Positions 1-35,276 of a DNA stretch of 35,276 nt are shown here, piece after piece. The DNA is taken from positions 1 through 35,276 of IMG/VR virus record IMGVR_UViG_3300021963_000012; one strand, written 5' to 3'. Source of the DNA: a virus. The first letter of the stretch is position 1; every line of letters begins with the position of its first letter. Both the position numbers and the translations under genes were made by a program. The notes beneath the pieces were generated by a model. That model was not told the DNA's origin. It made no database searches and was given only the letters and a program-made list of their open reading frames with translations.

Positions 1-127
1 GTCAGGTCTTCCGCAGGTTGTGTCAACATCTGCTCGATGACTTGCAACCGTTGGGCATAGGTGTCCCGTAATTTGGCGGCTTCCTCTATCTTCGTGCGCT
101 CGGATTCGACTGCCTTGCGCTGTTCGG
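1..127. repeat. Terminal direct repeat, copy 1 (circular-contig overlap)
   Basis: Bases 1-127 (gtcaggtcttccgcaggttg...ccttgcgctgttcgg) recur exactly at 35150-35276. This gives a unit genome of 35149 bp. Confidence 0.95.
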
Positions 128-431
128 CTAGAGATTGCGTCTTTTTGGTGTAGTCAGATGTGCGTGAGTAGCCCTTAATCAGTTCGTCTAAGTCCACTTC
201 CAGTTCTTCGTTGTCAACCTTGACCCGAAACCTTTGTGGTGCTTCGACTTCCTCTTGGACTTCTTCGCCTTCCGCTTCCTCGTAAGTTTCGGCTTGCGCC
301 TCTACTTGCTCGGTTTCTTCCTGTGCTAGTTCCTCGGCTTGGCCTTCCGGCTGCTCTGGCTCCAACATCCCGAAGATTTTGGCGGCTGCATTGTCTACTG
401 TTGCACTCCCTTGCGGGTTGGTGTCTTCCAT
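1..431 (-). CDS. Scaffolding protein, N-terminal part (continues through the circular junction into 34636..35276)
   Basis: The minus-strand ORF opens at ATG 431..429 (MEDTNPQGSATVDNAAAKIFGMLEPEQPEGQAEELAQEETEQVEAQ...). It has no stop before base 1. It is in frame with ORF-track entry 34636..35196 via the overlap (431-47 = 384 nt). The joined product is 314 aa, acidic and E/Q/A-rich, and sits immediately upstream of the capsid gene. Confidence 0.6.
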   Translation of the reverse strand, partial: MEDTNPQGSATVDNAAAKIFGMLEPEQPEGQAEELAQEETEQVEAQAETYEEAEGEEVQEEVEAPQRFRVKVDNEELEVDLDELIKGYSRTSDYTKKTQSLAEQRKAVESERTKIEEAAKLRDTYAQRLQVIEQMLTQPAEDL

Positions 432-449
432 TTAGAACTCCTACTGTGG

Positions 450-683
450 TTAAAAAACCATAAACTTGCGTTTCTTGTCCATCTCCTTAGTTGCGGCTAT
501 GGACTTGAGTGACGCAATAAATTCTTCTAGCCCCTTGAGTTTTAGACGCTCGCGTTCACGAACATCTACATCCTCGTCAGAACTGTCTAAGATGTTGTTA
601 ATATACATCAGCCGTTGCTTTTCCACAACAGCCATAAAGAACTCGTCGTTTAGGTAGGCTATCGCCCGTTCTGTTTCGTTCAA
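450..683 (-). CDS. Hypothetical small protein between portal and scaffold
   Basis: 77-aa ORF. Its TTG start (683..681) overlaps the portal stop as TTGA. An alternative ATG lies at 635. No recognisable motif. Confidence 0.4.
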   Translation of the reverse strand: MNETERAIAYLNDEFFMAVVEKQRLMYINNILDSSDEDVDVRERERLKLKGLEEFIASLKSIAATKEMDKKRKFMVF

Positions 684-2776
684 CCAGGTATCTCCACGCC
701 TTGACCGCGACCTTGGGCAACCTCAAAGGCTTTGAGTTGCGCCTCGGCTTGGAACTCGGCACTCTTGAGTTCCATCTGTGCGGCGGCCTTCTCCCTAGCC
801 AACTGAATGTCTGCGGCGGCCTTCTCGCGCTGTAACTGGATGTCTGCCTGAGCCTTCGCCTGTTGTAGCTGGATGTCCGCTTGCGCCTTGGCTTGGTTAA
901 TCTGCATCTGGGCTTGCGCCTGTTGCATCAGGGCTGCGGTAGCGGGGTCAGGCTGTGGTTGTTGCGGTTGCAACATCGCCTGTTCCATCTCCGGCGTAAT
1001 CTCGCGGAAGAACTCGTTGGTGTCCTTGAACCCTGCGGACTCGATGAACCGACCCAAGGTGTTGCGGTACTGACTTGGGGACACGAGAGGGTTAGCCATG
1101 CCCATCTGGGCAAGAATCTGCTCCTGCTTTTGCAGGATTGCGGCCACCATCGCCATCTGTTGCTCACGGTTACCAGTACCCAGACCTACGTTTACCGTCA
1201 GGTCGTACTCGTTACTCCACTCTCTAGGGTCGATAGCCACGAACTTGCCACGCATCCGCACGATTCTCTGCTTGTCCTGATACTTGCAGACAAGGTGCAG
1301 GATGGACTTGAACAGGTCTTTTACCCCTGTCTCGGCAAATATCCTAGCAATCAACTCAACCTTTGCGGCTCCTGCGTTCTGAACCATAGCCACGGCTGTC
1401 GCGGTAGTGTTTTGCAGGATGTTGGGGTCTAAGCCCTGAGAAGCCTGTGTAACGCCTGTGCGCTTCTGCTGTATCTCGTCCATATAGGCAAGCATGGGGA
1501 AGGCTTGTCCGGCCACCAGAGGCACTTGTAGGGGCGTTATGGCAGCGTTGTTCTTGACCCGCACGATACCGCCTGGGGTGACGGTAAGCATATCGTCTAG
1601 GTTTACCTGCCCATCAACCACGGCCATCCGAGCGTTGTTAGAAAGATACAGGTTATCCAACATCTGACGTGTAATCGTGGTCTTAATCTTCTGGATGTCC
1701 ACCACGCGGTCGGCCAAGCTGTGCCCGAAGAACTTGTGAGGCATCGGGATTGGGCATACCGAGCAGAAAGGAATGAAGTCGCACTCCTCGTTCTCTAGGA
1801 TTGTGCCTCCGGCGAAAAACACACGGCGCAGTTCGGCAATGCCATCCTCATCAAAGTCTGTCCTGATGTAGCACTCGAACGTCTCAATCTCGTCCATGCT
1901 TGTGTCGAGGCTGGGGTCGTCCGGCTGCTCCCCATTCGGGAACCGCGCCACCCTCTCAGGGGTGAATGTCAGGTCGTCGTAGGCGGGCAGAGCATCAATC
2001 TCGTCGGTTTTAAAGCCCATGCTAAGTAACTCGGAACGGGTGGTCAGTCTACGGTGGGCTACAAATGGCGCGTCAGAGATACGACGAGCCTTCTTGGAGA
2101 TTAAGAACTCCTCTGGCGGTACGTTCTCGACTTTGACCGAACCCTTCTTGTTGACCTTCTTGACCGTCACGTTGTACGCGAACACGGGTTGCATTGTCAT
2201 TTCTGGCGCAACACCCGTCTGCTGGGCAAGCATCATCTGCTCTGGCGTAGGAGGAACGGGAACCTCGCCTACCTGAATCTGGCGTTGCTTGACCACCTCC
2301 ATCTGCCCGTCTGCTAGTAGCAGGGTCAGTTCTTCCTCGGACAGGTTCTCGTACTTCTCCTTATCCACCGTGGTCTCGTCATTCCACCAGACCTTGACGA
2401 CACCCGCCTTCTGGAGGAGCGCGTCCTTGAACCACGTCTGGAATACCTCAAAGCCTGGGTTGTCGTTCATCAGCACCCAGTTGCAATACTCGGTGGCTTG
2501 CTTGGCCTTCTCCTCGTCGCCAGGTGCTTTGGGTTCAAACCGCACCACGTCGTCGGATTGGGTAAAGACACGCAGGAGTTGTGGCAACGCACCATCTACG
2601 GCTTCTGCGACTTCCCCTGTAACAATAGTGCTACGCCCCTCGACCTCGTTGCCGTAGGGTTCGCGGTTGTACGCCATCAGCGCATCGCGGCGTTCCTCTA
2701 CGGTCTCGGTATTGATGTAGCCGAGTGCATTGTCTATCTCGTTTTCAATGATGGCTTGTAGGTCAAATTCTTGCAT
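680..2776 (-). CDS. Portal protein
   Basis: 698 aa, directly downstream of TerL and upstream of scaffold and capsid. Size and position are typical of a portal. The C-terminus carries tandem QAKAQADIQLQ-type repeats. Confidence 0.8.
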   Translation of the reverse strand: MQEFDLQAIIENEIDNALGYINTETVEERRDALMAYNREPYGNEVEGRSTIVTGEVAEAVDGALPQLLRVFTQSDDVVRFEPKAPGDEEKAKQATEYCNWVLMNDNPGFEVFQTWFKDALLQKAGVVKVWWNDETTVDKEKYENLSEEELTLLLADGQMEVVKQRQIQVGEVPVPPTPEQMMLAQQTGVAPEMTMQPVFAYNVTVKKVNKKGSVKVENVPPEEFLISKKARRISDAPFVAHRRLTTRSELLSMGFKTDEIDALPAYDDLTFTPERVARFPNGEQPDDPSLDTSMDEIETFECYIRTDFDEDGIAELRRVFFAGGTILENEECDFIPFCSVCPIPMPHKFFGHSLADRVVDIQKIKTTITRQMLDNLYLSNNARMAVVDGQVNLDDMLTVTPGGIVRVKNNAAITPLQVPLVAGQAFPMLAYMDEIQQKRTGVTQASQGLDPNILQNTTATAVAMVQNAGAAKVELIARIFAETGVKDLFKSILHLVCKYQDKQRIVRMRGKFVAIDPREWSNEYDLTVNVGLGTGNREQQMAMVAAILQKQEQILAQMGMANPLVSPSQYRNTLGRFIESAGFKDTNEFFREITPEMEQAMLQPQQPQPDPATAALMQQAQAQMQINQAKAQADIQLQQAKAQADIQLQREKAAADIQLAREKAAAQMELKSAEFQAEAQLKAFEVAQGRGQGVEIPG

Positions 2777-4027
2777 TTAGACAATCCATTTCGTGTTAAT
2801 CGGTAGCGGTTTGCCCCATGTGCTAGTGGTATTCAAGCCAACAGCGAGATACCTAAAGGCATCCGCAGCGTGACTTGACCAGTCATGCAGGGGTTTGTCG
2901 TAGTAAACATTGCGCTTCTCATCGTACTCGCGGCGGTAGTTGCGTAGTGCATCTGCGCCTTGTTTAGTTCGTGGATGGAAGTAGCAATTAGGTAACAGTC
3001 GCCTGACGGCCTGAATACCATCGTCGATTGAGATTCTTGGACACACGGTGATGTTGAGTCCAAGGTCTTGTAAGACTTCTTTTCTGCTCTTGCCTGTGCC
3101 GAGTTCTCGTACTTCAACGTCGTGGGGCAAGATGTGTTCAGCCTTTGTGTAATCATTTTGCTTAATCCAGTTGACGTACCAATCTAGTCCTTGGCCGTGG
3201 TTCTCAACATAGTCAACGAGCCGCCTCTCCTGCCCCGCAACCTGGCAAACCCATATAGCTGTGCTATCCCCAACCCCCAAGTCCCAGGCCGTGTATGTCT
3301 TGCAGAGGCTGTCTGTGGCGAACTCGGTAAAGCGTTCAGGTGCAAGCGTATTAAGTATTGCGCCGTAATACGCACCCTCAACCGCAGCATTAAAGGAACA
3401 CTCAAATTCCGTTGCGAACTTGTCGTCGCCCATCTCTTTCTTGGCAGCTTCAAGTTCCTCTGCGCTGATAATACCTGTCTGCGAAGCCTTAAATTCAAGT
3501 AACGCCCACCCTTCCTCTTTCTCTGCCCTGTCGCGCAAGTCCTTAAAGTGGTTTGCGCCCTTCGGTGTCCCGATGAACAACGCCCATCCTAGTCTATCCG
3601 TTAGCGCAGGTCTTAGCACCTCGTTCCAGACCTTCGGGTTCATGTCCCCTACCTCGTCCAGCACAACCCCGTCTAAGTATATTCCTCGCAGGGAATCTGG
3701 GTTGTCTGCACCGTAGAGGCTTATGCGCCTTCCGTAGAAGTCTACCCTGAGTTCGCTGATGTTAGCCGTTGGGGTCAGGGGCTCCGTAAACTTTAGTAGG
3801 TAGTCAAACGCCACCCGCTTTGCTTGGGAGTAGGTTGGGGCAACGTAGGCATACCGTGGGCTTTCCTTACCGCAGAGCATGGCTGCGCGGATAAGGTGGT
3901 TTATGGCAGCAACAGTCTTGCCGAACCTACGATGGCATACAGCCACCGCAAACCTATTAGCCTCCAACGCATCGTGAACCAGAAGCTGTTGGGGTCTTGG
4001 TGCATACGGAATTGTTACTTCTGCCAC
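2777..4027 (-). CDS. terL: Terminase large subunit
   Basis: Walker A-like CHRRFGKTV, Walker B-like GVVLDEVGD, and RNaseH-like nuclease motifs AWDLGVGDSTAIW and HDWSSHAADAFRY. Its stop abuts the portal start. Confidence 0.9.
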   Translation of the reverse strand: MAEVTIPYAPRPQQLLVHDALEANRFAVAVCHRRFGKTVAAINHLIRAAMLCGKESPRYAYVAPTYSQAKRVAFDYLLKFTEPLTPTANISELRVDFYGRRISLYGADNPDSLRGIYLDGVVLDEVGDMNPKVWNEVLRPALTDRLGWALFIGTPKGANHFKDLRDRAEKEEGWALLEFKASQTGIISAEELEAAKKEMGDDKFATEFECSFNAAVEGAYYGAILNTLAPERFTEFATDSLCKTYTAWDLGVGDSTAIWVCQVAGQERRLVDYVENHGQGLDWYVNWIKQNDYTKAEHILPHDVEVRELGTGKSRKEVLQDLGLNITVCPRISIDDGIQAVRRLLPNCYFHPRTKQGADALRNYRREYDEKRNVYYDKPLHDWSSHAADAFRYLAVGLNTTSTWGKPLPINTKWIV

Positions 4028-4350
4028 GAGATTACCAGGGGTTGACCGTCTAATCCTGAGTGTTCGTTAACCTGCGTTTCCTTCCACCCAGCCCTGGTCT
4101 TTAGCCAAAATATCATTGCCGTGGTGTTGCCGTTCTTGGCCTGTTCGTATAGCGACTTGCCTATCTGCGCGTTAGCGTCTACCCGCCCATCGTCTAGTTC
4201 CTGGCGGTAATACTTGGCTAGCGTGTCTGCGCTGATTCCGAGCTTTGTTGCTATGTCTTCGTGCCGGATACCTACCGCAGCCAGAGTCTTGACTTGAAGC
4301 CGATTCTGGTCAGTTGGTTGGTGAGCCGGTCTGCCCACTCCTTCTGCCAT
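4015..4350 (-). CDS. terS: Terminase small subunit (HTH DNA-binding)
   Basis: 111 aa with an HTH-like segment VKTLAAVGIRHEDIATKLGISADTLAKYY. It overlaps the TerL start by 13 nt. SD GGAGATATAAAGATG. Confidence 0.6.
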   Translation of the reverse strand: MAEGVGRPAHQPTDQNRLQVKTLAAVGIRHEDIATKLGISADTLAKYYRQELDDGRVDANAQIGKSLYEQAKNGNTTAMIFWLKTRAGWKETQVNEHSGLDGQPLVISWQK

Positions 4351-4497
4351 CTTTATATCTCCGTTAAATTAAACTGCCTGACTTCTAACTTGTCCGCATT
4401 AGTCTGCATTTTGCGGAACATCTCCGCTTTTGACTTGTGGACGAACAAGGCAAAATCTACCGGCGAGCCGTCGTGCTTATATACCACGAGCCATCTC

Positions 4498-5694
4498 TTA
4501 TACAAGTTCAGCCTTCTGCCCGGTGAAGTCTTCCCACCGCTTTACTATTACATCGCAATACTTGGGGTCTAGTTCCATCAGTCGGGCGGTACGTCCGTTT
4601 TTCTCTGCCGCAATCATTGTAGAGCCAGAGCCGCCAAACAAGTCTAAAACAATGTCCTGTCCCTTAGTGTTGTTTAGCAACTGGTACTCAATCAGTTCCA
4701 CCGGCTTCATAGTGGGGTGGACATCGTTCCGCTTTGGGCGTTTGCACTCAATAATAGTGACTTGCTTGCGGTCTGTAGCCCAAAGGTGACCTGCCCCGTC
4801 TTTCCATCCATATAGGCAAGGCTCGTGCTTCCAATGGTAGTCTTGCCGCCCCATGACCATCGTATCTTTGTTCCAGATGAGGCACTGTCTAACCTTCCAG
4901 TTAGTATCCTTACACGCCCCGCGAAAGTTGTAGCCTTCTGAGTCTGCGTGCCAAATATAGAACACCGCACCTGACTTCATTACCGTATCTGCGGCCACAA
5001 AGGCGTCCCGCAAGAACTGTCTAAACTGGTCGTCCGACATTTCGTCGTTTTTAATTGTTAAGGCTTCTTTAGTCTTGCCCTCATACGCCACGTTATACGG
5101 AGGGTCGGTAATGAGAATGTCGGCCAGTTGCCCGTCCATCAGCTTCTCTACGGCATCTATGCTGGTGGAGTCCCCGCACATTAACCTGTGCCGTCCAAGT
5201 TGGTAGATGTCGCCCGGCTTGGTCTTGGGTTCCTCTGGAACCTCTGGGACTGCGTCTTCGTCTGTCAGACCATCGGTTTCTTTTATCGGGTTTAGCAGGG
5301 CGTTTAGCTCGTCTGCCTCGAACCCTAGCAGGGACAGGTCAAAGTCCTCGCCGTCTAATTCCTGTAACTCCAGCGTTAGCATCTGGTCGTCCCACCCTGC
5401 GTTCAATGCTAGGCGGTTATCCGCTATCACGTAGGCTTTGCGCTGGGTGTCTGATAGGTGAGCCAGCCTTATACACGGGACGGCCTGTAAGCCTAGTTTC
5501 TGCGCGGCCATGACCCTGCCGTGACCGGCAATGATTCCGTTGTCCTCGTCTACTAAGACGGGGTTGTTAAAGCCAAACTCCTTGATGCTTCCCGCTATCT
5601 GCGCTACCTGCGCTTCGCTGTGGGTTCTAGAGTTCTTTGCGTAAGGGATTAGTCCCTTGGTTTCAAGCCATTCTATTGTTTTTGCGCCCTGCAT
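4498..5694 (-). CDS. ParB-like nuclease domain fused to a DNA methyltransferase (N6A/N4C, beta class)
   Basis: N-terminal ParB-like motif PYAKNSRTHSEAQVAQIAGSIKEFGFNNPVLVD..IIAGHGRVMAA. Catalytic motif IV is ITDPPYNV. AdoMet motif I, LDLFGGSGST, lies near the C-terminus. Confidence 0.85.
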   Translation of the reverse strand: MQGAKTIEWLETKGLIPYAKNSRTHSEAQVAQIAGSIKEFGFNNPVLVDEDNGIIAGHGRVMAAQKLGLQAVPCIRLAHLSDTQRKAYVIADNRLALNAGWDDQMLTLELQELDGEDFDLSLLGFEADELNALLNPIKETDGLTDEDAVPEVPEEPKTKPGDIYQLGRHRLMCGDSTSIDAVEKLMDGQLADILITDPPYNVAYEGKTKEALTIKNDEMSDDQFRQFLRDAFVAADTVMKSGAVFYIWHADSEGYNFRGACKDTNWKVRQCLIWNKDTMVMGRQDYHWKHEPCLYGWKDGAGHLWATDRKQVTIIECKRPKRNDVHPTMKPVELIEYQLLNNTKGQDIVLDLFGGSGSTMIAAEKNGRTARLMELDPKYCDVIVKRWEDFTGQKAELV

Positions 5695-5813
5695 CCGATT
5701 CCTCTAAGGTTGTTCGGTTGTTACTATTATACAACAATTATAAACCTAGTTTTGCAAGAATACGCTTGGCTAGTAGTTTTATGTCCGACCACAAGGCTTG
5801 TAACTTTTCCATG

Positions 5814-6341
5814 TCAATCCTTCCTGAGTATGACTTGCAGGGCATCTACCGCACGAGGGGTTCTTATGACGGTCTCTGTGGGAACCTTTTGCTCCCGCAT
5901 CTCGTGACCTAAGTCCGAGAGTTCGAAGCCCATCTGCGTACAGGTGAACTTCTCGTCCCAGTTTAGATACCAATGCCAATCTGTGTAATATAAGAATGAG
6001 TTTTCGTTAAACGCCCGTACATGAGTCGGGTCTTGCCACGCGCCTAGACTTAGGTCGTAGGGCACATGGATGTGCATCTCACCGCCTCGCTTCAACAGGT
6101 CTCGGCAGTTAGTCATTGCGGTTACAAGGTCAGGGATATGCTCCAAGACATCGTTGGCGATTATCTCGGTAAACATTCCCTTCTCGACCGCAAACCGTCC
6201 TAGTCGGGTGTCTATCACCTCGCCCCACGGTACTTTTGTAATGTCTAGCACCCAATCGGGTTTCTTCTCTGGCTGGATGTCGGCGTTTATAGAATCCTTA
6301 CGCCAGTCCTTGCCGCTGCCTAAGTTTAGAGATAAGCCCAT
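5814..6341 (-). CDS. Class I SAM-dependent methyltransferase (Methyltransf_11/23-like), substrate unknown
   Basis: Motif I-like LNLGSGKD, then IIANDVLEHIPD and LLKRGGEMHIHVP. A strong SD (GGAGGACGTAGATG) sits inside the 3' end of the upstream acetyltransferase. Confidence 0.7.
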   Translation of the reverse strand: MGLSLNLGSGKDWRKDSINADIQPEKKPDWVLDITKVPWGEVIDTRLGRFAVEKGMFTEIIANDVLEHIPDLVTAMTNCRDLLKRGGEMHIHVPYDLSLGAWQDPTHVRAFNENSFLYYTDWHWYLNWDEKFTCTQMGFELSDLGHEMREQKVPTETVIRTPRAVDALQVILRKD

Positions 6342-6816
6342 CTACGTCCTCCGAACACAATGCTGGAATAAGCGGCTCTATCTCCGCATCCGTCAAGTCC
6401 CACCAGGCTAATTCTAGCAGGGACGCAATCTGTTCGTCTGTAAACCGCTTCTTTACCACCTTGGCTGGGTTGCCTGCCACGATACAGTAGTCAGGAACAT
6501 CCCTTGTAACCACGGAATTACCCGCTACAACCGCCCCGTTGCCGATGGTGACCCCAGAGTAGATGGTAGCGTTTGCGCCCACCCACACGTCGTTTTTGAT
6601 ATTAACGTCGCCTTTAGTAGCGGGGTGGCCTTCTATTGAAACCTTAAATACGTCTTTAGAGGTATGCCCGAATGGGAAAGTCGTCACCCAGTCGGTGCGG
6701 TGGTTGCCGCCTAGAAATATCTGAACCCCAAAGGCTAGACTGCAAAAGTTGCCGATGGTGTACTTTGCCCCCTCCCCCCATTGGAAAATCTGGGGGTTGC
6801 CGTAACTATGCCTCAC
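6298..6816 (-). CDS. Xenobiotic acetyltransferase (XAT; Vat/CatB-like hexapeptide-repeat acetyltransferase)
   Basis: Motifs IGNFCSLAFGVQIFLGGNHRTDWVTTFPF, KGDVNIKNDVWVGANATIYSGVTIGNGAVVAGNSVVTRDVPDYCIVAGNPAKVVKKRF and LELAWWD match the left-handed beta-helix, catalytic His and C-terminal WW(D/N) signature of Vat/CatB enzymes. The GTG start overlaps the upstream stop as GTGA. Confidence 0.8.
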   Translation of the reverse strand: MRHSYGNPQIFQWGEGAKYTIGNFCSLAFGVQIFLGGNHRTDWVTTFPFGHTSKDVFKVSIEGHPATKGDVNIKNDVWVGANATIYSGVTIGNGAVVAGNSVVTRDVPDYCIVAGNPAKVVKKRFTDEQIASLLELAWWDLTDAEIEPLIPALCSEDVDGLISKLRQRQGLA

Positions 6817-7145
6817 TTTTTCGGCTTGTATCTTTCCTTGAGCCTGTCGCCCGTCGCTTTGAGCTTGCGGAGGTCGGCTTCGTTTTTGGGGATTGCGCTA
6901 CCCCACCTTTTGAATTGCATGGCGGCTGGGGTTGGGCGACCTTTTTCGTCTTTGAGCGGGTGGTTGGCTGTGAGGGCTTGGGCGGCTTTACGGGAGAGGA
7001 ACTTGCCTCTGTCGTACTGGTTTCCTGACGTGGACGACCTAACAGGTGCGCGAACATCTCCACCAGACCGATTATGTTCGGCCATTTTCTTCGTAGTTGC
7101 TCTGTCATAGGCTTCGAACCGCTTGGCAGCGTCCCTTATCTTCAT
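6813..7145 (-). CDS. Basic (K/R-rich) small protein, unknown function
   Basis: 110 aa (MKIRDAAKRFEAYDRATTKKMAEHNRSGG...LKERYKPKK). Its ATG overlaps the upstream stop as ATGA. The competing frame 6806..7108 lacks coupling. Confidence 0.55.
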   Translation of the reverse strand: MKIRDAAKRFEAYDRATTKKMAEHNRSGGDVRAPVRSSTSGNQYDRGKFLSRKAAQALTANHPLKDEKGRPTPAAMQFKRWGSAIPKNEADLRKLKATGDRLKERYKPKK

Positions 7146-7303
7146 TTCTTGGCTTGCGCCCCGCGCATATTAGCCAGGAGGCTAGGGTACTTTGTCCCCG
7201 TGGACTTGGCAAACCGCTTGGCGGCTGCCTTCTGGTTGGGGCTGAGTGCCTTGGGTTTTCCCAGAGCCTTTGGTCTAGCCTTCTCGTAGACTTCTTTCTT
7301 CAT
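7142..7303 (-). CDS. Lys-rich mini-protein (53 aa), not in the ORF track
   Basis: Hand translation gives MKKEVYEKARPKALGKPKALSPNQKAAAKRFAKSTGTKYPSLLANMRGAQAKK. It has ATGA overlaps at both ends (7300-7303 and 7142-7145). Confidence 0.55.
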   Translation of the reverse strand: MKKEVYEKARPKALGKPKALSPNQKAAAKRFAKSTGTKYPSLLANMRGAQAKK

Positions 7304-7458
7304 TTCTTCACCTTGTTTGGTAGTTTCTTGAGGCTAGACTGACCTTCCTTAACCATCTTCTTGGCGACCTTTTGAGGGACACCCGTAGCCTTGGCGACCT
7401 TGGGATTAGCGGCTGCGGCGAACATTAGTTTGGCTTGGGCTTTAGAGCGAAACGGCAT
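7300..7458 (-). CDS. Lys-rich mini-protein, DUF3008-like (SKAQ..M.AA motif)
   Basis: MPFRSKAQAKLMFAAAANPKVAKATGVPQKVAKKMVKEGQSSLKKLPNKVKK. ATG 7458..7456 shares one base with the upstream TAA stop. The longer track ORF (to 7491) would overlap the upstream gene. Confidence 0.55.
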   Translation of the reverse strand: MPFRSKAQAKLMFAAAANPKVAKATGVPQKVAKKMVKEGQSSLKKLPNKVKK

Positions 7459-7787
7459 TAGTCTTCCCCTTCTTCTTCCATGCTTTCCCACGCATCGCAG
7501 ACATTATCCGCGCTGCACTTGAACTCGTAAACGTCGCAGAACACCTCGTTCTTGCCCAGACCACAGCCCTTCAACTTTATCCCGTACTCGCAGTTGCCAC
7601 ACTTGGACTCGCCCTCGCTAGGGCCGTATTTGGCGGTCAGGATGGCTTTTTGCTTGTTGCCACGGTTGACTATCTCGTCCTGTGTGGCAAGCGGACAGGA
7701 GCCTTCCTCGTCGAGAAGGCCACCTTCCATCTCCTTGGACTCCCTTGGTTTCCCAAGTAGTCCAATCATTATTGTTGGCCCTTTCAT
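7458..7787 (-). CDS. Acidic Cys-rich protein (possible metal or Fe-S binding, HiPIP-like Cys spacing)
   Basis: 109 aa. The C-terminal half reads KYGPSEGESKCGNCEYGIKLKGCGLGKNEVFCDVYEFKCSADNVCDAWES, with 6 Cys including CxxC and a terminal C.AW. ATGA-coupled to the upstream mini-ORF. Confidence 0.55.
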   Translation of the reverse strand: MKGPTIMIGLLGKPRESKEMEGGLLDEEGSCPLATQDEIVNRGNKQKAILTAKYGPSEGESKCGNCEYGIKLKGCGLGKNEVFCDVYEFKCSADNVCDAWESMEEEGED

Positions 7788-7855
7788 TTCTTGGGAGCGT
7801 ACTTACCCGGCTTGGCGGGCTTCTTAGCTGGCTTCATTGGTTTTTTGCCGTACAT
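7784..7855 (-). CDS. Lys/Pro-rich micro-protein (23 aa), first ORF after the early/late terminator
   Basis: MYGKKPMKPAKKPAKPGKYAPKK. SD GGAGAACGATATG. Its stop overlaps the next start as ATGA (7784-7787). Below the ORF-track cutoff. Confidence 0.45.
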   Translation of the reverse strand: MYGKKPMKPAKKPAKPGKYAPKK

Positions 7856-7873
7856 ATCGTTCTCCGTTTCGGT

Positions 7874-7907
7874 AAAAGAAAACCCCCCCGACTTTTGGCC
7901 GAGGGGG
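7874..7907 (-). terminator. Rho-independent terminator ending the leftward early operon
   Basis: Minus-strand RNA forms CCCCCUCG-loop(9 nt)-CGGGGGGG, an 8-bp G/C stem with one G.U, followed by UUUUCUUUU. Only about 18 nt separate it from the next ORF. Confidence 0.8.
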
Positions 7908-7946
7908 TTTGAGGGCTTGAAGGAGCAATGCTGAGGAGGAGGCGCA

Positions 7947-8243
7947 CTACTCCACCGATGATTCTACTCCTTTTTGTTGAGTTTTTGCAACATATCCCCA
8001 GATATTTTTTCTTCCAAATTCTGCGGTTAGCTGTTGCCTCTCCAACCTACCCGACTTCATAAGGCTGGCAAGTGACCCAGAGATGATTCCTGGCGACATC
8101 CCCAAGTCATTCTTTAGGGTGTTCAGGGTTACGGGTTCCGTGGCCGTGCTGATGGCTTCTAGGATTCTAGTTGTGTTCTTCATCTTCTTTCCTTTTATTA
8201 CAATCGTATCCAACACGGTTACGACCATCCTTACTTGTGACAT
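7947..8243 (-). CDS. Winged-helix (MarR-like) DNA-binding protein
   Basis: MKNTTRILEAISTATEPVTLNTLKNDLGMSPGIISGSLASLMKSGRLERQ is a wHTH-like pattern. The internal ATG at 8183 has the better SD (AAGGAAAGAAGATG), so the true start may be 8183. Confidence 0.55.
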   Translation of the reverse strand: MSQVRMVVTVLDTIVIKGKKMKNTTRILEAISTATEPVTLNTLKNDLGMSPGIISGSLASLMKSGRLERQQLTAEFGRKNIWGYVAKTQQKGVESSVE

Positions 8244-8246
8244 AGC

Positions 8247-8468
8247 CTACGACCGCGAGGGCGATGGCTGCGTAGAGAACCAACGCTTCTGTTGACAGTC
8301 CATACACTTCCATTGCTTGTTCCCCTTCCTGATTATATAACTTCCGTTTTCCTTGTTCCTTTCCCGCTGGCAGGAAAAGCAGAACTTAGTCTTCAAGACC
8401 CCGTCCATCTTTAGGTTCATCTCGACGAACCCTATAAAAGGTTCGCGCACCGACTCTGACTTCTTCAA
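8247..8468 (-). CDS. Small zinc-ribbon protein (CxxC...CxxC)
   Basis: KFCFSCQRERNKENGSYIIRKGNKQWKCMDCQ. The track start is TTG. ATG 8420 or 8408 would reduce the overlap with 8386..8595. Confidence 0.4.
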   Translation of the reverse strand: MKKSESVREPFIGFVEMNLKMDGVLKTKFCFSCQRERNKENGSYIIRKGNKQWKCMDCQQKRWFSTQPSPSRS

Positions 8469-8595
8469 CTTTGCCCTCCAGTAGCAACGAGACGCAGGTG
8501 TTGTACGCCTTGCTCTTGCTGACCGAGAACCTCTCTGCCAGGTGGGTTGGGTGAACTGGCTTCTTGCTTGCCAGAATGTAATCTTCGATTTTCAT
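8386..8595 (-). CDS. Small winged-helix-like DNA-binding protein
   Basis: MKIEDYILASKKPVHPTHLAERFSVSKSKAYNTCVSLLLEGKVEEVRVGARTFY is a wHTH-like pattern. It competes with the out-of-frame ORF 8465..8674. Confidence 0.5.
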   Translation of the reverse strand: MKIEDYILASKKPVHPTHLAERFSVSKSKAYNTCVSLLLEGKVEEVRVGARTFYRVRRDEPKDGRGLED

Positions 8596-8666
8596 CTTCT
8601 ACCATCTTTCTATATCTTTTCATGGACTCTCTCAGGTCGGTTTTTTCGGCGGGGATATAGGTAAAC

Positions 8667-8843
8667 CTACTCACTTTTGCCCTCTATCCCGTTTACCCAC
8701 TTGTAGATTTCGTGTGCCGAGTTCTCAATTTCCTGACATAACGCCGCGATGGTGTTTCTGTCGGGAGCATACGTGTTAGCCATCTCATGCTGGAGACGAT
8801 TGCCACAATGAATAATCCGAACCGCGTGTTCACTCTCATACAT
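8667..8843 (-). CDS. Hypothetical protein (58 aa), not in the ORF track
   Basis: Hand translation gives MYESEHAVRIIHCGNRLQHEMANTYAPDRNTIAALCQEIENSAHEIYKWVNGIEGKSE. Its start overlaps the upstream stop (ATGTATGA). Confidence 0.4.
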   Translation of the reverse strand: MYESEHAVRIIHCGNRLQHEMANTYAPDRNTIAALCQEIENSAHEIYKWVNGIEGKSE

Positions 8844-9039
8844 GATTCTTCCTTTTCAGTCTTTTGTTAATCTCAGCCGCTAGTTCCTCTACGTCGCTGT
8901 AAACATCCGAACCCCAGAGATTACAAGACTCTGCAATTGCCTTGAGTTCTAGGATGTCTATCTCTACCCACGGTTTTGCAGGGGTCAGGTTAGCGACACG
9001 GCGTTTGTTAGACAAACTGTCGATTTGTTCTAGTGTCAT
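8836..9039 (-). CDS. Hypothetical protein (67 aa)
   Basis: MTLEQIDSLSNKRRVANLTPAKPWVEIDILELKAIAESCNLWGSDVYSDVEELAAEINKRLKRKNHV. ATG 9039 has SD GGTGA. The track's GTG 9075 has none. Confidence 0.45.
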   Translation of the reverse strand: MTLEQIDSLSNKRRVANLTPAKPWVEIDILELKAIAESCNLWGSDVYSDVEELAAEINKRLKRKNHV

Positions 9040-9093
9040 AGCATCACCAGTACGGCGTAGCCTGTAACGCAACACGCTACAAAGGCTAGCGCG

Positions 9094-9648
9094 TCAAGCA
9101 GCGGAAAGCTCTGCTTTTCGTTTGTCCTTGGCAACCGTGATAGCGGCGATAAACCCCGCATCTGATTGAGACGCTGTGTACGCTGCTTTCCAATTTGATT
9201 GTAAATCTGTGACATTTTTGCTCTCCTCGATTAGTTTTACATAAGCCTCTGGCTCAGGTTTTGAGCCATCCTCGGGTAAATCTTCTCCTGCGTAGATGTA
9301 TAAGCCTAGACCATGCATTGCAATCCCTTTCGCCAGGCAACGCATAATGGCCGTGTTGACCTGAAAAGCGTCTGGGTTAGGGATAGCCTTGTTCTTGTGG
9401 TCAAGGACGGGAAGTTGGCAAGTAAGCGTCTTGCCGAACATTGTAACGTCCACAAATACCATCTTGGTGTCGCCGATTGAAACGTACGGTTGGTCGTACG
9501 ACTGACCGAACATCTTGACCGTCCACTCTGCTTGCGGGTCTGCCTTGATTGCCTCTTGCCAAGCCCATGCCCACGACAGGTATGTAAGGTTCCCCTTCTT
9601 TTCTGTGTGGTCGTTGACGTTAATCTTTAGTAAATCTACTGCGTTCAT
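9094..9648 (-). CDS. Rad52-like single-strand annealing protein (Sak/DUF1071 family)
   Basis: Contains LTYLSWAWAWQEAIK and AKGIAMHGLGLYIYAGEDLP, both characteristic of Sak/DUF1071 annealases. The C-terminal tail is acidic. Confidence 0.7.
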   Translation of the reverse strand: MNAVDLLKINVNDHTEKKGNLTYLSWAWAWQEAIKADPQAEWTVKMFGQSYDQPYVSIGDTKMVFVDVTMFGKTLTCQLPVLDHKNKAIPNPDAFQVNTAIMRCLAKGIAMHGLGLYIYAGEDLPEDGSKPEPEAYVKLIEESKNVTDLQSNWKAAYTASQSDAGFIAAITVAKDKRKAELSAA

Positions 9649-9869
9649 TTGAACCTCCTCATAATGTCGTCATGCTCCTTCAAAGCCTCTAGTAAGTATT
9701 TTACCGCAATTCTTACATAGTCCTCGTCCCCGTTAGCGTCCCGTATTGTCTGGGCGCAACCAATCATCTTGCCGTGGTTGCTAGACATTAGGCGTTGGCG
9801 TTCCCACAGGGCTTCGGTCTCTTGTTGTTCTTGCTCTTGCTGTTGTGCGTGGGCTTGGCAATCAGTCAC
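9645..9869 (-). CDS. Hypothetical protein (Q/E-rich N-terminus)
   Basis: 74-aa ORF with a GTG start. ATGA overlap with the annealase start. No motif recognised. Confidence 0.4.
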   Translation of the reverse strand: MTDCQAHAQQQEQEQQETEALWERQRLMSSNHGKMIGCAQTIRDANGDEDYVRIAVKYLLEALKEHDDIMRRFK

Positions 9870-9975
9870 GGTTAGCCTCCCATGCGCGTTCTTGCCAGTA
9901 AGAATCGTCGTCCTCGTCCTCCTCAGACTCAGGCTCTTGGGGTGGTGTGTAATACCAGTCTTCGTCGTATAACAT
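9862..9975 (-). CDS. Highly acidic mini-protein (37 aa), not in the ORF track
   Basis: MLYDEDWYYTPPQEPESEEDEDDDSYWQERAWEANRD has 15 of 37 residues D/E. Strong SD GAGGAGGAAGTAATG. Confidence 0.5.
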   Translation of the reverse strand: MLYDEDWYYTPPQEPESEEDEDDDSYWQERAWEANRD

Positions 9976-9993
9976 TACTTCCTCCTCAAAGAT

Positions 9994-10007
9994 GGGGCCG
10001 AAGCCCC
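9994..10007 (-). promoter_or_regulatory. Intercistronic UUCG-tetraloop hairpin (weak terminator or RNA-stability element)
   Basis: Minus-strand GGGGC-UUCG-GCCCC is followed by AUCUUUGAGGAGG. Only a 5-bp stem and a short U tract. Confidence 0.3.
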
Positions 10008-10012
10008 GTTAG

Positions 10013-10153
10013 TTAAATTTCCTCAATAGACTGAATTGTCCAGTTAAGAGCCATTGCGCGGAGCCGCGCATTGTCGAGGGATTTGTGATACTCAACATTG
10101 ACAAAGCCTTTGTTGAGAACGTCAGAAAAACAGTAGAAAGTAACTTTAAGCAT
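10013..10153 (-). CDS. First leftward early ORF (46 aa), hypothetical, not in the ORF track
   Basis: MLKVTFYCFSDVLNKGFVNVEYHKSLDNARLRAMALNWTIQSIEEI. Strong SD GAGGAGGACAAAATG. Confidence 0.45.
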   Translation of the reverse strand: MLKVTFYCFSDVLNKGFVNVEYHKSLDNARLRAMALNWTIQSIEEI

Positions 10154-10276
10154 TTTGTCCTCCTCAGAACAATATGGCGGGATGCCATGAACAGAATCTT
10201 ACACTACTTTTCTGGGTTGTGTAAGAAATATACCTAGGACTAACCCTAATGTATGGTTATACAGTAGAATGTAAGA
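10154..10276. promoter_or_regulatory. Divergent early control region (promoters not resolved)
   Basis: A 123-bp AT-richer gap separates the oppositely oriented first genes (10153 minus, 10277 plus). There are only weak sigma70-like hexamers, e.g. TTACAC-17 nt-TAAGAA. Confidence 0.35.
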
Positions 10277-10585
10277 ATGTCCCCGACCCAGCGTTCCCTG
10301 AAATACCTCCGCGACCAAGGCTATCGGTGCTGGATAGTCGAGAGGTGGTGTCCCTATTCCCGCAAGCGCATAGACCTGTGGAACTGCCTAGACATCCTGG
10401 CCATAGGCAACGGGGAGACCATAGGGGTACAGACCACCAGCCGAGGAAATGTTGCGGCGCGGGTAAAGAAAATCGAGGAAAACGAGTATTACCCAGAGTT
10501 GGTGCGGTCAGGGTGGAAAGTCCATGTCCACGGGTGGGGGAAGCTGAAAGCGGGTTGGACAATAAAATTAGTTGAACTTAACTAA
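10277..10585 (+). CDS. PD-(D/E)XK-type nuclease, Holliday-junction-resolvase-like
   Basis: 102 aa. RCWIVERW..RIDLWNCLDILAIGNGETIGVQTTS resembles the E...D...(D/E/Q)x(K/T) core of small phage or archaeal resolvase-like nucleases. Confidence 0.4.
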   Translation: MSPTQRSLKYLRDQGYRCWIVERWCPYSRKRIDLWNCLDILAIGNGETIGVQTTSRGNVAARVKKIEENEYYPELVRSGWKVHVHGWGKLKAGWTIKLVELN

Positions 10586-10657
10586 AACCGTGGTATCCTA
10601 GTGATGTCAGCGGTGTGGCAGCCGTTGGAACCAAAAAGGACAGGCAATGGTAGCGCA

Positions 10658-10786
10658 AGCCCATATAAGTCTAGGGCGTGTGTAGAGTTCAAACCGATGA
10701 GTTCGGCTTACTATCGTTGCCCCCTTATTGGTTTCAATTTCTGCTCATGCCAAGAGCCACGCTCTAGTCTTATGTGGGCTTTTTTG
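10658..10786 (+). terminator. Very long imperfect hairpin plus T-run (terminator, RNase III-type site or small RNA)
   Basis: 10658-10680 pairs with 10758-10780: 20 Watson-Crick pairs, 2 G.U and 1 mismatch over 23 positions. The T-run 10780-10785 follows. The interior can form a second helix, 10691-10701 with 10724-10734. Confidence 0.5.
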
Positions 10787-10791
10787 CGTCC

Positions 10792-10892
10792 GCTGACTGC
10801 TACCTAGTCGTCGGCGAAAGACGGCAGGGCTAGGCGGCGATAGGGATACTGTGGGCAGCGTTGGAATATCCTAACCTGGCGGCGAAGTCAGC
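10792..10892 (+). ncRNA. Candidate structured RNA or DNA element (three-way junction), unclassified
   Basis: GCTGACT (10792-98) pairs with AGTCAGC (10886-92). This encloses hairpin 10803-10834, capped by a GAAA tetraloop (10816-19), and hairpin 10841-10873 (TAGGGATA/TATCCTA). Stops are scattered across the three plus-strand frames. Confidence 0.3.
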
Positions 10893-11010
10893 ACCAGAAC
10901 GCGAAAAGGCTGACGAGTCCTGTGGCTCCGAAAGTGCAGGTAAAGGCGGGCGAGGCTAAGGCTAAGTCCGTCCACCAAAAGTGCAGATATATACATAGTA
11001 AGGGAGGATT

Positions 11011-11379
11011 ATGTATAGGAATAGAGAGTACGGTAGCCAGCTCAAGGACTTCTCAGGTCTGAGATGGGGAGCAATATCTCCGACAGACATAGACGCAATC
11101 CTAGAGTTCTCTAACCGACTGTTCATAATCGTAGAGGCAAAATATAAAAATGCCCAAGTCCCGTTCGGGCAAAAGCTCTGCCTAGAGCGACTCTGCGATG
11201 CCATCCAAAGCGAAACCAAGACCTGTGTGCTAATGCTTACGTCGCACGAAAGCGACGGGGATATAGATATGGGTTTGACAATTGTTAGACAATACAGGGA
11301 AAATGGAGTCTGGCACGAATCGCCAGAAATGACTTTGAGGGAAGTCATAGACATTATGAGGAGAAAATATCTTGGATGA
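11011..11379 (+). CDS. PD-(D/E)XK nuclease-fold protein, unknown role
   Basis: ISPTDIDAILEF..NRLFIIVEAKYK fits D...(E)xK. Strong SD AAGGGAGGATTATG. Confidence 0.45.
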   Translation: MYRNREYGSQLKDFSGLRWGAISPTDIDAILEFSNRLFIIVEAKYKNAQVPFGQKLCLERLCDAIQSETKTCVLMLTSHESDGDIDMGLTIVRQYRENGVWHESPEMTLREVIDIMRRKYLG

Positions 11380-11752
11380 TTTCGACACCTTCTGGGCGCT
11401 ATACCCAAAGAAAGTAGCAAAGGCCGACGCTAGAAAAGCGTGGGCGCAGACAAAAGATATACGGCCAGAGTTAACAAATTTGTTAACTGCCATCACAGCC
11501 GCTTGCAAGACCGAGTCTTGGATGAAGGCTGGCGGGGCGTTCATCCCTTACCCTGCCACCTGGTTGCGCGGGGAGCGTTGGGACGACATCCACGAAGTTA
11601 CTCTACCAAACGTAGTTAACGATAAACCTTGGCACGAAACCGCTACGGGCATAGAACTCAAGGGTAAAGAACTAGGATTAGACCCCAGCCAGTTCGAGTC
11701 CTTTCCTCACTTTAAAGTTGCGGTTATGAGAGCCGCGCTAAAGTCTGCGTGA
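11372..11752 (+). CDS. Conserved phage protein, possible replication-initiation or organiser-like
   Basis: N-terminal FDTFWALYPKKVAKADARKAWAQ...IPYPATWLRGERWDD is a recurrent motif in phage replication modules. TTG start. The function is not established. Confidence 0.35.
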   Translation: MDDFDTFWALYPKKVAKADARKAWAQTKDIRPELTNLLTAITAACKTESWMKAGGAFIPYPATWLRGERWDDIHEVTLPNVVNDKPWHETATGIELKGKELGLDPSQFESFPHFKVAVMRAALKSA

Positions 11753-12129
11753 TTCTCTCCCCACACAACAGGAACGTCGCCCGTGAGATGGTGGATAACG
11801 CACCTGACGGGCATATCCTAGAAGTCCGTCCCCCTAAACGCAGTCTTGACAGCAACAGGTACTACTGGGCGGTCTTGGGTGATATATCCGAGCAGGTGGT
11901 TCCAGGTAAAGCCTACGAACCTAGTATCTGGCACGAATACCTACGCGCCTTGTTTCTGCCTGAACGAATGGTGGAGTTGCCAGACGGAAGCATAAAGATG
12001 CTGGAGCCGAGTACGAGTGAGTTAAATCAGGCGACGTTTTCGGAGTACACGGAGAAGGTCATAAAGTGGGCACTCGAACACGACGTAAGGTTTAGTGATA
12101 ACACAAGGGGGCTAGGTGACAAAAGATGA
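11749..12129 (+). CDS. ninB: NinB/Orf-family recombination mediator
   Basis: RSLDSNRYYWAVLGDISEQV and STSELNQATFSEYTEKVIKWALEHDVRFSD parallel lambda Orf motifs (RSLDQNRKLWACLGDVSRQV ... STSRM...GVKWSD, from memory). Confidence 0.75.
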   Translation: MILSPHNRNVAREMVDNAPDGHILEVRPPKRSLDSNRYYWAVLGDISEQVVPGKAYEPSIWHEYLRALFLPERMVELPDGSIKMLEPSTSELNQATFSEYTEKVIKWALEHDVRFSDNTRGLGDKR

Positions 12130-12415
12130 GAAGAAGCATATGTCTGCGGTTGCAGCCCTCGGATGCATGGTCTGCCGAAGAATTGGGTACTCTGATAGCC
12201 CGTCTGAAATTCATCATCTGCGGGCCGGTCAAGGATGGGGCAGGAGTTCGCACTACCTTGCAATACCACTATGCCCAGAGCATCACAGAGGTAAAACTGG
12301 AGTTCACGGACTCGGAACCAAAGGCTTCCCAAAGCACTACGGATTTACAGAACAAGACCTGCTTGACGACGTAAGGAGCTTACTAGGTGAAAGCAATAGC
12401 AATAGCAACAACTGA
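12116..12415 (+). CDS. Ref/DUF968-type HNH nuclease (recombination enhancement-like)
   Basis: LGCMVCRR...SEIHHLRAG...AIPLCPEHHRGKTGVHGLG is a Cys4/His motif pattern as in P1 Ref/DUF968 proteins. Confidence 0.6.
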   Translation: MTKDEKKHMSAVAALGCMVCRRIGYSDSPSEIHHLRAGQGWGRSSHYLAIPLCPEHHRGKTGVHGLGTKGFPKHYGFTEQDLLDDVRSLLGESNSNSNN

Positions 12416-13070
12416 GGGCAAGTGTCTGCCCGTACTAGCCGCCTCCGTGACCTTCTACGTCCCGCAGGATGTGACGGTATTCCTAGCGGGTAGCGACATT
12501 ATCTTCCCGCGCCACAGGACTGTGAACCTACCTAACGACGCGACTAACTTCGGAGACGCTTATAACGCCGTGGTTAAGAGGGCGTTCGAGGAGGTGGACG
12601 AGGTGGTAGTCTGTAACGACGATATTGTGTTCAACCCTAGCACCTGGAAGTTGCTAGGCGAGGACGTTGCGTTTCTGCGAGACAAAAGAATCCCCCTCGG
12701 CTGGGTAGCCGCTAGGTCTGATTATGCCCGAGGATTGCAGAACATTAGGCTAGGGCAGGGAAAAATGGAATGGTTTCGGTACGAGACCGAGAACCTTATT
12801 AACATCACCGATGTTATAGCCCCGATTTGTAGTTACATACACAAGGACGCGTTTGTAAATTTTCCCCCATTGACCTGGTACTCAGACGATGTGAACTGCC
12901 TAGACATCCAGAAGAATGGCTTCCAGCACGCCATCAGCAGGGCTTACGTCCACCACGTCGGGTCTCAAACGTGTGGATTTAATGCCAAAGAACTTATACA
13001 ATCTGCAAAACCTTGGATTAAGGAAAATAGGCCGGAGTTATACGAACTATGGTTCAAAGGACATGATTAG
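12387..13070 (+). CDS. GT-A fold glycosyltransferase (family 2-like)
   Basis: NFGDAYNAVVKRAF..VDEVVVCNDDIVFNPSTW carries a DxD-type NDD motif. It is followed by PLGWVAARSD and YVHHVGSQT. GTG start. Confidence 0.55.
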   Translation: MKAIAIATTEGKCLPVLAASVTFYVPQDVTVFLAGSDIIFPRHRTVNLPNDATNFGDAYNAVVKRAFEEVDEVVVCNDDIVFNPSTWKLLGEDVAFLRDKRIPLGWVAARSDYARGLQNIRLGQGKMEWFRYETENLINITDVIAPICSYIHKDAFVNFPPLTWYSDDVNCLDIQKNGFQHAISRAYVHHVGSQTCGFNAKELIQSAKPWIKENRPELYELWFKGHD

Positions 13071-13467
13071 CGAAGACCGTCTCAAAAACTGGGGTTGGTG
13101 GTGTGCATACGGGCCTTTAGGCCCAGAGGTTCGTACCCGCGCAGCAAGCGCAGAGGGGAACTACGAGTCCGAGGATGTCTTTGAGGGCGAGGAGCCAAGG
13201 ATAGAACCCGATATGTTGGACGGGCAGATGGTAGAAGACGCAGTAAGGGTTTTACCTGATATAAGTCGCAGGGTTTTGAAGGCAAGGTATATCCAGTACC
13301 CGTACAACCTGAGCCACAATGTTGCCCAGCGACTGCGTATGAGTACGGATAGGTTAGAGGCAGAGTTGATGATAGCCAAGAGGAGGCTGTATGACCGATT
13401 ACAAAGAAATTGTTCAGGGCACAGAGGAATGGTTACAGGCGAGGCTGGGGTTTTGCACCGCGAGTAG
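13063..13467 (+). CDS. Late-gene regulator candidate (antiterminator Q-like, or sigma-70 region 4-like HTH)
   Basis: LKNWGWWCAY... then MVEDAVRVLPDISRRVLKARYIQYPYNLSHNVAQRLRMSTDRLEAELMIAKRRL. ATG 13063 overlaps the glycosyltransferase stop. The 3' end overlaps the exonuclease gene by 77 nt. Confidence 0.4.
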   Translation: MISEDRLKNWGWWCAYGPLGPEVRTRAASAEGNYESEDVFEGEEPRIEPDMLDGQMVEDAVRVLPDISRRVLKARYIQYPYNLSHNVAQRLRMSTDRLEAELMIAKRRLYDRLQRNCSGHRGMVTGEAGVLHRE

Positions 13468-13996
13468 GGTTAGCGATGCATTAGCGGGTAAGGATACCGA
13501 GACCCGCAAGAACTACCTCTGGCAGCTCGTAGCAGAAAGACTTACCAAGATGCCCCAGGCGGGGTTTGCGCCCAACGCGGCCATGCTTCGTGGAACTGAG
13601 CAGGAGCCTATCGCCCGCGCCGCATACGAGGCTCACACGGGCGTTTTCGTAGACCAAGTAGGGTTCGTCCCACACGCGACTATACAATGGCTAGGAGCCT
13701 CTCCTGACGGCTTGGTGGGGGATGATGGTCTGGTAGAGATTAAGAACCCGAATACGGCCACGCACCTCCAGTACAGGAAGGCTGGCAAGGTTCCCACCAA
13801 GTACAAGAACCAGATGATGCTCCAACTTGCCTGTACGGGTAGGAAGTGGTGCGACTTTGTGAGTTTTGACTCACGACTGCCGGTAAGCAAGATGCTGTTC
13901 ATCGTGCGGTTCGAGCCAAAGCAAGACGAGATAGACGAGATGCTAGACAAGATTCAGGTGTTCTTATCAGAAGTGGAGGCCGAGTGTGACGATTGA
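13391..13996 (+). CDS. YqaJ-like (lambda Exo-type) recombination exonuclease
   Basis: GTEEWLQARLGFCTASRVSDAL, ASPDGLV..DGLVEIKNP and QMMLQLACTGRKWCDFVSF are PD-(D/E)XK YqaJ hallmarks. SD AGGAGGCTGTATG. Confidence 0.8.
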   Translation: MTDYKEIVQGTEEWLQARLGFCTASRVSDALAGKDTETRKNYLWQLVAERLTKMPQAGFAPNAAMLRGTEQEPIARAAYEAHTGVFVDQVGFVPHATIQWLGASPDGLVGDDGLVEIKNPNTATHLQYRKAGKVPTKYKNQMMLQLACTGRKWCDFVSFDSRLPVSKMLFIVRFEPKQDEIDEMLDKIQVFLSEVEAECDD

Positions 13997-14180
13997 CGAC
14001 TTAGCTGTAGAGGCGGGACTGTTTCTCAAGGAGGGGGAGTTGTTGTTTAACTTCCACGAAGACTCTCGTACCCAGTTGCAGAGGTTTGCGGACATAGTGC
14101 GCGAGGAGGAGATGTTGCGGTGCGCTAGGATGGCAGAGGAATGGGGATTTAAGAGCTTGGCTCAGGAGATGAGGGGTTGA
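13986..14180 (+). CDS. Hypothetical small protein
   Basis: 64-aa ORF with a GTG start overlapping the exonuclease stop. No motif. Confidence 0.35.
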   Translation: MTIDDLAVEAGLFLKEGELLFNFHEDSRTQLQRFADIVREEEMLRCARMAEEWGFKSLAQEMRG

Positions 14181-14191
14181 GCCAGCAGGTG

Positions 14192-14326
14192 ATGATAGAA
14201 GCCCTGTATCAGGAGATTATTGGGGTTCTGGGCAAGTTTGACGAGGCACTCCCACTAGCCTCGGTAGTCGGGGTCTTAGAGGTAATCAAGTACCAGCTTT
14301 TAAATAACACGGAGGAAGACGAATGA
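14192..14326 (+). CDS. Hypothetical mini-protein (44 aa), not in the ORF track
   Basis: MIEALYQEIIGVLGKFDEALPLASVVGVLEVIKYQLLNNTEEDE. Its stop overlaps the next ATG as ATGA. Confidence 0.35.
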   Translation: MIEALYQEIIGVLGKFDEALPLASVVGVLEVIKYQLLNNTEEDE

Positions 14327-14436
14327 GAGACGGACTTATATCTGCACACTTCTACGCGCAGGACGCGGCATTTTTCGTGCTATTTATGCTTGGCGTTATT
14401 ATCTTCGCGGGGTGGACAGAGTGGCGGCGTGGTTAA
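14323..14436 (+). CDS. Single-TM mini-protein (37 aa), not in the ORF track
   Basis: MRDGLISAHFYAQDAAFFVLFMLGVIIFAGWTEWRRG has a hydrophobic core flanked by charged residues. Confidence 0.35.
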   Translation: MRDGLISAHFYAQDAAFFVLFMLGVIIFAGWTEWRRG

Positions 14437-14564
14437 TAGCCGGTATCGGTGTTGTATACCTTGTGGTAGCGGTGCAGTTGCTACTAGAAGGTAAGGTGGG
14501 TCTGGGCGTGGCTTTCTTAGGTTATAGCCTTGGCAATGTGGGTCTTTATATAGCAGCCAAATAG
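14421..14564 (+). CDS. Two-TM mini-protein (47 aa), not in the ORF track
   Basis: A GTG-start ORF, VAAWLIAGIGVVYLVVAVQLLLEGKVGLGVAFLGYSLGNVGLYIAAK, overlapping the previous ORF by 16 nt. Confidence 0.3.
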   Translation: MAAWLIAGIGVVYLVVAVQLLLEGKVGLGVAFLGYSLGNVGLYIAAK

Positions 14565-14573
14565 GAGAAGTAA

Positions 14574-14801
14574 ATGGAATACGATAATACGAATAGCGGT
14601 GTGTTGTTTAAGAACGAGTCGGACAACGAGAAAGCCCCAGCGTACAAGGGCAAGTTAAACGTGGACGGGACTGAGTACCAACTAGCCGCGTGGATTAAGA
14701 CCGGCAAGTCTGGGCAGAAGTTTATGAGCCTCAAGGTGGAACTGCCGAAACCAAAGGCAGAGCCTAAGCAACAAGCCTTAGAGGACGACATCCCATTCTG
14801 A
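14574..14801 (+). CDS. Compact single-stranded DNA-binding protein with canonical acidic tip
   Basis: GVLFKNESDNEKAPAYKGKLNVDGTEYQLAAWIKTGKSGQKFMSLKV is OB-like. The C-terminus ...LEDDIPF matches the SSB DDDIPF protein-interaction tail. SD AGGAGAAGTAAATG. Confidence 0.65.
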   Translation: MEYDNTNSGVLFKNESDNEKAPAYKGKLNVDGTEYQLAAWIKTGKSGQKFMSLKVELPKPKAEPKQQALEDDIPF

Positions 14802-14848
14802 CACAGCAACAACTGAAAGCCCTGTTTGATTACAGGCGCGGACGACTT

Positions 14849-15310
14849 GTGTGGAAGCCTCGACCCATTGAGGCTTTCGCCAAGTATTCTGCCTACGTCA
14901 TGTGGAACCGCAGATATGCAAATAGGGTTGCCGGTCACATAACCCCTCGCGGTTATCGCAAAATTGCTATATTCAAGAAGCCTTACTTTGCCCACAGGAT
15001 TGTCTGGGCTTACCACTATGGGTACTGGCCGGAGCAAATTGACCACATAAACTGCAAGTTTGCCGATAACAGGATAGGCAACCTCAGAGAGGCTACGCAG
15101 ACCGAGAACAGGTGGAACTCCAAACGCAGAATAAAAACCAAGTCAAACGTGAAGGGTGTGTATAAGCGGGGGAGAAGACTTTACGAGGCGCACATAATGG
15201 CCAACGGAAAGAGGTATTATTTTGGGAGATTTGTTCGAAAATCTGACGCAGCCAGAGCCGTCACCACCGCAAGAAAAGCGTTGCATAAAACATTTGCTAG
15301 GGCTGGTTAA
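14849..15310 (+). CDS. HNH homing endonuclease with AP2-type DNA-binding domain
   Basis: AHRIVWAYHYGYWPEQIDHINCKFADNRIGNLREATQTENRWN is the HNH motif. KGVYKRGRRLYEAHIMANGKRYYFGRFVRKSDAARAV is AP2-like. The frame is open from 14768, so the true start is probably upstream (CTG 14798). Confidence 0.8.
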   Translation: MWKPRPIEAFAKYSAYVMWNRRYANRVAGHITPRGYRKIAIFKKPYFAHRIVWAYHYGYWPEQIDHINCKFADNRIGNLREATQTENRWNSKRRIKTKSNVKGVYKRGRRLYEAHIMANGKRYYFGRFVRKSDAARAVTTARKALHKTFARAG

Positions 15311-15356
15311 TAGAGGAACCTTTACCGCTACCCCAGAGGAGTTCTATCAAATCGTG

Positions 15357-15539
15357 ATGAGCGAACATGAGGCGAAGATAGAAGGGCTGGCAAGGTATGT
15401 GTTGACGCTCCCAACAAGGGAGGCAAGGAGGAAGTGGCTTGACCAGTTTGAGGCCAAGCACAATTTGACAATAGCCGAGGAACTAAAGGAAAGAATTACT
15501 CAGATTCATAGAGAGCGCGTTCGTGCTTCCGACGCTTAA
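15357..15539 (+). CDS. Hypothetical protein (last rightward gene)
   Basis: MSEHEAKIEGLARYVLTLPTREARRKWLDQFEAKHNLTIAEELKERITQIHRERVRASDA. The track ORF from 15222 overlaps the HNH gene, so ATG 15357 is preferred. Its 3' end overlaps the convergent endolysin by 44 nt. Confidence 0.4.
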   Translation: MSEHEAKIEGLARYVLTLPTREARRKWLDQFEAKHNLTIAEELKERITQIHRERVRASDA

Positions 15540-15975
15540 CTAAGCCAGGCAGCTCTTTCCCACCCGCTTTAGTCCACGCCATGAAGGACTCAGCCGCGCC
15601 CTCAAAATCTCCACGATTGTGCTTCATGCGGATGGTTGACCTTTGGAGGTTGCCAAGCCCGACGTTGAAGGAGAAGGAAACCAAAGCGTCAAAGCGGCCT
15701 TGAGTAAGTCCACTTGGACAGAGGCGCAGAACACCTCGTTCGAATGTAGCCAAGTCTTGAGCCAAGAGAGCATCAACTTCTGCCATGCTAAGAACTCTGT
15801 CCCATCCGTTGGGAATTGGTAGATTTTTGCGGTCATCAAACTTTACCCTTATGTGGTTCTGGTCTATGACGTGCCCTACACCGACAGTCCAAAGCAAGGC
15901 AGGGCAACGGTAAGGTTTTGTCCTTACCCCCTCGTCTTTCTTGATGCCATCTATCGCTTCCTTGCTTACCTTCAC
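15496..15975 (-). CDS. Endolysin, GH24 (T4/lambda-type lysozyme family)
   Basis: IKKDEGVRTKPYRCPALLWTVGVGH contains the catalytic Glu context. FDALVSFSFNVGLGNLQRSTIRMKHNRGDF is also typical of Phage_lysozyme. Confidence 0.85.
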   Translation of the reverse strand: MKVSKEAIDGIKKDEGVRTKPYRCPALLWTVGVGHVIDQNHIRVKFDDRKNLPIPNGWDRVLSMAEVDALLAQDLATFERGVLRLCPSGLTQGRFDALVSFSFNVGLGNLQRSTIRMKHNRGDFEGAAESFMAWTKAGGKELPGLVKRRKHERALYESE

Positions 15976-16475
15976 TTCTTACCCCATTGGCGGCTCCCGA
16001 ACCAAAAACTTACAATCCCAGAGAGCAGGGCCATCTCGTCTTCGGAGAAGATTACGTCCGTGGCGGCGATAAACTGCTCCACGCTCATGTCTCCAAGACC
16101 GCCTTTTAGCAAGAAGTAGGTTAGCCCCATGTTGATTAGCACCAACTCTAAGACGAAGATAAAGGTGACCGCAGGGCGCACTATGCCGTTTAGGTTCACG
16201 ACCCAACCAGAGGCGCGAGCCATGATAGCCTTGTCGTGGTCTAAAGCGGCGCTCTGGCGGTCTGCATCGGTCTGAAGCGCAATCTGGTCAGTCCTAATCT
16301 CCTCGACCCTCTGTTGGGCTAGGAAACCGCGTTCTGCAAGGGCTAACTCGCGCTCGGTCTGCATCTGCGCCAACTTCAACTCTTGTGCCTTGTCAGCCTT
16401 GTCTTGGAAGAAGTTTAGGATTTGCGGTAAGCCAGAGGCTAAGAATCCGACAGCGGAAGAAATAAGGGATAGCAT
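15972..16475 (-). CDS. Holin candidate (GTA-type 3-TM holin-like)
   Basis: Starts at ATG 16475 (MLSLISSAVGFLASGLPQILNFF...). A coiled middle region is followed by hydrophobic segments: RPAVTFIFVLELVLINMGLTYFLL and LLSGIVSFWFG. ATGA-coupled to the endolysin. Confidence 0.5.
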   Translation of the reverse strand: MLSLISSAVGFLASGLPQILNFFQDKADKAQELKLAQMQTERELALAERGFLAQQRVEEIRTDQIALQTDADRQSAALDHDKAIMARASGWVVNLNGIVRPAVTFIFVLELVLINMGLTYFLLKGGLGDMSVEQFIAATDVIFSEDEMALLSGIVSFWFGSRQWGKK

Positions 16476-16924
16476 TACAGGTGTCCTTTGAAGATGTAGT
16501 AAGTGGTGACTATGATTAGCGAGGCTACGAAGCACATAACCTTGAGTTCACGGAGTTTCTTTAGGTCACGCCCCATCTCGTCGCGTCCCTCCTTGACCTC
16601 CTTCATCTGGCGTTCCTTGATGGCTTGGATTTCCTTCCACTCGAACTCTGCCTTTTCCTTTCCGTAGCGTTCTACAAGCTGTTGGAATAGGTCGTCTTCG
16701 GCTTCCTTCACTTCCTTGAGTCTTCTCCACTCTGCGAAGGCTGTGAGGATGGTGGTGTCACCCTTTACCACCCGCTGTTTCTTTTGGAATTGTTGCTTGG
16801 CTTGGAGTTCTGCGACCCCTAATTTCTGTATGTCTTGGACTACTGATTCTATTTCTTTACCTGCCGCAATCGCGCTTTTTATACCCTGCGCTGCACTTTT
16901 TGCCGAGGCTACTAAATCACTCAT
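16475..16924 (-). CDS. Coiled-coil protein with a single C-terminal TM anchor
   Basis: 149 aa, K/E-rich with heptad-like sequence, ending in VMCFVASLIIVTTYYIF. Immediately upstream of the holin. Confidence 0.45.
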   Translation of the reverse strand: MSDLVASAKSAAQGIKSAIAAGKEIESVVQDIQKLGVAELQAKQQFQKKQRVVKGDTTILTAFAEWRRLKEVKEAEDDLFQQLVERYGKEKAEFEWKEIQAIKERQMKEVKEGRDEMGRDLKKLRELKVMCFVASLIIVTTYYIFKGHL

Positions 16925-17863
16925 TTATCCCACTTTCTCTCCTCGAAAGTAAGCCACCCCATTTATTACTTCACATAGTTCAGGAGGTAATAACATACCA
17001 TTCTTAAATGTCAGAACCGCGAATCCTGAACACCAGTTCACGGGGTTTTCTTCTGTGTAAACAAACTGGTCGCCAGTAGGTTCTGCAAGGGTTCCAGTAT
17101 CTATTCCGTATCTGCGCCCATTGTAGTCAACCCAAGGTGTGACCATCAGTTTATGCAGGTGTCCCGTGACGATGCTTCTGCCTGATTTCAGGGCGTTGTT
17201 ATAGGTTGCGTGTTGCCCGTTGTGCCACCGATGCTTGACGACCACCGAGTTATTTATGTCCACACGCCAACCCGTGTGGTAGCCCGGAAAATACGAAAAC
17301 AAGTCCGAGAACTCTACTAAAGCATCCGCATGGGTAGCAATGTAGTTAAAGAGGCGTGTATCGTGGTTCCCGTAAGTCCAGAACTTAGTAGCGTTCTTAG
17401 AAGCGTTTGCAATCTCGGTTAAACGGTCTTGACAGGCTTCTATCTCTTGCTTTGGGGTAGGGGGGTTAGTTCCCATCAGGGCGGCGTGGCGGCTGATTCT
17501 AGCCCCGTCAAAGACATCCCCGTTTAGGATGATGGTCTTGGGCTTAAATTCTGTCAGCAGGGAAACAAACGCCTTGTGTGCTACGGTTTCCTCGTCAGGC
17601 CAGTAATGGCAGTCGGAGGCTATAAAGACGTGACCGTTATCTACGGTGTGGGAGATAACCCTGCGGTTATCTGGGATGTATGTGTTGGCGATGCTGTGCT
17701 GTCTTGCGGCAAAGGAGGGTAGGGATACGTCTTTTATTGCCGCCCGCCTTCGGTAAACCGTACCAACGTCTATGCCTAGAACCTGCGCTACCTTCTGTGG
17801 ACTTCCGTAGGTCTTAAACGCCGCTATTAGTTCCTCGTCCGACACCTTTTTTAGTGCTACCAC
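16925..17863 (-). CDS. HTH domain fused to a calcineurin-like metallophosphoesterase
   Basis: N-terminal SPQKVAQVLGIDVGTVYRRR is the HTH. The MPE motifs are SDCHYW (DxH), NGDVFDG (GDxxD), YGNHD (GNHD) and TGHLH (GHxH). The GTG start has SD GGGAGGAAGC. Confidence 0.75.
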   Translation of the reverse strand: MVALKKVSDEELIAAFKTYGSPQKVAQVLGIDVGTVYRRRAAIKDVSLPSFAARQHSIANTYIPDNRRVISHTVDNGHVFIASDCHYWPDEETVAHKAFVSLLTEFKPKTIILNGDVFDGARISRHAALMGTNPPTPKQEIEACQDRLTEIANASKNATKFWTYGNHDTRLFNYIATHADALVEFSDLFSYFPGYHTGWRVDINNSVVVKHRWHNGQHATYNNALKSGRSIVTGHLHKLMVTPWVDYNGRRYGIDTGTLAEPTGDQFVYTEENPVNWCSGFAVLTFKNGMLLPPELCEVINGVAYFRGEKVG

Positions 17864-18284
17864 GCTTCCTCCCGCTTAGAGTCATTACGTCAATCGGCTC
17901 ATGGGAGGATGTATCGTACAGACACGCCAGCTTTACTGCTTCTGCCGGAGATAGTCCTAAGTGCATGGCAGCGATAGCAAAGTTTGCCCCAGTTCCAATT
18001 GCCCAAAAGTCGTTCTTTATCTTCGCAGGAATGATGGTACTCTCGTAAATCCAAATGCCATCACTTCTGAGTTCGAGAACGGTCACATCCGTATCCGAGT
18101 CTAGGTCAGCCCCAGACTCCAACGAATTGTAGAACTTTAATAGTTTATCCCAATCCCCGCAACCCCCGTAGATGCTGTTCTCGCCCCTACGGATTTTGGT
18201 CACGAGGTAGAAGGAGTCATCACCGCTAACCATTGAGTCTGCGGCCACTTCGCCCGTAGACGCTTTGGCCGCGATGGTGGTCAT
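17814..18284 (-). CDS. HslV/proteasome beta-subunit-like Ntn-hydrolase (peptidase T1-like)
   Basis: N-terminus MTTIAAK parallels HslV MTTIV. Also present are AADSM (Asp17-like), VTKIRR (Lys33-like), GGCGDW and AIGTGANFAIAAM (HslV AIGSGGPYA). Confidence 0.6.
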   Translation of the reverse strand: MTTIAAKASTGEVAADSMVSGDDSFYLVTKIRRGENSIYGGCGDWDKLLKFYNSLESGADLDSDTDVTVLELRSDGIWIYESTIIPAKIKNDFWAIGTGANFAIAAMHLGLSPAEAVKLACLYDTSSHEPIDVMTLSGRKRGSTKKGVGRGTNSGV

Positions 18285-18442
18285 TTAGTCAACAGGTTTA
18301 GCAGTAAAAGGATTATGCAACCAGCAGAGCCGATTAGGATTTGCTCTAGCCGCTTTAGTCGTGCGTTTATCCCAAGATAGCGTTCAGCGCAGACAGCCTC
18401 GTGGGTGTCTAGTTGACCTTGAACTTCGCCAATTGTCGCCAT
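18281..18442 (-). CDS. Tail-anchored mini membrane protein (53 aa), not in the ORF track
   Basis: MATIGEVQGQLDTHEAVCAERYLGINARLKRLEQILIGSAGCIILLLLNLLTK. ATGA-coupled to the HslV-like gene. Confidence 0.45.
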   Translation of the reverse strand: MATIGEVQGQLDTHEAVCAERYLGINARLKRLEQILIGSAGCIILLLLNLLTK

Positions 18443-18443
18443 A

Positions 18444-18656
18444 CTAAGCACCTATCTTGTCCATGATTTCGTCAAAGCTCTCTGCCACCTCCCAAGAATT
18501 GCCGTTCATGCCGTAGCAGACACGAACCTCTGTGCCGTCTTCTTGGGTGTGCTGGAAGATTGACGCAATCAGGTCTGTGTTGATAATCAGACCCTCACCG
18601 ATGCGCCCCTTGGCGGCGTTAGTTAGTTTGATAAGTTTCACGCTATCTCCACCCAT
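18444..18656 (-). CDS. Hypothetical small protein
   Basis: 70-aa ORF. The internal GTG 18641 has SD GGTGGAGA and a GTGA overlap with the upstream stop, so it may be the real start. Confidence 0.4.
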   Translation of the reverse strand: MGGDSVKLIKLTNAAKGRIGEGLIINTDLIASIFQHTQEDGTEVRVCYGMNGNSWEVAESFDEIMDKIGA

Positions 18657-19015
18657 GAGGTTGTAGCCTCATCCCATGAATACCGCTTTGGGTTCTCAGG
18701 AGTGCCGACATCCGTTGGGTACGGTACTGGCGAATCCCACAGGCAAGTGGTTTCGTTTAGCAACCAAGACGCATAGGGTTTGGGAGGAATGAACGCATCA
18801 CGCCCCTCATCGTAGGTGTAGCCTATTCCCGCATAGTTCTTACGAAACGGGGTTCCACCTAGTGCGTGTACACCACCGTGGGTGTTATACGAAGTCTGTT
18901 TGTAGACATCGCCTGTACGGGCAGAGAGTTCTGCCTCTTTGCCGTTGTCCTCGTCACGACCAACCGTGACAAAAATAACAACATTGTTTTCATCTAACTT
19001 GGCAAAGTGCGCCAT
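18638..19015 (-). CDS. Conserved phage protein of unknown function
   Basis: The pattern MAHFAKLDENNVV...YAGIGYTYDEGRDAFIPPKPYASWLLNETTCLWDSPVPYP...YSWDEATTSW recurs in marine podo- and cyanophages, by recollection. Confidence 0.5.
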   Translation of the reverse strand: MAHFAKLDENNVVIFVTVGRDEDNGKEAELSARTGDVYKQTSYNTHGGVHALGGTPFRKNYAGIGYTYDEGRDAFIPPKPYASWLLNETTCLWDSPVPYPTDVGTPENPKRYSWDEATTSWVEIA

Positions 19016-19630
19016 CTAAATCTCCTTTGTAGATTCAAGTTTAAGGCCAGTCAAGTCTATTTCGTCACCGACTAAACCAACCGGAAAGGTATTAAAAGAA
19101 AGGCTAATTCTTGTGTCCTCACCTTTAACAGTTTCGACCATGTGGGTCAGGCTTGATGGAAACAAAATTAAATCCCCTGTTCCAACCTCAAACCACCAAC
19201 TATCAGAGTTCCAAACATTCCACTCACTTGGAGGTAGTTTGATTTGCTGAAACCCATCACGGTAAAAGTGAATCTTGTCTGTCTCACGATTTGCCTGTGG
19301 GTAAAAAACCCCGGATATAAACGAATTAGGGTGATTATGCTTGTGATGAAAACCGCCTGGTTTCGTATAGTTAATCCAAGACTGTGTAATTCGTAAATTT
19401 ACATTGTGTTTTGGACTATGAACTTTCTTAAAATAATCTGAAACGCCAGACTCAATAAAGTCTCTTAATTTTGTCATTTCAAAATTACGAAGAACTGTAT
19501 TGTCAATAGATGTTTCATTCCCAGCATTAGGTCTGGTTTCTTGATTATTTATAAACAAAAGTTCTCCCTCAGTCAGTTTGCGTTCTAACTTATAAATTGC
19601 TACTGGCTGAGGGAAAAGGCTATGCATCAC
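19016..19630 (-). CDS. 2OG-Fe(II) oxygenase superfamily protein (TIGR02466/PF13759-like)
   Basis: FHHKHNHPNSFISGVFYP, then LILFPSSLTHMVE. ATGA overlap with the upstream Gly-rich gene. Confidence 0.65.
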   Translation of the reverse strand: MMHSLFPQPVAIYKLERKLTEGELLFINNQETRPNAGNETSIDNTVLRNFEMTKLRDFIESGVSDYFKKVHSPKHNVNLRITQSWINYTKPGGFHHKHNHPNSFISGVFYPQANRETDKIHFYRDGFQQIKLPPSEWNVWNSDSWWFEVGTGDLILFPSSLTHMVETVKGEDTRISLSFNTFPVGLVGDEIDLTGLKLESTKEI

Positions 19631-22257
19631 GAAAATGTAACTGTTTCAGAAGTTGTTGATGTAGCAGTCACGGTATAAATCTTAAATCCACCAGAAGTTG
19701 ATAGCGAGGATGTGACACCGGCTGAGAAGGTAGCAGTATAACCGTCAGGAATCTTAATAATAACTATTCCTGACCCTCCAGCGCCACCAGAGCCGCTGTA
19801 ATCAGTACCACCGCCACCACCACCACCCGTGTTAGCGGTTCCTGCTGTAGCCGGAATAGCAGATGGCGCACCGCCTGTAATCCTTCCTCCGGTTCCACCA
19901 CCACCAGAACCTGCCGCCCCACTTGTCGTGGTTCCCCAACCGCCACCACCACCACCTCTAGTTACAGACGAACCAGTAATGGATGAGGCTGTTCCAGCGC
20001 CACCGTTGCCGCCTGTGGAGTTTGAAGCGTTGCCCCCAACGCCACCAGCGCCACCACCGCCGCCACCAGCAGAAACTTGACCACCACTATTTCCTCGACC
20101 AGTTCCTCCATTGTTTCCTTGAGAAGGACTTGTAGAAGGAGTGTTACCAGAGCCGCCACCTCCGGGTGACCACGGAGCCGCACCATTTCCACCAGCCTCT
20201 CCACCCCCTGAGCCGCCGTTTTTGCCTTTGGTTTCGTAACTAGCACCACCGCCACCGCCTGTTGACGTGATAGTAGAGAAAACAGAATTTGAACCATTGC
20301 CTCCGGCACTATATGGCCCAGCAGTTCCACCGCCGCCTACGGTTACCGTGTAAGCAGTTCCTAAAATAACCGATGTAGTTGAAGATGTGCGATAACCGCC
20401 AGCGCCACCTCCACCACCGTGGTCTGCGCCACCACCACCGCCGCCTGCAATAACCAACAGGTCAGTAACAGTAAACGCTCTTGCAAACGTCACAGTCTCA
20501 CTTGTCGTGCTAGTCGCAGTCACAGAGTAGATGTTGAATCCACCAGAAGTAGACAGAGATGAAGTTACGCCACCAGAGAATGTCGCAGTTACGTTGTCAG
20601 GTACTTTGATAATGACAATGCCAGAGCCGCCGTTACCGCCAGTTTGGGTTGTTTCGTGCGAACCGCCGCCACCACCACCACCTGTGTTGGATGTGCCGTT
20701 AGAACCGGACGCATCAATGTTTGCGCCATTACCACCGCCGCCTGACCCACCCGTGCCACCTGTTTGAGCGCCACCAGTACCGTTATTCCATGCGCCACCA
20801 CCACCGCCGCCTGCTCTGGTAACACTAGAGCCTGTGATTGATGAGGCCGTACCTGCGCCACCGTTACCACCACCGGAAGCATCGTTAGCACTTTGACCTA
20901 CAGCGCCAGCGCCGCCGCCGCCGCCACCACCACGGCCAACCGCAGTTCCATTACCACCAGAGCCGCCGTTGTTACCTTGGCTTGGTGATGTGCTTGGCGT
21001 GTTTCCTGAACCACCAGCGCCACCTGTAACTGATGAACCAGAGCCACCGCCACCAGAGCCACCGCTTAATCCAGCAACAGCTTCGCTACTTGCACCGCCA
21101 CCACCACCAGCAGATGTGATTGTGTTAAAAACAGAGTTTGAGCCAGTAGAGCCGTTTGTTGTGCCGTTGCTTGTAGATGTTCCGCTACCACCAGCACCAA
21201 CCGTAACCGTATATGCAACACCAAACGTAACGGATTGAGTTGTGCTTGAACGATAACCACCCGCACCGCCTCCTCCGCCACCTGCTGCGCCAGCGCCACC
21301 CGAACCACCACCAGCAATCACTAGCACCTCAGTAATTGGCGCGCCAGCAAAGAACGTCACAGTCTCGCTTGTAGTCGAAGTCGCCGTGACGGAATAGATG
21401 TTGTAGCCAGCAACCGCAGTAGATAAAGTTGAAGTTACACCAGATGAGAATGAGGCATAGTGCGTAGATGGAATTTTGATGATAACGACACCGGAGCCGC
21501 CTGCGCCGCCACTTGCTAAACTGTTTCCACCAGAGCCGCCTGCGCCGCCGCCAGTATTTGCTGAACCATTTGAACCGTTGGCGTTTGTTGCTCCATTGCC
21601 ACCACCGCCTGAACCGCCTGTTCCCGCAGTTCCAAAAGCGCCGCCACCTCCACCGCCAGCACGGGTTACAGATGAGCCTGTTATAGATGAAGCCGTACCA
21701 GCACCGCCGTTGCCACCGATAGATGAACCGCTACCAGCGCCACTTGCGCCACCTTGTCCAGCAGTTCCTACCGCAGTTGCGCCACCGCCGCCGCCTCCGG
21801 AATACCAATACTCATCTTTTCCAGCGCCGCCATTACTACCCTGTGATGGAGATGTTGATGGGGTGTTGCCAGAACCACCTGCTTTGTTTCCAGTACCACC
21901 TCCACCGCCGCCTCCACCACCAGAACCACCATTATTTCCGGTAGTTGCAAATCCACCAGAACCACCGCCACCACCGCCTGTTGAAGTGGTTGAGCCAAGT
22001 ACAGAATTTGAACCAGCGCCACCAAATCCACTTGTTGTTCCGCTGTTCGGGCCAGCAGTTCCACCAGCACCAACCGTAACCGTATAAGCAGTACCAACGG
22101 CTAGACTTTGAGAAGTAAGTTCACGATAACCGCCTGCTCCACCCCCGCCACCAGCGTAATTACCCCCACCTCCAGCACCACCTGCTACAACAAGGTAGTC
22201 AGCAAGGATAGTCGGCGCACCCTGCCCAGCAAGAAGAATCTGAAAGATGCCCGTCAT
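19627..22257 (-). CDS. Glycine-rich triple-module virion protein (fibre or spike candidate)
   Basis: 876 aa built from three modules of about 290 aa (aa ~11-302, 303-591, 592-876). Each carries GGYR, YTVTVG(A/G)GG, SGNTPSTSPSQG.NGG, GGNGGAGTASSITGSSVTR.GGGGG and GGSG(I/V)VIIK(I/V)P, and ends in Y(S/T)VTATSTTSETVTF. Confidence 0.7.
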   Translation of the reverse strand: MTGIFQILLAGQGAPTILADYLVVAGGAGGGGNYAGGGGGAGGYRELTSQSLAVGTAYTVTVGAGGTAGPNSGTTSGFGGAGSNSVLGSTTSTGGGGGGSGGFATTGNNGGSGGGGGGGGGTGNKAGGSGNTPSTSPSQGSNGGAGKDEYWYSGGGGGGATAVGTAGQGGASGAGSGSSIGGNGGAGTASSITGSSVTRAGGGGGGAFGTAGTGGSGGGGNGATNANGSNGSANTGGGAGGSGGNSLASGGAGGSGVVIIKIPSTHYASFSSGVTSTLSTAVAGYNIYSVTATSTTSETVTFFAGAPITEVLVIAGGGSGGAGAAGGGGGGAGGYRSSTTQSVTFGVAYTVTVGAGGSGTSTSNGTTNGSTGSNSVFNTITSAGGGGGASSEAVAGLSGGSGGGGSGSSVTGGAGGSGNTPSTSPSQGNNGGSGGNGTAVGRGGGGGGGAGAVGQSANDASGGGNGGAGTASSITGSSVTRAGGGGGGAWNNGTGGAQTGGTGGSGGGGNGANIDASGSNGTSNTGGGGGGGSHETTQTGGNGGSGIVIIKVPDNVTATFSGGVTSSLSTSGGFNIYSVTATSTTSETVTFARAFTVTDLLVIAGGGGGGADHGGGGGAGGYRTSSTTSVILGTAYTVTVGGGGTAGPYSAGGNGSNSVFSTITSTGGGGGASYETKGKNGGSGGGEAGGNGAAPWSPGGGGSGNTPSTSPSQGNNGGTGRGNSGGQVSAGGGGGGAGGVGGNASNSTGGNGGAGTASSITGSSVTRGGGGGGWGTTTSGAAGSGGGGTGGRITGGAPSAIPATAGTANTGGGGGGGTDYSGSGGAGGSGIVIIKIPDGYTATFSAGVTSSLSTSGGFKIYTVTATSTTSETVTFS

Positions 22258-23148
22258 TTATGACACGTTCCCTGTGATAACGCAGACGGTACTAGAGATA
22301 AATAGGATTGTGCAGACACCTCTAGTCGCAAGGGTAACGCTTGCCTTATCCGAATCTGTACCCGCAATATAGGCGGTTGTGATTGTGCAAGTAATGGTAA
22401 TCCCCGCAGAGGTGTTGTTAAAGATAGATATTACATCACCTTCGGCAAAAGTGGCATCAGGAATCGTTATAGACCCGCCAGAGCCTACTTGGACATACTC
22501 GCCCACGTCAGTCGTGGCAAGCGTATAAGAACCTGTCTTGGTTCCCACGGCAGGGATGTTCCTGTACCCCAAGGTCGAGGTGTCAGGGGGGAGGGTATAG
22601 GTATTCGTAGAAGCTGCGGCAGGGGCGTTTAGGGTAGCCGCACCGCTAGAAGAACCCGCTAGTTTCAGGCTTCCAGAGTTAAATGTGCTTGTCCCAGAGA
22701 ACGTGTTTGTACCGCTAGAGTTGATACCGCCAGAGATGATGGCAGAGCCGGAGATGGTATTCGTGCCGGAGAAGATGTTGCCACCAGAAAAGGTGTTAGT
22801 AGTCCCTGACGAGTTTATATTCCCAGAGATAATCGCCGACCCTGAAATCGTGTTCGTGCCGGACAGGATATTCCCGCCAGAGAATGTATTGGTCGTGCCA
22901 GAGGAGTTGATGTTGCCCGAGATAACAGCCGCCCCAGAGATGGTGTTCGTCCCACTCATCAGGGTTCCACCGGCAAAGGTAAACGCGTCCCCAGAAGCCC
23001 CTGTCTGGAACTCCTTTAGGTGAACCATAAGCTCACGGATGGCGTTGTTGATGCTACTTGGGGGACACCCCTCATCGATGTTAATACCTTCTATGTCGGT
23101 ATTTGACGAGTTTGTCGTTGAGTATTCTGAAATCTTGGTCTTGGGCAT
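22258..23148 (-). CDS. Tail fibre protein
   Basis: The N-terminal anchor motif TKISEYSTTNSSNTDIEGINIDEGCPPSSINNAIRELMVHLKEF is conserved. It is followed by three repeats of about 31 aa (GGN(I/L)xSGTNTISGSAIISGNINSSGTTNTFS). Confidence 0.7.
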   Translation of the reverse strand: MPKTKISEYSTTNSSNTDIEGINIDEGCPPSSINNAIRELMVHLKEFQTGASGDAFTFAGGTLMSGTNTISGAAVISGNINSSGTTNTFSGGNILSGTNTISGSAIISGNINSSGTTNTFSGGNIFSGTNTISGSAIISGGINSSGTNTFSGTSTFNSGSLKLAGSSSGAATLNAPAAASTNTYTLPPDTSTLGYRNIPAVGTKTGSYTLATTDVGEYVQVGSGGSITIPDATFAEGDVISIFNNTSAGITITCTITTAYIAGTDSDKASVTLATRGVCTILFISSTVCVITGNVS

Positions 23149-23151
23149 TTC

Positions 23152-25149
23152 TTAATCTCCTAAAAGTCCGGCTGCTGTTCCACCACCTAAACCACCTACT
23201 GCGCCTGTGGCGGCGGCTTGTTTACGCAATAAATCATCTAATAGTTGGAGCCGTGAAAGTGCTTCAATTTGTTTCCCAGCGTCCGTTGAAAACAATGTTG
23301 GCGCAAGGGCTTCTGCCGTTGGTTGTCCTGGCCCGGTCATAGTTCTTAGGGCGTATTGGCGAAGCCCGCCAAGCCCCTGTTGGGCAACCATTGGTATCAG
23401 TTCTTCTGAGCCTTCAAACTCTCGTTGGGCAAGTGTTCGCGGGTGGGTTTGTGAACCACCCGCCAACTTTACGTCCGTCTGGCGAATGATTTTTTCGCGA
23501 GCAAGTTGACCAGATAAATCGTTAAATGTGTCCTTGCCAAGGAATACTGCTAGTTGGTCGCGCTTCTCTGGCGAACCCCAAACCTTACGCAACACATCTG
23601 CGCCATCTGCGCCTTTGTTGATGTTGGTTCGTATAGAGTCATAAACGCCAATCTTAAACCCTTCTTTTTCGGCATCTGACAGTCCACTAAATATCCGTTG
23701 CAATTGCCTAGCGTCCATCGTTGCAAATTTCTTACCGTCTTCAATGGCATCCAAAACCTCTGTTGCACCGGCGTACACGCCTCTGGCTTGCTTATAGGAG
23801 GCTGGGCCAACTTCGTCAACGATGTCCACAAACTCCTTGCGGCGTTCTTTTAGCTTTCCAAGTTCTGCCTTGCCAATCCCGCTTCCAGGCTGTTTGCCTG
23901 TAAATAGAACATCGTCTAACCCACGCTTAATGTAATCTAGAGTTTGCAAGTCAAACCCGCCAACCTTCTCAATGTCCGAGGCTTTTTCAGGCAAAGGAAT
24001 ACGGTCTAATGCGGCAATTCGACGGGCGCGGGCATAGGCATCCTGAAACTGCGGAATGTCCATTAGTTCTGTAATTCGCTCATCCCGAATCACCCCACCC
24101 TCGGCATAGGCTTTTTGGTACAAAGGTTTTGCCAACTGGTCACGGCTTTTAATAAGGCTATCTGCTAAGTCCATTGCATCTGCGTTGACTTGGAAAGCCT
24201 GACGGAAGTCTTGGGTAATCCGTTGTCCAGCACCGGCCATACGTTCTTCGGTCAACTCTCTAGCAACCTGAGAAGCACCAGGATATTGCGCCACAACATC
24301 TGCTAGGCGGCGTGTATTTTCACCGCCTAACTCAATGATTGTTTCTGGCTTGTAGTTTGACTGCTTGATTTGGCGTAGCCGGTCTATTGCGTCGGCAGGA
24401 GACACCCCGTCCCTTTGCAAGGCTTGTAGCAATTTCTGGTCGGCACGAGTGGCAAAGTCTCCACCCAACCCAACGGCTCTTTTGCCCGCTTCTAGGGCTT
24501 GTTGAATTCCGGGTACACGAGAGGCTACCTTTGCGGCAGTAGTCCCACCAAGGCCAAATGCAGCCCCTATGGGGGCGGCTTCTAGCGCACCTGTCATACG
24601 AAAGTCAGGCATGGCTTGTCCCGCGCCAGTTATTCCAGCCGAACCTGCGCCAATTGCGGTTGCTCCACCCAACGCTGTAGTTGTACGTCCTGCTGGGGTT
24701 GATACGGCTTGAGCAACTCGCGGAGCCACCGTAGCCAATCGTTCTGCACCACGCACCGCACCCAAACCACCTAACGCCATGTACGGCAACGAACCGGCAA
24801 TCTCCATCCCAATTGCGGTTCCAGGAGACTCTTGCTCAAACTCTTGTTTAGCGAGATTGATGGCGTTTAGGTTCTGCTCGTATGTACCTTTGCCAAGCAA
24901 AGATTTTATGCCAGCCTCTGCCTCGTCAGAAAAGCCAAATGTCAACCCTTGTAACGCAGATTTTACTGGGCCAAAGTCAGCAATTACACCCTGAGATTGA
25001 TTGTACTTACCAACGGTTTCCGCAAATGTCTTTGGGGTAAAACCTTCGCTTTTAAGATAAACGGTAGTTTCTTTCGCCGTAGCCCCACCGTTAATGAGGC
25101 GTTCCATATTTCTAAGGGTACGCTCAATGCGTTCGGTGCTTTTGGCCAT
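23152..25149 (-). CDS. Internal virion / ejection protein (large)
   Basis: 665 aa, A/G/Q-rich, with a C-terminal Gly-rich hydrophobic tail (AAATGAVGGLGGGTAAGLLGD). It lies in the block between hub and fibres. Confidence 0.5.
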   Translation of the reverse strand: MAKSTERIERTLRNMERLINGGATAKETTVYLKSEGFTPKTFAETVGKYNQSQGVIADFGPVKSALQGLTFGFSDEAEAGIKSLLGKGTYEQNLNAINLAKQEFEQESPGTAIGMEIAGSLPYMALGGLGAVRGAERLATVAPRVAQAVSTPAGRTTTALGGATAIGAGSAGITGAGQAMPDFRMTGALEAAPIGAAFGLGGTTAAKVASRVPGIQQALEAGKRAVGLGGDFATRADQKLLQALQRDGVSPADAIDRLRQIKQSNYKPETIIELGGENTRRLADVVAQYPGASQVARELTEERMAGAGQRITQDFRQAFQVNADAMDLADSLIKSRDQLAKPLYQKAYAEGGVIRDERITELMDIPQFQDAYARARRIAALDRIPLPEKASDIEKVGGFDLQTLDYIKRGLDDVLFTGKQPGSGIGKAELGKLKERRKEFVDIVDEVGPASYKQARGVYAGATEVLDAIEDGKKFATMDARQLQRIFSGLSDAEKEGFKIGVYDSIRTNINKGADGADVLRKVWGSPEKRDQLAVFLGKDTFNDLSGQLAREKIIRQTDVKLAGGSQTHPRTLAQREFEGSEELIPMVAQQGLGGLRQYALRTMTGPGQPTAEALAPTLFSTDAGKQIEALSRLQLLDDLLRKQAAATGAVGGLGGGTAAGLLGD

Positions 25150-26360
25150 TATTTTTTGCCTTCTAAATTATATTTTCCACGCACCCCAGATGCGGTTGGT
25201 GCAGTTCCTTGGATTGGTGGCACATAGGCCGTACCAGCCTGCGACCTTGCCAACCGAACAATATTTGCAAACCTGTCGTTCTTTTCCGCAATAACTTCTG
25301 GCGTATCTCCAATTTGCGGGAAATAGGCTTTTGCGTAACCACGCAACTGTTCTTTTGTGTAAGCCGCGCCGGTTCCCAATGTGAGAGCCGCATCAAGAGC
25401 ATCTAATTGTGCTGCTTCTGCCCGAAGTCGGTCTGATGATGATATTTTTCCGGCAATCATTTCTGAGCCTGGAATGTACGACAATAAACCGCTTTGTAAC
25501 AATGACGGAGTAACTTCTGGTGAAAGTGCTTTTGGATTTTCTTCGCCAATTTTTTCTAAATCTGTAAGTGACTTTTCTAAACGACCAGCAAGAGTAGCCG
25601 TTTTCTTTTCACCTTCTGTTGGCTTTGCAGCTTGTTCACGAGTAATTCTTCTTTCTTCTCTTGCTTCTTCTCTAGCAATTCTTCTGTCAGTTGCGGATTC
25701 AACTCGTGCAACATACGAATCTTCCATTTTCCCCAAAGACTCAATGCGCTTATAAGCAGTCTCATCGTCAAGCCCGCCAGATTTAAGTGCCTTATCATAT
25801 GTCTCGGCCAACTTACGAACCTCTGGGCTTTGTGCGGCCAGATATGGCGCAAACGGGCTAGGTGCTTCTTGTGCGCCTGGTGTTAAACCGGCTTGCCGAA
25901 CTAACTTCTGAGTTTCTGCCAACCCTCTTACGGCTTCTGCACCACCCGGAAGCATCATTAAAGCCTGTAATCTTGCTGGGTCAATTTTTACACCAGTAAC
26001 AGCCCCAGGAATCGTTGTCTCGCCCTCTACATCGTAAATAGTTTGTGATGGGGCGCGGGTAGTCTGAAATACTTGTGGCAACAAAGTGCGTAACTGTTGG
26101 GCTTCTCTTTGTTTTGTAATCAGGTCTTTTACCTGCAAACCAGTAAGCGCTTCTTTAAGTTGCTTGTCAAACGATGACTCATAAGCGCCTAAGCCTGTCA
26201 GACCAATCTGCCCTAGACCCTGCAAGTTTCCTACGGGACGCGCCTGTGGGCCAGATAAAGCCGCAGCTTGTGCAATTGCACCAAGCAGTCCTTTGGTGAA
26301 GGCTTTCTCTTTTGCGCTCTCTGGGTTAATCCCAAGGAGTCCAAACAGTTCTTCGTTCAT
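25149..26360 (-). CDS. Internal virion / ejection protein
   Basis: 403 aa with low-complexity A/E/K/Q-rich sequence. Called from position in the ejection-protein block. Confidence 0.45.
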   Translation of the reverse strand: MNEELFGLLGINPESAKEKAFTKGLLGAIAQAAALSGPQARPVGNLQGLGQIGLTGLGAYESSFDKQLKEALTGLQVKDLITKQREAQQLRTLLPQVFQTTRAPSQTIYDVEGETTIPGAVTGVKIDPARLQALMMLPGGAEAVRGLAETQKLVRQAGLTPGAQEAPSPFAPYLAAQSPEVRKLAETYDKALKSGGLDDETAYKRIESLGKMEDSYVARVESATDRRIAREEAREERRITREQAAKPTEGEKKTATLAGRLEKSLTDLEKIGEENPKALSPEVTPSLLQSGLLSYIPGSEMIAGKISSSDRLRAEAAQLDALDAALTLGTGAAYTKEQLRGYAKAYFPQIGDTPEVIAEKNDRFANIVRLARSQAGTAYVPPIQGTAPTASGVRGKYNLEGKK

Positions 26361-26363
26361 AAG

Positions 26364-27098
26364 TTACCCCAACAAAGTTGTGATGTCTGCCCGACGAGGT
26401 CTTTGGGCAAGCAGGTTTAAGTATTGAGAGTAGTCAACCGAACCCTGTGGCATCTGGTTGCGACCAAGCATATTTGGTATCTGTGGTTCTTCCTGACCAA
26501 GCATTTTTCTAATTGTGTTTCCGGCGCGCAAAGCATCAAGTGCTTGTTTTACTCCAATCCCGCCTTGTTGCGCCCCAATAACGTCTGTTCCGAGAACTGC
26601 TGGATTGTTGATAAACGAACCTGCCGAGCCAAGAACAGGAACGGCTCCTGCGGCAGTCACACCGCCAGCAGACAATAACCCACCGCCAGCGGCTTCTGTA
26701 ACTAATCCTGTCCCGCCGCCCATTGAGGCAATCCCAGGCACTCCTGCGCCAGTAGCAGTAAGCCCAGTACCACCTGCTGTTTGACCGGCTCCAACTAAAC
26801 CTTCCATTCCTAATACGCTATCAATAGTTCCTAATCCTGCTCCTGATAACCCCGCACCACCGGCGGCTGCCGTTTCTGCGGCAGTGGCTGCTCCGACTGC
26901 TTCTGCGGTTCCTGCGGTTGCTCCGGCTGTACCAGCACCTGCGGCTCCAGCGTTGGCTAAGTAAGTACCACCAGCAATTGCGCCAACCGTATACCAACCG
27001 CCAGGTATTTCTTCGTTTACGAAGTCGTCAACATCGCGCCCAACCTCTTTAACTGGGTCGATAATTTCGTCTTGAATAAAGTCGCCTACGCCACCCAT
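26364..27098 (-). CDS. Gly/Ala-rich internal virion protein
   Basis: 244 aa with a long GA(T)-rich hydrophobic stretch (IAGGTYLANAGAAGAGTAGATAGTAEAVGAATAAETAAAGGAGLSGAGLG). Confidence 0.45.
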   Translation of the reverse strand: MGGVGDFIQDEIIDPVKEVGRDVDDFVNEEIPGGWYTVGAIAGGTYLANAGAAGAGTAGATAGTAEAVGAATAAETAAAGGAGLSGAGLGTIDSVLGMEGLVGAGQTAGGTGLTATGAGVPGIASMGGGTGLVTEAAGGGLLSAGGVTAAGAVPVLGSAGSFINNPAVLGTDVIGAQQGGIGVKQALDALRAGNTIRKMLGQEEPQIPNMLGRNQMPQGSVDYSQYLNLLAQRPRRADITTLLG

Positions 27099-27488
27099 TT
27101 ATATCTCCATTCTCCAGACGTTAGGTTGGAACCCGTACTTTTTAGCCACCTTGTTCCATCCTTTTCTGTCTGTTTGAAAACTGATGTGTTTGCAATTCGT
27201 TGCCTTGGCGTAGTTCACTAGGTGCTGTACGCCTTCGTCTAGGTTGCCTTCGGAATACACCGCCCAGACGAATATGCCGTTCTCGTGCGGTTTTCCTACA
27301 AAAAATCCATGCAAATCCTCGTTCACCATCCCCATCACGCAGACCGCCTTCTTGTACAGAATGGCCGCGTAAACATCTTCGGGAATCCACCTTGCGGTTG
27401 GTGTCTTGCGGAGTACCTCTTTTAGCCCGTATTCAATCTCGAGCCAGTAATTTCTTAGTTCTTCGGGTTGGAGTACCCGTGGTGTCAT
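27099..27488 (-). CDS. Small alpha/beta protein, possibly GNAT-fold
   Basis: 129 aa with a C-terminal KHISFQTDRKGWNKVAKKYGF pattern, reminiscent of GNAT beta-strand/helix motifs. Weak assignment. Confidence 0.3.
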   Translation of the reverse strand: MTPRVLQPEELRNYWLEIEYGLKEVLRKTPTARWIPEDVYAAILYKKAVCVMGMVNEDLHGFFVGKPHENGIFVWAVYSEGNLDEGVQHLVNYAKATNCKHISFQTDRKGWNKVAKKYGFQPNVWRMEI

Positions 27489-28402
27489 CAGAACCCTAAC
27501 AACCCGCCAATGCCAGCACCTGCTAGTCCGTACCCGCTTGGACTTGTGAGACTAAACGGCGTGTTTCCAAGGAAAGAACCAAGTGCCTGTCCACCGACAT
27601 AGCCTAGTCCTGTTCCTGCTAGTCCACTCATAAGCCGGTTCTCTGGTAGCTGCGTGGTCTGCTGCCCGTAACTTGCAAGCGGTGTACCGTAGACAGAGGA
27701 TAGGTAGGACATAAGGGACTGAATCGGCTGTTGTTGCCCGAACTGGAACCTAGCCATCTGCTCTTGCAGGGGTTGGGCGGCGATTGCTTCCCGCGCTGCA
27801 CCAACCTGTGCAAGCGTTTGGCTTGGCAGGAACTGCTGTTGGTAGAAGGCTGGGGCGGCTTGAGCTAAGGCTGCCTGACCCATCTGAGCCTGTTGTTGTA
27901 GTCCACGCTCACGAGCATAGTCCTGACCAACGATGTTGGCAGAAACGTCGCCTAAAGCCCTGCCATAGGCTTCCGTAGCCCCGCCAAGGGCACGCTCCAT
28001 TGCGCCTGACCCATAGCGTCCAGCCCGCGAATAAAGGCTTGCAACGCCCGGTAATACCTGTTCGCCAAACTGTTGTGTAAGTGGGCGGGTAGCGGCGGCA
28101 AGCATTGCCTGTTGGTAGGGGTTGCCCTGCAAGAACCCACCTGCGGCTGTCTGCCCAAGTTGCCCCAAGGAGGCTTGGTAGGCTTGCTGTGCCTGTTGGA
28201 GGGTTGGCTGTGCGGCGGTAGCCAGAGCCTCTTGTTGGGCTAGGGCTTGCTCTGTCTGAGCAGACGGGGCAACATAGGTTTGACCTGGGAAGAACGTGGG
28301 CTGTGGCCCTGTCAGGAATAGCTCTCTGGCGCGTTCTAATCCTGCGGTAAGAAACGGTCTTAGCGCGGGGTCAATCTGCGAGGTTGTGACTTGTTCTGCC
28401 AT
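27488..28402 (-). CDS. Q/A-rich internal virion protein with C-terminal Gly-rich membrane segment
   Basis: 304 aa, ending in GYGLAGAGIGGLLGF. Called from position and composition. Confidence 0.45.
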   Translation of the reverse strand: MAEQVTTSQIDPALRPFLTAGLERARELFLTGPQPTFFPGQTYVAPSAQTEQALAQQEALATAAQPTLQQAQQAYQASLGQLGQTAAGGFLQGNPYQQAMLAAATRPLTQQFGEQVLPGVASLYSRAGRYGSGAMERALGGATEAYGRALGDVSANIVGQDYARERGLQQQAQMGQAALAQAAPAFYQQQFLPSQTLAQVGAAREAIAAQPLQEQMARFQFGQQQPIQSLMSYLSSVYGTPLASYGQQTTQLPENRLMSGLAGTGLGYVGGQALGSFLGNTPFSLTSPSGYGLAGAGIGGLLGF

Positions 28403-28421
28403 ATATCACCTATTATAAAGA

Positions 28422-29219
28422 TTATCCAACCAAAATGTAAGCATAAGTCTTGTTTGCCGTACTGTTGGCAAAGTGACTTATCGTTGCCTGTCCTTGCTGT
28501 TGGGCAGAGACGTAAATGTTTGAGTAGACCGACGGTGCAACATACGACACCACCAAAATAATTGACGGGGTTTCAGGTATTGCGGGAGTTACCCCAGCCG
28601 ACGCTGAAACAGCCGCAAAGTGTTCTATCGACACCCCTAAGTCCGTTGGATGCCACGCAAGCTGAAAGTAGTCGTTAGCGTTTAAGTCCAAGAAGAACGT
28701 ACTTGACGCAATCATGTGCGACGCGCTACCAGAAGACTTCCTAGCCTTGATACCAAACCTGCTATTGGAACCCGCTATATCCGTTCCGTTCTTTCTAAAC
28801 CAGACATCAAAGTCCTGAACGTCGTTGGTCGTGTTCTTTATCTGAACCGAGAACGCAACAGAATAAATTCCTTTGTTTCTGACATTTATTCGGTTTGTAT
28901 TGCTTAGATAAACACCGTTAGACAAGTCCTCGGTGTCAAATGACATAATGTAAGCATCCGACAGCGTTGTAGCCGCTTGGTCGGTATTGTCCTCAAACGC
29001 ACCGTAGGGCGCAGAGTCAGCCTCTGCCGCGTCCGAGAACGGAATCAGGATAATTTTTGTATCTACAGAAATCCGCTCGTCGTACAGGGTGGTGCTTGTG
29101 GCATTGCCCGTAGCAAGGGTAATAGTCCCCGTGTTATTGGACTTGCCGTTCATTAGGTTGTTGACCACCTCGGAAATCTGCCGTGGGTCGCCACCTTGGT
29201 ACGGTAGAACTCTAAACAT
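28422..29219 (-). CDS. Receptor-binding or fibre protein candidate with C1q/TNF-like jelly-roll C-terminal domain
   Basis: ATG 29219 shares one base with the hub stop. The N-terminus reads MFRVLPYQGGDPRQISEVVNNLMNGKSNNTG. The C-terminal half (GIYSVAFSVQIKNTTNDVQDFDVWFRKNGTDIAGSNSRF...FFLDLNANDYFQLAW) has a C1q-like strand pattern. Confidence 0.5.
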   Translation of the reverse strand: MFRVLPYQGGDPRQISEVVNNLMNGKSNNTGTITLATGNATSTTLYDERISVDTKIILIPFSDAAEADSAPYGAFEDNTDQAATTLSDAYIMSFDTEDLSNGVYLSNTNRINVRNKGIYSVAFSVQIKNTTNDVQDFDVWFRKNGTDIAGSNSRFGIKARKSSGSASHMIASSTFFLDLNANDYFQLAWHPTDLGVSIEHFAAVSASAGVTPAIPETPSIILVVSYVAPSVYSNIYVSAQQQGQATISHFANSTANKTYAYILVG

Positions 29220-30646
29220 TAGCGAGTACCCGCTTGCTGAATCTCTACATCCACCCCGATTGCGGTTGTCCAATCACCAGAGGGTTGGAGTTTTACGCGG
29301 TGGTAACGCCCGTAAGACCTAGCGCCTATGCGGTTCTCGCTGTTGGCAGCCGTGACCGTCGGGAAGGATACCGTCTGGTTTAACTGCAAGCGCGAGGCGA
29401 TAGCCGCACTACCAGTCCCGTTGTCTACGATGGGTTTAATCATCGTAATCATGGACTGATTGGTGTCTGCCGCAATATCTGCCGTCTCAATCGTGGCGGT
29501 CTTGGAAGCCCCCGTAAAGGTAATCAGCTTGTTGCCGTTTATCCCAAGGAGGAGCAGTTTCCCGCCTAGCCAGTTACGGCTGTCCAACGAAATACCTAGG
29601 GCATCTATGCTTGCGCTAAACGCATCCAATCCCTCTAAGGTTATGGAAGGTGTAGACACGGGAGCCACACGGGTAGCCGTTGAGTCCGAGTAAGACCACT
29701 TGCCCGTAGGAACGTGGTAGACCAAGACCCTGTAATCCAAGTCAATTGTTGGGTAGCCCCAGACCACCAAGTTATTGATGGGGTCGATGGCGGCACTCAT
29801 GTTGCCAATATCTGCTTCTCTTAACGAATTAAAGAAGTATCGGTTGACCTTCTCCGCACCTATATTTTTCAGGTTCTGCCCGTCACAGGCGTAGAAGCCG
29901 TCGTCGCCTAAGAAGTAGGTAATGCCCTGCCATTGGATGACCGAGTTAGGCTCAAAGCACCCACGGTTCCTAGCAATGTTGTCGAACTGGAATATCAGCG
30001 GGGTTCCGACGTAGGACATCCGCACGATACTGCGCTCTAGCAAGACTAGCCCAAACTCGCCACCCGTAACCCCTTGAACGAACCCGCCGTCAGGCACATC
30101 TTGGAAGTCTGCCTGTGTTGTGGCAGATGTAGTCCAAGTCTTCTCGTTGTTGATGCCTGACCATTGGACTCGGTTCTTGTTGGCGCTTTGGTAACCAGAC
30201 ACAACGAAGTCTCGCACCACGGTCACGAACTTGGCCTTGGGTGCGTCTGCGGCTAGGTCTGCAAAGGTAGTCCCAGACATAACGTCTATGTACTGCATGG
30301 TGTTGGACTCGTTAGCCGCAATCAGGGAGTTTCCGAACTGCGTGAACTTCCACCCAGACGTTCCGCTGTAAGTCACGGCAGAAATGTCGTCCCAAGAGAA
30401 GTCAGAGGTGTCCAGCTTAAAAAGTCTTGTCGTGCCAGCCGCGTAGATACTTGTAATACTGTTCGTGTCCTTGGCGGCAGCCGCAGCCGTCAGGTTTTGC
30501 GGTGCGGCATCTGAGTAGTCCACTTCCTGCGGGAACGGGCCGTAGCCTACCGCCTTTGGAAAGCAGTTTCTGGCCGTGGTCAGCGCACCGATAACCCCTG
30601 GCTGGTCAGGTAGCCACTCTCCAAAGGTAACTCTTGTTATTGCCAT
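29219..30646 (-). CDS. Tail hub / nozzle protein (P22 gp10-like by size, position and sparse motif similarity)
   Basis: 475 aa. N-terminal FGEWLPDQPG; mid-region VQWSG...DGGFVQGVTG..FGLVLLERSIVRMSY. It follows the adaptor-side genes. Confidence 0.5.
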   Translation of the reverse strand: MAITRVTFGEWLPDQPGVIGALTTARNCFPKAVGYGPFPQEVDYSDAAPQNLTAAAAAKDTNSITSIYAAGTTRLFKLDTSDFSWDDISAVTYSGTSGWKFTQFGNSLIAANESNTMQYIDVMSGTTFADLAADAPKAKFVTVVRDFVVSGYQSANKNRVQWSGINNEKTWTTSATTQADFQDVPDGGFVQGVTGGEFGLVLLERSIVRMSYVGTPLIFQFDNIARNRGCFEPNSVIQWQGITYFLGDDGFYACDGQNLKNIGAEKVNRYFFNSLREADIGNMSAAIDPINNLVVWGYPTIDLDYRVLVYHVPTGKWSYSDSTATRVAPVSTPSITLEGLDAFSASIDALGISLDSRNWLGGKLLLLGINGNKLITFTGASKTATIETADIAADTNQSMITMIKPIVDNGTGSAAIASRLQLNQTVSFPTVTAANSENRIGARSYGRYHRVKLQPSGDWTTAIGVDVEIQQAGTR

Positions 30647-31608
30647 GTGTTACTTCCCGAAGATTGTTGTGTCCAAACGTCGCTTTGGTCAGGAATAGGT
30701 GTCCATGTGTCCGAACCCGTGGTTACTTGTGTCCATGTATCGCTCTGGATACTGATGGCAGACCATGTATTTGGTTGGTCAGGTACTAAAACCCATTCCT
30801 CGCCGAACTTGTACATCGTGCAGGTAAGCTGTGCGTTGCTTGCCACCTGCCCAGAAACTGTGTAAATAATCCCCGCCAGAGCCGTCAGAGTGCCTGTCGC
30901 CACGACATCGCCGTGGACATCAAACTCAAACCCTGCGTTGGCGGTTAGGAACCCTTCTGCGGTTATAGAACCGTCTACAAGGCGAAGTCTTACCGCGTCT
31001 GCTACTAGGTCACCAGAGGCGTTTATAGCCCCTACAACGTCCCGTAGACGCGCCGCAAGGGCGCTTACCGAACCAGCCGCAGAGATACTGCCAACCGCGC
31101 TTGCAGTAGTGTTGGCGGTTGTGCTTACCTGCCCGTTGGCAGAGACGCTACCTTCTACAAACCTTGTGCGTTGTACAGAAGCAACAACATCGCCAGCAGA
31201 GGTAATTATTGCCCCTACCAATCGGGTTCTTGTGCCGTCCGCAGAGACCGTTCCCGTACTGTCAACCGCACCCTGAATCGTACGCAATCTCGTACCATCT
31301 GCCGAGACCTGTCCGTTAGCCGTAATCAGGGCTTGGGCGGTCTCAAAGAACTGAGGTATAGCGTTTACAGTACCCACTCCCGTGATGTTCTGGGGGGCGT
31401 AGATGAGGCATATCTCTGTGTCGGCAGAAGTCCAGATGGGGTCATCTAGGCTAAATGCTAGGTTGTCGATACTGCTACTAAAGTAGTCTAACTGCTCTAG
31501 CGTGTACGGGCCTTGTATCCCGCAGTCCATCCAGTTCGCGTCTAGCGAGAACGGCAAATCGTCGAGACTCCCGAAGCGGTCTAATTCTTCAAGGGTCAGT
31601 AACGCCAT
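30637..31608 (-). CDS. Repeat-built virion protein (8 x 20-aa repeats plus 5 x 10-aa xTW repeats)
   Basis: aa 97-256 form exact 20-residue periods (ANGQVSADGTRLRTIQGAVD / STGTVSADGTRTRLVGAIIT ...). aa 279-322 place TW/VW every 10 residues. The N-terminus has a duplicated TLEELD..LPFSLD motif. Confidence 0.55.
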   Translation of the reverse strand: MALLTLEELDRFGSLDDLPFSLDANWMDCGIQGPYTLEQLDYFSSSIDNLAFSLDDPIWTSADTEICLIYAPQNITGVGTVNAIPQFFETAQALITANGQVSADGTRLRTIQGAVDSTGTVSADGTRTRLVGAIITSAGDVVASVQRTRFVEGSVSANGQVSTTANTTASAVGSISAAGSVSALAARLRDVVGAINASGDLVADAVRLRLVDGSITAEGFLTANAGFEFDVHGDVVATGTLTALAGIIYTVSGQVASNAQLTCTMYKFGEEWVLVPDQPNTWSAISIQSDTWTQVTTGSDTWTPIPDQSDVWTQQSSGSNTWQ

Positions 31609-31995
31609 TTAGTCCAACGTAACCGTCAAATTGCCAGAAGTAATCTTGAGAATGTCGCCCGTGTCGATGGTCTTGGCAGTCGTAAGCGCGGTATGCATGA
31701 GTAGGTTGCCGCTAGTAACCGCGTCCAGAATCCCGATGTAGCCCACGGAACCCCATGAGGCTGTGCATTGCGGGAAGGTAACGTCCGCGCTAGAGGTAAC
31801 GATTCCACCCGAAGCCGTGGTAACGGACAGGGCTTGGCGGGCATAGGAGCCGCCAGAGACTTCCGTACCCGAACCAGCGTCCGTTGGGTCTGATGTGTAG
31901 AGTCCAACGTACACCGTCGTAGGAGAGGTGTAAGAAGTGTTGCGGAGAACGTGGTCTAGGACTTTGTTCTCTAAGTAGTTGCTAAATTCTGCCAT
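31609..31995 (-). CDS. Conserved small virion-module protein, unknown function
   Basis: 128 aa: NYLENKVLDHVLRNTSYTSPTTVYVGLYTSDPTDAGSGTEVSGGSYARQA... This pattern recurs next to phage fibre and adaptor genes. Confidence 0.45.
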   Translation of the reverse strand: MAEFSNYLENKVLDHVLRNTSYTSPTTVYVGLYTSDPTDAGSGTEVSGGSYARQALSVTTASGGIVTSSADVTFPQCTASWGSVGYIGILDAVTSGNLLMHTALTTAKTIDTGDILKITSGNLTVTLD

Positions 31996-31999
31996 TTGA

Positions 32000-32620
32000 T
32001 TACCTCGTTGTAACGGTCATAACTAAGGGAACACCAGAAAACTCACTCTCCTCGTCGGAGGTGTTGATTCTTGCAATTGCTTGGTTGTAGAGGCTCGACC
32101 ACGTTTGTGTACGCGGGTCGTTCATAAGGTAAGGCTCTGCCTCTAGTAGACTTGCGTACAGTAGCGCGTCTGGGTAGTTAGCCAAGAACTCGTTGCTAGT
32201 ATTGCTTACAGACAGTACGGCTGGCTTGAAGTAGTAAAGCATCTGCAAGACGTAGGCACTATCTGGCTTGGGCGCGAACTCTAGCTCGTTGCCCCGCATG
32301 GTGTAGAACACCGGCAGCCCAATCTGGTCTGCGCGGGCGTTGCTAGAGAAAATGCTTGGGGATGTGTAGGTGACTACCGTTCTCGGAAGCCCCTGAATAA
32401 ACACATCGCGGATAGAGAGAAAGTCGCTTGGCAACCCTACCGTCGGGTCGTTCACGGTCATCGTTGCCGTGGCCGTTTTGAGCATCCTGCGGGTACGAAT
32501 GTCGCGGGATAGGCGCAACTCCGCTAGACTGATAAAGTCGGGAATCTGGCTGGTAAGGTCACTCCGTCCGAGGTAGTTCGCTACCGATGTCTGGAGGTCG
32601 CTGAAATTCGCTAGGGCCAT
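32000..32620 (-). CDS. Head-to-tail adaptor candidate
   Basis: From ATG 32620: MALANFSDLQTSVANYLGRSDLTSQIPDFISLAELRLSRDIR, a motif common in podovirus adaptor-position proteins. It overlaps the upstream glycosyltransferase by 62 nt. Confidence 0.5.
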   Translation of the reverse strand: MALANFSDLQTSVANYLGRSDLTSQIPDFISLAELRLSRDIRTRRMLKTATATMTVNDPTVGLPSDFLSIRDVFIQGLPRTVVTYTSPSIFSSNARADQIGLPVFYTMRGNELEFAPKPDSAYVLQMLYYFKPAVLSVSNTSNEFLANYPDALLYASLLEAEPYLMNDPRTQTWSSLYNQAIARINTSDEESEFSGVPLVMTVTTR

Positions 32621-33299
32621 TGTAGTCGTTCCATGAATAAGTGTAAGACCCAACGTGCCCAATTGCGTTGGACAGGTTGTGGTCTAAATAAGTATCGAAT
32701 CCTGCGTCTTTTGCCTTGATGCAGAAGTACACGTCTTCCCCTAGCAACTTGTCGCCAGGTATCTTCTCGAACCAGAACCACGGTCTAGGAGTGTTCTCAA
32801 ACACCTCCCGCTTGACCATCATCACCCCGCAACCAATCGCGGTCACGCACTCTAGGTGGGTCTTGTCTTTAGAGACGATTGGAATCCAATGATTCTCTTT
32901 CTTCTCAAAGTCTATCTCTAGGTTCTTTGCCGTAGGTCTGACCGGCGAGGTTCTCGTTGTTGCGTTCACCCCAACTATGGGCTTATCGTGCGCCAGCAAG
33001 ACTTCTATCGTGTTCTTCGGGAACCTCATGTCTGCGTCTATCCACAGAATGTAGTCCGCACCTTCTTTTATTGCCTCTGCCGCCAGCTTCTCGCGCTGGT
33101 CAAATATCAGGGTTCCGGCAACCGTGTAAACCGCCTGGTGTCCAGACCTGTTTCTTGCGTCGTAGGCACATAGCACCGCCAAGTCAAACGCCGTTCCTAT
33201 CTCCATCTCTCCACGAGAAGGGATACAAATGGCGACTTTCTTATCGTCCCACGGTGCTTTCTGTTGTTTTTGCTTAATCTTGTCGTGAATCTTGCCCAC
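32559..33299 (-). CDS. GT-A fold glycosyltransferase inside the capsid/adaptor module
   Basis: KKVAICIPSRGEM, ADYILWIDADMRFP (DxD), IGCGVMMVKREVF and LGEDVYFCIKAKDAGF. GTG start with SD GGAGGATTTA. Confidence 0.65.
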   Translation of the reverse strand: MGKIHDKIKQKQQKAPWDDKKVAICIPSRGEMEIGTAFDLAVLCAYDARNRSGHQAVYTVAGTLIFDQREKLAAEAIKEGADYILWIDADMRFPKNTIEVLLAHDKPIVGVNATTRTSPVRPTAKNLEIDFEKKENHWIPIVSKDKTHLECVTAIGCGVMMVKREVFENTPRPWFWFEKIPGDKLLGEDVYFCIKAKDAGFDTYLDHNLSNAIGHVGSYTYSWNDYNGPSEFQRPPDIGSELPRTE

Positions 33300-33628
33300 T
33301 AAATCCTCCCCGGCCTTGTCCGTAAAAAACGGTTTGCCGGGTCATTTAGAAAAGCCTTCATGCGTTTCTGGTCTACCACAGCGAACCCCCTCATAATTCC
33401 CTTCACATTCAAGTCTGCAATGACCGAATTGGGAATCTCCGCTACCCGCGCACCATCACCCCACCGAGCGCGTTCGTCTATCTGGTTATAAGAAGCCTTG
33501 TTAGCCTCTAGGATTGGTGCGACGTTTTGTTCGTCCCTGATGACAAGCCCGCCATCTCCGTCCGCAAACCAAGTACGTTTACCCTCTATCGTTACTTCTT
33601 CGCCCAGTTTCTGCATATTCAATCCCAT
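33299..33628 (-). CDS. Conserved small protein downstream of the capsid gene (decoration or accessory candidate)
   Basis: 109 aa: ...SVIADLNVKGIMRGFAVVDQKRMKAFLNDPANRFLRTRPGRI. An alternative ATG lies at 33616. Confidence 0.45.
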   Translation of the reverse strand: MGLNMQKLGEEVTIEGKRTWFADGDGGLVIRDEQNVAPILEANKASYNQIDERARWGDGARVAEIPNSVIADLNVKGIMRGFAVVDQKRMKAFLNDPANRFLRTRPGRI

Positions 33629-33658
33629 AAAACCGACGGTGGGAATTACCCACCGCCG
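33629..33658 (-). terminator. Rho-independent terminator or attenuator just after the capsid gene
   Basis: Minus-strand CGGCGGUGGG-UAAUU-CCCACCGUCG forms a 10-bp stem with one G.U, then UUUU running into the next AUG. Confidence 0.6.
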
Positions 33659-33671
33659 ATTCTATCACAAG

Positions 33672-34625
33672 TTACGCTGCTTTGATGTCAAATACACCGC
33701 CGTGTGCTTTCTCGTTACGAACTTCGAGGGTCAGTTCGGCAAGAATCTGAGTCTTGTCAGAGTCGCCGGTCTTGGCCAGGTCATTCGTCTGGAAAGGACG
33801 GAGGTAAGCGAGGGCTGCGTACTCGGAGTCGAGCATCAGGGCATCCGTAGAACGCATGAAGCGGTCAGGAACGATGCTGATGAGACCGAAGTCCGAGAGG
33901 TAAGCACCTGCGGCAGCCACGATAGTCGTGGGTTCTGCGCCGGTCACATAACGCTGCTGTGCAACACCAGCAAAACCAGACACAGTTGCCTTGAGTCCGG
34001 GAGGAACAACCAACATTTTCGGTGTGCCGCCGTCTTCAAAGATTTGCTGTGCTACGTCCTTGAGCATGGACTCAAGGAAGGTACGGGTTGTGGTGTCCGA
34101 ACGAACGTCGGAACCGTCACCTGTCGGGTTTGTACCAGCCGAACCCTTGGATACGTTGCTGGTGATGTAGGACAGGAGCGAACCCATCTTACGAGCGCCA
34201 GAGGTAGCCGTACCGTTGGTCTTGGCTTGGTTAGCCGTGATGATTGTCTCGATGTCGCGCTTGATTTCGGAAGCGGCTTTAGCCAACTGGTAAGCCTTCT
34301 CAGACTTACGGCCAGCCTTGTCTACTGCCTCAAGCGTGCCAGAAACCTGAACGGTCTTACCAACGATTTGCGTGAAGTTGCCAACACGGGTCGTGGGAGC
34401 CAACGAGGAAGCGGCTGCGTCATCACCTTCGATGAGGGCGTTAGCAGTCGTAGCGGCGGCCAATGCGTCGGTCTGCCACTCGTGGTTGGTCTGAGTAGCA
34501 CGAGCCTTGCCGATGGACGACATGATAGGCGTGTCGGTGGGGCTGATGTCATAAATGACGTTTGCTAAGTCTTCGCGGACACCGATGCTGGTGTACCGCA
34601 GGTAGGTATTTGAGGGTACTGACAT
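33672..34625 (-). CDS. Major capsid protein (HK97 fold, SU10/DUF5309-type)
   Basis: GVREDLANVIYDISPTDTPIMSSIGKARATQTNHEWQTDAL is the hallmark N-terminal motif of this capsid family. 317 aa, directly after the scaffold. Confidence 0.85.
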   Translation of the reverse strand: MSVPSNTYLRYTSIGVREDLANVIYDISPTDTPIMSSIGKARATQTNHEWQTDALAAATTANALIEGDDAAASSLAPTTRVGNFTQIVGKTVQVSGTLEAVDKAGRKSEKAYQLAKAASEIKRDIETIITANQAKTNGTATSGARKMGSLLSYITSNVSKGSAGTNPTGDGSDVRSDTTTRTFLESMLKDVAQQIFEDGGTPKMLVVPPGLKATVSGFAGVAQQRYVTGAEPTTIVAAAGAYLSDFGLISIVPDRFMRSTDALMLDSEYAALAYLRPFQTNDLAKTGDSDKTQILAELTLEVRNEKAHGGVFDIKAA

Positions 34626-34635
34626 TTAATTCTCC

Positions 34636-35276
34636 TTAGAGGAATCGTTCGAGTAAAGCCGCCGCGTCTCGCGGGCGACCAGTTTGTTTGAGTTGCTTGG
34701 TCAATTTCTTGACCGCCTCTCCGTCCTTATCAAGGCGAGGAGAGCCGACCCCAGGTGCTAATGACTTGGGAGCCTCTGCCACTCTTTTGGAGATGGCAGG
34801 TTTTGACTTCTGCAATTTTTCGTATTGCATAGCCCGATACAGAGTCAGGACGGCGCGGTGGTCGTACACCTGCGACAACTCTTGGTCTGTCCACCCAACC
34901 GATTTGGCGTAATCTTTTATCTCCTTGCGGATAACCTCGCCCTTTACCTCATCTCCGAAGTCAGGGATGGCAGAACGTAGACGCTCGGCTTCCTGTTGGA
35001 TATGAGATTTAAGCCTCTCCTGATGTTCGGCGGCTTGCTTGGCTTGGAGTGATTCGCGTTCGGCGCGGACAGCTTGTAGCTGCTTTTCGCGTTCCATGTT
35101 CTCTGCCATCTTGACCGCGTACCCGATGGGGTCTTGGTCTTTTAAGGCAGTCAGGTCTTCCGCAGGTTGTGTCAACATCTGCTCGATGACTTGCAACCGT
35201 TGGGCATAGGTGTCCCGTAATTTGGCGGCTTCCTCTATCTTCGTGCGCTCGGATTCGACTGCCTTGCGCTGTTCGG
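34636..35276 (-). CDS. Scaffolding protein, C-terminal part (the ORF runs off the window end and continues at 431..1 via the circular junction)
   Basis: No stop between 35196 and 35276 in this frame. The track's TTG start at 35196 is internal. See feature 1..431. Confidence 0.6.
   Translation of the reverse strand, partial: EQRKAVESERTKIEEAAKLRDTYAQRLQVIEQMLTQPAEDLTALKDQDPIGYAVKMAENMEREKQLQAVRAERESLQAKQAAEHQERLKSHIQQEAERLRSAIPDFGDEVKGEVIRKEIKDYAKSVGWTDQELSQVYDHRAVLTLYRAMQYEKLQKSKPAISKRVAEAPKSLAPGVGSPRLDKDGEAVKKLTKQLKQTGRPRDAAALLERFL
35150..35276. repeat. Terminal direct repeat, copy 2 (circular-contig overlap)
   Basis: Identical to bases 1-127. It lies inside a coding region, so it is not an intergenic cos or DTR-like site. 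Confidence 0.95.

Follow-up and report, generated by a model that had tools for sequence, protein, structure and literature searches.

A phage-encoded, proteasome-like Ntn hydrolase of the PPH family and its metallophosphoesterase neighbour

The locus and its genome

The window analysed here is a complete viral stretch of 35,276 nucleotides (IMG/VR record IMGVR_UViG_3300021963_000012, positions 1 to 35,276). Its first 127 nt are identical to its last 127 nt, and we therefore take the assembly to be circular and complete, at 35,149 bp. The genome is that of a podophage, with portal, TerL, capsid, SU10 adaptor and GP4 fibre genes, and the order of its head module is TerS-TerL-portal-scaffold-major capsid. 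Nucleotide searches of the whole window against sequenced phages gave no match, and the nearest cultured relative is Phage DSL-LC04 (56% protein identity).

The gene that is the subject of this study (Table 1) encodes a protein whose N-terminus is MTTIAAKASTGEVAADSM (MTTIAAK), and its strand, which the preliminary description did not give, is the minus strand. Comparison with 51 distinct relatives gave a median dN/dS of 0.13, indicating purifying selection, and none of the catalytic positions varies among 80 related loci, so that the ORF can be regarded as real and not as a chance frame. These 80 loci are viral contigs found with an alignment narrower than the 117-sequence alignment that represents the family as a whole.

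Table 1. Positions of the genes and protein features discussed in the text
Feature	Coordinates	Strand	Basis or remark
Endolysin (T4-type lysozyme)	15496..15975	-	PF00959 2.5e-37; phrog_7 endolysin 9.7e-48
167-aa membrane protein, holin-like candidate	15972..16475	-	phrog_6637
149-aa coiled-coil protein, C-terminal hydrophobic segment	16475..16924	-	Kyte-Doolittle 1.89 at residue 127; syntenic in relatives
HTH + calcineurin-like metallophosphoesterase (MPE), 312 aa	16925..17863	-	PF00149 1.3e-6; phrog_221 4.8e-26
PPH-family proteasome/HslV-like Ntn hydrolase gene, 156 aa	17814..18284	-	ORF; PHROG 1040; PDB profile matches; AF2; Foldseek; dN/dS
Basic low-confidence C-terminal tail, residues 137-156, lineage-specific	17817..17876	-	pLDDT; variable among relatives
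Codons of Gly97-Thr98-Gly99, equivalent of HslV GSG / proteasome Ser129 motif	17988..17996	-	Aligned to AIGSGG of HslV
Acidic loop, residues 55-66, LESGADLDSDTD, net charge -5, in place of helix H2 and pore loop	18087..18122	-	AF2 model; alignments
Codon of Gly43, equivalent of oxyanion-hole Gly47	18156..18158	-	Invariant 117/117
Codon of Lys30, equivalent of proteasome Lys33	18195..18197	-	Invariant 117/117
Codon of Asp16, equivalent of proteasome Asp17	18237..18239	-	Invariant 117/117
Codon of Thr2, predicted N-terminal nucleophile after Met1 removal	18279..18281	-	Conservation; aligned to mature Thr1 of T. maritima HslV
53-aa peptide, C-terminal transmembrane segment	18281..18442	-	TGA stop overlaps PPH ATG

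The gene lies within an unbroken run of genes on the same strand that extends from the tail-fibre genes to the lysis genes. Every one of the 80 related loci that extends far enough has the order PPH, MPE, 149-aa gene, 167-aa gene, endolysin, the 167-aa gene always falling between the 149-aa and endolysin genes; the 149-aa protein has no PHROG or Pfam assignment. In other phages the PPH gene adjoins lysis genes or the late genes of the head and terminase. Gene order alone suggests late expression. A promoter and terminator scan of positions 14000-23500 found no excess of either signal over shuffled sequence.

Upstream, the hydrophobic segment of the 53-aa peptide covers residues 35-52 (Kyte-Doolittle 2.39, the ORF being counted from its ATG). 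The ATGA coupling of this ORF to the PPH gene is present in the sequence as previously described, as a 4-nt overlap. It says little by itself, and was dismissed as a sign of special coupling, since any Met-Thr start (ATG ACN) forces ATGA. The peptide was detected in 52 of the 80 loci of the phage lineage, and 8 of 34 lineages have an ORF of transmembrane type immediately upstream of PPH, the background being 15%. A small tail-anchored peptide was on these figures rejected as part of a family-wide module, and the 53-aa membrane peptide is lineage-specific. Downstream, the overlap with the phosphoesterase that had been described amounts to 50 nt, comprising the last 47 nt of the region encoding the PPH C-terminal tail and the stop codon, so that the MPE start lies inside the 3' end of the PPH gene. 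The compact three-gene unit proposed earlier is accordingly retained only in part: the pairing of PPH with a phosphoesterase recurs in distant lineages, whereas the 53-aa peptide does not.

The absence of an encoded AAA+ unfoldase, to which the preliminary description drew attention, is borne out for the complete genome, in which domain scans of about 46 ORFs against Pfam or PHROGs found no AAA+ protein, and a Walker-A regular expression applied to ORFs of at least 80 aa matched only a TerS-like ORF of 111 aa. PADLOC assigned neither PPH, nor the MPE, nor the genes around them to a defence system.

Family, fold and catalytic residues

Residues 1-143 of the protein match PHROG 1040, 'peptidase HslV family' (E=7.9e-28), and at E<=1e-3 a sequence search with it recovers 1730 representative clusters. 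Of the 150 best hits, those that are full-length mostly measure 130-165 aa. A profile built from the 117 family sequences matches BPH (3e-12), HslV (1.8e-10) and also proteasome beta subunits in the PDB. The Pfam and NCBIfam collections, searched at E<=1, gave no match to an HslV or proteasome model, the sole match being a spurious one to DUF7322.

In an end-to-end profile alignment with HslV of T. maritima, Thr2 falls on the mature Thr1, AADS on GGDG (Asp17), TKIRR on RKVRK (Lys33) and AIGTGA on AIGSGG. All of the motifs originally quoted, the MTT start included, are thus present and align with HslV in the manner stated. Asp16, Lys30, Gly43, Gly97 and Gly99 are invariant in all 117 family representatives, and position 2 is Thr in 115 and Ser in two of them, and Thr in all 81 sequences of the lineage; the catalytic Thr and Lys, on whose conservation among homologues the first assignment had been staked, are therefore retained. 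Position 98 is Ser in 91 of the 117 representatives and Thr in 19, and it is Thr in the phage protein, an exchange for the usual Ser that counts against the reading favoured below.

The AF2 model (pLDDT 93.5, pTM 0.84) is a proteasome-like beta-sandwich of 11 strands, in which a single helix (residues 45-57) lies between strands 37-43 and 67-73, so that the first six strands are followed by one helix and not two. The structured core is formed by residues 1-136, after which there is a 20-aa low-confidence tail and no further C-terminal domain; the pLDDT of the tail, taken as means of 10-residue blocks, falls to 68-74 at roughly residues 141-156, and its sequence varies among relatives. The majority of the family have a length of 135-150 aa. 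The best Foldseek matches are HslV, BPH and 20S beta subunits (E 1e-9 to 1e-7, TMq <=0.73, probability 1.00), that to HslV 6kr1 having E=1.9e-9 and TM 0.72, and the same fold is found in 47 phage proteins of BFVD. Identity to HslV in structural alignments is only 15-21%. The loop that replaces H2 is 12-24 residues long across the family and mostly acidic, and within the phage lineage its LDSD.D is invariant. Searches with profiles and structure prediction, proposed beforehand as the means of placing the protein against the peptidase T1 group, therefore recover the fold of HslV, BPH and proteasome beta, and the fold, the profiles and the intact catalytic set agree in supporting its designation as an HslV/proteasome-beta-like Ntn hydrolase.

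Within this superfamily the protein is assigned to the PPH family defined by Fuchs, Alva and Lupas in 2021 (PMC8665760; reference sequence WP_042125023.1), in that all of the features compared fit the published description. PPH proteins were described as having about 140 residues, lacking H2 and occurring in Caudovirales and prophages, and neither for them nor for the other new homologues was an AAA+ partner found (PMC8665760). The phage protein has in common with them the core of about 140 residues, the lack of a propeptide (it opens with MTT), the Thr/Asp/Lys/Gly set, the presence of H1, H3 and H4 without H2, the origin in a tailed phage and the want of an AAA+ partner. Its lineage differs in a C-terminal tail of 20 residues, basic and disordered, whose coding region runs into the following gene, in having Thr for Ser in the GSG motif, and in an H2-replacement loop that is especially acidic.

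With HslV (ClpQ, the peptidase of family T1B that forms the HslVU core) it shares the fold, the catalytic residues and an MTT start that would expose Thr1. It is about 25-30 residues shorter, however, some 17 of the extra HslV residues lying in the H2 region alone; neither H2 nor the basic Arg86/Arg89/Lys90 pore cluster is present in it, no hslU gene lies alongside, and the curated Pfam and NCBIfam models of HslV proper miss it. BPH, the Betaproteobacteria proteasome homologue (PDB 5ovs/5ovt/5ovu), is its best sequence match in the PDB and likewise has no partner unfoldase and an acidic segment at the position of the pore loop, but BPH is a cellular protein of about 190-200 aa that assembles into heptameric double rings. 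All four helices are present in BPH and its pore loop is long, whereas the phage protein is shorter, lacks H2 and was modelled here as a monomer. Two further group-I proteasome homologues of Fuchs et al. may be compared. RPC also lacks H2, but has an extra C-terminal domain where the phage protein has only its short disordered tail. AAH is phage-borne too but, unlike the phage protein, keeps both helix pairs, as can be deduced from PMC8665760, which names only PPH, RPC and connectase as lacking flanking helices.

The earlier view of this gene as part of an undescribed module cannot be maintained for the protein, given the PHROG 1040 match, the PPH features and the many homologues already annotated. 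Relatives occur in 555 phage records, hundreds of them annotated as HslV-family or Ntn peptidase, and carriers include Salmonella Jersey-like, E. coli phi92/phAPEC8-like, Vibrio and Caulobacter phages. The presence of HslV without HslU was remarked on in a phage genome paper of 2020 (PMC7823757). A search of bacterial genomes with the narrower alignment turned up only 9 matches, all of them weak and partial, with 26-38% identity over query residues of about 50-145. We found no experimental work on the PPH family in the literature.

Pairing with a metallophosphoesterase

The MPE gene starts with GTG, preceded by GGGAGGAAGC, and its product has all five MPE motifs. It matches no PDB sequence, and its AF2 model is mediocre (pLDDT 68), with weak fold matches to SbcD/Mre11 (TM about 0.35). 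An MPE gene on the same strand is found within 3.5 kb of PPH in 17 of 60 PPH lineages and directly adjacent to it in 12, where the two reading frames often overlap. One PPH with only 32% identity is followed by an MPE orthologue with 41%. The neighbours of PPH also include DnaQ-like exonucleases and HNH endonucleases. In the available sequence 43 of the 60 lineages have no MPE nearby, and the MPE family mostly occurs without PPH; in six related T7-like contigs, the one phrog_221-like MPE that was checked lies in a DNA-metabolism module from which PPH is absent. Seen from the side of the MPE, the association is weak. It is nevertheless possible, and we put it forward as a tentative suggestion, that PPH and a calcineurin-type MPE (mostly phrog_221, but also the SbcD/Mre11-like phrog_704 and phrog_7339) form a recurrent, translationally coupled two-gene module of tailed phages whose products share a target late in infection.

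Function of the protein and alternative readings

On the strength of the sequence comparisons and the predicted model, we consider the protein likely to be an ATPase-independent, late-made, stand-alone threonine hydrolase of the PPH family, with little prospect of docking onto host HslU. Host methionine aminopeptidase would remove the initiating Met and so expose Thr as the nucleophile, as in HslV, and the retained helices H3 and H4 would allow rings to stack. Made together with the late gene products, the enzyme would then act alone, without an ATPase, on a peptide or protein substrate, possibly jointly with the neighbouring phosphoesterase. That it should be called a protease is read from its conserved residues, since BPH, the nearest relative with a solved structure, showed no activity on standard substrates (PMC5777263).

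This inertness of BPH would also fit an enzyme directed at a specific amide bond, either a connectase-like ligase or transpeptidase or a processing enzyme, which together with the adjacent MPE/nuclease would serve one defined substrate. The proteasome-like fold already includes such an enzyme in connectase, a specific protein ligase (PMC8665760), and the adjacent, often overlapping MPE genes and the exonuclease and endonuclease neighbours of PPH could be taken in the same sense. PPH lacks, however, the helical insertion between S3 and S4 that gives connectase its specificity, most PPH lineages are without a nearby MPE just as most of the MPE family is without PPH, and adjacency is no proof of common function. 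We therefore think this reading unlikely.

It is improbable that PPH is a head-maturation protease, removing the scaffold of the prohead in phages that have no canonical enzyme for the purpose. The head module of the present genome contains no recognisable prohead protease, and elsewhere PPH can be found between TerL and portal (phiM5), beside head-morphogenesis genes (BUCT006 and K43b) or beside a head-tail adaptor (4 lineages), with TerL at <=3.5 kb in 10 of 60 lineages. Yet both here and in its relatives the gene sits at a distance from the head module, after the tail-fibre genes and just ahead of the lysis genes, and in many phages it flanks holin, endolysin or spanin genes. The phiM5 record notes portal, scaffold and capsid in the particle proteome and carries no such note for the peptidase, and phages that contain a scaffold often need no protease. 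The canonical prohead proteases (HK97-type S78, ClpP-type S14, T4 gp21 S77) differ both in fold, which is of the herpesvirus-assemblin or ClpP type and not proteasome-like, and in the position of their genes between portal and capsid.

Hijacking of host HslU, in which PPH would dock onto the ATPase, displace host HslV and redirect ATP-dependent degradation, was among the roles first envisaged. The phage protein is a true HslV homologue, the phage encodes no ATPase of its own, and hslVU is present in most Proteobacteria, which are the likely host group. Against this must be set the loss of H2. In HslV, Arg86, Arg89 and Lys90 stand out at the mouth of the pore. Activity drops severely when they are mutated, and the region in which they lie is remodelled when HslU binds (PMC5777263). 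This cluster, the site of the HslU-induced changes, is replaced in the phage protein by an acidic loop, which makes docking onto HslU unlikely. The family profile moreover scores nearer to BPH than to HslV, and BPH, which has an acidic pore loop, was not found to associate with HslU in pull-downs (PMC5777263). That Fuchs et al. saw no AAA+ protein co-occurring with the homologues, and that no HslV or proteasome model of Pfam or NCBIfam matches, point in the same direction. The loss of H2 might be compensated in some way, but HslU docking is disfavoured and we give the proposal only a slim chance.

The other role first envisaged, that of a dominant-negative subunit or cap poisoning the rings of host HslV, is hardly credible in spite of the HslV homology and the retained H3 and H4 helices for contacts between rings, because a poison needs no nucleophile and yet the 117 divergent members keep the Thr, Asp, Lys and Gly residues almost without exception, which favours catalysis over mere capping, because identity to HslV is so low that co-assembly is unlikely, and because H2 has given way to the acidic loop and the family occurs in phages of very different hosts.

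Among proteins of the proteasome family PPH alone is primarily viral, and it is widespread, the representative search having given 1730 sequence clusters and more than 550 sequenced phages being carriers. The protein family was already described, and it is the gene pairing with the MPE that is the new lead of this analysis; the main value of the work lies in the correct classification of the protein and in this testable lead. If the module proves true it would provide the first functional handle on the PPH family, since the paper defining the family reported no informative gene context (PMC8665760). Genetic study is feasible, as several culturable model phages carry the gene, among them Salmonella SE2 (gp20), E. 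coli Sciku (gp62), Xylella Paz (gp51) and Sinorhizobium phiM5 (gp03). The role of such an unfoldase-free mini-proteasome would inform our understanding of how self-compartmentalising proteases work without an ATPase, and would also bear on the manipulation of the host late in infection.

The gene and its genomic setting

The window is a podophage genome. Its first and last 127 nt are identical, which makes it a complete assembly of 35,149 bp, circular or terminally redundant. On the minus strand, the genes for TerS, TerL, portal, scaffold, major capsid, SU10-type adaptor, GP4-type fibre protein and glycine-rich fibre are followed by those for a 2OG-Fe(II) oxygenase, small ORFs, the phage proteasome homologue (PPH), a phosphoesterase, two membrane/coiled-coil proteins and a T4-type endolysin. 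The genes from fibre to endolysin abut or overlap and a promoter/terminator scan of 14000-23500 gave no signal above shuffled background; this gene order suggests that PPH is co-transcribed with the late and lysis genes.

Features of the window, with the matches that identify them
Position	Strand	Feature	Details
1-127 and 35150-35276		Identical ends	
4498-5694	-	ParB-like nuclease domain fused to DNA methyltransferase	phrog_498 (9.6e-181); ParB-like phrog_620; just upstream of TerS/TerL
5814-6816	-	Methyltransferase-like gene adjoining hexapeptide-repeat transferase	Weak Methyltransf_23/11; PF00132 (3.3e-9); early/accessory region
16925-17863	-	HTH-metallophosphoesterase, 312 aa	GTG start, preceded by GGGAGGAAGC; N-terminal helix-turn-helix and calcineurin-like metallophosphoesterase domain (PF00149 1.3e-6; phrog_221 4.8e-26)
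17814-18284	-	PPH, 156 aa	N-terminus MTTIAAKASTGEVAADSM
18281-18442	-	Upstream ORF, 53 aa from its ATG	C-terminal residues 35-52 strongly hydrophobic (Kyte-Doolittle 2.39)
19016-19630	-	2OG-Fe(II) oxygenase	PF13759 (9.4e-21); phrog_81, 'auxiliary metabolic gene/host takeover'; between fibre gene and PPH block
19627-22257	-	Glycine-rich protein, 876 aa	Three repeats of ~290 aa (PF21722 Gly_rich_2, three stretches; phrog_2295); tail-fibre position

The sequence bears out the arrangement given in the preliminary description: the stop codon of the 53-aa ORF and the start codon of PPH share ATGA, an overlap forced by the Met-Thr start of PPH, and the 3' terminal 50 nt of the PPH gene overlap the beginning of the phosphoesterase ORF. 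The same description found no AAA+ unfoldase in the genome, and indeed a scan of ~46 ORFs gave no AAA+ domain and a Walker-A regex over ORFs of at least 80 aa no plausible ATPase. Read as a 56-aa ORF from a GTG start (18281-18451), the upstream peptide weakly resembles the NCBIfam model 'GTA head formation protein, RCAP_rcc01685 family' (E=6.6e-4), scoring 19.4 bits and so falling short of the cutoff of 50.

The PPH gene is real. Its ORF is intact in 80 related IMG/VR loci (75-98% protein identity), none of which departs from T2, D16, K30, G43 or G97-T98-G99, and comparison with 51 distinct relatives gives a median dN/dS of 0.13. The order PPH-phosphoesterase-149aa-167aa-endolysin is kept in 80/80 of these loci, as far as the contigs reach, and the PPH/phosphoesterase overlap is present in every one. 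Variation is seen in the fibre genes and in the accessory genes upstream; the 53-aa peptide could be detected in 52 of the 80 loci and the oxygenase in 11 (66-85% identity), and the gene corresponding to the glycine-rich protein is the most variable one, the relatives having Laminin_G_3/SPRY/DUF7483 fibres instead.

Family, fold and catalytic residues

The window's protein is a new member of a described and widely annotated family, PPH/PHROG 1040. It was at first taken to be undescribed, a view that does not hold: the family was defined in 2021 by Fuchs, Alva and Lupas as a homologue of ~140 residues radiating from the cluster of the Betaproteobacteria proteasome homologue (BPH) (PMC8665760), and compared with that description the protein has all the defining features examined. 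Pfam and NCBIfam searches did not recognise it, and PHROG 1040 ('peptidase HslV family') matches it with E=7.9e-28. At least 555 phage records carry a homologue, among them Salmonella Jersey-like phages, Kagunavirus, phi92/phAPEC8-like phages, Vibrio and Caulobacter jumbo phages, Xylella Paz, Proteus phages and phiM5, under labels as varied as 'peptidase HslV family', 'NTN-hydrolase', 'proteasome beta subunit' and 'ATP-dependent protease'. HslV genes without HslU in a phage had already been remarked upon in a 2020 genome paper (PMC7823757). A literature search found no experimental study of the family.

An HMMER search of 1.84 billion cluster representatives returned 1730 related clusters, and among the best 150 of these matches full-length relatives are mostly 130-165 aa with the N-terminus MTT[IV]. 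In an alignment of 117 sequences drawn from these relatives, D16, K30, G43, G97 and G99 are invariant, position 2 holds Thr in 115 sequences and Ser in the other two, position 98 more often Ser (91) than Thr (19), and position 124 (D124 in the window's protein) Asp in 103. The profile matches BPH (3e-12), HslV of several species (1.8e-10 to 1e-7) and 20S beta subunits (~1e-6). End-to-end alignment to T. maritima HslV equates T2 with mature Thr1, D16 with Asp17, K30 with Lys33 and G-S/T-G with the GSG motif; the catalytic apparatus is complete and a propeptide absent. The AlphaFold2 model made with the same alignment is confident (pLDDT 93.5, pTM 0.84), its best PDB matches are HslV, BPH and proteasome beta subunits (E 2e-9 to 1e-7, TMq <= 0.73), and the fold recurs in 47 phage proteins of BFVD. 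In sequence order the model has six strands and helix 45-57, then four more strands, a pair of helices and a last strand. Profile and structural matches thus agree on an Ntn fold of HslV/proteasome-beta type, as originally proposed, and since the catalytic Thr and Lys are also conserved, this assignment stands.

Two variants deserve mention. P0126 (127 aa, from the representative library) looks like a chimera: its N-terminus is similar to the beginning of the phosphoesterase, at the HTH, and its residues 62-125 match PPH residues 82-147 with 80% identity. It may reflect a rearrangement in a relative or a mistake of assembly or gene calling. In Escherichia phage phAPEC8_ev052 a 'peptidase of the HslV family' of 230 aa carries a C-terminal extension and may be of a form like RPC, another proteasome homologue; a Ser/Thr protein phosphatase gene lies ~3 kb downstream.

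Putative mode of action

Compared with HslV, the PPH model is short of exactly one helix, and in the HMM alignment the ~17 additional residues of HslV are confined to its H2 region. H2 is missing in PPH and likewise in RPC (PMC8665760). In the window's protein its position is occupied by a 12-residue loop, LESGADLDSDTD, of net charge -5, whose core LDSD.D is invariant within the lineage; across the family the loop has 12-24 residues and is mostly acidic. The protein retains helices H3/H4, through which rings of the proteasome family contact each other (PMC8665760). In HslV, mutation of the pore cluster (Arg86/Arg89/Lys90) severely reduces activity, and the region is remodelled on HslU binding (PMC5777263). 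BPH has an acidic pore loop and no unfoldase, and pull-downs did not find it associated with HslU (PMC5777263; PMC8665760).

The best reading is a stand-alone threonine hydrolase, its activity putative, made with the late genes. Met1 would be taken off by the host methionine aminopeptidase, as in HslV; the N-terminal excision rule for Thr at position 2 is well established. The protein would then assemble via H3/H4 and could work as an ATPase-independent threonine hydrolase. The two other mechanisms put forward in the preliminary description are the least supported. Hijacking of host HslU fits a phage protease encoded without an unfoldase, but with the relevant surface gone docking is unlikely. 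The almost perfect conservation of the nucleophile and its partners makes a dominant-negative cap, to which catalysis would be irrelevant, unlikely too.

Gene neighbourhood and pairing with a metallophosphoesterase

Outside the lineage we surveyed annotated phages, metagenomic contigs and 77 PPH loci obtained with a degenerate DNA pattern for MTTIA...MAADS, in total 93 loci or 60 lineages at 60% PPH identity. PPH is always among late genes. It adjoins holin, endolysin or spanin genes in Jerseyvirus SE2, phiSD1, Sciku, Xylella Paz, Proteus RS51pmB and the surveyed loci L008, L009, L110 and L113, and terminase, portal, head-morphogenesis or adaptor genes in phiM5, CcrSC, BUCT006, K43b and several IMG/VR lineages. 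HNH endonucleases are found close to PPH in DSL-LC04, RCIP0033 and K43b. In the temperate-phage contigs L008, L009, L111 and L112 the gene after PPH encodes a DnaQ-like exonuclease (phrog_403, PF13482) and not a metallophosphoesterase (MPE), and an integrase lies nearby.

The commonest immediate neighbour in the 60 lineages is an MPE. With local HMMs seeded from neighbour clusters and applied within 3.5 kb of PPH, an MPE-family gene was detected in 17/60 lineages, on the same strand every time, and in 12 it is directly adjacent, often overlapping; in 43/60 none was seen nearby, many contigs being incomplete. Of the proposed three-gene unit, the phosphoesterase pairing survives; the family as a whole does not share a small membrane ORF upstream of PPH. 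By PHROG, the MPEs fall into phrog_221 (12 lineages), phrog_704 and phrog_7339 ('DNA repair exonuclease'), and phrog_1745. All 25 matches fall inside the 499.5 kb within 3.5 kb of PPH and none in 350 kb of farther flank, a split by lineage with a probability of roughly 1e-4 under uniform placement, in a sample biased by the search pattern and IMG/VR. Following a PPH that shares only 32% identity with the window's is an MPE that aligns along its full length with the window's HTH-MPE at 41% identity (E=5e-74); the pair has therefore moved jointly through distant phages.

The window's MPE has all five metallophosphoesterase motifs. A PDB sequence search with it found no matches, and its model (pLDDT 68) has SbcD/Mre11 as best, weak, fold matches. 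The phrog_221-like family is very large (>5700 proteins), and in the one set looked up from the MPE side, six related T7-like contigs (L195-L200), the gene lies in a DNA-metabolism module without PPH. Its neighbours there, endonuclease I on one side and a dGTP-diphosphohydrolase-like gene on the other, hint that the substrate may be a nucleic acid or a nucleotide.

The recurrent pairing of PPH with an MPE is a new lead and the sole result here that goes beyond the literature. It deserves a genome-wide test, and would be of more interest if the module proves functional.
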